Shown: piece after piece, positions 1-64,000 of the stretch | How the letters are laid out: each line of letters opens with the position of its first letter | Position numbering within the stretch: position 1 is the first letter of the stretch | DNA from: Basidiobolus meristosporus CBS 931.73 | Lineage: Eukaryota > Fungi > Basidiobolomycota | Assembly (NCBI GenBank): GCA_002104905.1 | Contig: MCFE01000513.1 | Span: forward strand, 199-64,198 | Direction of reading: 5' to 3' | DNA: 64,000 nt | The notes under the pieces: generated by a model | The model's database searches: none | What the model was told of the DNA's origin: nothing | Seen by the model: only the letters and a program-made list of their open reading frames with translations | Position numbers and translations under genes: made by a program

Positions 1-835
1 GCATGTGGATATCCTGGCCAAGGCCAAGGAGCTGTCCCCAGACTGAGGATGATTCCATCTGCCCCCATCATCCTCCTGTCTCCTTCCACCTCCATCAGTT
101 CCGTCACTGCACCGCGACCCACTCCCTCCCCCACAATCTCCTGCTTCCCGGTTGGATCAAGGCCAGCTTGTACCCAACCATCCCCCGGGAGTTCCCCTAC
201 CTTCGTTTTCATACAAGTTAGTTGGCAGAGGACAGTCATGGTGATGCCTAGAAGGGAAGGTGCAGGGTCCATGGGGAAATACTGGTGATCCCATTGTCAG
301 TCACCTCCAAACTGGTGTGCAAAAGGGGGGGGAGAGGCTTACATCAAGTCAGGCTTTGGGGAGTTTACCCAAGCAGAAATCCACTGGTAACCTCTACCTG
401 ATAGTAAACCCAACCAACACCTAGTAATTCTTTCTGAATACCTGGATTGCTTCACACAAAGAATATGGAATCATGCTGGAAATACCGGGGGGAGGGGCAA
501 AAACCCCCAAAGGAACCCACTGGTGTTCTGGAGCAGTCCATCCCACCAATCCCCTACCAGATGCAGTCCATGCAGTCCACACAACCCACCAGGGCAAACC
601 AACCCTGTGAAAAAGCACCAACCAAAGGCCAGCAGAGGAACAGCAGAATTCCAAGTTCTCTTGAGCCCTCCCTGCTATCAGTGTCCCTACAAACAACAAT
701 AGGGTCCCATCAGTGGATCTGATCCAACCCCAAGAAACAAAAACCAAGAAATGGCCAGCAGCACACCTTCTTAATATCAGCCAGATTCCAACTCTCTCAA
801 AACTGACAACACTCCACATCTCAGGTACTAGCCAT

Positions 836-852
836 CCCTATATAAATAATTT
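836..852 (+). repeat. Terminal inverted repeat, transposase-side end of EnSpm-like copy B
   Basis: ccctatataaataattt resembles the reverse complement of 13737-13753 (ccctatgaaaaataatt); homology between the two regions continues inward for ~2.5 kb. Confidence 0.7.
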
Positions 853-1199
853 GGTCCCGCAGGCAGATCCAATCCAGATCAGCCATCAGGATCCTGTTTA
901 GAGACTGTTATAATACCAGCAGCTTGGAATTAGTGACCCTCTTAACAATCTTATGATGTAATCATGACAGCATTTTGCTAATTTTACTGCCAAATACAGT
1001 TTCAATACTTGACAGGGTTTGTTAGGTGCTGCAACAATATTTGCATGGCATTTTTGTGGTCTTAATGCACTCTGCAACTACTTTAAATGGATCTAACCAG
1101 CCAGGACATCCAACTCTCTTATATGACAAAAATCTTGACAGTATCTTGACGGCCCCACAGCAACACTCTGATGGCATTATAACAGTGGTATGGTGGCCT

Positions 1200-3323
1200 A
1201 CAGCTAGTTCTGTATAATGCTACCATACCAGTTTACCAAATGGTATTTCCTTTTTCTACCTCCCCTTGTGCAATTTGTATATTCCACTGTAGAATCACCC
1301 CTCTTTATTTGCTTACCCACTACTACCTTGGGTATTCCACACATAGTTTGAATCAAAAAAAACTATGGTCTCCTGCTTACCAACCTCTACAAATGTGCAC
1401 ACTTGCTGTAATGACATACTTCTATCACCTCAACTTTATGGCTTTTAAGTGTGATACTTGCAAAGTTGCCATATACCTTGTACTGCTGGTAACATATATA
1501 TCTTGCAAACATTTGCTTGGTTGTTGCCACTACTGCCATGAATACCTCCTGAATATCAGCAAAGAACTTCTTGGTATTTAGCCAATATATTCCTTCTCCC
1601 TGTTGAGTTCTAGTCCCCCTTATAGGTGTGCTCTGGCTCTTGTTTGTGTGAATTCTGTATTGAACAGTGTAGAAGTTGGCTTGTGACTAAGAGAAATCCA
1701 GCATACCTTGGTAGAGTTCTCCTGATAAAAATTAGTTGCTTGTTGCACCCAACCCAACCTTGCATTACTTAACTGATTACCCACACATTGGGGCTGCTTA
1801 TCTTCTTAATGCCATAAGCATAGGTGTCTCCATGTGCACATCTGTCCTCAGTATTTTCCAACTATTCCTGGCCATCCTCCATATGCCAACTTATCACATC
1901 CATGACGGACTTGAAGGTAATATTCTGGATGAAATTGGCATATGGTAGTACCTGCAACTTGACTTGTCCTCCTATCTCCCCACACACCTGCTCCATAGGA
2001 AACTCCCAAAAGGTGAAGCAAGGCCCAATATTCTCCACATGCTGTGCAAGATGGAGTGGACAATGGATACAGTAGCAGCAGAAATCTACACCCTCAGTTT
2101 TATGTTTGTAGTTTAGCCGCTTAAATCCCATCACAAACTCCTTGCACAACAGCTGTAGATGCATCAAGTTGGTATTGGTGATCTTCTTCTGGATAAGTAT
2201 TCCTAAAATGTCCACATATGACTCCCAATGCTTCCAATGAACTCTTGGTAGGAATGGCTTCAGAACACCACTTGAATAAATACATATTGAGTTCATCCAG
2301 TCTTTACATTTGTATTGTTGCATATGTGTATGAATATTGATTAGAGCCTGCAAGAAGTACTTAGGGTAGCCAATACTCTATAATATCTTACCAATACTTT
2401 TAAATTTCTCCGGTATCTTGAAAGGCTCATTTAGCTTGAAATGCCCCATGTACAACTTGGTCATTGATACAGGGATATTGTTGCAAAGCAAATACATTGC
2501 TCCCAGTGGAAAGCTTTTGCTCTAACAGATACCCTGTATCTCAAGTATCTCCAGTTTCTGTTGGATTCCAAATTCCGGCCAATGGCTTATAGCTTGCCAC
2601 CTTTGCTGCAATTGCATGCTGACTTCTGTATGTTCTCTCTGTGGAAATATGATGTTCTTATTGCTGGTGTTTGGGTAATAATACTGTGTGCAATTTATGG
2701 AGTAAATCCCCTGGATCTCACATATTCAACAGCAATACCAACCATTGTGCCTGGACAAACCTGCTATATTGCTGATGGCTGGGGTATCTCCAATGCCAAC
2801 AATAATATGCTCTTTTACAGGATGGCCATTTACTGTTATCCTGCTGGAAAGCATACAAAATTCATCCAGCAATGGATACAGCGAGCTATCCAGATTGGAC
2901 AGTGATTTAGGCCTAGATACCAGTGAGACTACCATCAGATTATTACTCTGATACTGTAAGATGGGTGGCAGATTCAGATTCCTGAGAATGAGTGGTAAGC
3001 AGGATTTGCAGGTAGAGTACTTTTTTAATGAGAATCCATCAAGTGCTAAAGCAAAGGCATGGTCATACATAAATTCAAGGTAGCCCTTGCATCTTAGCTA
3101 TTTGTAATGCTTGCCATCAAATATATTGGATATGTTTGCACTTGATTGATATTGAGCACAGTACTGTATAGCTTTGCAATATTTTTTGGACTGCTTTAGC
3201 TTCTTTAGATGGGGTATTACCAGAATATATCCAGAGTGTGAACTTTGTTTTCCCTCAATGGTGTTGGATTCCTGACAATTTGGACACATTGCAATGGTAG
3301 CATTTTTGGATGTTAGTGCCATG
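1200..3323 (-). pseudogene. tnp2/EnSpm-type transposase, copy B, 3' part, with stops and frameshifts; ends approximate
   Basis: ORF fragments 3098-3322, 2726-3070 (HAFALALDGFS...LNLPPILQYQSNNLMVVSLV...LDSSLYPLLDEF) and 1862-2353 (HCPLHLAQHVENIGPCFTFWEFPMEQVCG), which are typical Transposase_21/DUF4218-like motifs. Confidence 0.85.
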
Positions 3324-3326
3324 GAA

Positions 3327-3343
3327 CTCTTTGAAAAATTATT
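3327..3343 (+). repeat. Degenerate left TIR of EnSpm-like copy A
   Basis: ctctttgaaaaattatt versus consensus ccctatgaaaawtawtt, located exactly where transposase homology of copy B breaks. Confidence 0.55.
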
Positions 3344-3699
3344 GAGATGACCCCATCAGAAGGCCATCACAAAGTTAAAGTCTTGTGACTAAGAGGTACT
3401 GATCCCATCAGGACACCATCCAGAGACAATTGAAAAATAATTGCACCCCAGATTTCACAAAAAACTTTGTCAAAACTTTTCATCACAACAATGTATAAGT
3501 GGCTTTTAATTGGTTCCCTGCCAATTTGCTCACTTTCTGATCCCAGAAACTCTATTGCCTCTTTTTCACACTCCTTACTTCCTGACTCAACAGTTTCTCT
3601 TACTTTTCATGCGTACAAACTGATTTATTTCCATTGAAACTTCAGTTGTACCTCAATTGCCAATTGTATTGACCTATACAAGTCCCTATACCCTGCACT

Positions 3700-5795
3700 A
3701 ACATTAACCCCAACCCTACACTCAATAAGTAACTCCATTAAAATCCACCACTCAATAAGTATTTCTGCTGTAATGCTCTGGTTCCACAACTTTGGCGGGA
3801 ACCCAATGGCTTTATGCCACTATTCATTCACTGGTTCCCATACGTCCTGATCTTCAGCCAGCACTGCAAGGTCTAGCACCTCCTCTGCAAGTCTTTGTAA
3901 TAAATCCTTGCAATATTCAAGTGCATTTTCTTGAGCACTGCTCTTGAAGAAGTGGTGCAACCTCTTGGTGTGCCTATTAATGTTCCAAAATTCCACTGAA
4001 GGCATTGTGATAGTCTTTTGAGCTCTTAATGTTGTAGCCTTGTCTGTCAGTGGGATCTCCACTCTGTCAACAATGGAGGATGTGGAGGCTGTGGTAGACA
4101 AATTGCCTTTTTCAGCAAACTCATCTACCTTGCTGGAGTGTAGCTCAACTGGCAGCACATCCAACTCTTGTGCAAACAGCTGTTTTCTTGTGGGTAATTC
4201 TTCTTGGCTGTGATGGGATTCAGTCTGTTCCAGGCTTGTGGCGTTAATTGGCAACAACTGCAGTTTTTTTTGCATGCCTCCTTGTCTCAGGCTTGGGTAG
4301 ACATTTCTCCCTTTACCTTTCCCTTTATCACAGCCAGGTCTTTCACTGATACTTTGTGTGAGTGCTTCTTCTAAAGAACTATGTTTTCTGCTGGATAAAT
4401 TTTGCTTGGAATCATCCATTTTGGCCTGCTTGTCCCTTGCTAGCACTCTTCTGGCAACCTGATGCTTCTTTTCCACTTGTTTTGAGCTCTCAATCAAAGT
4501 TGTGACAGGCTCCTGTGAAAGAAGCTGGTTTTTATCACTGCCAGGTCCTTCACTGCTAACTTGACTGGGTGCTTCTTGAGTGGTACTACACTTTTTCCTT
4601 GATAAATGTTGTGCTGGTGCATCTGTGTCTGCCTGCTTGTCCCTAATTGGCACTCTTCCAGCTACCTGACATCTCTCTGATGCTTGTATGGAGCTTTTGG
4701 CCCTGCTAGTAAAGGGCTCTTGAGGAAGCCACTGGTTTTAGCCATGGCACCCTTGTTCTTCTGCCTTCAATAGTTTCTGCTATTCTTAAGATACTTTCTT
4801 AGCATACCAATGCTGGCCCAAAATCCATTTGCCAGTTTGAATCTAGGATAATGCTCATGGAACAAGTCAAGTGCATTCTGCTTGGGCTTGAGTTCCTGAT
4901 ATTTCTAAGGTATGCTGGCCTCAAGGTGATGGTGTGCTAGACTTCTGACAGCCTCTTGTATATTAGCCAACTCTTCATTATTGCACTCAACAGCTTGTCA
5001 GATCTGCAATGTCTTTTGATATTAGGCTTTGGTATAGACACCACATTGTCTCCCTCCCATGCTGTGATATGTTTTCTGTAGGCTTTATCTTTGGGCACTG
5101 TTGTTGTGCTTCAAAGACTGTATGGTGTTCCTCTGCTATCACATTGGGAATGGCTCAAATCTTGGCTGCAACATTGAACTGCTTGAGTTCCTTCTTTGCA
5201 GCAAAGACACTGCTTTCTCTACCTAGAATATTGATTGCTCGACATGTATTATCTGCTCATCCTGTTTCTGGACTATTTCCTGGTTTCTCTGCACCATAGC
5301 ATTTATCCTAGCAGCCACTGCACCTAATTACTTCATTAATGCTTTGGTATGAGCTGACAATATACTTGCTAATATGGGTGGTGGTGATGTTATCATGGCC
5401 ACTTGCTGGTCTTCAACTGAGGGTACTGTGTTTGCTACATTCTCATCTACCTGTGCATAATAGTCAGCTTGTGGCTCCACAGAGGTTCTCAATTGCCTAC
5501 TTGACTGAGAGCCTGAGAAGTCTGCATTATTACCTTGAATGGGCACACTGTCCACAGGGCCTTTTTTGGATGTAGCCCTGCTTGTTGCATTAAATGTCAA
5601 AGCATGCTGTTGTCCAACTGTTCTTCTGTTACCATCATTGGTGGGGTTTGGTTGGGAACCAGACAGCTTTGCTTTGTTTTTTGGCGGGATATATATGGAA
5701 GTGAGTCATACCAAAGGGGAAATAGTGTTACATATACGTGTGTATGTGGTGCCACAACTTTAATCATAATGCTTACTATTGCAGGGCATCATTGA
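3700..5795 (-). pseudogene. Accessory ORF (ORF-X) of EnSpm-like copy A, divergent from the transposase; decayed; ends approximate
   Basis: ORF pieces 5328-5600 and 3820-4653 are homologous to 15729-17693 (+) and 55480-56533 (+). Confidence 0.65.
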
Positions 5796-6303
5796 ATCTT
5801 ACATTCATGTAGGTGCAATATCTCAAATACAAGACTGTCTCAAGTTCACATGAGTATTGACCAAAAAGTGATATAGTAGCATTACATTGCTGAAGGTCAA
5901 TCTGTTTGCTCCATGGACAAGACTACTTTGACTCAATGCTGTAAGAGAAGAGAAAAAAGACCACGTGGCTGTTGTGGCAAGCCTCTCAGCAATGAAGCAT
6001 ACAGACAGCATAGGAAGTATTATAAGGATCATGGCCAGTACTCTGCCACCCAAGTCATATTAATCATTCATTGGTCACTACTGTACCAACATTATCTTGC
6101 CAGCCAGTTGATACTTCTATTTTGCCACCTGGCCATCTTTGTCACCTTGTGCAAACTAAGTCAGGTGAGTTTGTGACACCTTTGGGCTCACCTCAGCTTT
6201 CTGAATATGGCACACAGAGTGATAGCTCTAACAAAGAATGTTCACTGATGGATTTTGGGTCTATCTCCCCTAACAACTGTGCCACATATGAGCCTGGTCA
6301 GAT

Positions 6304-6652
6304 TGTTTTAAAAATTTGTATTTCCACCTAAATATTCACCTAACTTAGTCACTTAGATCATTACCTTCAAATCCTAGAGAATACTGACCAAATTGCTTGA
6401 CAGGATTTACTTAGAATATTTTCACCAAAATACCCGGTACCCAGAACATGAAAATTCTCAAAGTTGTCTAAACAGCCCCAAACTTTGCAAACATGCTCTT
6501 GGGACCTTTCTTAACCTATTCTATGTGTTTGTATTGCCAAGATCCGGTAAAAGTATCAATACTACTTTTACATTCAATAAATCATTAAGTGAAAACCACA
6601 TAATCTACTTGTTCTCCCAATCACTTCCAATATCTCCAAGACTCTAACAACA
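6304..6652 (+). repeat. 5' LTR of copia A (349 bp)
   Basis: Begins TG, ends CA; roughly 90% identical by eye to 10641-10990. Confidence 0.95.
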
Positions 6653-6664
6653 GGTTATGAGCCC
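6653..6664 (+). promoter_or_regulatory. Primer-binding site GGTTATGAGCCC (copia half-tRNA-iMet type)
   Basis: Directly follows the LTR; conserved after every 5' LTR of this family (50910-50921 minus, 59767-59778, 60694-60705). Confidence 0.8.
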
Positions 6665-6683
6665 CAAGCTGTCACTCTCTGCA

Positions 6684-9600
6684 ATGTCTACTACTGCTAT
6701 TGCTGGAATTTTCCCCTCTGCTGAGAAGTTGGATGGATCTAACTACCAAGTGTGGAAGGTGAAGATGAAGATGCTGCTACAAGAAAGAGGACTTTGGGAT
6801 ATTGTCATGGGAGAAGAATGACCTCCTAAAAACGTGGGAGAGGAAGCCTTAAAGTGCCAGAAGAAAGAACAAAGTGCCTTTAACTGCATTTGCCTTAATG
6901 TTAAGGACAAATTGCTAATTCAATGCTCAAGAGCAAAAACGGCAAAGAATGCCTGGAAAGCATTAGAAGACACCTACCAGTCATGTTCAGCTGCCATAAA
7001 GATGTATCTGAGACGAAAATTCTTTACTACAAAGATGCTGCCAGGAGAAGAAATGAAAAATCTAATTAACAGAATTACCCTGCTGGTAGATGAGATGGAA
7101 TCTGTGGGTGTACCAACTACTGATGAGGATGTGATAGTTACCATCCTGAATAGCCTGACAGACGAGTTTCAGGGCCTTGTATCAGCCCTAGAGTCCAGAA
7201 CTGAAGATTTGACCTTAAATTATGTATATGGAAGGCTCCTGGATGAAGAATTAAGAAAATCAAGTGCCAATAAGAGGGAAGAAGAAAATGCTTTAATAAG
7301 CAATGATAGCCAACAAAGGAGATACCCAAGACGCTACAAAGGCAACAGCAACCTACTTTGCAACTACTGCAAAAGGAAAGGACACACATCAGACCGGTGT
7401 CTCAAAAAGAGAGATTATCAGCAAAAGAAGCCTGAACATGAAAATGCTGCAACAACAGATGATAGACTATTCATATCTGCACTAAATATGACCACAAACA
7501 AGGATTCTCAGACATGGAGTATTGACTCCAAAGCTTCTCAACACTTTACACACCAAAAAGAACTTTTTACCCAATATCAAGAAATTCCAATTAAGAAGGT
7601 TTTCATGGGTGACAATAGAACACTTGATGCAGTGGGAGAAGGAACTATCCAAGTAAACCTTAGAAGCAGTGAAGGAAGCCATACACTGATCTTTAAAGAA
7701 GTATTCTATGTACCAGAAATAGCCAAGAACCTACTCTCTGTAAGCAAGGCCACAGCAGAAGGACTCAGTTTCAGTTTTGACAATTCTGGATGAAGGATCA
7801 CTGATCAAAATGGTGCCCATTTTGCTTTGGGCATCAGAGATCAGAATCTATACAAGTTGACTTATATTCCATCATATTTGGAAGCCAATATAAGTAACTT
7901 AAATGAAGAAACACCAATGCTTTAGCACAGGAGATTTGGACACATCAATTATGATTATTTGCGCAAAATGATCAAAGATCAGCTAATTTCTGGAGTAAAA
8001 ATTGATCCCCCAGCTAGCTTGGAGCACTGTGAAGCCTGCATATATGGGAAACAAGCCAGACAACCATTCAAGAGCTCTGGATTAATCAAAGCTAAGAAAA
8101 AATTAGATCTAATTCACTCAGATCTGTGTGGACCTATGCAAAATTTATCCTTAGGTGGGATGAAGTATTTAATCACTTTTATTGATGATTATACAAGATA
8201 CACATGGGTCTACTTCATGGAGAGAAAGGAAGAAACTCTGTCTAAGCTCAGGGAGTTTAAAGCCATGGTGGAGAGAGAAACTGGTGAAAAAATCAAGAAA
8301 ATACGCTCTGACAATGGTGGAGAATATACCTCAAAACTCTTCATCCACTTCTGCAAAATTCATGGGATAAAGCAAGTGACTACTGTACCATACTCCCCAC
8401 AGCAAAATGGAGTAGCAAAACAAGCTAACAGATCAATAATTGATATGGCAAGATCTATGATCTATGATCAAATATTACCATATGATTTTTGGGCGGAATC
8501 ATAGTTGCCACTGCTGTATATCTTAAAAATAGGAGTTATAACAGAATACTTTGTGATTCTACTCCATTTGAAGCATGGTATGGATACAGACCAAGTGCAG
8601 AACATCTAAGAATATTTGGGTGTACAGCATATGCCAAAAAACTGGCCGGAAATCAGTCAAAATTTGAGCCAAAAAGTGTAAAATGCATATTTTTGGGCTA
8701 CTGCAATGAGAGTAAGGCATACAGACTCTACAATATCAAAGCAAAGAAGCTTATCAAGTCCAGGGATGTGTTGTTTGATGAAAATTCAAAATGTTCACAA
8801 AAAATGACATCAGATGATGACAATAATTGATCTCAGGTCCACCAATTGTCAGGATCAAATCAGAGCAAAACAGTGAAAATTTTTTCACTCCAGAGGACTC
8901 TACAACTGTGGTTGAGCCAGAATCAGTGCCCAGGAATATCCCAGAAGTGATCATTCCAGTATCAAATGCCCGGAGATCCAATTGGACAAGAAATAGCCCA
9001 AATTACAATATCAATGAAGGTACAAACTTAGCCTATGCCTATTCAGTCAATATTAATGAACCCCAGACTGTAAAAGAGGCACTAAATAGCCCTCAGACAA
9101 ATTTTTGGAGATCTGCAATGACTGAGGAGTATCAGGCCCTGATGGAAAATCAAACTTGGGACTTAGTCAAATTACCAATCAACCAAAAATCAATTGGATG
9201 CAGATAGGTCTTCAAGACAAAATACAAGGCTGATGGTACAATTGAAAGATACAAAGCAAGACTTGTAGCCAAAAGATACTCTCAGACAAAAGGACTTGAC
9301 TATACTGAGACCTTTGCACTGGTCGCCAAGTTTAATTACATCAGATTAATATTGGCTATTGCAGCCAAATATGAGTTTTTTATACATCAAATGGATGTAA
9401 AAACTGCATTTTTGAATGGAGAACTTTATGAGGACGTGTATATGGACCAGCCTGATGGGTTTGCTGACCAAGATAACCCCCATTTGGTCTGCAAGCTTAA
9501 AAAGTCACTATATGGTCTCAAACAATCACCAAGAGCCTGGAATTGCAAGATAGATTCTTATTTGGAATCCTTGAGTTTCAAAAAAAGTAGTGCTGACTAT

Positions 9601-10629
9601 AGTATATACTATAAGCCAGATAGAGCAAATCCAGTTCTATTAGCTCTATATGTGGATGATCTTATTATAGCCGCCAATAACCTAGAAACATTGGAAGAGA
9701 CTAAATCCAGCCTATCTAAGGAGTTCAAGATGTCTGATTTAGGAGAACTGAGTCACTACTTAGAGATTAAGTTCTCCATAGACAGAAGTACCCAGACTAT
9801 TATCCTAAGCCAATCCAAGTATATTCAAGATATACTAAAGAAGTACAAAATGGAAGACTGTAAACCGGCAGCTACCCCAATGGAGACAAACCTTAACTTG
9901 GTCAAAACTCAACCAAATCAAGAGAGCTTGGTGCCATTTGAAAGCCCTGACTTTCCTTATTAATCTATGGTCAGCAGTCTGATGGACATCATGCTTGGAA
10001 CATGTCCAGATATCTCATATTCAGTGGGAGTTGTCAGCCAACATAATCAGAACTATGGATCTGATCATATTGCAGCAGTTAAGCAGATCTTTAGATACCT
10101 AAAAGGAACTGCTGATATCTGCTTAAGATACACTTATAAGGACTCAGAACAAGATCTTGTGGGATACTCTGATGCAGATTGGGGATGAATTCTAGAAGAC
10201 AGAAGATCCACCACAGGATACACCTTTCTTTACTGTAAAGGAGCAATTTCATGGAATTCAAGAAAGCAACCAACAGTAGCACTTTCCACCACAGAGGCAG
10301 AGTATATGGCAGCCTGTGAAGCTACAAAAGAAGCAATGAGGTTAAGAAAGCTGTTTACAGATTTAGGCCTATGTCAAAAAATGCCTATTACTTTATTTCA
10401 AGATAATCAAGGATGTATACAATTAGGTAGAAATCCAACTTTTCATGCTAGAACCAAGCACATAGATATTAGACATCATTTCATACGTGAAGCTATAGAG
10501 AATAGCTTAGTTAGCTTAGTTTACTGTCCTACAGATGAAATGATTGCAGACTTATTTACCAAACCATTAGCTAGAGACAAATTTGAATATCTTAGGTCAA
10601 AATTAGGACTAGTCAGTATGAACATTTAG
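6684..10629 (+). pseudogene. gag-pol: copia gag-pol polyprotein, disrupted by several stops and frameshifts
   Basis: CCHC knuckle CNYCKRKGHTSDRC; integrase HSDLCGP and RSDNGGEY; RT QMDVKTAFLNG and LYVDDL; RNase H YSDADWG and [11 protein letters not shown]. Confidence 0.95.
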
Positions 10630-10640
10630 CTGAATGGGAG

Positions 10641-10990
10641 TGTTGTAAAAATTTGTAATTCCACCTAAATATTCACCTAACTTAGTCACTTAGATCATTA
10701 CCTTCAGATCCTAGAGAATACTGATCAAATTCCTTGATGGGATTTACTTAGAATATTTTCACCAAATACCAGCTACCCAGAGCATGAAAATTCTCAAGTT
10801 TGTCCAAGCAGCCCCAAACTTTGCACACATGTTCTTGGGACCTTCCTCAACCTATTCTACGTGCTTTGTAATGCCAAGATCAGGTAAAAGTATAAATACT
10901 ACTTTTACATTCAATAAATCATTTAAGTGAAAACCACATAATCTACTTGTTCTCCCAATCACTTCCAATATCTCCAAGACTCTTATAACA
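10641..10990 (+). repeat. 3' LTR of copia A (350 bp)
   Basis: Preceded by a short purine tract gaatgggag; ends ataaca followed by the TSD. Confidence 0.95.
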
Positions 10991-10995
10991 CAGAT

Positions 10996-13400
10996 CCCTA
11001 TATGCAAAGAGACAACACCAATTGAAACAAATGCCAATGATACTTTATGGAGCCAAGTGAGCCAAGTAATATATCTACTGGTGAATTATGTAATGTTGTG
11101 GCTAGAGAAGTGGCATGTTTCCACTAATATCAGTAATGGGGGCTTTGAGCATTTATTACTACTTCTTCCCAAAATCATTCTGTGATGCAACTTATCATGT
11201 ACATGGTACAAGCTGACAACTGTCATGTGGCTGGCAACATATGATCCAGAGACTATTCTGATTCCAGCATGTGTTAATAGTTGCATGGCATACACATCCA
11301 AAAATGCTATCATTGCAATGTGTCCAAATTATCAGGAATTCACCACCATTGAAGGAGAACATTGTTCACACCCTGGATATATTCTGGTAATACATTGTCT
11401 GAGGAAGCTGATGCAGTCCGACAAATATTGCAAAGCTATACAGTGCAGCACTCAGCATCAATCAAGTGTAACCATATTCAATATATTTGATGGCAAGCAT
11501 TACAAACAGCTAAGAAGCAAGGGCTACTTCGAAGTTATGTATGACCATGCCTTTGCTTTAGCACTTGATGGATTCTCAATAAACAAGTACTGTACCAGCA
11601 AATCCTGCTGGCCACTGATTCTCATCAATCTGAATCTGCCACCCATCTTACGGTATCAGAGCAATAATATGATGGTAGTCTCACTGGTATATGGGCCTAA
11701 ATCACCATCCAACCTGGATAGCTACCTCTACCCATTGCTAGATGAATTTTATATTCTTTCCAGCAGGATTACAGTAAATGGCCATCATGTAAAAGCACAT
11801 ATAATTATCTGCATTGGAGATACCCCAGCCATCAGCAATATAGTCCAGCTATGTTTGCTGTTCAATGTGTGAGATCCAGGAGATTTACTCCATAATTCAC
11901 ACACATTATTATTACCTAAACACCAGCACTAAGAACATCATCTTTCCACAGAGAGAATGTACAGAAGTCAGCATACAATTGCAGCAAAGTTTGCAAGCTA
12001 TAAGCCATTGGCCAGAATATGGAATCAAACAGAAACTGGAGATACTTGAGATAGAGGGTATCTGTTGGAGCAAAAGCTTGCCACTGGGAGCAATGCATTT
12101 GCTTTTCAAAATATCCCTATACTCATGAAGAAGTTGTACATGGGTCATTTCAAGCTACATGAGCCTTTCAAGATACCAGAGAAATTTGAAAAAATTGGCA
12201 AGATATTGCAGAGTATCTGCTACCCTAAGTACTTCTCACAGGCTCTAATTAATATTCATACACATATGCAACAATACAAATGCAAAGATTGGATGAACTG
12301 GATATGTATATATTCAAGTGGTGTTCTGAAACCATTCTTACTAAGAGTACATTGGAAGTGTTGGGAGTTATATGTGGATATTGTAGGAATATTTATCCAG
12401 AAGCAGATCACCAATGCCAACTTGACACATTCACTGCTGTTGTGTGAGGTGTTTGTAATGGGATTTGAGCGGCTGCACTACAAACATGAAGCTGAACATG
12501 TAGATCTCCACTACTACTGTATCCATTCTCTACTCCATCTTGCACAGTGTGTGGAGAATGTTGGGCCTTGCTTCACCTTTTGGGAGTTTTCTATGGAGCA
12601 GATGTGTGGGGATATTGCAAGACAAGTCAAGTTGCAGGTATTACCATATCCCAATCTCATCAAGAATATCACCTTCAAGTCTGTCATGGATGTGATGAGT
12701 TGGCACATGTAGGACAGCCAGGAAGAGTTGACAAATACTGAGCACAGATGTGCACATCAATACACCTATGCCAATGGTATTAAGAAGCCAAGCAGCCCCA
12801 ATATGTGGGTAATCAGTTAGGTAATGCAAAGTTGGGTTGTGTGCAACAAGCAACTAATTTTTATCAGGAAGCTCTACCAAGGTATGCTGGATTTCTCATG
12901 GTCACAAGTCAACTTCTACACCATTCAATCTGGAATTCACACAAACAAAAGCCAGAATACACCTATAAGGGGTACTAGAATCCAGCAGGGAGAAGGAATA
13001 TATTGGCTAAATACTGAGGAGCTCTTTGCGGATATTCAGGAGGTATTCATGGCAGAAGTGGCAGCAACCAAGCATATGTTTGCAAGATGTATATGTTACC
13101 AGCAGTACAAGGTATATGGCAACTTTGAAAATATCACACTAAAAAGCTGCAAAGTTGAGGTTATAGAAGTATGTCAATTGCAGCAAGTGTGCATGTTTGT
13201 AGAGGTTGGTAAGCAGCAGGCCATAGTATTTTTTGATTCAGACTATATGTGGAATACCCAAGGTAGTAGTGTGTAGGCAAATAAAGAGGGGTTATTCTAC
13301 AGTGGAATATATGAGTTGCACAAGGGGAGGTAGAAAAAGGAAATACCATTTGGTCAATTGGTACAATAGCATTATACAGAGCCAGCAGTAGGCTGTCATA
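10996..13400 (+). pseudogene. tnp2/EnSpm-type transposase of copy A (5' part at ~6071-6303, split by copia A); 3' end approximate
   Basis: ORFs 11225-11872 (ACVNSCMAY...CPNY; LALDGFS; LNLPPILRY), 12065-12712 and 12824-13276; reverse complement of the 1200-3323 region. Confidence 0.88.
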
Positions 13401-13736
13401 CTGCTGGTATAATGCCATCAGAGTCTTGCTGTGTGGCTGTCAAAATACTGCCAAGTTTCTTGCCATATAAGGCAATTGCATGTTCTGGCTAACTGGATCC
13501 ACCTAAAATAGTTATAGAGCGCTGAAAGACCACAACAATACCATGCAAATATTGTCACAGCACCAATAAGATATTGTCAAGTTTTATCCCTTTGTTTGGT
13601 TGTAAATTAGCAAAACACTATCATGATCCCATTATAAGATTATTAGGAGTGTTACTAATTCCATGTTGAGGGTATTTTGATGGTCTCTTAATGGGATCTG
13701 TACGGCTGATCTAGATTGGATCCACATATGGAACCA

Positions 13737-13753
13737 AATTATTTTTCATAGGG
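13737..13753 (-). repeat. Right TIR of EnSpm-like copy A
   Basis: Reverse complement ccctatgaaaaataatt matches the ends at 836 and 57088. Confidence 0.75.
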
Positions 13754-13756
13754 CAG

Positions 13757-14192
13757 CTATTTACACATGCTGGAATCAGGGCAGTCTTGGGCTCATATGT
13801 TGCCAACCACATGACAGTTATCCACTTGTACCATGTACATGGTAAGTTGCATCCCGGAATGATTTTGGGAAGAAGTAGTAATAAATGCTCAAAGCCCCCA
13901 TTACTGATATTAGTGGAAACATACCACTTCTCTAGCCACAACATTATGTCATTCACCAGTAGATGGATTACTTGGCTGACTTGGCTCCATGAAGTATCCT
14001 TGGCATTTGTCTCAATGGGTGTTGTCCCATTGCATATAGGGATCTGACCAGGCTCATATGTGGCACAGTTGTTAGGGGAGATAGGCTCACATTCCATCAG
14101 GGAACCTTCTTTGTCAGAGCTATCACTCTGTGTGCAATATTCAGAAGGCTGAGGTGAGCCTAAAGGAGTCACAAATTCACCTGACTCAGTTT
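13757..14192 (-). pseudogene. 5' part of the copy B transposase
   Basis: ORF 13711-14217 (WLEKWYVSTNISNGGFEHLL...IPACVNSC) is homologous to 10996-11290. Confidence 0.8.
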
Positions 14193-14196
14193 GCAC

Positions 14197-15266
14197 TGTG
14201 GTGATGTATAAGTCCAACGGAGAGATATGTCTAACACTTCTGCAAGTGTTTTGTGTGTGGGGTGTTCATTGGATGCAATAACCTCTGGCAAAAGCTTGCT
14301 AGGAATACTTGGGTTCTGTCTCTACTCTGATGTGATGGGGAATAAAGCCACAAACTTGTCAAGGGAAAACTATTGAGCTACAATCCCCACTTAGTTGGCA
14401 TCTTAACAGTAAGTATGTGCTGGGCTCAGCATCCTTTGAGATGACAATGTACTAATGCATCCAAAGTCATAACAACTGTAAGCTCCACCAACAGGAACTT
14501 GATAAGAATGCAGCTGTGATCAATAGTTACAAAGACAAAAACTATCTTTGCCTGTACAAGAACAAACTTGGAAAAGAATTAAATATAATAAATGATACCT
14601 ACTCTGAATATTCCTCACAAGTAGTGCCTCCAAGATCAGTTGGCTGTCAGCGCAGTTTCCTGGGAGTGTCTTGTGGTCTGGGATTGGAAGTTCTGGTAGC
14701 AGCAGGTAGCAATTATCACACTAATCAACAAGTTGATATATTGATAAAAAGGATGATGATTTATTGTTGAGGATTGCCTCCCTTATATACTTTTCTCACT
14801 GGCTAAGTGATTACTAATCATGGTGCTCCCAAAGGTTCTGGAGATCAATAGAAATCTTAATGATATCAGAATGGGCTAAGAGTATTCTAAGTAGGTGCTG
14901 GAAGGTTCTAAGTGGCATGGCATAGCCAACCAATCAGGAATCAGTTCTCTGAAACCTTTGTAACATAAGCATACCATATATGGTATGGAAATGGTAGGGA
15001 TGGTGACATGGGTTTATCATGTGTCACAGGTACTGGTGTGGGTACTTACCAAATATAGGAGCACTTACAGCTAGTAATCTTGCATAAAGTGAGGTATAAC
15101 TTATGCAATAAGGTAAGCAGGTGTGATAGTCAACTGGCTCATGGGATAGTACTGATCAGGTAACATAAATGGGATAAGACTAAAATAAGTGTAGTAGAGA
15201 AATATGGAAGTAGAAAATATGGGAATGAGTACATCTGTCAGTGGGTGTCACTGTGACCCCACTACA
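14197..15266 (-). mobile_element. Solo LTR (1070 bp), gypsy-type, 4-bp TSD GCAC
   Basis: TG...CA ends; GCAC at 14193-14196 and 15267-15270. Homologous to 37175-38244. TATA-like gtatataagg and aataaa occur on the minus strand near 14760-14790. Confidence 0.9.
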
Positions 15267-15728
15267 GCACAAGGTGACAAAGACAGCCAGGTGCTAATAT
15301 AGAAGTATCAACTGGCCGGCAAGATAATTTGGTACAGTAGTGACTAATGAATGGTCAAATATGACTTGTATGGCAAAACACTGGCCATGATGCTTGTAAT
15401 ACTTCTTATGCTGTCTGTGTGCTTCATGGCTGGGAGGCTTACTGCAATAGCCACATGGTCTTTTTTCTCTTCTCTTACAGCATTGAGTCAAAGTAGTCTT
15501 GTCCATGGGGCAAACAGTTTGACCTACAACAATGTAAAGCTATTGTATCATTTTTTGGTCAATACTCATGTGAATTTAAGAAAGTCCTGTATTTGAGATA
15601 TTGCACCTACATGAATGTAAGATTCAATGATGCCCTGCAATAGTAAGCATTATGATTAAAGTTGTGGCACCACATACACACGTACATGTAACACTATTCC
15701 CCCTTTGGTTTGACTCACTTCCATATAT

Positions 15729-17693
15729 ATGTTGCCAAAAAATAAAGCAAAGTCATCAGGTTCCCAACCAAGCCCTACCACCAACAGCAGCAGAAGAATG
15801 GCTGGACAACAGCTTGCTTTGACATTCAGTGCAACAAGCAGGACTACATCCAAAAAAGGCCATGTTGACAGTGTGCCTGCTGAAGGTAATAATGCAAACT
15901 CCTCAGGCTCTCAGTCTAGTAGGCAATTGAGAACCTCTGTGGAGCCACAAGCTGACTATTATGCACAGGTAGATGAGAATGTAGCAAACACAGTACCCTC
16001 AGTTGAACACCAGCAAGTGGCCATGATAACATCACCACCACCCATATTAGCAAGTATATTGTCAGCTCATACCAAAGCATTAATGAAGTAATTAGGTGCA
16101 GTGGCTGCTAGGATAAATGCTATGGTGCAGAGAAACCAGGAAATAGTCCAGAAACAGGATGAGCAGATAATACATGTCGAGCAATCAATATTCTAGGTAG
16201 AGAAAGCAGTGTCTTTGCTGCAAAGAAGGAACTCAAGCAGTTCAATGTTGCAGCCAAGATTTGAGCCATTCCCAATGTGATAGCAGAGGAACACCATACA
16301 GTCTTTGAAGCACAACTACGGTGCCCAAAGTTAAAACCCTCAGAAAGGCCTATCACAGCATGGGAGGGATACAATGTGGTATTTAGACTGAAGCCTAAAA
16401 ATCAAAAGACATTGAAGATCTGTGAAGCCGTTGAGTGCAATAATGAAGAGTTGGCTAATATACAAGAGGCTGTCAGAAGTTTAGTACACCATCACCTTGA
16501 GGCCAGCATACCTTAGAAATATCAGGAATTCAAGGCCAGGCAGAATGCATTTGACTTGCTCCATGAGCATTATCCTGAATTCAAATGGGCAAACAGATGC
16601 AGGGCCAGCATTGATTTGCTAAGAAAGTATTTTAAGAATAGCAGAAACTATCTGAGGCAGAAGAACAAGGGTGCCATGGCTAAAAATCAGTGGCTTCCTC
16701 AAAAGCCCATTACAAGCAGGGCCAAAAGCTCAAGACAAGTGTCAAAGAGATGTCAGGTAGCTGGAAGGGTGCCAATTAGGGGCAAGCAGGCAGACACAGA
16801 TGCACCAGCACAATATATATATCAAGGAAAAAGCGTAGTACCACTCAAGAAGCACTCAGTCAAAGTAGCAGTGATGGACCTGGCAATGATAAAAACCTGT
16901 GGCTTTTACAGGAGCCTGTCACAACTACAGTTGAGAGCTTAAAACAAGCAGAAAAGAAACATCTGGTTGCCAGAAGAGTGCCAGGAAGGGACAAGCAGGC
17001 CAAAAGAGATGCGTCAGTGCAGAATTTATCAAGTAGAATATGTAGCTCAATAGAAAAAGCACTCAGACAAACTAGCAGTGAAAGGCCTGGCAGTAATAAA
17101 GGAAAAGGCAAAGGGAGAAATGTTTGCCCAAGTCAAAGACATGGAGGCATGAAAGAAAAACAGCAGTTCCTGCCAATTAACACCGCAGCCCCAAACAGAC
17201 TGAATTCTATCATAGCCCAGAAGAACTACCAACAAGAAAACAGCTGTTTTCACAAGAGTTGGAAGCACAGCTAGCTGAGCTACACTCTAGCAAGGTAGAT
17301 GAGTTTGCAGAAAAAGGCAATTTGTCTACCTCAGCCTCTACATCCTCCATTGTTGACAGGGTGGAGATCTCACTGACAGACAAGACTACCACGTCAAGAA
17401 CTCAAAAGAATATCCCAATGCCTTTGGTGGAATTTTGGAGCATTAATAGGCACACCAAGAGGTTGCAGCACTTCTTCAAGAGCAGAGCTCAAGAAAATGC
17501 ACTTGACTATTGCAAGGATTTATTGCAAAGACTGGCAGATGAGGTGCTAGACCTTGCAGTGCTGGCCAAAGACCAGGATGTGTGGGAACCAGTGAATAAA
17601 GAGTGGTATAAAGCCATTAGGTTCTTGAAAAAGTTGTTGAACCAGAGTATTACAGCAGAAACACTTATTGAGTGGTGGATTTTAATGGAGTGA
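15729..17693 (+). pseudogene. Accessory ORF-X of EnSpm-like copy B, decayed
   Basis: Consecutive ORF fragments 15729-16091, 16277-16516, 16556-16942, 16978-17274 and 17259-17693, homologous in three copies. Confidence 0.7.
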
Positions 17694-18121
17694 CTTGTTG
17701 AGTGTGGGGTTGGGGTTAATGTTAGTGCAGGGTATAGGGACTTGCATAAGTCAATACAATTGGCAATTGAGGTACAACTGAAGTTTTGAAGGAAATAAAT
17801 CAATTTGTACACATGAAAAGTAAGAGGAATGGTTGAGTCAGGGAGTAAGGAGTGAGAAAAAAAGGCAATAGCCAATCAACACACCCAAACATAGGAGGTG
17901 ATAGTGTGTCCAGTATCAGAAAGTGAGCAAATTGGCAGGGAACCAATCAAAAGCCACTTCTGTATTGTTGTGATGAAAAATTTTGACTAAGTTTTTTGTG
18001 AAATCTGGGGTGCAATTATTTTTCAATGGTCTCTGGACAGTGTTCTGACAGGATCAGTACCACTTAGTCACAGGACTTTAACTTTGGACGGCCTTTTGAC
18101 ATATTTTTTCAACCATTCAAC

Positions 18122-18491
18122 TGCTGTAAGAGACTTGGAGATATTGGAAGTGATTGGGAGTACAAGTATATTGTGTGGTTTTTACTTAATCATTTATTGA
18201 ATGTAAAAGTAGTATTCATACTTTACATAAAAGTAGTATTCATACTTTTACATGGTCTTTGCATAACAGACCCATTGAATAGGTTCAGGAAGGTCCCAAG
18301 AACATGTGTGCAGCATGGGGCTGTTTGGACAACTTTGAGAATTTTTGTGATTTGGGTGCCTGGTATTTTGGTCAAAATATTCTAAGTAAATTCCATCAAG
18401 GAATTTGGTCAGTATTCCCTAGGTTTTGAAGGTAATGATAAAAGTTACCCAGCTAGGTGAATATTTAGATGGAATTACAACTTTTACAACA
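18122..18491 (-). mobile_element. Diverged copia-family LTR (solo) with an internal ~24-bp tandem duplication
   Basis: Reverse complement of the copia LTR; taaaagtagtattcatactttaca occurs twice at ~18204-18252; no clean TSD. Confidence 0.75.
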
Positions 18492-18762
18492 ATTCAAACA
18501 ATGGTTTCCCCTATGTCTTGTTCTTTATGGAAATATTCTGGTCTCCCAAGTGCATCAAATCACCATAAACTGTGAGAATCCCTTAGTAAGGCTGTAATAT
18601 GGTTGGCAGCTTGCAATACTTGACCCTCTGAACAATGTTATGGCCAGATTGTGCCATAGTTTTGCCATCTAAAATGCCTGACATAATGATAGACTTGATG
18701 GTGATCAGACCGCCTTATGACAAAGTTATGATCACTTGGAAATGGTCCTATTGTAGCTTATG

Positions 18763-19090
18763 TATTAGGAGTCTTGAGGATATTGGAAGTGATTGGGAGG
18801 ACAAATAGATTATGTAGTGCTCACTTAATGATTTATTGAATATAAGTGTAGTATTTATACCTTTACATCATGTTGGCATTACAAACATGTAGAATAGGAT
18901 TAGAAAGGTCCCAAGAGCATGTGCTCAAAACCTGGGGCTGTTTAGAAAAGTTTTAGAGTTTTCAAGTTCTGGATACCAGGTATTTTGGTGAAAATATTCT
19001 ATGAATTGTTGTAAAATTTGTGATACAACCTAAATATTCACCCAACTTAGTCACTTAGATCAGTACCAGAACATGAAAATTCTCAAACTT
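18763..19090. repeat. Two abutting copia LTR fragments (minus ~18763-19005, plus ~19011-19090 with an internal deletion)
   Basis: Matches to the copia LTR (gagtcttgaggatattggaagtgattggg; tgttgtaaaatttgt...cctaaatattcacc). Confidence 0.6.
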
Positions 19091-20933
19091 GCGCAATAAT
19101 TCTTGTAATGACAGAAAAGCTTAACAAGGGATCTCCTTTAATAGACTAGGGTAGATGGTTCACAGTACTTGGTATATATCTCCTCTAATGTGGCAAAAGG
19201 AAATCCAGTGGTAATGATGGGATTAATGAGAAAAAACCACTCAGATGAGGAAGTTATACCAAAACTGGTATGTGACCAAGCAGAGGTGATATGAATTGAT
19301 TTGGTGTGATCAGCATAATTTATTTGATTTTCAATACATTATGATTAAGTCTCCAACAATTGCCATGAATCCTATCATTATATTGCAAAAATCATCCTGT
19401 AACAATGACTTGGAGATTTTATTGGTGATCTACTCACAAGTCTATAGTCAAATTGAAAATTTGCAATTGATGTGATCTGATCCATTGCAACACTATCCAA
19501 AATGTATCATGTATAATAGACTTGTTATGTTAGATAATGCCATATAGTGCCAGCCTGTTTAGAGTGCTCAATCAATCTGGCACTCTACAGCACTAGCTGG
19601 CACTTTAATTTCTACCATTATGCCAGTGGTAGGATACAGTTACTGGTGTTTGTACTCAATCTTACTAATGTTGCTCAGAACAGTGCTTTTATTTCTTTAT
19701 ATATACCTCATAATGCTCCAGACACATTTCTCTTGGTGGATGTTGTCTTGTATCAATATACTGTGCATTAATAATACCTTACCTATTTTACTTATTCTAA
19801 GCTCCCTTTTCCTCTACAACTCTTATATCAAGACTTGCAACATTGGTAGCAGCTATAACTAGAAACCTCCCTCCCAATGAAAGAAGAAGCCTTCCTCAAG
19901 ATGTTCAAAAATCAAGAATGGAAGAATGCTGTGCAGCAAATCCAGGCCCAACAGCACCAGTTACTCCAGATCCTTAGCCAGCAGCAACAAGGAATGGCTA
20001 CAATGGCCCAAAGCCAGCAAACCCTGTCCAGATCAACTTTAGTGTGAAGGTCAACTGGTACCATAGTAAAGGCAATGAAAACCTGGGCACCTGGCTCCTC
20101 CAGATTGAAGAAGCTTTCAAGGCTAAGTGAGTTGCAGTTTATTCTATCTTGGCACACTTACTATGCCTCACCCCAGAGCCCCATCAGTATTAGCCAATAT
20201 CTCTTGGCATCCATATTGCCAAGAAGTATATATAGTCTTATCCCCCCTTATGTATTCCTCAGTTGGATAAATACAGGTCTTGAATAAACAGCCTTGCCTT
20301 GGAAACATATCTTGCCTTGTTGATCCACACCTAAGTCCTTTCCTGGTCCTGCCTTGCCTAGCTGTACTCTCCTGCCTTGTGTCTATTCATAACAAGAAGC
20401 CATCAAGATTGCTGTTGACTATAAATAAGCTATACTTGGAGTTGGAAAGCCCACAATGACTGATCAGAGAGGTTACAATCACTATGAAAGAAGACAATCA
20501 GAAGCAGTGCCAACAGAAATAGATGCTATGCAGAAGAATCCCACCTCAGAAGTTTGTAAGAAGAAAGGACTTTGCTTCAATTGCCACAAGCAGGGACATA
20601 TTGCAAAGTACTGCCCTCACAGAAGAAATTGATGCCAGCCATCAAGAACCTTCAATCATATTGAATCCCTTGAGCAGAGTAACATGGAGGATGCACTTGA
20701 AGAAAACTCAGAACTCACCTTCCATATGACAGAAAAACACCTATTCCAGATGACCACAAACTCAGGAAAGCTATTATGCTTCAGTGGAGTATTCAATGGA
20801 ATAACTGCCTAGATCATTATTGACTAAGGAGCATTGCATGAGTACATGTCAAAGCAATTTGCTTTGAAAGCTGGAATCAAGTTGGAACCCACAAAATCCA
20901 CTTCAGTCTCAATAGCTGTTTGGAACTCTCACA

Positions 20934-21305
20934 TGTTACAAGCCATGGTATAAGAGTAGTAGAGGAATAGGGAGTTTAGCTAGTATTGTATTTACTAAAA
21001 CCTGAAATGATTTTTATTGAGGTTCCAGCAGCCCCTTATATGCATTTTTGCCAGATCTATTGCTGACTAATTGTATTTGCCAATGTGGGCTGTGGCTGAT
21101 GACTCATTAGATTGCATTAGCATCACCCAATAAGATCCTACTTAATGTATATCTATTCCTGTCTGATAAGTGTCTGCTGATTCATCTGCTGACTAATGCT
21201 ACTGATTTGGTAGATAATACTGATATACTGATAGGCTAAACATATAACTACTTGACTTGACTAAAAACTGGTCTAACTTAAGCATTTAAGCGGTAGATCA
21301 TAACA
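20934..21305 (-). repeat. 3' LTR of gypsy F
   Basis: Homologous to 24494-24849 and 32679-33047. Confidence 0.85.
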
Positions 21306-21357
21306 TTCTCCCCTACTGAAGCTGAGAGGGTTCTCCTGAATCACTTTTCTTATGTTA

Positions 21358-23369
21358 TTAACATCTTGAAGGTTCAGTATTGTTGGCAAGTCTTGCAAGC
21401 TTCAGTCTGTCTCTATGAACTAAATCTTTCCAGATGTTCCCTTGTTTGTCCGCTAGTTGGTAAGTTGCAAATGGACATTCTTTGATGCTCATAAGAGGAC
21501 CTGTCCTTTGTGGCTCTAACTTCTTCCAAGTATTGTTTCTCAGCAATACAAAGTTCCTAACTGTCAATGATTCTGGTGATATAGTCTTATCAAATCCCGG
21601 CTTCATCTTTTCTGCACTTTGAGATACTTTTGCCTGTGCCTCTTGATGTCTTTGTTCCAGCTGCTGGTGTCTACTTGGCTGACTGAGTTCATCTTCTAAG
21701 ACATTTGTAAGCTTTGGTTGTGTGAGATCACCTGGAATCCTTGGTTCACATCCATACACTGAGTAAAATGGCAATTGTTGAGTGGGGTTGTGCACTCTTA
21801 CTCTGTATGCAAAGAGTGCATGGTCTATATACTCATCCCATCTACTGACAGCTTCATTTGCATACTTGGTCAGCATTTTTCCATATAATCCATTAAACTG
21901 CTCAGTGACTTCATTAGTACTAGGATAATATGCCAAGGTTTTTGAGTGTCTGATGTGCTGCATTTCCAGGTAAGCTTCCAATGTCTTTGCTATAGACTTT
22001 GCTCCTCTATGAAGTTGAATCTCTACAGGGCATCTAAACTTCATAAGGATCTCATGGTAGATGAAACTTGCAACTTCTTGTTCACTGGGTACAGGTACTG
22101 CTTTAGCCACTGGCCATTTAGTGGCATGGTGAATTGCTACTAGAATCCAATGGTTGCATTTCCTGGTAGTTAGCAATCTTCCAATAAAGTCAGTTCCCCA
22201 CCTTTCAAATGGTCTTATTGGCTCCAAGGGAAAGAGTTTGGCAAATCTCTGTGGTTGGCCTTGGTTGATTTGGCAACTTGGGCGTATTTTTACTAGCTTC
22301 TCAATGTCTTTTTTCATTCTGGGCCACCATGCTCTGGCTTTCACAAGGCCATAGGTTCCTTCAACTCCATGATGACCATATCTGTTGTGTAGCTGATGTA
22401 TTAAATCCAGGCAAGCAACATAAGGGCAAGTGGCAATAGGGCTCCCATCAACAATTTGGTAGAGTGTTTCATCCTGTACCACAAATTTGCTGGCTTCATC
22501 CTGGATTATCTTCTTGATCTCTTCATCCACCTCATTAGGAATGGCTTGGTCCTCCAAGTACTTTGGTAATAGGCTAGGCCAATCTGATTCATGCACCAAG
22601 TTAAGTTGTGCAACTTGTTCAAATCTTGATAAATCATTAGCAACTGTGTTGTCTTTTGCAGGGCAGTAGACAATCTCCAAATCAAATTGCTGAATGTATT
22701 CACTCCATCTTGTCATTCTCTAGAGAGTACCTTCTGAGTAAATATATACTTGAGGGAGGCATGATCAGTCTTCACAGTGCATTTGACTCCTTCAAAATAG
22801 TGCCAGTCATATGTGTCCCAGATGTTCAACATGCTCCTTGAAGAATTCACACTTGGCTAGCTTGCCATATAGTTTGTTCTCTCTTAGCTTCTTCAAGACC
22901 TTTTCAATGTGCACCATGTGATCCTCTACTGTCTTGCTGTATAACAATATGTCATCTAGGTAGATTATCACAAACTTGTCTAAGTACTCCTGGAAGACAG
23001 TCTGAAACAGGGTCATGAATGTTGCAGGGGCATTGGTAAGGCCAAAACTCATGACTAAGTACTTGTAATGTCCATATCTGATCCTGATTGCTGTCTTAGG
23101 GTTGACTTCTGGCTTCACCCTAATCTGGTAGTATCCTGACATCAGGTTAATCTTGCTGAATATAGTGGCTCCATTGAGTTAGTCCAAAGCTCATCAATCC
23201 AAGGTGTGGGGTACTTATTCTTCATAGTAACTGAGTTGGGGGCTCTGTAGTCAGTGCACATCCTGAGTGTTCCATCCTTCTTCTTCACAATAAGTACAGG
23301 TGCTCCCCAAGGTGACTGGCTGGGTCTGATATATCCTTGCTCCAATAAATGATCTATTTGTCTCTTCAT
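21358..23369 (-). pseudogene. pol: gypsy pol remnant (partial RT, RNase H C-terminus, integrase)
   Basis: ORFs 23142-23369, 22807-23142 (YLDDILLYS) and 21358-22716 (HHCC zinc motif, WGTDFIG, NEVTEQFNG). Confidence 0.85.
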
Positions 23370-24493
23370 CTCTTCCTATTCCACTTGACTCATTCCATAA
23401 GGTGTCTTACTCACTGGAGGGCTAACTCCTGAGCCAATGGCATGATCCACCTCTTGGACTGGTGGTAGGCTGGCAGGTCCATCTGGAAATATGTTGGAAT
23501 AATCCTTCAAAGAGTCTGAACCTTCTGGGGTACTGGAGTAGAGAAATCCTCCTATAATACTGCCATGGGAATAATCTGGGTGCCTTTTCCAAGTGCTCAA
23601 TAGAACTGTGTCTTGCTAAGTTCACTTGTTTCACACACATTGGAATTGACCTAGTTGAAATCCAGTCTGGCCAATAATAGCTATAGGTCTTGTTGTCCTC
23701 CTAGATCTGAGTAGCATGGGTTCCCCAGTTGATTGATGGATTGCAACAAAATAGCCCTCTGGAATAGGTAATGATCTGTCATATGGAAGGTGAGGTCTGA
23801 GTCTTCTTCAAGTTCATCCTCCATGTTACTGTGCTTAAGGGCTCCAATATGGATGAAGGTTCTTCATGGCTGGTGTCCATTTCTTCTCTGAGGGCACTAC
23901 TTTGCAATAAGTCCTTACTGGTGGCAATTGAAGCAGAGGCCTTTCTTCTTACAAGCTTTGGCGGTCGGAATCTTCTGCAAAGCATCTACTTCCATGGGCA
24001 CTGCATATGATTGTACTTTAAGCTTAATAGTGTCTGCTGGTATGGAGGTTCAGAAGCATCTGGAATTTCTGACACAAACTCATCCCAGGTAGAAATTGTT
24101 GAGCATCCCACCATGGTGGCTTACCAGATCTTGTTGTGGTACCACTGTAAAGCTGCATCTGCCAGGTAAGCGGCTGCATAATGTAAGTAGCTATCTGGAG
24201 CAATTCCCTTAGCCATGAAAGTTTCTTCAATCCAGAAGTGCTAAGTTCCCAGGTTTTCATTGACTCTACCATGGTACCGGTTGACCTTCACACTTAAGTT
24301 GCTCTTGACAGGGTTTTGCTGGCTTTGGGCCATTGTAGCCATTCCTTGTTGCTGCTGGCTAAGGATCTGGAGTAACTGTTGCTGTTGGGCCAGCATTTGC
24401 TGCACAGCATTCTTCCATTCTTGATTTTTGAACATCTTGAGGAAGGCTTCTTCTTTCATTGGGAGGGAGGTTTCTAGTTATAGCTGCTACCAA

Positions 24494-24849
24494 TGTTGCA
24501 AGTCTTGATATCAGAGTTGTAGAAGAATAGGGAGCTTAGCTAGAATAGTATTCACTAAAACTTGAACTGATTTTTATTGAGGTTCCAGCAGCTCCTTAGA
24601 TACATTTTGCCAGTTCAATTGCTGAATAATTGTATTTCCTAATGTAAGTTGTGGCTGATGACTCATTTTACTGCATCATCATCACTCAATAAATCCTACT
24701 TAGTATATCTATTTGTGTCTGCTGAGGATCTGCTGACTTATGCCACTGATTTGATAGCTAATACTGATATACTAATAGGCTAAACATATAGCTACTTGAT
24801 CTGATTAAAAACTGATTTAACTTAAACATTGGAGCTGTAGATCATAACG
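24494..24849 (-). repeat. 5' LTR of gypsy F
   Basis: Adjacent to the PBS; homologous to 20934-21305. Confidence 0.85.
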
Positions 24850-26159
24850 CACATAATCAACTGTACTACTCAGCCAGTTAGGATGAAGACCAATTACTAT
24901 GAAGAAAACCTACAGTCCTTTACATTTGGAACTGTAAGTTTGGCCTTGTACTTGGAAAAACCTGGCTATTTTGTTGTAATCCATCAATCAACTGAAGATC
25001 CCAGGCTACTCAGATCCAGAAGGAAAATAATACCTATGATCTTTTACCTGCCAAACTGGATTTTAAGTTGGTCAATTTCAGTGTGTGTGAAATAAATGAT
25101 CTTCGCAAGACACAGTTCTGTAGAGCACCTAGATAGGTACCCAGATGTTCTTCATGATGATATACAGGACAAATTTTCTACTCCAGCATCCCAGAAGGTG
25201 CATTCTCATTTGAAGGAATATTCATATGTATTTTCAGAGAAACTCATAAGGCTACCACCAGTCAGAGGCATGGATCATGCCATTGACAAAGGAGATAGCA
25301 CTCCAGTCAGTAAGACACCTTACAGAATGAGTCCATTGGAGTTGGAATAGATGAAGAGACAAGCAGATTAGTTATCAGAGCAAGGATACATCAGACCCAG
25401 CAAGTCACCTTGGGGAGCAACAGTACTTCTTGCAAAGAAGAAGGATGTAGCACTCAGGATGTGCATTGACTACAGTGCCATCAACTCAGTTACCATGAAG
25501 AATAAGTACTCCATACCTTGGATTGATGAGCATTTGGACCAACACAATGGAGCTACAATACTCAGCAAGATTGACCTTATATCAGGGTACAACCAGATTG
25601 GGTGAAACCAGAAGACATCCCTAAGACAGCAATCAGGACCAGATAGGGATATTACAAGCTCCTAGTTGTGAGTTTTGGCCTTACCAATGCCCCTGCAACA
25701 TTCATGACCTTGATGCTAGCAGTCATCCTGGAATACAAGTTTGTGGTAATATATCTGGATGACATATTGATATGCAGCAAGATAGCTGAGAAACACTTGG
25801 TGCACGTTGAAAAGGTCTTGAAGAAGCTAAGAGAGAACAAGCTGTATGGTAAGCTAACAAAGTGTGCATTCTTGAAGGAACTTGTTGGGTACCTGAGACA
25901 CATAGTGACTAGTACAGAAGTTACCCCAGACCCAACAAAGATAGAAGTCATCAAGAAGCTGAAGCAGCTCCATAGCATATCAGAACTCAGATCATTCCTT
26001 GGAATGGTCTCCTATTATTGGAGATTTTTTAAGTCCTTTGCAAGTATTGCAGCCCCTTTAACTGATATTCTAAAGAAACACAACACCATGAGGTGCAACA
26101 GAACAAGTCTATCATATGGAAAATTCCACAAACACAATGGTCCTCAGATAATTCATATA

Positions 26160-28150
26160 AGACCAGGTTGATGGCAGTACACTTCTGTATATGTATCCAA
26201 ATCTGTTACTATGGGCCCTATGCCAAGTCATAGCTCTTCTTTAGTATAACCCAGACCAAATTAAGATATTTGGGCACTACTCACTAATCTAGCAGAACTA
26301 GATACCCACAGGAGTCAACAGAGATGGATGAATCTGAATAGAAAGCTGTGACACAAGTTATTCATCAAGGTGCCAGTATATGTACATCAGAAGATATATA
26401 GCCAGACAAGTATTAAAAACCAAGAGATTTTAAATCAGTTTTTGCCTTAAATAAATTATGTAGTATGTGATATATTGGTAGAGCTAAGTGGCTTTTAAGA
26501 GCAATACACACAGGACTCTTCAAGGCAACAGTTCCAATGTATCAGACAAAGGGTAAGTGAATACCTTGAGGAATCAGGTGAGCTTCAAAAGGAAGAATAC
26601 AGACCACAAGCAATGGCATCAAGATTGTGTCAGCACACCCAGCTGGATTCCTTACGATCCCCTGCAACATTGGTGTGCCATGCATGCTAGTCTAATCTAC
26701 TCTGACACCCTGCCAAAGTGCACCCTGGTTCAAGCTAGTGTGCTTTGGAGCATATATACCCAAACTCATCAAACTGCTCATTTAGACACAGGTCTATTGG
26801 TGCACACCAAGTTGGGTCAATATGTAATATTACATCAAACTCAGCCATGGGCTATGCCAATGCATCATGTTGCACCTGCACTTGCTGGCATGCCTGAACT
26901 GTCAAAATATTAGAGACCTATATTGGAAGTGAATTGGAGAATTAGAAGATTTACATGATATTCACTTGTTGCTTTATTGCGTTACAACACAGTATTTATA
27001 CTTATTGCAGAACTATGTAAATGTACTATTTGGTAGCTGTCAGGGGAGTCTCAGGAGTACATGTGCAAGTTTCAGCTCATTTGGACAAGCTTCAAATCTT
27101 CCTAAAATTCTGTACTTCTCTGATTCCTGATAATTAGCAAATATCTTACAAACTAATTTCCAAGTTAATAATCTGAAATATATCACTTAACTTGATGCTA
27201 GTTCATAATATATTAATAATTAGGTGGATTCCTAATTATTTCAACATCAACTTCAGCTAGCTACTTCTGGTGAACTGACTGACAATGACCCTCACAAAGT
27301 GCCTGTGCCACTAGAGCCTTAGGCAAGTAACAAAACATGTCAGTATGTGCCACTTCAGGCTGGTTCTGTTATATCATCTGGAGCAATTCAGCATGGCCTA
27401 GTTCCAGCATTGCACTCATCAATAGTAGGCAAAATACTGACCACAAGCAATCAAGTAGCCAAGAAGATGGTCAACAAGGAAGTAGGTCAGGTATGCAAAG
27501 AGAATTACTACCAAATGCTTTAGTGCTACTCCCACTACAAAAAACCTTGCAGCAGAAATTGTAATCACAATGAATTGCTACCATTTGTCATGATCCAATA
27601 ATGCATTTTTTGTGTGATCCAAATCAAGCTGTTGCAAATCTGTGATCACTATGTTTGTGTTTCAAGTGAGATCAAGATTGCCTCACATTTGAGACAGAGC
27701 CCTTATGATAAACACCCGGCATATGTACACATCATATGTAATACCAGTGCAGCTATTTAATCTGATTTGCACCTACGCAATAGGATGCATGCTTACTTGA
27801 CACCTTGTCTAACTACACAGATCATGGACTTACTTGCTTAATGGGCAAAATGCAATATTTAATGGCAAATCAGGGAGCTTATGTACTGATCAATGAGCCA
27901 ATTGTTAGCTCACAGCTTCAAGATAATTTCAGACATATTAGCCATTGATACAACATTCAATTGAGGTGATAGCATTCAAAATGGTAAATATTAGAGTAGT
28001 TTATGGTGTGATATGCATTTGTATCAAAGAAACATATCCAACTACAGGAAATTACATACTACAACAAGGGTAACCAACCATGCATGTGAAGCAAACATTA
28101 CCAGCCTGCAATCATCTGTGCCAACCTCAATGTGTCAGATTATGCCATGG
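26160..28150. repeat. Old unclassified dispersed repeat relic containing a diverged copia-like LTR (~26907-27245); ends approximate
   Basis: Aligns by eye to 41640-42270, 51271-51790 and 33600-34640. Confidence 0.5.
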
Positions 28151-28189
28151 AGTACAAAACTCTCTTACATAGTGCAAATTTGTCCATGA

Positions 28190-31100
28190 GCAATCTTGCC
28201 TACTAGTAGCTATAGTACCATGCCCAATTGTTCTTTACAGCTGTGGATAGAGCTGCATGCCCTGGCACATTACAATTAGACAAGCCTACTGAGTGTACTA
28301 CTTTGGCATGAAGTAGTAGTAAGATCCCAAAGCACCCATTACTGATATCTTTAGAAGTACACCACTTCACTAGCCACAGGATTTCATCATTCACTGCAAA
28401 AAGAATTCATGGGCTCACTTGGCTCCATAAAGTATCCTTGGCCTTTTTTTCCCCACATGTAGCCTCATTGAATACTGGAGCTTGCCAGGCACATCTTGAG
28501 TGCTGCTGTGAGGTGAGTTAGAATCATAATTCATCAGTAAGCCTTGTTCATCAGAGCTATCACTATACATACTGTGTTGAGAAGGCTGAAGAGGGCCAGA
28601 AGGCTTCACAAGCTCAGCAGGCTCAGCTTGCACAAGATGACAATATGTCTAGATGCAATCATCTAAGTATCTAGTGGCCAGCCAGATATTGGTGGCATAG
28701 CAGTGTCTGATGATATACTCAAATATAACCTGTCTAGCAAAACACTGGCTATGATCCTTGCAACCATTCCTATGATGTCAGCATGAATCATGGCAGAAGG
28801 GCTAATCACAATTGCCATATGGCTGTTTTTTGCAAGTATTACAGCCTTGAAACAAAGTGGTCTTGTTCATGGGGCAAATAGCTTGACACTGAATAATATA
28901 ACTCTGGTTCATAAGTTCTTTATCAGTACTTATATGATACTAAAGCTGACCAGCATTTGCAACATTACACTGACATGAGTATAAGACTCAATAATGACAT
29001 ACCTTAGTAATGCCATAAAGGAAGCTGTGGCACCACATACACACATGTATGAAATCCTATCCCCTTAGGTATGACTCAATATAATATATATGGCAATTGC
29101 ATTTGTCACTCTTAAATTCCTGTGTAAAATCTTATTTGAGTTTTCCAACTGGCTGTAGTTTTATTTTACTTGTTGGACTAAGATTTACTCTCTGATACTG
29201 CTTTTCAAGAAGTGGCAAGTTTTTTCATTGATATTCTAACAAATGTTCTTAGTGGGATTTGTCAGAACCAGGATATTAATATTCCAGTTAGTATTGGTTA
29301 AACTGGACATATTATACTATTTGAAATTGATGGCAATTTAAACTAAATCATATAGCTACTGGTAATATTGTAGCATAAGTACCTATCAGTGACATTACTG
29401 CCACAACAAACCACAATATTTCTAATTTTATATCATACAAACATTAAACTTAATTTATTAACTGCCTTATGATTCAAGCTTGGTCTAGAGAGAACTTTTT
29501 TCATATAATTCTCAACAACAAAACTTGGTGCAGGTAGCTTGTTGTTTCAAGATAAAACAACATTGTCTGGTTCCCAATCAAACCTAACCATAGTAAACAG
29601 CCAAGAAATGTTAAACAATAGCTTGCCTTGATACAGAGTGCAACAAGCAGGTCTACATCTAGTAATTGACATATTGACAGTGTGCATAATCAAGTTAATA
29701 ATGATGACTCCTCAGGCTCTGAATCAAGTAGGCAATTGAGATTTACTGTAGAGCTGCAAGCTGTCAACAATGCTTAGGTACATGGGAATGTAGCTAATGC
29801 AGTACTTTCAGTAAAGGACCAGCAAATAATTGCCATAACATTATCACCACCCATATTGGCAAGTGTGTTGTCAGCTCTTGCCAAAGAGTTGCTGAGGCAA
29901 ATAGGGGCAATGGCTAATAGGTTAGATGTGAAGGCACAATGAAATCAGGAAATAGCTCAGCACTAGGATTCACAAATAAAAGATGTAGTGCAATTAATAC
30001 CCTAGAAAGGAAATGCAGTAACTCTGCTGCAAAGTAGGAACATGTGTAGCTCAATGTCAGAGACCAGAATTGAGCAATATCTCAATTTAGCAGCTGGGAA
30101 GCACTCTTGAGCCTCAGAAGCTCAACACTAGTGCCCAGAGATATTGCTCACAGAAATCTTATTACAGCAAGGGAGGAAAAGTTGTGATCTTTAACTAGGC
30201 CAAAAAAGCAAGAGATGTTTAAAATTGGTGACTTCATTGTTTGCAGTGATGAAGAGTTGGATAAAATTGCAGAGGCTATTAGAAGTCTAGCCTGGCATCA
30301 CCTTGACACTAGAATACTATGTTTTCATTGGAAACTCAAGGCCAAGCAGAATGAACTTAATCTGCTCTATGCGCATTGTCCTGGATCAAAGTGAGTATGC
30401 AGATCTTGGACCACAGTTAGAGTACTAACAATTTTTCTCATGAATAGCAAACACTATTACAGGCAAAAGAATAAGTGTGCCATAGTGAAAACATATGGCT
30501 TCCTCAAGTTACTGTCACAGATAGGCAAGAAAGCTCCAAATAAGCAGCAAACAAACATTGGGGAGCCAGAAGGGAGCCAGCCAAGGTTAAGCAAAATGTA
30601 CAAGATTTGTTAGTACAGCTTTTGTCTGGGAGAAAAGTACCCCAACAAACAAAGCACCAAGTCTAAGTAGAATCTATGGCTTTGCAATGATATTGGTAAG
30701 GTAAAGAAAAAATCCTACCTAAACCAGAGACAAGAGAGCATGAAAAAGAAGCTGCAATCTTGACCAACTAATGCCATCAGTTCAGAAAGAGCTCTACCCC
30801 ATACTAGTCAAGAACCACTACCATAAAGTCAACTGCCACTTTTGCAAGTGCTGGCAGCACAGTTACTTCAGCTACACTTCAGTGGGGTAAATGAGTATTC
30901 AGAAAAGACTTTTTGTCTATCACAACCTCCACATATTACATTGCAAACTATGCAGAGATCCCACTGACAGATTATATAATTACACAGTAACTCAGAAGCC
31001 CCTTACAATGCATATAGTGTAACTTGAAACATTTACAGGCACACCACAAGGTTGCTGCACTACTTGAACTACAGTGTTCAAGAAAACACACTTGATTATT

Positions 31101-32230
31101 GCAAGGGTTGAGCACAAATACCAGCAGAGGAGGTGTTTGACCTTACATTGATAGCTGAAACTAGGATTCATAGGGCCTGAGAAGAATAATGATACAAGGC
31201 TGTAGGGTTTCTGCCAGAATCATTGCATGGTGGTGCTATGGCAAATGCATTGTTGTATATAGCTTAAGTGTAGGTGTTGCTACTTGGTTGCTTGTTATAG
31301 TTGTCATCATATATGATAGCAAAGCTTGCAGCTTATTGATACTAAATGCAATACTATATAGTCACAGAATGTTGCAGGACCATATGATCAGCTTTTGTTG
31401 GGACAGTACTGGAGTATATTAAGAGTGTTAATAATGTTTTTCACCTAAAGTAGTGGATTTCTGCAAGTTGGACCCTTGCAAAGGTGGCATTCTCTGATTT
31501 GTAGGCCTTACAATTTTTGCTGCAAGCTAGTGTCAGCATGGTCTCAGGGTCATACAATTCCTGCTACATGATGGCTGTCCATCTATTTTAGGTGCATAGT
31601 GGGTTGCATCCTGAGACAGCTTTGGCAAAAAGTAGCAGTTAATCCTTGAGGCAAACATAACTAATACAGGTAGAACCATACCACATCTCTAGCCAGAACA
31701 TATATTCATTTGTCTGCAAATGGACTACAGGCCTCACTTGGCTCCATAAAGTAATCTTGACATTTTCTTCCACAGGTGTTATATCAATGCATATTAGGGT
31801 TTTGTGTTCTCATACAAAGTACCTTTTTGATGCAATATAGGCTTACAATTCTTTAAAGAACCTTCTGCTTCAGAGTTATTACTCTGCATGCTGTATCCGG
31901 TAGGCTGAGGTGCACCAAAAGGCATCAGGAAGCCACTAGACTAAATTTGCCCAAAGTGACAAGGGCAGCTAGCTACTATTCAGGAAGTAGTTAGTAGCTG
32001 GTGCAATATTATTATATAGTGGCAACTAGACTTGCTCTATCACATAGTACCACTTTGAGCCATCAATGCCAAATAGTGCTAAAGGGCACCAAAGAAGCGT
32101 AGCACTTGTTCTAGGCTTCACAATGTGAAACATAACTCTACTTCTTTATGTTACATGGCCCTGTGTGTCACAACTATAATCATCAAATATCTGCCTATTA
32201 GCTGCTTCAGAGTATTACAGTACCATATTT
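28190..32230. mobile_element. Heavily decayed relics of the EnSpm-like family (transposase 5' ends on minus at ~28190-28650 and ~31700-31950; ORF-X relic on plus at ~29500-31190)
   Basis: ORF 28203-28394 (ILWLVKWCTSKDISNGCFGILLLL) is homologous to the transposase N-terminus; 29700-31150 aligns to 15890-17600. Confidence 0.6.
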
Positions 32231-32439
32231 ATGGTACCTTGTAGATATGTGTGATGCTGCCTAACTGCTGTGACTTGACTCAACCCATACTTCTGCATAA
32301 ACTAATTAACTATTCCAATTGCCACTGCATAGTAATTCAAATTATGGTAGGGATCTGATTGACAGATGCTCTACCACTGGGTATGTATTTCTTTATGCTA
32401 ATGCAGTTATTACTTGGAATTGCAATAAATAACCAACTA

Positions 32440-33110
32440 TAGCCTTATCTAAAACTGAAGTTGAATCTATGGCCACTTGTTATGCAACTAGGGAGACTAT
32501 ATGTATACAGCTACAAAAATATCTCAAAGACTTATGCAGTAAATCAGATATACCAACATATGTTTATAAAGATAATCAAAGCTGTCTCTTGTTATCTAGA
32601 AATTCTACCATCCATGGCAGAACTAAGCAGATGGGTACACAATACCACTTTGTGAGGGAAGCTGTAAAAAAGAATTAGTGTTATGATCTGACGCTTGAAT
32701 GTTTAAGTGAGATCATTTTTTAGTCAAATCAATTAGTCATATGTTTAGGTTATCAGTATATCAGTATTATCTATCAAATCAGTAGCATTAGTCAGCAAAT
32801 GAATCAGCAGATCCTTATCAGACGGAAATGGAGATATCAAGTAGGATTTTATTGGGTGATGATGATGCAATCAAATGGGCCATCAGCCACAACCTACATT
32901 AGGAAATATAATTAGTCAGCAATTGATCTGGCAAAATGCCTATAAGGAGCTGCTGGAACCGCAATAAAGATCAGTTCAAGTTTTAGTGAATACACTACTA
33001 GCTAAGCTCCCTATTCCTCTACAACTCTTAAACCAAGACTTGTAACATTAGTAGAGTTACATTAGTATGGAACATTTTGCTGATTACTCTGGGATATGGG
33101 AGTTGATTGG
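32440..33110 (+). pseudogene. copia-type RNase H relic split by a solo LTR; ends approximate
   Basis: ORF 32469-32678 (YKDNQSC...HGRTKQMGTQYHFVREAV). Confidence 0.65.
32679..33047 (+). mobile_element. Solo LTR of the gypsy F/G family, 4-bp TSD TTAG
   Basis: TG...CA ends; TTAG at 32675-32678 and 33048-33051; reverse complement of 20934-21305. Confidence 0.88.
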
Positions 33111-33129
33111 AGCTTCCAATCCTAGTATT

Positions 33130-34640
33130 CCAAGCTTGCTCTAAGTCATTCATAAGCACTGCAAGATGGCTCCCCATTGCTATCAGCTTGGAATGAAAGC
33201 TTCTAAGACTTTTGTTGCCATGGATGGTGGGATGAAACCTTAGTGATTGGGCTTGGGTGATTTGAATCAATTTAGCACAACCAGCTTTATTTATTGATAT
33301 TCCATGCATTATGATTGGATCTCCATCAATTGCCATGCATCCCATCATTATGTTGCAAAAATCATCCTCAAACAATGACTGGTATTTATACTGATGCTTT
33401 ACTCACAAGTCTATAATCAAATAGGAAATCTGCAATTGATGTGATCCAATAAATTTTAATACAATTCATGATGCATCATGCATAATATGTGGAAAATTCA
33501 ACATTCACCTTGGTTTTCATTGATATTTTATATAAGACCAGATTGATACCAATACACTACTGTAAAAGTATCTAAATCCATCACTATTGTCCTTATACCA
33601 AGTCTCAACTCATCATTTGTATAACTCAGACAAAGCTCACAAGCACGGTCTTGACCAGAGAAATTGATGTTGGATCCAATTGTGTTCTTGCCAAATAATT
33701 TTAGTATAGCTCAAGTGTCTATGATGAGCCTTCATACAGATATATAGTCCTTACTCATTAATCCAGCAGTAGCATTGTCAAAGCAATTAAGCATGGCTAA
33801 GCTGCAGCTTCACACTAATCAAATAGGAGGCAGAATACTAACTACAAATACACAAATAGCCAAGGGGATAGTCAGCCAGGAAGTAGTTTAGGTGTGTAAA
33901 GGGAATTACTACTAAATACCTCAGTAGTTTTCCCTGTGAGAAAAAGAACCTAGGAGAAGATGATGCAATGACATTGAATTGCCATATTTTGTCATGAAGC
34001 AAGCAGCACATTCTTTTTGCAATCCAAATCAAGCCATTGCAAATCAGTGATCACCAATTCTTGATATAGGCAATATCAATGTTGTCTCAGATTTGACACA
34101 TAACCTCTATAAATAAACTTCCTGCATATATATACATCATCTGCAACACCAGTGCAGCCATTTGATCTATTTTACTTCTATCTGATTGGTTTCATGCTAG
34201 CTATGACACCTTATCCCATCACTGGGATCCAGGAACTACTTGCTCAATGGGCAAAGTGGGATATTTGATGGCAAATCAGGTAGCTTGTGTATTGGTCAAA
34301 GAGCCAACTGGGGGCTGACATCTTCAGGATACTTTTGGATCAATTAACCACTGAGATGCCATCCAACTGGAGTGAATGTTACCAAATGGTAAGTATCAGT
34401 GTAGTTCATATTGTGATACGCATTTACTTTCATTTACATTGAAGAAACATATCCAAATACCAGATTGTATCTACCATAATAGCAGTATCCAATTGCAAGT
34501 GTGATGCAAATATTACAAGTTGGTGGAATCATCTGAGCTAACCTCATCATGTCAGATTGTGCCATAGTGTGCAAGATTGTCCCACATGGTGTAAAACTGT
34601 CCAAGAGTAATGCTGCCTACTGGTAGCTATAATATTGCAC
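33130..34640. repeat. Old unclassified dispersed repeat relic (same family as 19100-19560, 26160-28150, 41243-42270); ends approximate
   Basis: Shared blocks such as ctccatcaattgcca...ttgcaaaaatcatcctc.aacaatgact. Confidence 0.5.
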
Positions 34641-34649
34641 CTGATTGCT

Positions 34650-35551
34650 CTTAAAGATTGCAGATTGTGCTACATGCTCTGGCACCGTACAATGGAATAA
34701 TTCTTATCTCTAAGTACAAGATCTTCCCAGATATTACCTGGACTCTCCACTAGTTGGTAAGTTTCAAATGGACATTCTCTGATGATCTTGAAAGGTCCTG
34801 TCCATTGGGTCTCAAACTTCTTCTGAGTGTTATTTTGCAGCAATACAAAGATCTTAACTCTCAATGGTTCTGGTGATATATTCCTATCAAATCTCTGCTT
34901 CATCTTTTCTACACTTTTATATATTCTGGCCTGTGCCTCTTAACATCTTTGTTCCAGCTGCTGGTGACTACTTGGCTGACTGAGCTCATCTTCTAAGGCA
35001 TCTGTAAGCTTTGGTTGTGTGAAATCTTCTGAAATCCTTGGCTTACATCCATACACTTAGTAATATGACAATTGCTTAGTGGTGTTGTGCACTCTAACTC
35101 TGTATGCAAAGAGTGCATGGTCTATATACTCATCCCATCTACTGACAGCTTCATTTGCATACTTGGTCAGCATTTTTCCATATAATCCATTAAACTGCTC
35201 AGTGACTTCATTAGTACTAGGATAATATGCCAAGGTTTTTGAGTGTCTGATGTGCTGCATTTCCAGGTAAGCTTCCAATGTCTTTGCTATAGACTTTGCT
35301 CCTCTATGAAGTTGAATCTCTACAGGGCATCTAAACTTCATAAGGATCTCATGGTAGATGAAACTTGCAACTTCTTGTTCACTGGGTACAGGTACTGCTT
35401 TAGCCACTGGCCATTTAGTGGCATGGTGAATTGCTACTAGAATCCAATGGTTGCATTTCCTGGTAGTTAGCAATCTTCCAATAAAGTCAGTTCCCCACCT
35501 TTCAAATGGTCTTATTGGCTCCAAGGGAAAGAGTTTGGCAAATCTCTGTGG
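34650..35551 (-). pseudogene. gypsy F-family integrase fragment
   Basis: ORFs 35057-35524 and 34670-34903 are homologous to 21358-22254. Confidence 0.85.
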
Positions 35552-35735
35552 CAGACTCTAAGTCATTCATACCCTCTGCAAGGTGGCTCTCCATTGCTGT
35601 CAGTTGGGAATGAAAGCTTCTAGGACTTCTATTACTATGAGTAGTTGATGAAACCTTGTAGGGCAATAGTTCTTGTGGTAGCAGAGATGCTTCACAAGGG
35701 ATCTCCTTGAGTAGAATGGGGCAGATGGTCCACAG

Positions 35736-36111
35736 TGTGAGTACAAAATGTAATACCCACTCTTTGCCCAAGAACTCCTCCAGAGTCCTACCTAAAGTCT
35801 CTCCAGTATCCTCCCTTTGAATCCCACATACTTTGTTCCTCTTATTCCTGTCCTTACCTAGTTAGACAATTACCATAGTAGGAAGGTGCTCACACCCCTA
35901 TTTTGTAACACATTGTCTATTACCCAAGCCTCTCTCAGTGAGATATATATAAATCCAACTGAGATAAGTGCAAGGGGATGAGCTTCATAACATAATCAAT
36001 ATAAGTCTTTATTACCTTGCTACCTTCTATTGGAAGCTATTTTGTGCCAAGTGGTACTAACTTGACCTAAAAGCTCTCCCAACTACCAGGTACACTCAGT
36101 AATAACCCACA
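35736..36111 (+). repeat. 5' LTR of element C (376 bp)
   Basis: Direct repeat of 40863-41237, clearly diverged. Confidence 0.85.
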
Positions 36112-36153
36112 GATTTGGTACCATCTCTGCAGAATTATGCACAAGTGAGGTCA

Positions 36154-37061
36154 TGACTACTACAATAAAGCTGAGAGCATGCAAAGGAAAGAGAGAGAGA
36201 GCCCTTGAGCGGTTCAACAAGTTTGAGAGAGTTGCAGTTGATGCAGGATGGGACCACAATAGGAAAGTAAGGGAGTTTACAAGAAGTATGGAAGGGTCAG
36301 CATGGTGATGGTGTTATGGAATGGAAGATGCAATTAAAGGTGACTGGCATGTACTGGAAGAAGCCTACATGGCATGATTTCTCTATGCCAAGGGATATCA
36401 CTATGATGCCCTTCTACTGTCCTCACAAAAAGGAGTAGTGAGCTACAAAGACTACACAGAGCTATATCTGCAGCTTGCTTGATGTCTCCCAAAGGACAAA
36501 ATGGTCAAACAACAGCTCATGAGGTATTAAATCATGGGCTTAGACAACAAAATAAGATGCAGGGTATTCAAAGAGCAACAGGGATGTAAAATGCTACAAG
36601 AGCTAGTCAAACAAGTAAGAGGGGTCATCTTGCTATGGGGGCTACCCCATAGTCATATGGGCAATAGAAGAACAGGGATCCCCCGTCAGATAGGAAAAAT
36701 TACCTTCCCAAGTAACTGTGAGTCAGAGGAATTACAACAAGAGGTCCAAGAACTCTCAATCAATAATGTCCAAGAAGCCCCCAAAGAAGGCAATACACTT
36801 TGGGAAGCTGTTGTAGGTCAAAAGGCCCAAATACAAGCCCTGACCCAACAGATGGAACAACCACAGCAATGGTTTCCATGCTATGTATGCGGAGAAATAA
36901 GTCACAGAGCCCGCACATGTGAACAGTGGTATGAACAAGAACCAGTACTGGCAACAAAGGAGAAGAAGGTGTCAAAAACAGAGTCCCTTGCTAGGAGGCC
37001 AACAGACTCAATCAGTTTAAGCCCTCTTGTCAGAACAGTCCAAGTGCGGAAGAAGTATTGA
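36154..37061 (+). pseudogene. gag: gag of element C with CCHC knuckle
   Basis: CYVCGEISHRARTC; retrotransposon-gag-like N-terminus with TGA stops and a frameshift. Confidence 0.75.
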
Positions 37062-37174
37062 CATCATGCTTCTAGAGAGCAGGTGAAGGAGCCAGTGGGA
37101 CTAAAGACTTCACCAGCCATATAGCATGTTGGGCCCTTTGACTACAGCAATACAACTTTGAGATAATTCACCAC

Positions 37175-38244
37175 TGTGGTGGTGTATAAGTCCAAGGGAG
37201 AGATATGTCCAACACTTCTGAAGTGTTTTGTGTGTGGGGTGCTCAATGGGTGCAATAACCTCCAGCAAAAGCTTGCTAGAAATACCTGGGTTTTGTCTCT
37301 ACACTAAAGTGAAGGGGATCAAAGCCACAAGCTTGTCAAGGGAGAACTACTGAGCAACAATCCCCAACTTGGTTGGTGTCTTAGCAAAAGTATGTGCTGG
37401 GCTCAACATCCTTTGAGATGACAATGTACTAAAGCTTCAAAGTCAAAACAACTGTAATATCCACCAGCAGGGACTTGATAAGAATGCAGCTGTGGACAAT
37501 AGTTACAAAGACAGAGAAGTATCTTTGCCTGTACATGAACAAACTTGGGAAAGAATCAAATGTAATAAAAGATACCTACTCTGAGTATTCCTCACAAGTA
37601 GTGCCTCCAAGGTCTATTGGCTGTCAGCATGGTTTCCTGGGAGTATCCTGTGGTCTGGGGTTGGAAGCTCTGGTAGAAGCAGGTAGCAGTGATCACACTA
37701 ATCAACAAGTTGGTATATGGATAAAAGGGATGATGATATACCGTCGAGGGATTGCCTCCTGTATATACTTTTCTCACTGGCTAAGCAAATAATAATCATG
37801 ATGTTCCAGAAGGTTCCAGATATCAATAGAAATCTTAATGACATTAGAATGAGCTAGGAGTACTCTAAGTAGGTGCCAGAAGGTTCTAAGAGGCAAAGCA
37901 CATCCAATCAATCAGGAATCAGTACTCTGAGATCTGTGTAGCATAGGGATACCATGTATGGTATGGAAACAGTAGGGATGGTAACACAGGTTAACCATGT
38001 GTCATAGGTGCTGGCATGGGTCCTTGCCCAATATAGAAGCACTTACAGCTAGTAATCTTACATAAGGTGAGAGACAACTTATGCAATAAGGTAAGCAGGT
38101 GTGATAGTCAGCCAGCTTATGGGATAGTACTTGTCAAGTAATACAAATGGGATAAAACTAAAATATGTATAATAGAGAAATAGAGAAGTAGAAAATATGG
38201 GAATGAGTACATCTGTTGGTGAGTGTCATTGTGTCCCCACTACA
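37175..38244 (-). mobile_element. Solo LTR (1070 bp), same family as 14197-15266; TSD CCAC/CCAT
   Basis: TG...CA ends; it interrupts the RNase H tail LQQYNFEIIHH|AGKKHQDADFL. Confidence 0.88.
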
Positions 38245-38449
38245 CCATGCTGGCAAGAAACATCAGGATGCAGACTTCCTTGGTTGCTATCCCATTTGCC
38301 AAATATGTATCAGTGATGATTACAAGGATGTAATATGCTTTAAAAAGAAGGGGAAGTATCCTAAATAAATTTTATAAACAAACAGAAGAGAGAATTTGAA
38401 AGGAAACAGTGTCAGTACAAAGTATAAGAAAATCACATATGGTTCCTTC

Positions 38450-39500
38450 AAGGACAGTTCAGAGCCAAGGTTCCCTGCTAGCTGCCTGCAAAGATGTCAT
38501 ACAAGAAAGGCATATGTCATTTGGGCATGCTAACCCCCTAACAATGTATAAACTGTTATGAAAGACATTTTTTTGGAAAACAATGATGACCAATGTTACA
38601 AATACATTACAAAGATGCACCACTTGCAAAAGACTCAACCGGAGTCAGAAGATAGGGACTACTGCACCAATACCAGTTGACCTACCCTTGCACTAAGTAG
38701 GGATTGACTTTGTTGGCCTGCTTATGAAAGCAAAAAAAGAGAACAATACATAATAAATGCTACCATTATTTTGCAAAGTGGGTAGGAGCCCAAGCCATCC
38801 AAAATAAAGATCAGTAGACAGTCACCCTTCTCATTCTAGAACACCTCATCAGCTGGCATGGATATCATCAGATACTCCTGTCCAACAATAGCGGTTTCTT
38901 CCTGAGCAAAACCGTGACCTACCTGGGCAAAAAGATGGGCATGAAACAGGTCCTCATGGCCACACATTACCCCCAGACTAATGGACTAAGCAGGAGGATG
39001 AACCAGACATGTTGCCTCATACTAGAGAAGCCTCACTGTGAACTTCCCCAATCATGGGCCAAGCTGCTCTCACTGACACTCCTAGCAATGTGCACCATAC
39101 CAAATAAAGCAATAGGTTTCTCCCCATATGTAATCCTATGTGGACAAGGCCCAAGTGGCATGAAGAAGCTGGATTGACAATGGAAGGTGCCCCCCTGACA
39201 ACACAGAGCAACTATGTAGAAAGGTTGATACACTGTATTGCTCACCTATACATAAAGGTATTCAAAAATGCTAACAAACACCCTCCCCCACCACCCAAAA
39301 GCAAGATACTAACAAGACACAAATGGAAACCAGGCAATAAGGTGTGGTATGACCAAACTGTTGCAGGCCTCAAGTTTTGCCCACAATTTACACCCTAATG
39401 GATTGGCCATTGCACTGTTATCAGTTTAGACCATGGACCAAAATACACCATTACCCTGAACAACAAGACAGTCAGCAACATAGTTCCAGCCCATCTGAAG
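38450..39500 (+). pseudogene. Integrase of element C, decayed; ends approximate
   Basis: H..FGH...CTTC zinc motif, VGIDFVG, HYPQTNGL. Confidence 0.8.
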
Positions 39501-39559
39501 CTATATCATGATGATCTACCAATCATCACCAAGACCAAAGCATGCTTAAGCAATTATCA

Positions 39560-40824
39560 GGACAAGGATAGAGAAAGACACAGGATACATACAAGGTTTA
39601 TCAGAGAAGATTTAGTCAATATAGGTACAAATGATATGTGCAAGGAAGTTTGCCCAAAAGGGAGAACAAAAAGATGCATATGGAAAGCGCCAAAGGAAAT
39701 AGTTTCACCTGGAACTGGCAATACTCCCCCCAGTAGCAAGAATCAAGACAATATCAAAAACAAGTCCAACCTGCAGGTGTTGAGAGATTTGACACAATCA
39801 TTATGTGTGACAAGAGCCACCTATGAAGAGGCATTTGCTGGAGCAGTCACAATAATACAAGAAACAATCAGAGAGGGACAAGACATGTTACTCACGCCAA
39901 TAGAAAGTATAAAGACACTACCCAAAAAGACCGTATACCTCCTGAGAGGAGCTTCCTTGCTCTTCAAGGAGAGGGATGCCGCATTGATTCCCATATCCAT
40001 AGTGGACATAGTCAGACATAAGATGCAAGGAATCAACTGTTGTACCCTCACCAGGCTTCAAGAGCCCCCCCTATTTTGTTGCATACTTACCATTGAGAGG
40101 TGCTACAATTGTTGAGGTATATGCAGACCTGGTACAAGCTGCAAGAGCACAAGAAGTAGAACTCCTATTCAAAGGACTCCTCTGAGAGATCTGCAAACAT
40201 GTAAAGCTGCATTTCCAAGAAGGAAGCATCCTGGAGAAGATATGTGAGCAGATTAAATATACTGGCCAGTTGACCCATGCAATCCACCAAATTGCTGTGT
40301 TACAACTATTACAATGGTTCACCATAGGACAACTCAGGAGCCAGTACAAAGTCCCACTCCAGGAAACCAAAGAAACCACCACTGACTCTGTAGAAACCAT
40401 GTGCCAAGTGCCAAAACGCCTGGATTGCACCACAGTCTCCATAGAAGTACTACAATATGTCTCAGAAGAAGCAAGAATCTGTGATTGATATCTAATGACT
40501 GCCAACCAAGTGTATGCCCTCTTAAAAGAGCACCAAAGCCTCAACAACATTTGCAAGATAAAGAAGCAAGACATTGTTGCCCTATTGCATTGCTGCTTGT
40601 ACTCCAATCCCCCCAAGGAGCTCACCCAGAGCCTTATGGTTTGCCAATTGTTTGGCTCCATGGAAAACATCTCTCAAATAACCCAAGCTGCACCCCACTC
40701 TGCTGCTGAGTGGTTTCTGGTACACGCCTGCAATCCCCTTGCAAGTGACAACTATCAATGGTACTATGGTGACTCCCCATGCTCTGTAAACAAAATTGAC
40801 TCTGGAGAAGCAAGTTTGCCATAG
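39560..40824 (+). pseudogene. Unknown extra ORF after integrase (env position) in element C, decayed; start approximate
   Basis: ORF pieces 39636-40115, 40270-40488 and 40495-40824 (the last two in the same frame) fill the interval between integrase and the 3' LTR. Confidence 0.4.
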
Positions 40825-40862
40825 TACCTCAATGACAAAGCTCCCTCTTAACCTCTGGGATA

Positions 40863-41237
40863 TATGAGTACTAAATTTAATACCAACTTTTTGCCCAAGA
40901 GCTCCCCCAGAGTCCTACCCGAAGTCTCTCCAGTATCCTCTCTATGAGTCCCTCATACTACATTCCTCCTATTTCTGTCCTTACCTAGTCAGAATGCTTG
41001 CCATAGCAGGAAGGTGTTCACACCCCTATTTTATAACGCATTGTTCATCACCTAAGCCCCTCTCAGTGAGATATATGTATATTCAACTGAGACAAGTGGA
41101 AAGGGACAAATATTTAATGTGATGAACATAAGACTTTATTATCTTGTAACCTTCTGTCAAAAGCTATTCTGAGCCAAGTGGTAGTGACTTGATCTATAGC
41201 TCTCCCAACTACCAAGTACAGTCAGTAATAACCCACA
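40863..41237 (+). repeat. 3' LTR of element C (375 bp)
   Basis: Direct repeat of 35736-36111, followed by the TSD. Confidence 0.85.
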
Positions 41238-44200
41238 CACAGAACCTGGTATAGATCTCCTCTAACATGTCAAGCAGAAATCCAGTGGTAGTGATGGGAT
41301 TGATGAGAAATAACCATGCAGAGGAGTAAGTCATATCCAAACAGGTATGTGATTGTGTGGAGGTGATTAGAATTAGTTTGGTGCAATCAGCTTAATTTAT
41401 CTGATTTTCCATGCATCATGATTGAATCTCCATCAATTGCCAAGAATCCCATCATTAAGTTGCAAAAAAAATCCTCAAACAATGACTTGGTGACTTTATT
41501 GATGATTTACTCATAAGTCTATCCAAATCTGCCACTATGGTCCCAATACCATGACTCAACACATCCTGAGTACAACCCAGAGAAAACTCATCTCCCAACT
41601 TACAAGTGTGGTCTGGCCTGGAAAAATCAATGTCAGATCAGTTTGAATTTGTACCAAATGATTATAGTATGGCCCACATGTCTATGATGAGTCTTCATAC
41701 AGATATGTAGACCTTACTCATTAATCTAGCAGAACTGGATACCTCAGAGAGCTGACAGAGATAGAAGAAGCTGAGTGGAATGCTGTGCCATGAGTTCTAC
41801 ATGAAGATGACAGCAGATGTATGTAACAAGATGCATAAAAAGACAAGTATTGAAATCAGGAATGAGCTGACAGTGAGGGGATTTGATGAGGAAGCCACAT
41901 GCAAACAATTCCACATGCAATTTGCACATTACAGACCAGATGCATTTGTTTGTGCCCCAACATTGGGAACCAAGGAGATCTTGAATGTGTTTTTGCCTCA
42001 AATGACTGATGTACTATATGATATATTAGTAGAGCTAAGTGGCTTCCAAGAGCAATACACACAGGACTCATCAAGGCAATAGTGCTAAGGTATTGAACTG
42101 AGGGTGAGTGTGTACCTTGAGGCATCAAAAGGCGAACTTTAAGAGAAAGAATAATGACTGCAAGTAACTGCGTCCAGATTGTGCCAGCATGCCTTGCTGG
42201 ATTCCTTACCATCCTCTGCAAATTCAGCATGCCAGCACATGTCAGTCCATTCTACACCAACACCCCTAATAATATACTTTTACCTAGTCTTGGCATTACA
42301 AACACATAGAATAGGTTAAGGAAGGTCCCAAGAACATGTGTGCAAAGTTTGGGGCTGTTTGGACAACTTTGAGAATTTTCATGTTCTGGGTACCTAGTAT
42401 TTTGGCAAAAATATTCTAAGTAAATCCCAACAAGGAATTTGGTCAATATTCTATAGGATATGAAGGTAATGATCTAAGTGACTAAGCTTGGTGAATATTT
42501 AGATGGAAATACAAATTTTTACAACACTCCCACTCAGCTAAATGTTCATACTGACTAGTCCTAATTTTGACCTAAGATATTCAGACTTCTCTCCAGCTAA
42601 TGGTTTGGTAAATATGTCCGCAATCTTTTCATCTGTAGGACAGTAAACTAAGCTAACTAAGTTATTCTCTATAGCTTCACATATGAAATGATGTCTAATA
42701 TCTATGTGCTTGGTTCTAGCATGAAAAGTTGAATTTCTACCTAATTGTATACATCCTTGATTATCCTGAAATAAAGTAATAGGCATTTTTTGACATAGGC
42801 CTAAATCTGTATAAAGTTTTCTTAACCACATTGCTTCTTTTGTAGCTTCACAGGCTGTCATATACTCAGCCTCTGTGGTGGAAAGTGCTACGGTTGGTTG
42901 CTTTCTTGAATTCCATGAAATTGCTCCTTTACAGTAAAGAAAGGTGTATCCTGTGGTGGATCTTCTGTCTTCTAAATTTTGTCCCCAATCAGCATCAGAG
43001 TATCCCACCAGATCCTGTTCTGAGTCCTTATAAGTTGTATCTTAAGCAGATATCAGCAGTTCCTTTTAGGTATCTAAAAATCTGCTTAACTGCTGCAATG
43101 TGATCAGATCCATAGTTTTGATTATGTTGGCTGACAACTCCCACTGAATATGAGATATCTGGACATGTTCCTAGTTTGATATACATCAGACTGCCAATCT
43201 TTGATTGATAAGCAAAGTCAGGGCTTTCAGATGGCACCAAGCTCTCTTGATTTGGTTGAGTTTTGATCAAGTTAAGGTTTGTCTCCATTTGGGTAGCTGC
43301 CAGTTTACAGTCTTCCATTTGGTACTTCTTTGGTATATCTTGAATATACTTGGATTGGCTTAGGGTGATAGTCTGGGTACTTCTGTCTATGAAGAACTTA
43401 ATCCCTAAGTAGTAATTAAGTTCTCCTTGCTTGGACATCTTGAGCTCTTTAGATAGGCTGGATTTAGTCTCTTTCAATGTTTCTAGGTTATTGGTGGCTA
43501 TAATAAGATCATCCAGATATAGAGCTAATAGAAATGGATTTGTTCTATATGGCTTATAGTATATACTATAGTCAGCATTACTCCTTTTGAAACTTGAAGA
43601 TTCCAAATAAGAATCTACCTTGCAATTCCAGGCTCTTGGTGATTGTTTGAGACCATATAGTGACTTTTTAAGCTTTCAGACCAAATGGGGGCTACCTTGG
43701 TCAACAAACCCATCAGGCTGGTCCATATACACATCCTCATCAAGTTCTCCATTCAAAAATGCAGCTTTTACATCCATTTGATGAATAAAAAATTTATATT
43801 TGGCTGCAATAGCCAATATTAATCTGATGGAATTAAACTTGGCTACCAGTGCAAAGGTTGCAGTATAGTCAGGTCCTTTTGTTTGAAAGCATTCTTTGGC
43901 TCCAAGTCTTGCTTTGTATCTTTCAATTGTACTATTAGCCCTGTATTTTGTCTTGAAGACCCATCTGCATCTGCATATCTTGATTTTTGGTTGATTGGTA
44001 ATTTGACTAAGTCCCAAGTTGATTTTCCATCAGGGCCTGATATTCCTCAGTCATTGCAGATCTACAAAACTTTGTCTGAGGGCTATTTGAGGCCTCTTTT
44101 ACAGTCTGGGGTTCATCAATATGGACTGAATGGGCATAGGCTAAGTTTGTACCCTCATTGATATAGTAAGTTGGGCTATTTCTTGTCCAATTGGATCTCC

Positions 44201-44678
44201 GGGCATTTGATACTGGAATGATCGCTTCTGGGATATTCCTGAGCACTGATTCTGGCTGAACCAGGATTTTAGAGTCCTCTGGAGTGAAAAAATTCTCATT
44301 GTTTTGCTCTGATTCAATCCTGACAATTGGTGGATTTAAGATCAGATTTTTGTCATCATCTGAAGGCATTTTTTGTAAAAATTTTGAATTTTCATCAAAC
44401 AACACATCCCTGGACTTGATTAGCTTTGTTGCTCTGGTATTGTAGAGTCTGTATGCCTTACTCTCATTGCAGTAGCTCAAAAATATGCATTTTACACTTT
44501 GTGACTGAAGTCTTGACTGATTTCCAGGCAGTTACTTGGCACATGCTGTACACCCAAATATTCTTAGATGTTCTGCACTTTGTCTGTATCCATACCATGC
44601 TTCAAATGGAGTAGAATTGCAAAGTATTCTGTTATAACTCCTATTTTTAAGATATACAGCAGTGGCAACTGATTCCGC

Positions 44679-45482
44679 TGTGGTAGGGTAAACATACCTC
44701 CCACAGACAAGTTTATTCATATAGTCATTATGACATACTTATCCATATTTTATCTTATCAGTATTATCCCATTCTTCTTTTGCCCATATTATCAGTACTA
44801 TCCCCATATGATGTTTACCCTGATTAGTTATTAACATTAGTTATCCCAGATGTTATTCAGCTTTGTGATCAGTAGATGTATCTATATAAGGCAAGTACCC
44901 GCGTCAGTACCCGTGACACATGACCTAGGTCTGTGTTACCATCTCTACCATTTCAATACCATATATGGTATTTCTATGTTGCACAGGTTTCAGACTACTG
45001 ATTCCTGATTGGTTGAGAGTGCTGTGCCTTTTAGAACCTTCCAGGACATTCTTGGCATATTTTTAGCTCATAGTGATGTCATCAAGAATTCCACTGATAC
45101 CTAGAATCTTCTAGAACCTTGTCATTAGTAATCACTTGGCAATCAGGAAAAGTATTTAAGGGAAAGCAATCCCTCATCAATAAATCATCCCTTCTATCAG
45201 TAACACTTCTACCTTATTGATTAGCAGTTGATCACTGCACCTGCCTTCAACAGTACATCTCAGACCTGCCATCAAGGAGCTTTTCAGGGTAGTGCACAAG
45301 ACACACAGAGGCCTTTGGAGACACTTGGAGCACCTAGGAAGCTAGAGAAGCAGGAGCTTTTACCATAGTGACATATTGACAAAGACACCAGCAGTTTAGA
45401 CACAGAGGTTATTGCACCCATCAGACACCTCACACACCTTGAGTTGTGTAGCTTCTCCCAGGAGTACCTCTACACCACCACA
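44679..45482 (+). repeat. 5' LTR of the Gag-PR element (804 bp)
   Basis: TG...CA; TATA-like gtatttaagg at ~45152 and aataaa at ~45179. Confidence 0.97.
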
Positions 45483-45486
45483 TATT

Positions 45487-45503
45487 TGGCACCCAACGTG
45501 GGG
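45487..45503 (+). promoter_or_regulatory. Primer-binding site, tRNA-Lys(1,2)-type
   Basis: tggcacccaacgtgggg versus the canonical TGGCGCCCAACGTGGGG; the single difference fits CpG decay. Confidence 0.85.
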
Positions 45504-45556
45504 GGTTTGACTTAACTGCTCCTAGAAGACTTAAGAAAGAACAAATTATCAAGACC

Positions 45557-47413
45557 ATGGATCTACCTTTACCAGGAATGCAAGGAACTCCTTTCTTTGA
45601 TGGAACCAAAGTTAAAGCTTTCATCAAGAGGTGGGAGCTTTTCTGCAGAGCCTACAAAATACCTGAGGCCATTATGGCTGAAGAGATGCCCCCCTACAGC
45701 ACTGATGAGATCATGCTCTCATTATATGAAAGAAATGATCTGCTGACAAATTGGACCCTCTTGAAGAGCTACTTGATTGATGAATATGGAGAGAGACAAG
45801 TTGACTACACACTTCAAGACTTGGAGAACTTTGCTTATAGCAAGTTTAAGCAGCTACCATTGAAAGAATACTTGAGTGGCCTTGAGCAAATTGGAGAGTC
45901 ACTGAAAGCCCAAGGCATTGTCACTGATCTGACTTTATCTGCCTATCTTCTCAGAGCACTACCAGAAGACCTGGTGAGAAGGATTGAAAACAATCCTACT
46001 GTGAAAGCTATGAGTTCACTGCCTGCATTTCAGTTAGCTAAGCAGATTCTACTTGCCCCTGAAGAAACCTCACCAATCAGAAAGCTTCTTTCAAGCTCAG
46101 CACAAAACCAAGATAGCCAAGACTTACTTCATCCCAGTAATCAAAGCACTCAAATTCAGGAGCTGACACAGCAACTAGAGAAACTCTCTTTGCTACTCAC
46201 CAGCAAAGCATATGGGCAGAAGCCAGTAGAGAAAGAAGTCAAATATACATGCATGTGGTGTGACTCTGCCAACCATTCCAAGAGAAATTGCCAAGAGCTT
46301 CAGTCATTACTATCCACAGGTGATGTCCTATATAGTCCTCAGGGATACATAGTCAGTAAGCATGGTGACAAATTATCCACAGCATTTGGACAAGGAGGAA
46401 TGAGAGTTCACTACAAGCAAGTCACCTCTCATACAAGAAAGGTTCAACTCCATGAAGGAGAAGATCCTGACTACTTTGATCCAGCTGAAGTTCTGAACTT
46501 TGATTATGAGGACCCCAGAGAGGCCCAAGATCATATAGCTTCAATTTATGCTTCAAAGAGACACCATCCTGAAAAAATGGCTAATCCAGGCCCAGCAACA
46601 AAAGTACCAAGATGTGAGCCAGAAGTTGTGATTGAGAAGAAAGCATCACCCCCATTAATTTTACAAGAGTCTGCCAAGGCCAACAACTACCACATGCAGC
46701 CTAGAGTCAAGCAAAATGGTACCCCAGAGGCTCTGACAAGTCATATACTAGGAAGCAACATATCAATCAAGGTTGGAGAGCTACTCAGTGTATCACCATC
46801 TGTAAGAAAGACTCTGGATGAGCATATCAGAATAAGAAAGCATCCAATTGAAGCAACTCAAGGCAACCAGGTCAGGACAGTTCAAGGAAGCCAAGATATC
46901 AGTAAGCTGCATCAAAGCCAGAAACACTACTACTCAGTGGCAACTGCAACAACTACAGGAACTGTGCATAATCAAGAAATCCTATGTCATATAGACAGTG
47001 GATCTGAGATATGTGTGATGCCTTTGGAGGCTTGGAAACAACTACCATGCAAAGACCTATTGCCCATAGACACCAATATCAATTGGAGCATGAAGGATGC
47101 CAACTCAGGGCAATCAAAGCTTTTAGGAATTATTCACAGCTTCCCTCTCATCATTGAAGGAATACCCCATGAGATCCCAGTATTCATTTGTGCAAAGGCT
47201 AACTTTGAATTACTTCTTGGAAGACCATGGGAAGTAAAAGCAAGAGCAACTGCAGTGAACTACCCAGATGGTTCAGCATGGTATACTATATACTCAGAGA
47301 GCCCAGGACTAACAGCAACCTTCTGTGGTGTGGACTCAAACAATATCCGATCAATGACATCATGTAGATTTCTATCTCAAGAAAGGACAGGTGGCTTCAT
47401 TGAGGAACACTGA
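45557..47413 (+). CDS. gag-pro: Gag-protease polyprotein, 618 aa, intact
   Basis: FDGTKV gag N-terminus; CCHC knuckle CMWCDSANHSKRNC; DUF4100-like segment (ILGSNISIKVGELLSVSPSVRK, recognised by eye); retropepsin motif HIDSGSEICVM and FELLLGRPW. Confidence 0.88.
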   Translation: MDLPLPGMQGTPFFDGTKVKAFIKRWELFCRAYKIPEAIMAEEMPPYSTDEIMLSLYERNDLLTNWTLLKSYLIDEYGERQVDYTLQDLENFAYSKFKQLPLKEYLSGLEQIGESLKAQGIVTDLTLSAYLLRALPEDLVRRIENNPTVKAMSSLPAFQLAKQILLAPEETSPIRKLLSSSAQNQDSQDLLHPSNQSTQIQELTQQLEKLSLLLTSKAYGQKPVEKEVKYTCMWCDSANHSKRNCQELQSLLSTGDVLYSPQGYIVSKHGDKLSTAFGQGGMRVHYKQVTSHTRKVQLHEGEDPDYFDPAEVLNFDYEDPREAQDHIASIYASKRHHPEKMANPGPATKVPRCEPEVVIEKKASPPLILQESAKANNYHMQPRVKQNGTPEALTSHILGSNISIKVGELLSVSPSVRKTLDEHIRIRKHPIEATQGNQVRTVQGSQDISKLHQSQKHYYSVATATTTGTVHNQEILCHIDSGSEICVMPLEAWKQLPCKDLLPIDTNINWSMKDANSGQSKLLGIIHSFPLIIEGIPHEIPVFICAKANFELLLGRPWEVKARATAVNYPDGSAWYTIYSESPGLTATFCGVDSNNIRSMTSCRFLSQERTGGFIEEH

Positions 47414-47477
47414 GAGAGCACTTTGTTCTCCAAACTTACAGTGGTTAGCTAAAAAGTTCCCTGAAACTTTTTAGCTC

Positions 47478-47491
47478 AAGTGGGGGGTGGA
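47478..47491 (+). promoter_or_regulatory. Polypurine tract of the Gag-PR element
   Basis: aagtggggggtgga immediately before the 3' LTR TG. Confidence 0.8.
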
Positions 47492-48295
47492 TGTGGTAGG
47501 GTAAACATACCTCCCACAGACAAGTTTATTCATATAGTCATTATGACATACTTATCCATATTTTATCTTATCAGTATTATCCCATTCTTCTTTTGCCCAT
47601 ATTATCAGTACTATCCCCATATGATGTTTACCCTGATTAGTTATTAACATTAGTTATCCCAGATGTTATTCGGCTTTGTGATCAGTAGATGTATCTATAT
47701 AAGGCAAGTACCCGCGTCAGTACCCGTGACACATGACCTAGGTCTGTGTTACCATCTCTACCATTTCAATACCATATATGGTATTTCTATGTTGCACAGG
47801 TTTCAGACTACTGATTCCTGATTGGTTGAGAGTGCTGTGCCTTTTAGAACCTTCCAGGACATTCTTGGCATATTTTTAGCTCATAGTGATGTCATCAAGA
47901 ATTCCACTGATACCTAGAATCTTCTAGAACCTTGTCATTAGTAATCACTTGGCAATCAGGAAAAGTATTTAAGGGAAAGCAATCCCTCATCAATAAATCA
48001 TCCCTTCTATCAGTAACACTTCTACCTTATTGATTAGCAGTTGATCACTGCACCTGCCTTCAACAGTACATCTCAGACCTGCCATCAAGGAGCTTTTCAG
48101 GGTAGTGCACAAGACACACAGAGGCCTTTGGAGACACTTGGAGCACCTAGGAAGCTAGAGAAGCAGGAGCTTTTACCATAGTGACATATTGACAAAGACA
48201 CCAGCAGTTTAGACACAGAGGTTATTGCACCCATCAGACACCTCACACACCTTGAGTTGTGTAGCTTCTCCCAGGAGTACCTCTACACCACCACA
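47492..48295 (+). repeat. 3' LTR of the Gag-PR element (804 bp)
   Basis: Identical to the 5' LTR except tcgg versus tcag (~47672 vs ~44859). Confidence 0.97.
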
Positions 48296-49371
48296 CCGCC
48301 CAGAAATCATAGGATAATTTTTGATCATTGATCATAGATCTTGCCATATCAATTATTGATCTGTTAGCACGTTCTGCTACTCCATTTTACTGTGGGGGGT
48401 ATGATACAGTAGTCTCTTGCTTTATCCCATGAATTTTGCAGAAGTAGATGAAGAGTTTTGAGGTGTATTCCCCACTACAGTCAGAGCATATTTTCTTTAT
48501 TTTTTCACCAGTTTCTCTCTCCACCATTGTCAGAGCATATTTTCTTGATTTTTTCACCAGTTTCTCTCTCCACCATGGCTTTAAACTCCCTGAACTTAGA
48601 CAGAACTTCTTCCTTTCTCTCCATGAAGTAGACCCATGTGTATCTTGTATAATCATCAATAAAAGTGATTAAATACTTAATCCCACCTAAGGATATATTT
48701 TGCATAGGTCCACACAGATCTGAGCGCATCAGATCTAATTTTTTCTTATTTTGATTAACCCAGAGCTCTTGAACGGTTGTCTGGCTTGTTTCCCATATAT
48801 GCAGGCTTTACAGTGCTCCAAATTAGCTGGGGGATCAATTTTTACTCTGGAAATTAGCTGATCTTTGATCATTTGCATAAATAATCAAAATTGATGTGCC
48901 CAAATCTCCTGTGCCAAAGCATTGTTGTTTCTTCATTTAATTTACTTATATTGCCTTCCAAATATGATGCAATATAAGTCAACTTGTATAGATTCTGATC
49001 TCTGATACCCAAAGCAATATGGGCACCATTTTGATTAGTGATCTTGTATCCAGAATTGTCAAAGCTGAAACTGAGTTCTTCTGCAGTGGTCTTGCTTACA
49101 GATAGTAGGTTCTTGGCTATTTCTGGTACATAGAGTACTTCTTTGAGAATCAGTGTATGGCTTCCTTCACTGCTTCTTAGGTTTACTTGGATAGTTCCTT
49201 CTCCCACTGCATCAAGTGTCCTATTGTCACCCATGAAAACCTTCTTAATTGGAATTTCTTGATATTGGGTAAAGAGTCCTTTTTGGTGTGTAAAGTGTTG
49301 AGATGTTCCAGAGTCAATATACCATGTCTGCAAATCCTTGTTAGTGGTCATATTTAGTGCAGATATGAATA

Positions 49372-50103
49372 AGACTTGTTCCGTTGGATGGTGCCACATT
49401 GAGCCATGAGTGCCAAATAGTGCCATTGAGTGTGAGAAAGGCATAGCAGACCTAAATTTGGCCGCAGAGTGTGAAACATTAATCTTCATTTTCATGCAAA
49501 GCAGCCCCTGTGATTCACCCATTGTGCTGGAGAAAATCCATTTTTTGACCTTTTTTTCTGGATCATTGTTGTGCAGGATGTGAAAGGGCACAGAAGAACT
49601 GAGACATGCATCTGGCACTCAATACCCATGGCACTCTGAATCTAGCTCCTGTGGCTTGTATCATGTCACAAAAATGCATGGCACTATCTTGGTCCACTGG
49701 TACTATCTGGCACTATAGGTGCTTTATATAGGTTTTACTTTAGGACTAATATTTAAATATAGTGCCAGATAGTACCAGTGGACCAAGAGAGTGCCATTCA
49801 TTTTTGTGACATGATACAAGCAACAGGAGCTAGATTCAGAGTGCCATGGGTATTGAGTACCAGGTGCATGTCTTCAGTCTTTCTGTGCTCTTTCACATCC
49901 TGCACAACATTGATCCAAAAAAAAGGTCAAAAAGTGGATTTTCTCCAGCACAATGGGTGAAATGCAGGGGCCACTTTGCATGAAGATGCAGAGCTATGTT
50001 TCACACCCTGTGGCCAAGTATAGGCTCCCTTAGCCTTCTTGGCACACTATGGCATTATTTGGCACTCATGGCTCAATGTGGCACTATCCAACAGAACAAG
50101 TCT
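49372..50103. mobile_element. Foldback/MITE element 1 (732 bp; 345-bp arms, 42-bp spacer), 3-bp TSD ATA
   Basis: agacttgttcc...gaacaagtct termini; arms at 49372-49716 and 49759-50103; ATA at 49369-49371 and 50104-50106; the copia flanks rejoin. Confidence 0.88.
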
Positions 50104-50921
50104 ATAATCTATCTTCAGTTGTTGCAGCATTTGCATATTCAGGCATTTTTTGCTGCTTATCTTTCTTTTTGAGACACTGGTTGGATGTGTGTCCTTTTCT
50201 TTTATAGTAGTTACAATACAGGTTGCTGTTGCCTTTGTAGGGATTTGGGTACCTCCTTTGTTGGTTATCATTGCTTATTAAAGCATTTTCTTCTTCTTTC
50301 TTATTTGCGCTTTATTTTCTTAATTCTTCATCCAGGAGCCTTCCATATATGTAATTTAAGGTCAAATTGTCAGTTCTGGACTCTAGGGCTGATACAAGGC
50401 CCTGAAACCTGTCTGTCAGGCTATTCAGGATGGTAACTATCACATCCTCATCAGTAGTTGGTACGCCCACAGATTCCATCTCATCAACCAGCAAGGTAAT
50501 TCTGTTAATTAGATTTTTCATTTCTTCTCCTGGCAGCATCTTTATAGTAAAGAATTTTCATCTCAGATACATTTTCTTAGCAGCTGAACATGACTGGTAG
50601 GTGTCTTCTAATGCTTTCCAGGCATTCTTTGCTGTTTTTGCTCTTGAGCATTGAATTAGCAATTTGTCCTTAACATTAAGACAAAAGCAATTAAAGGCAC
50701 TTTGTTCTTTCTTCTGGTACTTTAAGGCTTCCTCTCCAACGTTTTTAGGAGGGCATTCTTCTCCCATGACAGTATCCCAAAGGCCTCTTTCTTGTAGCGG
50801 CATCTTCATCTTCACCTTCCACACTTGGTAGTTAGATCCATCCAACTTCTCTGCAGAGGGAAAAATTCCAGTAATAGCTGTAGTAGACATTGCAGAGAGT
50901 GACAGCTTGGGGCACATAACC

Positions 50922-51270
50922 TGTTGTAAGACTCTTGGAGATATTGGAAGTGATTGGGAGGACAAGTAGATTATGTGGTTTTCACTTAATGATTTATTGA
51001 ATGTAAAAGTAGTATTTATACTTTTACCTGATCTTGGCATTAGAAATATGTAGAATTGGTTAAGGAAGGTCCTAAGAACATGTGTGCAAAGTTTGGGGCT
51101 GTTTGGACAACTTTGAGAATTTTCATGTTCTGGGTACCTAGTATTTTGGCAAAAATATTCTAAGTAAATCCCAACAAGGAATTTGGTCATTATTCTATAA
51201 AATATAAAGGTATTGATCTAAGTGACTAAGTTAGGTGAATATTAAAGTGGAAATACAAATTTTTATAACA
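50922..51270 (-). repeat. 5' LTR of copia B (349 bp)
   Basis: Reverse complement of the copia LTR, adjacent to the PBS. Confidence 0.92.
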
Positions 51271-51793
51271 CATTGGAGCAGGCCAAGTCATGCCAAAATG
51301 TAACACCACATTAAACTCAGCCAAGGGCTATCCCAACACATCACATCATGCCTGTGCATGCAAGCACACCTGAACATTAGAAAGTTACTTCTGGTGAACT
51401 GACTGGCAATGACCCATATGAAGTGCCTCCACCTCCAGAGCCTTTGGCAAGTAAGTGAATGTGACAGTGCATGGGACTTGAAGCTGGTTCTGTCATACTG
51501 TCTGGAGCAATTCAGCATGGCCAAGCTCCAGCATTGCACTCATCATCTAGGAGGTGATATACTGACTACAAGTACACAAGTAGCCAGTATGATTATCAAC
51601 AAGGAGGTGGTTCAGGTGCACAAAGTGAATCACTACCAAATTCTTCAGTAGAAATCCCTGTGAGAAAAAAACCTAGAAAAAGATGATGTGTTTGCATCAA
51701 GTGGTTACCATTTGTCATGATCCAACTAACACAGTTTTTTTGCAATCCAAGTCAAGCCACTGCAAATCAGTGATCACTAATTTCTGCTATAAA

Positions 51794-53663
51794 TGTTGTA
51801 GGAGTCTTGGAGATACTGGAAGGGATTGGCAGAACAAGTAGATTATGTGGTTTTCACCTAATAATTCATTGAATGTAAGCGTAACATGTGCACTTTTACA
51901 TAGTATTGGAATAACAAACATGTGGAGTAGGCTTAGGAAGGTCACCAAGAACATGTGTGCAAAGATTGGGGCTGCTTGAGCAACTTTGAGAATTTTCATG
52001 TTCTGGGTACCTGATATTTTGGTGAGAATATTCCAAGTAACTCCTTACAAGGATTTTGGTCATGTTCTCTGAGATTTGAAGGTAATAATCTAAGTGATCA
52101 AGTCAGGTGAATATCAAGGTGGAATTACAAATTTTACAACATCCCACTTAACTAAATGCTCATACTGACTGGTCCCAATTTTGATCTAAGATATTAGACT
52201 TTTTCCGTTGGATAGTGCCACATTGAGCCATGAGTGCCAAATAGTGCCATTGCATGCCAGAGAGGCATAGCAGACCTAAACTTTGCCTCAGAGTATGAAA
52301 CATAGCTCTGCATCTTCATGCAAAGCAGCCCCTGTGTTTCACCCTTTGTGTTGGAGAAAATCCATTTTTTGACCTTTTTATTTGGATCAGTGTTGTGCAG
52401 GATGTGTGAGAGGACAGAAGGACTGAAGACATGCATCTGGTACTCAATACACATGGCACTCTGAATCTAGCTCCTGTAGCTTGTATCATGTCACAAAAAT
52501 GAAAGGCACTCTCTTGGTCCACTGGTACTATCTGGCACTATATTTAAACATTAGCCCTAAAGTAAGACCTATATAAAGCACTTAGAGTGCCAGATAGTAC
52601 CAGTGGACCAAGAGAGTTCCATTCATTTCTGTGACATGATACAAGCTACAGGAGCTAGATTCAGAGTGCCATGGGTATTAAGTACCAGGTGCATGTCTTC
52701 AATTCTTCTGTGCCCTTTCACATCATGCACTACATTAATCCAAAAAAAAAGGTCAAAAAATGGATTTTCTCCAACACAATGGGTGAAACACAGGGGCTGA
52801 TCTGCATGAAGATGAAGAGCTATGTTTCACACTCTGTGGCCAAGCTTAGGCTCACTTGGCCTCCCTGGCACGCTATGGCATCATTTGGCACTCATGGCTC
52901 AATGTGGCACTATCCAATGGAACAAGTCTATTCACACTTGTCTCTAGCTAATGGTTGGTAAGTATGTCTGCAATCATTTCATCTGTAGGACAGTAGGCTA
53001 AGTTAGCTAAGTAGATCTTTATGGCTTCATGTATGAAATGATGTCTAATATCTATGTGCTTAGTTCTAGCATGAAAGTTTGATTTCTACCTAATTGTATG
53101 CATTCTTGGATATCTTGAAATAGAGCAGTAGGTGTACTTAACATAAGCCAGAATCTTTAGAAAGCTTCCTTAGCCACAGTGGTTCTTTTGTAACTTCATA
53201 GGCTGCCATATATTCTGCCCTATTGTAGAAAGTACTATGGTTGGTTGCTTTCTTGAGTTCCTTGAAACTGCTCCTTTACAGTTAAGAAATGTGTTTCCTG
53301 TGGTGATCTTCTGTCTTCAAAGTTTTGTCCCCAACTGGTATCAGAGTATCCCACAAGATCCTGTTCTAAATCCTTATAAGTGTATCTTAAGCAGATATCA
53401 GCAGTTCCTTTTAGGTATCTAAAAGTTCACTTAACTGCTGCAATTTGATCAGATCCATAGCTCAGATTATGCTGGCTGATAACTCCCACTGAATATGAGA
53501 TATTGGGACATGTCCAAGCATGATATATAGCAGACTGCTAACCATAGATTGATAAGGAATTTCAGGGCTTTCATATGGCACTAAGCACTCCTGATTTGAT
53601 TGAGTTTTAACCAAGTTAAGGTTTGTCTCCATTGGGGTAGCTGCTGGTTTACAGTCTTCCATT
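51794..53663 (-). mobile_element. Ty1/copia copy C, 3' fragment (RT end, RNase H, 3' LTR 51794-52141), hosting foldback 2
   Basis: LTR reverse complement, PPT adjacent at 52142, RNase H and RT homology up to ~53663. Confidence 0.85.
52196..52929. mobile_element. Foldback/MITE element 2 (734 bp; 346-bp arms, 42-bp spacer), 3-bp TSD ATT
   Basis: agact...aagtct termini; ATT at 52193-52195 and 52930-52932; the spacer is the reverse complement of the element 1 spacer. Confidence 0.88.
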
Positions 53664-54863
53664 AGCTTCTCAATGCCAAAGGCATCAGTAAATCCATATG
53701 CACATCTGTCCTCTATATTTTCCAGCACTTTCTAGCTGTCCTACATGAACCAATTCAACACATCCATAACAGACTCAAAGGTAATATTATTGATGAGATT
53801 GAAATATGGTAGCATCTGCAACTTGACTGGTTTTTCCATTGGGGCACTCTGGCTCTTGTTTGTGTGAATTCTGTATTGAATGGTGTAGACGTTGGCTTGT
53901 GACCATGAGAAATCTGGCATATCTTGGTAGAATTTTCCTAATAAAATTAGTTGCTTGTAGCACCTAACCCAACTTTGCATTACTTAACAAATTATCCATG
54001 CATTGGGGCTGCTTAGCTTCTTGTTGCCATAGGAATGGGTGTCTCCATGTGCACATCTGTCCTCAATATTTTCCAACTCTGCCTGGCTGTCCTCCATGTG
54101 CCTACTCATCACATCCATGACAGACTGGAAGGTAATATTCTTGATGAGATTGGGATATGGTAGTACCTGTAACTTGACTTGTCTTCCTATCTCCCAACAC
54201 ATCTGCACCATAGGAAACTTCCAAAAGGTGAAGTAAGGCCCAATATTCTCCATATTCCAAGCAAGATGGAGTAGAAAATGGATACACAAGCGGCAGACAT
54301 CTATGTGTTCAGCTTTATGTTTGTAGTATAGCTGCTTAAATCTCATTACAAACTCATCACACAACAGCTGTAGATATGTCAAGTTGGCATTGGTGATCCA
54401 CTTCAGGATAAATATCCCTACAATGCCCACATATGAATCCCAATGCTTCCAATGCATTCTTGGTAGGAATGACTTCAGAATACCACTTGTATAATTATTA
54501 ATCTAGCTCATCCAGTCTTTGTATTTGTATTGTTGTATATGTATATGAATATTGATTGGAACCTGTGAGAAGTACTTAGGGTAACTGATACTCTGTAATA
54601 TCTTGCCAATTCTCTTAAGCTTCTCCAGTATCTTGAAGGGCTCATTTAACTTGAAATGCCCCATGTACAACTTGGTCATCTGTGTAAGAATATTGTTGAA
54701 AAGCAATGCATTGCTCCCAGTGGAAAGCTTTTTCTCCAATAGATACCCTCTATCTTAAGTACCTCCAGTTTCCAATTGATTCTATATTGCAGCCAATGGC
54801 TTATAGCTTGCCAACTTTGCTGCAATTGCATGCTGACATCTGTACATTCTCTCTGTGGTAAGA

Positions 54864-55475
54864 TGGAACCTTCTGGAACACCATGATTAGTAATCACTTA
54901 GCCAGTGAGAAAAGTATATAAGGGAGGCACTCCCTCAACAATAAATCATCATCCATTTTATCAATATACCAACTTGTTGGTTAGTGTGATCACTGCTACC
55001 TGCTGCTACCTGAACCTCTAACCCCTGGCCACCAGACACTCCCAGGAAACCTTACTGACAGCCAACCAACCTTGGAGGCACTACTTGTGAGAAATACTCA
55101 GAGTAGGTATCTTTTGTTATATTTGATTCTTTTGCAAGTTTGTTCTTGTACAGGCAAAGATACTTTTCTGTCTTTGTAACTATTGACCAAAGCTGCATTC
55201 TTATCAAGTCCCTGCTGGTGGAGCTTAGAGTTGTTTTGACCTTGGAAGCTTTAGTACATTATCATCTCAAAGGATGCTGAACCCAGCACATACTTCTGTT
55301 AAGATGCCAACTAAGCTGGGGATTGTAGCTCAAAAGCTTTCCCTTGACAAGCTTGTGGCTTTATTCCCATCACATCAGATTAGAGACAGAACCCAAGTAT
55401 TCTAGCAAGCTTTTGCCAGAGGTTATTGCACCCAGTGAACACCCCACATACAAAACACCTGAGAAGTGTTGGATA
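54864..55475 (+). repeat. Fragment (~610 bp) of the 1070-bp LTR family; ends approximate
   Basis: Reverse complement of ~14220-14830 and ~37200-37820; includes gtatataagg and aataaa. Confidence 0.8.
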
Positions 55476-57071
55476 CCATGTGACCATCAGGAACTTGAGG
55501 CCAAGAAGAATGCACTTGACTTGTTCTATGAGCATTATCCTGGATTCAAACAGGCAAACAGCTTTTTGGACCTTCATTTGTATGCTAAGAAAGTGTCTTA
55601 AGAACAGCAGAAATATCAAAGGCAGAAGAACAAGGGTGCCATGGCTCAAAACCAGTGGCTTCCTCAAGAGCCTGTTGCAAGCAGGGCTGAAAGCTCCAGA
55701 CAAGCATCAAAGAGATGTCAGGTAGCTGGATGAGTCCCAATTAGGGACAAACAGGTAGACACAGATGCACCAGCACTACATTTATCAAGGAAAAAGTGTT
55801 GTGCCAATCAAGAAGCACTCAGTCAGAGTAGCAGTGTAGGACCTGGCAGTGGTAAAAACCAGTGGCTTTTACAGGAGCCCATCTCAGCTACAGTTGAGAG
55901 CTCAAAACAAGTGGAGAAGAAACATCAGGTTGCCTGAAGAGTGCCAGCAAGGGACAAACAGGCCAAAACAGATGCATCATAGCAGAATTTATCTAGGAGG
56001 ACATGTAGTTCATTACAAGAAGCACTCAGACAAAGTAGCAGCAAAAGACCTGGCAGTGACAAAGGAATGGGTAAAGGGAAGGAAGTCTACCAAAGCCTGA
56101 GACAGGGAAGCATGCAAAAAAGCTACAGTTCTTGCCAATTTATGCCGCAATCCCAGAACAGACTAAATCCCATCATACCCAAGAGGAATTACCTACAAGA
56201 AAGCAGCAGTTTTCACAAGAGTTGAAAGCACAGCCAGTGGAGCTACACTCCAGCAAGGTAGATGAGTTTGCAGAAAAAGGCAATTTATCTACCACAGCCT
56301 CTATGTCTTCCATTGTTGACAGAGTGGAGATCCTACTGACAGACAAGGCTACAACATCAAGAACTCTAAAGACTATCACAATGCCTTCATTGGAATTTTG
56401 GAACATTAATGGGCGCACCAAGAGGTTGCAAAACCTCTTCAAGAGCGGTGCTCAAGAAAATGTACTTGTATATTGCAGGGATTTATTGCAAGGACTGGCA
56501 GATGAGGTGATGGACCTTGCAGTGCCAGCTTAAGACCAGGGCATGTCGGAACCAATGAATGAACAGTGGCATAAAGTTGTTGGGTTCCTGCCAAAGTTGT
56601 GAAACCAGAGTACTACAGCAGAAATACTTATTAGGTGGTGATTTTAATGGAGTTACTTGTTGAGTGTGGGGCTCCACTTAATGTTAGTGTAGGGTATAGG
56701 GACTTGTGTAGGTCAATATAATTGGTAATTCAGGTACAATAAAAGCTTCAACAGAAATAAATCAATTTGTACACATGCAAAGTAAGATATATGGTTGAGT
56801 CAGGAAGTAAGGAGTGTGAAAAAAAGGCAATAGCCAATGAATGCACACAAACATAGGAGGTGATAGAATGTTCTGGATTAGATAGTGAGCAAATTGGCAG
56901 GGTACCAATCAAAAGCCACTTATATATTGTTGTGATGAAAAGTTTGGCCAAGTTTTTTGTAAAATCTGGGGTGCAATTATTTTTCAACAGTCTACGGACA
57001 GTGTCCTGACAGGATCAGTACCTCTTAGTCAGAGGACTTTAAATTTTTGACAGCCTTTTGATAGAACATTA

Positions 57072-57088
57072 AAATAATTTTCATAGGG
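57072..57088 (-). repeat. TIR of EnSpm-like copy C (ORF-X side)
   Basis: Reverse complement ccctatgaaaattattt; abuts a gypsy integrase C-terminus. Confidence 0.75.
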
Positions 57089-59417
57089 CTTCATGGAATA
57101 GTTCTAGGAGGGATACATGGAATGTGTCATGGACCTTCATACTTGGTGGCAACTGTGGTGGGTATACAATTGGACTAAGTTTCTTCTTGATCTTGAATGG
57201 CCCAAGTTTCTTGTACTGTAATCTATCACAAGGGTGGCTGGTAACATTGTTTCTTCTCAAGAGCCATACTGAATCACTTTCATTAAGCATGGGGCTAGGC
57301 TGCCATTTGTTGTCTGCAAACTTCTTGTACCCCTCATGGGCAAAGGATAGTTCTCTCTTGAGTGTTTCTTGGATTTCTAGAATTGCTGATGCATGTTGAG
57401 CTGCAGGGAGGCTCATAGGGTTTATTGGGATCTGAATATTGAATTGCAGATGAAAACCATAATTTGCATAGAATGGAGTGAGACCAGTTGCACTATGACA
57501 TGAGTTGTTGTAGGCAAATTATGCATGTGGTAGCAGCTGGGTCTAGTTGTCTTGCTGATATGTGATATAACACCAGAGGTATTGTTCAAGGATCTGCTTA
57601 ATTCTCTCTGTCTGACCATCTGACTGGGGATGAAAAGTGGTTGAGAGCTTGACTTGCACACCAAGATATTGCATGAAATGTTTTCAGAATGTTGGTATGA
57701 ACTGCGGTCCTCTATCAGATACAATGTCACTTGGGATTGCATGGAGCTAGAAAATGCTCTTGATTACTAGGTGGGCAGTCTCCTTGATGTCTATATTCTT
57801 GGAGCAGGGAAGGAAGTGAGCCATCTCTGTGAGTCTATCTGCCACTACCAGGACTGAATTGAATTGGCTGGATTCTGGGAGGTTAATAATGAAGTCCATT
57901 GAAAGTGACTTCCATTGCTGGTCAGGAATTGGCAAGGGCTGAAGAAGTCCAAATGGCTGGTGTCTAGCAGATTTTGCACAATTACATGTGTCACAGGATT
58001 GGAGGCACTCCTTGACAAGGGATATCATCTTGGGCCACCAGAAGTCTTTCTTGATTACATTCATAGTTTTGGCATGCCAAAATGCCCTACAGCCATTGCA
58101 TCATGGCAAGAATGGATGATTTCTAACTGGGTATCAAGGTCTGGGACAAACAGTTTGTGCTAGTGATAGATGATGTCATTGAATAGAGGTAGGTGCTGGA
58201 GGTTTGGTAACTTGGGTGGTGAGTCAGTGGGAGACTTGAGGCATTTCTTGACTGTTGCTGCTGTGGAGTTGGTGGCTTGGCTGGTCTTGACTTTCTCAAG
58301 GAGTAAAGGAGCTATAATACTGAAGGACTGGGCTGCAAGGAGCTCAAAATGTCTTTTGTTGAGTACAGGGTTTTCCATTTGCCAACAGGCATCATCCCCT
58401 TCTTCAAGGGAATACTCCATCTTTCGGTACAGGGCATCAGGTTTTCCTTGTTTCACATCTGGTCTATTGGTTATAACTAAGTCAAAGCTAGATAGGAAGA
58501 GGCACCATCTGGCATGTCTCTGTTTCAGTACCTTTGAGGTGGTAAAGTACTCAAGGTTCTTGTGGTAACAGAAGCTCTTTGTCTTTTTGGCTGCACCATC
58601 AAGGTAGTGTCTCCATTAGACTTGTTCCATCATTCCAGCTGATCATAGTGCCCAATAGTGCCATAGCATGCCAGATGGTGCCTGATCATGCCACAGAGTA
58701 CCAGATGGTGTCATACAGTGCCAATTTGGGATCAAAATTGACATGCATATGACCCTAAAATATTAAATTAATAACAAAATATACAGCACTTTCTGGCACT
58801 GTGATCAATGGCACAATGGAACAAGTCTACTGTTCAAATGCAACAATGATTGAAAGCAGCACTTTAACATAGATATTATAGTTTACTTTGGCTGGAGTAA
58901 ATTTTCATGAGTCAAATACATTAGGGTGTAGCACATTCTTGTCATTGTATTGGGAAAGGATGGCACCAAGGGCAAAGTTGGAGGCATTGGTCTCTATGAT
59001 GAAAGGTCTCTCAAGGTCAGGGTGGGCCAGCAGTGGGGCACACAAGAAGGATTTCTTGATAGAATCAAAGGACTCAGACTGTTCCTTATGCCAGGTAAAG
59101 GGAAGATTTTTCTGGGTGAGCTTTGTCAAGGGAGTGACTATCTTGGAGTAGTTGGTAATGAATCTACCATAAAGTTAGCAAATCCAAGGAAGGATTGGGG
59201 TTCTTTTACTGACCAGGGAGCTTTCCAGGATTGGATGGCTCCTACTTTCATGGGCTCCATTCTTTTTCCACTTGAGCTTACAAGATAACCTAGGAACTCA
59301 ACTTCTTTCTGGTCAAACTAACATATTTCCAGTTTGGCATAAAGGCCAGTGGTGACAAGCTTGGTCAAGACTTTCTTCACATGGGAACTATGTTCTTCTT
59401 GAGTCTTGGAGTAGATT
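57089..59417 (-). pseudogene. pol: Ty3/gypsy (chromovirus-like) pol fragment: RT end, RNase H, integrase; truncated on both sides
   Basis: IYSKTQEEH...; FIIETNASNFALGAILSQ; KDFWWPKM...CDTC; SMDFIINLP; SDRGPQF; GPFKI...HDTFHVSLL. Confidence 0.85.
58618..58828. mobile_element. 211-bp mini-element sharing termini with the foldbacks; TSD ATT/ACT
   Basis: agacttgttcca...tggaacaagtct; removing it restores RNase H AFEQWRHYL on the minus strand. Confidence 0.8.
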
Positions 59418-60344
59418 TGTTGTAAAAATTCATATTTCCACCTAAATATTCACCTAACTTAGTCACTTAGATCATTACCTTCAAATCCTAGAGAATACCA
59501 ACCAAATTCCTTGTTGGGATTTACCTAGAATATTTTTGCCAAAATACCAGGTACCCAGAACATGAAAATTCTCAAAGTTGTCCAAACAGCCCCAAACTTT
59601 GCACACATGTTCTTGGGACCTTCCTTAACCTATTCTACGTGTTTGTAATGCCAAGATCAGGTAAAAGTATAGATACTACTTTTACATTCAATAAATCATT
59701 AAGTGAAAACCACATAATCTACTTGTCCTCCCAATCACTTCCAATATCTCCTAGAGTCTTACAACAGGTTGTGAGCCCCAAGCTGTTACTCTCTGCAACA
59801 TCTACTACTGCTATTACTGGAATTTTTGCTCTGCTGAAAAGTTGGATGGATCTAACTACCAAGTGTGGAAGGTGAAGATGAAGATGCTGTTACAAGAAAG
59901 AGGCCTTTGGGATACTATCATGGGAGAAGAATGCCCTCCTAAAAACGTGGGAGAGGAAGCCTTAAAGTACCAGAAGAAAGAACAAAGTGCCTTTAATTGC
60001 TTTTGTCTTAATGTCAAGGACAAATTGCTAATTCAATGCTCAAGAGCAAAAACAGCAAAGAATGCCTGGAAAGCATTAGAAGACACTGACCAGTCATGTT
60101 CAGCTGCTAAGAAAATGTATCTGAGAAGAAAATTCTTTACTACAAAGATGCTGCCAGGAGAAGGAATGAAAAATTAAATTAACAGAATTACCCTGCTGGT
60201 AGATGAGATGGAATCTGTGGGCATACCAACTACTGATGAGGTTGTGATGGTTACCATCCTGAATAGTCTGACAGATGAGTTTCAGGTCCTTGTATCAGCC
60301 CTAGAGTCCAGAACTGAAGATTTGACCTTAAATTATGTATATGG
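59418..60344 (+). mobile_element. Ty1/copia copy D, 5' part (LTR 59418-59766, PBS, partial gag), interrupted by copy E
   Basis: 349-bp LTR, PBS ggttgtgagccc, gag ORF 59842-60177. Confidence 0.9.
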
Positions 60345-63300
60345 TGTTGTAAAAATTCATATTTCCACCTAAATATTCACCTAACTTAGTCACTTAGATC
60401 ATCACCTTCAAATCCTAGAGAATACTGACCAAATTCCTTGTTGGGATTTACTTAGAATATTTTCACCAAAATACCAGGTACCCAGAACATGAAAATTCTC
60501 AAAGTTGTCCAAACAGCCCCAAACTTTGCACACATGTTCTTGGGACCTTCCTTAACCTATTCTACGTGTTTGTAATGCCAAGACCAGGTAAAAGTATAAA
60601 TACCACTTTTACATTCAATAAATCATTAAGTGAAAACCACATAATCTACTTGTTCTCCCAATCACTTCCAATATCTCCAAGACTCTTACAACAGGTTATG
60701 AGCCCCAAGCTGTCACTCTCTGCAATGTCTACTACTGCTATTACTGGAATTTTTCCCTCTGCTGAAAAGTTGGATGGATCTAACTACCAAGTGTGGAAGG
60801 TGAAGATGAAGATGCTGCTACAAGAAAGAGGCCTTTGGGATATTGTCATGGGAGAAGAATGCCCTCCTAAAAACATGGGAGAGGAAGCCTTAAAGTACCA
60901 GAAGAAAGAACAAAGTGCCTTTAACTGCATTTGCCTTAATGTCAAGGACAAATTGCTAATTCAATGCTCAAGAGCAAAAACAGCAAAGAATGCCTGGAAG
61001 GCATTAGAAGACACCTACCAGTCATGTTCAGCTGCCAAGAAAATGTATCTGAGAAGAAAATTCTTTACTACAAAGATGCTGCCAGGAGAAGAAATGAAAA
61101 ATCTAATTAACAGAATTACCCTGCTGGTAGATGAGATGGAATCTGTGGGCGTACCAACTACTGATGAGGATGTGATAGTTACCATCCTGAATAGCCTGAC
61201 AGACGAGTTTCAGGGCCTTGTATCAGCCCTAGAGTCCAGAACTGAAGATTTGACCTTAAATTACGTATATGGAAGGCTCCTGGATGAAGAATTAAGAAAA
61301 TCAAGCGCTAATAAGAAGGAAGAAGAAAATGCTTTAATAAGCAATGATAGCCAACAAAGGAGATACCCAAGACCCTACAAAGGTAACAGCAACCTGTTTT
61401 GTAGCTACTGCAAAAGGAAAGGACACACATCAGACCGGTGTCTCAAAAAGAAATATAATCAGCAAAAGAAGCCTGAATATGGAAATGCTGCAACAACTGA
61501 AGATAGACTATTCATATCTGCACTAAATATGACCACAAACAAGGATTCTCAGACGTGGTATATTGACTCTGGAGCTTCTCAACACTTTACACACCAAAAA
61601 GAACTTTTTACCCAATATCAAGAAATTCCAATTAAGAAGGTTTTCATGGGTGACAATAGAACACTTGATGCAGTGGGAGAAGGAACTATCCAAGTAAACC
61701 TTAGAAGCAGTGAAGGAAGCCATACACTGACCTTTAAAGAAGTACTCTATGTACCAGAAATAGCCAAGAACCTACTCTCTGTAAGCAAGGCCACAACAGA
61801 AGGACTCAGTTTCAGTTTTGACAATTCTGGATGCAGGATCACTGATCAAAATGGTGCCCATATTGCTTTGGGCATCAGAGATCAGAGTCTATACAAGTTG
61901 ACTTATATTCCATCATATCTGGAAGCCAATATAAGTAACTTAAATGAAGAAACACCAATGCTTTGGCACAGGAGATTTGGACACATCAATTTTGATTATT
62001 TGCGCAAAATGATCAAAGATCAGCTAATTTCTGGAGTGAAAATTGATCCCCCAGCTAATTTGGAGCACTGTGAAGCCTGCATATATGGGAAACAAGCCAG
62101 ACAACCGTTCAAGAGCTCTGGGTTAATCAAAACTGAGAAAAAATTAGATCTAATTCACTCAGATCTGTGTGGACCTATGCAAAATTTATCCTTAGGCGGG
62201 ATGAAGTATTTAATCACTTTTATTGATGAGTATACAAGATACACATGGGTCTACTTCATGGAGAGAAAGGAAGAAGCTCTGTCTAAGTTCAGGGAGTTTA
62301 AAGCCATGGTGGAGAGAGAAACTGGTGAAAAAATCAAGAAAATACGCTCTGATAATGGTGGAGAATATACCTCAAAACTGTTCATCCACTTCTGCAAAAT
62401 TCATGGGATAAAGCAAGAGACTACTATACCATACTCCCCACAGCAAAATGGAGTAGCAGAACAAGCTAACAGATCAATAATTGATATGGCAAGATCTATG
62501 ATCCATGATCAAAAATTATCCTATGATTTTTGGGCGGAATCAGTTGCCACAGCTGCATACCTTAAAAATAGGAGTTATAACAGAATACTTCGTGATTCTA
62601 CTCCATCTGAAGCATGGTATGGATACAGACCAAGTGCAGAACATCTAAGAATATTTGGGTGTACAGCATATGCCAAAAAACTGGCCGGAAATCAGTCAAA
62701 ATTTGAGCCAAAAAGTGTAAAATGCATATTTTTGGGCTACTGCAATGAGAGTAAGGCATACAGACTCTACAATACCAAAGCAAAGAAGCCGATCAAGTCC
62801 AGGGATGTGTTGTTTGATGAAAATTCAAAATTTTCACAAAAAATGACATCAGATGATGACGAAAATTTGTTCTCAAGTCCACAAATTGTCAGGATTGAAT
62901 CAGAGCAAAACAATGAAAATTTTTTCACTCCAGAGGACTCTACAACCGTGGTTCTGCCAGAATCAGTGCCCAGGAATATCCCAGAAGTGATCATTCCAGT
63001 ATCAAATGCCCGGAGATCCAATCGGACAAGAAATAGCCCAAATTACTATATCAATGAGGGTACAAACTTAGCCTATGCCCATTCAGTCCATATTGATGAA
63101 CCCCAGACTGTAAAAGAGGCCCTAAATGGCCCTCAGACAAAGTTTTGGAGATCTGCAATGACTGAGGAATATCAGGCACTGATGGAAAATCAAACTTGGG
63201 ACTTAGTCAAATTACCAATCAACCGAAAATCAATTGGATGCAGATGGGTCTTCAAGACAAAATACAAGGCTGATGGTACAATTGAAAGATACAAAGCAAG

Positions 63301-64000
63301 ACTTGTAGCCAAAGGATACTCTCAAACAAAAGGACTTGACTATACTGAGACCTTTGCACCAGTAGCCAAGTTTAATTCCATCAGATTAATATTGGCTATT
63401 GCAGCAAAATATAAGTTTTTTATTCATCAAATGGATGTAAAAACTGCATTTTTGAATGGAGAACTTGATGAGGACGTGTATATGGACCAGCCTGATGGGT
63501 TTGTTGACCAAAATAACCGCTATTTGGTCTGCAAACTTAAAAAGTCACTATATGGTCTCAAACAATCACCAAGAGCCTGGAATTGCAAGATAGATTCTTA
63601 TTTGGAATCTTTGAGTTTCAAAAGAAGTAATGCTGACTATAGTATATACTATAAGCCAGATAGAGCAAATCCAGTTCTATTAGCTCTATATGTGGATGAT
63701 CTTATTATAGCCGCCAATAACCTAGAAACATTGGAAGAGACTAAATCCAGCCTATCTAAGGAGTTCAAGATGTCTGATCTAGGAGAACTTAGTTACTACT
63801 TAGGGATTAAGTTCTCCATAGACAGAAGTACCCAGACTATTACCCTAAGCCAATCCAAGTATATTCAAGATATACTAAAGAAGTACAAAATGGAAGACTG
63901 TAAACCGGCAGCCACCCCAATGGAGACAAACCTTAACTTGGGCAAAACTCAACCAAATCAAGAGAGCTTGGTGCCATCTGAAAGCCCTGACTTTCCTTAT
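60345..64000 (+). mobile_element. Ty1/copia copy E, apparently intact, runs off the window
   Basis: 5' LTR at 60345-60693, PBS at 60694-60705, uninterrupted gag-pol. Confidence 0.95.
60725..64000 (+). CDS. gag-pol: copia Gag-Pol polyprotein, open for 1092 codons to the window end (3' partial)
   Basis: Manual translation from ATG 60725 gave no stop: CSYCKRKGHTSDRC, WYIDSGAS, HSDLCGP, RSDNGGEY, NGVAEQ, QMDVKTAFLNG, LYVDDL. Confidence 0.9.
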   Translation, partial: MSTTAITGIFPSAEKLDGSNYQVWKVKMKMLLQERGLWDIVMGEECPPKNMGEEALKYQKKEQSAFNCICLNVKDKLLIQCSRAKTAKNAWKALEDTYQSCSAAKKMYLRRKFFTTKMLPGEEMKNLINRITLLVDEMESVGVPTTDEDVIVTILNSLTDEFQGLVSALESRTEDLTLNYVYGRLLDEELRKSSANKKEEENALISNDSQQRRYPRPYKGNSNLFCSYCKRKGHTSDRCLKKKYNQQKKPEYGNAATTEDRLFISALNMTTNKDSQTWYIDSGASQHFTHQKELFTQYQEIPIKKVFMGDNRTLDAVGEGTIQVNLRSSEGSHTLTFKEVLYVPEIAKNLLSVSKATTEGLSFSFDNSGCRITDQNGAHIALGIRDQSLYKLTYIPSYLEANISNLNEETPMLWHRRFGHINFDYLRKMIKDQLISGVKIDPPANLEHCEACIYGKQARQPFKSSGLIKTEKKLDLIHSDLCGPMQNLSLGGMKYLITFIDEYTRYTWVYFMERKEEALSKFREFKAMVERETGEKIKKIRSDNGGEYTSKLFIHFCKIHGIKQETTIPYSPQQNGVAEQANRSIIDMARSMIHDQKLSYDFWAESVATAAYLKNRSYNRILRDSTPSEAWYGYRPSAEHLRIFGCTAYAKKLAGNQSKFEPKSVKCIFLGYCNESKAYRLYNTKAKKPIKSRDVLFDENSKFSQKMTSDDDENLFSSPQIVRIESEQNNENFFTPEDSTTVVLPESVPRNIPEVIIPVSNARRSNRTRNSPNYYINEGTNLAYAHSVHIDEPQTVKEALNGPQTKFWRSAMTEEYQALMENQTWDLVKLPINRKSIGCRWVFKTKYKADGTIERYKARLVAKGYSQTKGLDYTETFAPVAKFNSIRLILAIAAKYKFFIHQMDVKTAFLNGELDEDVYMDQPDGFVDQNNRYLVCKLKKSLYGLKQSPRAWNCKIDSYLESLSFKRSNADYSIYYKPDRANPVLLALYVDDLIIAANNLETLEETKSSLSKEFKMSDLGELSYYLGIKFSIDRSTQTITLSQSKYIQDILKKYKMEDCKPAATPMETNLNLGKTQPNQESLVPSESPDFPY

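Follow-up and report, generated by a model that had tools for sequence, protein, structure and literature searches.

In the 64-kb stretch of DNA that was analysed (the window), an LTR retrotransposon lies on the forward strand within a nest of decayed transposons in a highly repetitive region. Repeat comparison placed its 5' LTR (804 bp, TGTGG...CCACA) at 44679..45482 and its 3' LTR, also of 804 bp, at 47492..48295; the two are identical at 803 of 804 positions, the sole mismatch being at LTR position 181 (A at 44859 versus G at 47672), and each has TG...CA termini and contains TATATAA at position 205 and AATAAA at position 501. The LTRs enclose an interior of 2.0 kb (45483-47491), in which a primer-binding site (PBS), TGGCACCCAACGTGGGGG (45487..45504), is found 4 nt past the 5' LTR and a polypurine tract (PPT), AAGTGGGGGGTGGA (47478..47491), abuts the 3' LTR. 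Directly upstream of the PPT the sequence forms a perfect 12-bp stem hairpin (47447..47476); when folded, neither the leader nor the segment preceding the PPT differed significantly from shuffles. Both flanks carry the tetranucleotide CCGC (44675..44678 and 48296..48299). Thus, direct LTRs with TG...CA ends and a short target-site duplication, together with a PBS and a PPT adjoining the LTRs, identify the locus as an LTR retrotransposon, and a sequence-only reading of this DNA, which had claimed a pair of 804-bp LTRs differing at one position, a perfect 4-bp duplication, a PBS and a PPT, was correct on each of these features. That reading had also named tRNA-Lys as the primer; the site itself is present, and the Lys identity amounts to a 17/18 match between the PBS and what we take to be the 3' end of tRNA-Lys(CUU), since no tRNA gene for comparison with the PBS occurs in the 64-kb window.

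The element is inserted in an old Ty1/copia copy on the reverse strand (42273..51271), recognized by its LTRs and domains, which it interrupts in the integrase region. Domain matches to this host copy, all on the reverse strand, comprise RVT_2 (43679-44017), SH3_retrovirus (44010-44480), Pol_BBD and gag_pre-integrs (48872-49618), and Retrotran_gag_2 (50561-51190). A neighbouring 452-aa integrase ORF has protein matches at 60% identity or less. Since two older Copia paralogues in the window keep an uninterrupted target with a single CCGC (8493..8496 and 62534..62537, both reverse strand), the CCGC duplication reflects a true insertion rather than a chance match. Furthermore, the LTRs of the host Copia (42273-42527 and 51017-51271, reverse strand) are about 93% identical by repeat comparison, whereas those of the inserted element are 99.9% identical, indicating that the element is far younger than its surroundings. 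The element is a very recent insertion of the Ty3/gypsy (Metaviridae) type, in agreement with its earlier description as very young. Because this youth alone predicts an intact coding region, the intactness of the ORF described below says nothing about selection.

The interior contains a single ORF of 618 aa (45557..47413, forward strand), the longest ORF of the window, which starts with an ATG in ACCATGG context and runs without a stop to a TGA 78 bp upstream of the 3' LTR; its length and end agree with the previous reading. From its sequence and predicted structure, the ORF is an intact polyprotein of capsid, CCHC nucleocapsid and retropepsin. The predicted capsid (aa 1-171; 45557..46069) folds into two helical lobes (CA-NTD and CA-CTD) in an AF2 model with pLDDT of 83-97, and this model matched dArc1 (Z 9.6), dArc2 (Z 8.8; 156 aligned residues, rmsd 3.7) and the Ty3 capsid (Z 8.3) in VIA-align comparisons. 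Motif and homologues place a nucleocapsid CCHC zinc knuckle (CX2CX4HX4C) at aa 232-245 (46250..46291). The retropepsin protease (aa 463-600; 46943..47356) has a DSG active site at aa 480-482 (46994-47002) and an LLGRPW motif at about aa 551-556; it matched DDI1 RVP (E 5e-8) and HIV-1 PR (TM 0.76-0.78) in Foldseek, and Ty3 Gag-Pol PR in a profile search against PDB (E 8.8e-10). Conservation among 20 homologues is complete or almost complete (at least 90%) at C232, C235, H240 and C245 of the knuckle and at the catalytic D480. Between nucleocapsid and protease lies a DUF4100-like stretch (aa 371-428; 46667..46840) that scored below the Pfam cut-off (23.3 bits versus 27.9); the same match is present in the relatives P0005 and P0007. 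The match to Asp_protease was likewise sub-threshold (E 0.016), and zf-CCHC was not reported in the Pfam scan of the ORF. Since the Pfam matches fall below the cut-offs, it is polyprotein homology and predicted structure that support the assignment of Gag and protease. The gag, CCHC and DSG assignments of the sequence-only reading stand on those two grounds; of the families that it had proposed to check with HMMER (DUF4100, gag-asp_proteas and zf-CCHC), the first was sub-threshold and the last was not reported. Nevertheless, a retroviral-type capsid, a CCHC nucleocapsid and a retropepsin together make up the Gag and protease expected of a Ty3/gypsy element.

The Pol region expected of such an element, in which RT is followed by RNase H and then by integrase, is missing. 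When the window was searched by tblastn with full-length relatives, no RT, RNase H or integrase was detected between the LTRs, and only residues ~21-660 of these relatives matched inside the element. The claim that no room is left for these enzymes is upheld both by the short distance from the ORF to the 3' LTR and by this absence of similarity. Since RT, RNase H and integrase are absent between the LTRs, the element is non-autonomous: it cannot copy itself and needs Pol in trans.

An exhaustive HMMER search with the ORF returned 679 matches, and the closest Gag-protease relatives belong to Harpellales fungi, at about 27% identity. For example, residues 21-634 of the polyprotein P0010 (1656 aa) align to residues 14-603 of the ORF, and past the aligned part P0010 continues with RVT_1 (803-968), RNase H, Integrase_H2C2 and rve. 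Alignment of full-length Ty3/gypsy polyproteins, over their first ~630 residues only, confirmed the gypsy-type affiliation that had been suggested. At two Smittium loci (L001 and L002) pol directly follows gag-protease, and at one of these (L001; Smittium culicis LSSM01000760.1) LTRs of ~350 bp flank a 5.6-kb interior. Two short Smittium relatives, P0007 (579 aa) and P0002 (837 aa), were considered as products of Gag-protease-only elements and rejected, since the coding region goes on to RT, RNase H and integrase at each of the two loci. Comparison with the full-length Ty3/gypsy elements of Zoopagomycota (L001 and P0010) indicates homology along almost the full length of the ORF (E down to 4e-39) and the same order of capsid, CCHC knuckle, DUF4100-like stretch and protease; in contrast, these relatives go on to encode RT, RNase H and integrase within an interior of about 5.6 kb rather than 2.0 kb, and our element stops about 15 residues past the last conserved post-protease residues. 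Because pol directly follows gag-protease in the Smittium relatives, the pol-bearing form is ancestral, and since the relatives carry RT, RNase H and integrase in gypsy order and the element carries none of them, the latter is a pol-deleted derivative of a Ty3/gypsy lineage.

Neither a second copy of the LTR or the ORF nor a candidate helper with a related Gag was found in the 64-kb window, where tblastn with the ORF matched only the ORF itself. A related, older LTR lineage is nevertheless represented in the window by solo LTRs, which have nearly the same termini and a GTGC duplication of 4 bp, suggesting that this LTR lineage has long been active here. The window search placed related fragments, solo or partial, at 14194-15269, 37172-38247 and 54866-55473; these fragments were rejected as markers of a helper because no related gag or pol adjoins them. 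A protein homology search recovered no homologue of 0.55-1.75 times the length of the ORF, exact-protein look-ups of the 618-aa ORF and of the neighbouring 452-aa integrase ORF returned no record, and metagenome scans with peptide patterns and with the 29-nt junction of LTR end and PBS gave no match.

We consider it likely that the locus is a helper-dependent LTR retrotransposon that arose from a Ty3/gypsy element with a single ORF when the whole stretch from the protease end to the PPT was lost. On this reading, the pol deletion would be older than the present insertion, and the pol-less form would be what was copied. Integration into the integrase region of the old Copia copy occurred by an integrase-type reaction, given the TG...CA ends and the 4-bp duplication, and the cis signals for a further round (TATA box and AATAAA in the LTRs, PBS and PPT) have all been kept. 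Transcription from the 5' LTR could then yield an RNA of roughly 2.8-3.1 kb that would serve both as Gag-protease messenger and as genome. The Gag-protease polyprotein would pack its own RNA into particles that its own protease would mature, whereas RT, RNase H and integrase would be brought in by the Gag-Pol of a related autonomous element, through co-assembly of the two Gag proteins. A tRNA would prime reverse transcription at the PBS, and the helper integrase would recognize the TGTGG...CCACA ends and insert the cDNA with a 4-bp duplication. Alternatively, the Gag-protease ORF could work against a helper, as a dominant-negative Gag, rather than with it.

The same structure could arise if pol had been lost only once, by template switching during reverse transcription or by deletion after insertion, and the product had never been recopied. 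LTR elements often undergo internal deletions, this is the sole copy within the 64-kb window, and youth alone would account for the intact ORF and LTRs; nevertheless, the PBS, the complete Gag-protease frame with its stop, and the PPT were all exactly spared, and we regard such a one-off derivative as unlikely, though worth keeping in view. An improbable variant of dependence in trans is a split two-component system, in which Gag-protease-only units with an LTR lineage of their own would supply capsid and protease and other units RT and integrase; it would differ from a simple parasite, whose helper is self-sufficient, in that each partner would need the other.

Two further readings have still less to recommend them. 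Gag made without Pol can poison helper particles, as is established for Ty1, and the capsid model matches the CA-CTD of Ty1 p22, the CA-CTD of Drt2 and the CA-like CTD of PEG10 with Z of 7.6-8.8, so that the ORF might be mainly an interfering or restricting protein, like Ty1 p22 or Drt2, or an emerging host gene, like PEG10 among the mammalian Gag-protease genes, instead of the structural gene of a Pol parasite. However, the locus has full cis signals, its LTRs are almost identical and its target duplication is fresh, it lies among decayed transposons, and it gives no hint of a conserved orthologous host locus; in addition, interference and parasitism can coexist. We therefore hold a primarily interfering or host function to be very improbable. 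Lastly, a pol region collapsed or skipped in contig building would also leave the structure seen here, and the highly repetitive nature of the region invites such a concern, for which there is nothing direct. The ORF runs unbroken through the region to a stop and is colinear with its relatives up to residue ~603, which makes an assembly artefact scarcely credible.

One pol-deleted copy taken alone would be ordinary. If, in contrast, the helper-dependent reading is true and the element represents a young, multi-copy, pol-less family with an intact Gag-protease, it would offer an early-diverging fungus as a clean natural setting for asking by what means a non-autonomous LTR element obtains Pol in trans, whether having its own capsid and protease favours the packaging of its own RNA, and whether helpers are damped or exploited by elements of this sort. 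It would also bear on annotation, as LTR-element pipelines that demand RT or integrase would overlook a recently active family of this kind or assign it to the wrong class.

Among known non-autonomous elements, some lack coding capacity. LARDs, TRIMs and Tca1 of Candida albicans, a non-autonomous LTR element without ORFs (PMC7175516), share with our element the dependence on the Pol of another element and the retention of LTR, PBS and PPT signals, but the non-coding interior that defines LARDs and TRIMs is replaced here by an intact 618-aa Gag-protease ORF. Ty1 p22, Drt2 and PEG10, as noted above for the CA-CTD, likewise illustrate capsid-fold proteins that are made without Pol; however, none of them carries transposition signals, each being either a truncated product or a host gene, whereas the ORF described here sits in a complete mobile unit. 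The TR-GAG elements of Coffea, Arabidopsis and Triticeae are defined as retaining gag only (as cited in PMC13570524). In the terms given by that citation, TR-GAG elements have LTRs, a PBS, a PPT and one structural-protein ORF, lack replication enzymes and are presumed to be mobilized in trans, as appears to be the case here; the present element differs in also keeping a complete retropepsin, whose DSG is intact and with which it could mature its own particles. It would therefore work like a TR-GAG element, although the complete protease in its ORF places it outside the strict definition.

Close counterparts are the GAG/PROT-only LTR families of sugar beet, which keep GAG and protease, lack RT, RNase H and integrase, are related to Ty3/gypsy or Ty1/copia, and have been treated as non-autonomous or semi-autonomous (PMC13570524). 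The retention of only the GAG and PROT domains is common to these families and our element; the sugar beet families, however, have many copies, often with decayed domains, whereas the one copy examined here has a fully intact ORF, and they are of plant origin, whereas the nearest relatives of our element are fungal (Harpellales). Thus, the sequence-only reading was right that TR-GAG elements are known from plants, but a Gag-protease-only element is less novel than it implied, since plant families of this type had already been described (PMC13570524). The element described here is apparently a further case, in an early-diverging fungus, of a kind already known from plants.

The Gag-PR element (44679-48295, plus strand) is bounded by two 804-bp LTRs, at 44679-45482 and 47492-48295, which were located both by a repeat finder and by direct alignment, begin with TGTGG, finish with CCACA and differ at a single base, which is A at 44859 and G at 47672 (LTR position 181). 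A CCGC target duplication lies directly outside both LTRs (44675-44678 and 48296-48299), a primer-binding site (TGGCACCCAACGTGGGGG, 45487-45504, plus strand) starts 4 bases past the 5' LTR and a polypurine tract (AAGTGGGGGGTGGA, 47478-47491, plus strand) adjoins the 3' LTR. All of these features had been proposed by the sequence-only reading, as had the sole ORF of the 2009-bp interior, which we find at 45557-47413 (plus strand). This ORF of 618 aa begins with an ATG in an ACCATGG context, ends with a TGA stop 78 bp short of the 3' LTR and is longer than every other ORF in the 64-kb window. The positions of TATATAA (LTR position 205) and AATAAA (LTR position 501) make a U3/R/U5 arrangement plausible. 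One base 5' of the polypurine tract is a hairpin with a perfect 12-bp stem (AGCTAAAAAGTT...AACTTTTTAGCT, 47447-47476), and the fold of the 78-nt tail between ORF and 3' LTR is not significant relative to shuffles (z -1.4).

The element sits within a minus-strand Ty1/copia copy (42273-51271), whose RVT_2 (43679-44017) and SH3-like integrase C-terminus (44010-44480) lie on one side, and whose Pol_BBD and gag_pre-integrs (48872-49618) and Copia gag (50561-51190) lie with an ORF carrying integrase-core-like sequence (48387-48659, judged by eye rather than by Pfam) on the other. Two paralogous Copia copies in the window are colinear over the insertion point and retain the empty target site as a single unbroken sequence (...GATTCCGCCCAAAAATC..., 8493-8496 and 62534-62537). 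Since the flanks of the element, rejoined with one CCGC, reproduce this empty-site sequence, the perfect 4-bp duplication claimed earlier is genuine and the element arrived by integration. Its LTRs are 99.9% identical, whereas those of the host Copia are about 93% identical. The Jukes-Cantor distance of 0.0012 (1 difference in 804 bp) gives an insertion age of roughly 0.05-0.6 million years if a rate between 1.3e-8 and 1e-9 per site per year is assumed. Also present are two units of about 750 bp (49358-50117 and 52189-52934) that match themselves in reverse complement at 85-86% and one another at 87-88% and resemble foldback-type elements; the host Copia carries one of the two as an insertion. 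Elsewhere, a 927-bp tandem duplication (59418-61272, 95.8% identical) of a Copia 5' end (LTR and start of gag) is followed by the rest of that copy, reaching the window end.

For the ORF product, the suggested Pfam check returned DUF4100 and Asp_protease matches, the former under its cut-off (23.3 versus 27.9 bits) and the latter weak (E 0.016), and on its own this evidence is weak. An exhaustive HMMER search (1.84 billion representatives, for a 15-billion-protein collection) gave 679 matches, the best about 27% identical (E 4e-39); the named top matches come from Smittium and Furculomyces, fungi of the Harpellales, and the long matches are Ty3/gypsy polyproteins. For example, residues 21-634 of the 1656-aa polyprotein P0010 align to ORF residues 14-603 and are followed by RVT_1 (803-968), RNase H, Integrase_H2C2 and rve, a pattern shared by the related polyproteins P0005 and P0014. 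In an alignment of 20 homologues, conservation extends to about residue 600, and the key residues of the CCHC knuckle (C232, C235, H240 and C245; CX2CX4HX4C) and DSG protease (D480 and G482, with G555 of LLGRPW) that had been read from the sequence are invariant or nearly so. The ORF protein itself was absent from the 15-billion-protein collection, exact-protein look-ups found no record of it, and metagenome scans with peptide patterns and the 29-nt LTR-end/PBS junction gave no match.

AlphaFold2 models predict a confident helical domain (aa 1-171), a long helix (aa 196-218), a region (aa 230-290) that combines the knuckle and a small beta unit, a mostly disordered stretch including the DUF4100-like part and a confident beta domain (aa 463-600). 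Both lobes of the N-terminal model align to retrotransposon capsids (dArc1, Z 9.6; dArc2, Z 8.8, 156 residues, rmsd 3.7; Ty3, Z 8.3; PNMA2, Z 8.0; PEG10 and Ty1 CA-CTDs, Z 8.2-8.8), values in the range where chance matches of helical folds can occur; the top of the match list is almost all capsids. The C-terminal domain is a retropepsin, with Foldseek matches to DDI1 RVP (E 5e-8) and HIV-1 protease (TM 0.76-0.78) and a family-profile match to the Ty3 Gag-Pol protease (E 8.8e-10). Homology, motifs and these capsid and retropepsin matches together identify the ORF as CA-NC-(spacer)-PR, which corresponds to the first third, from the N-terminus, of a gypsy polyprotein encoded in a single ORF.

The claimed absence of pol also held: when six full-length relatives served as tblastn queries, matches within the element were confined to their first ~660 residues, and no RT, RNase H or integrase was found between its LTRs. 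The other RT and integrase matches in the window are unrelated decayed gypsy fragments (21373-23375, 25378-26081, 34688-35446, 38496-39150 and 57183-59398). Two short Smittium relatives were considered as Gag-PR-only elements and rejected, both being front ends of pol-bearing elements. At one locus (L001, in Smittium culicis LSSM01000760.1), LTRs of ~350 bp enclose a 5.6-kb gag-PR-RT-RH-IN interior. This full-length relative of the lineage (L001 5652-11946) has LTRs that are 96.6% identical, and is annotated in two pieces, a 'hypothetical protein' of 579 aa and a fragment of 166 aa. Since the Smittium relatives bear pol, the pol-bearing form is ancestral and the Gag-PR element its deletion derivative, with a 5' breakpoint somewhere past residue ~603 and a 3' breakpoint inside the 78-bp stretch that precedes the 3' LTR.

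Neither a second copy of the element nor a nameable helper was found within the 64-kb window; we nevertheless consider it rather probable that the pol-less form itself has been copied. A second, older LTR lineage (TGTAGTGGGG...CACCACA, about 1.07 kb) is 73-77% identical to the element's LTR across the promoter and R core, and shares its terminal bases. It is represented by a solo LTR flanked by a GTGC duplication of 4 bp (14194-15269, minus strand), a second copy (37172-38247, minus strand) and a fragment (54866-55473, plus strand), which shows that the lineage has long been active in this genome, and could belong to a relative or former helper. The solo LTR breaks the right-hand copy of a large inverted duplication (836-6152 versus 11276-18099, about 5.3 kb, 85-89% identical) that includes an ORF with a Transposase_21 (CACTA/EnSpm-type tnp2) match at 11225-11869. 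Beyond the observed structure and integration, established LTR-retrotransposon biology suggests a route of mobilization: the LTR would drive transcription, Gag-PR would be translated from the element RNA, preferentially package that RNA, co-assemble with the Gag-Pol of a helper and mature its own particles through its protease, a tRNA would prime reverse transcription, and the helper integrase would insert the product.

Non-autonomous LTR elements, among them TRIMs, LARDs and TR-GAGs, are well known. The limited literature searched held no description of a Gag-PR-only LTR element in fungi, which is not proof of absence. In sugar beet, a 2026 study described 28 families keeping only GAG/PROT domains and likened them to the TR-GAGs of Coffea, Arabidopsis and Triticeae (PMC13570524). 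The Gag-PR element is real, well formed and young, but of a kind already known: because it keeps the protease it lies outside the strict definition of a TR-GAG, and it fits the GAG/PROT-only class (PMC13570524).
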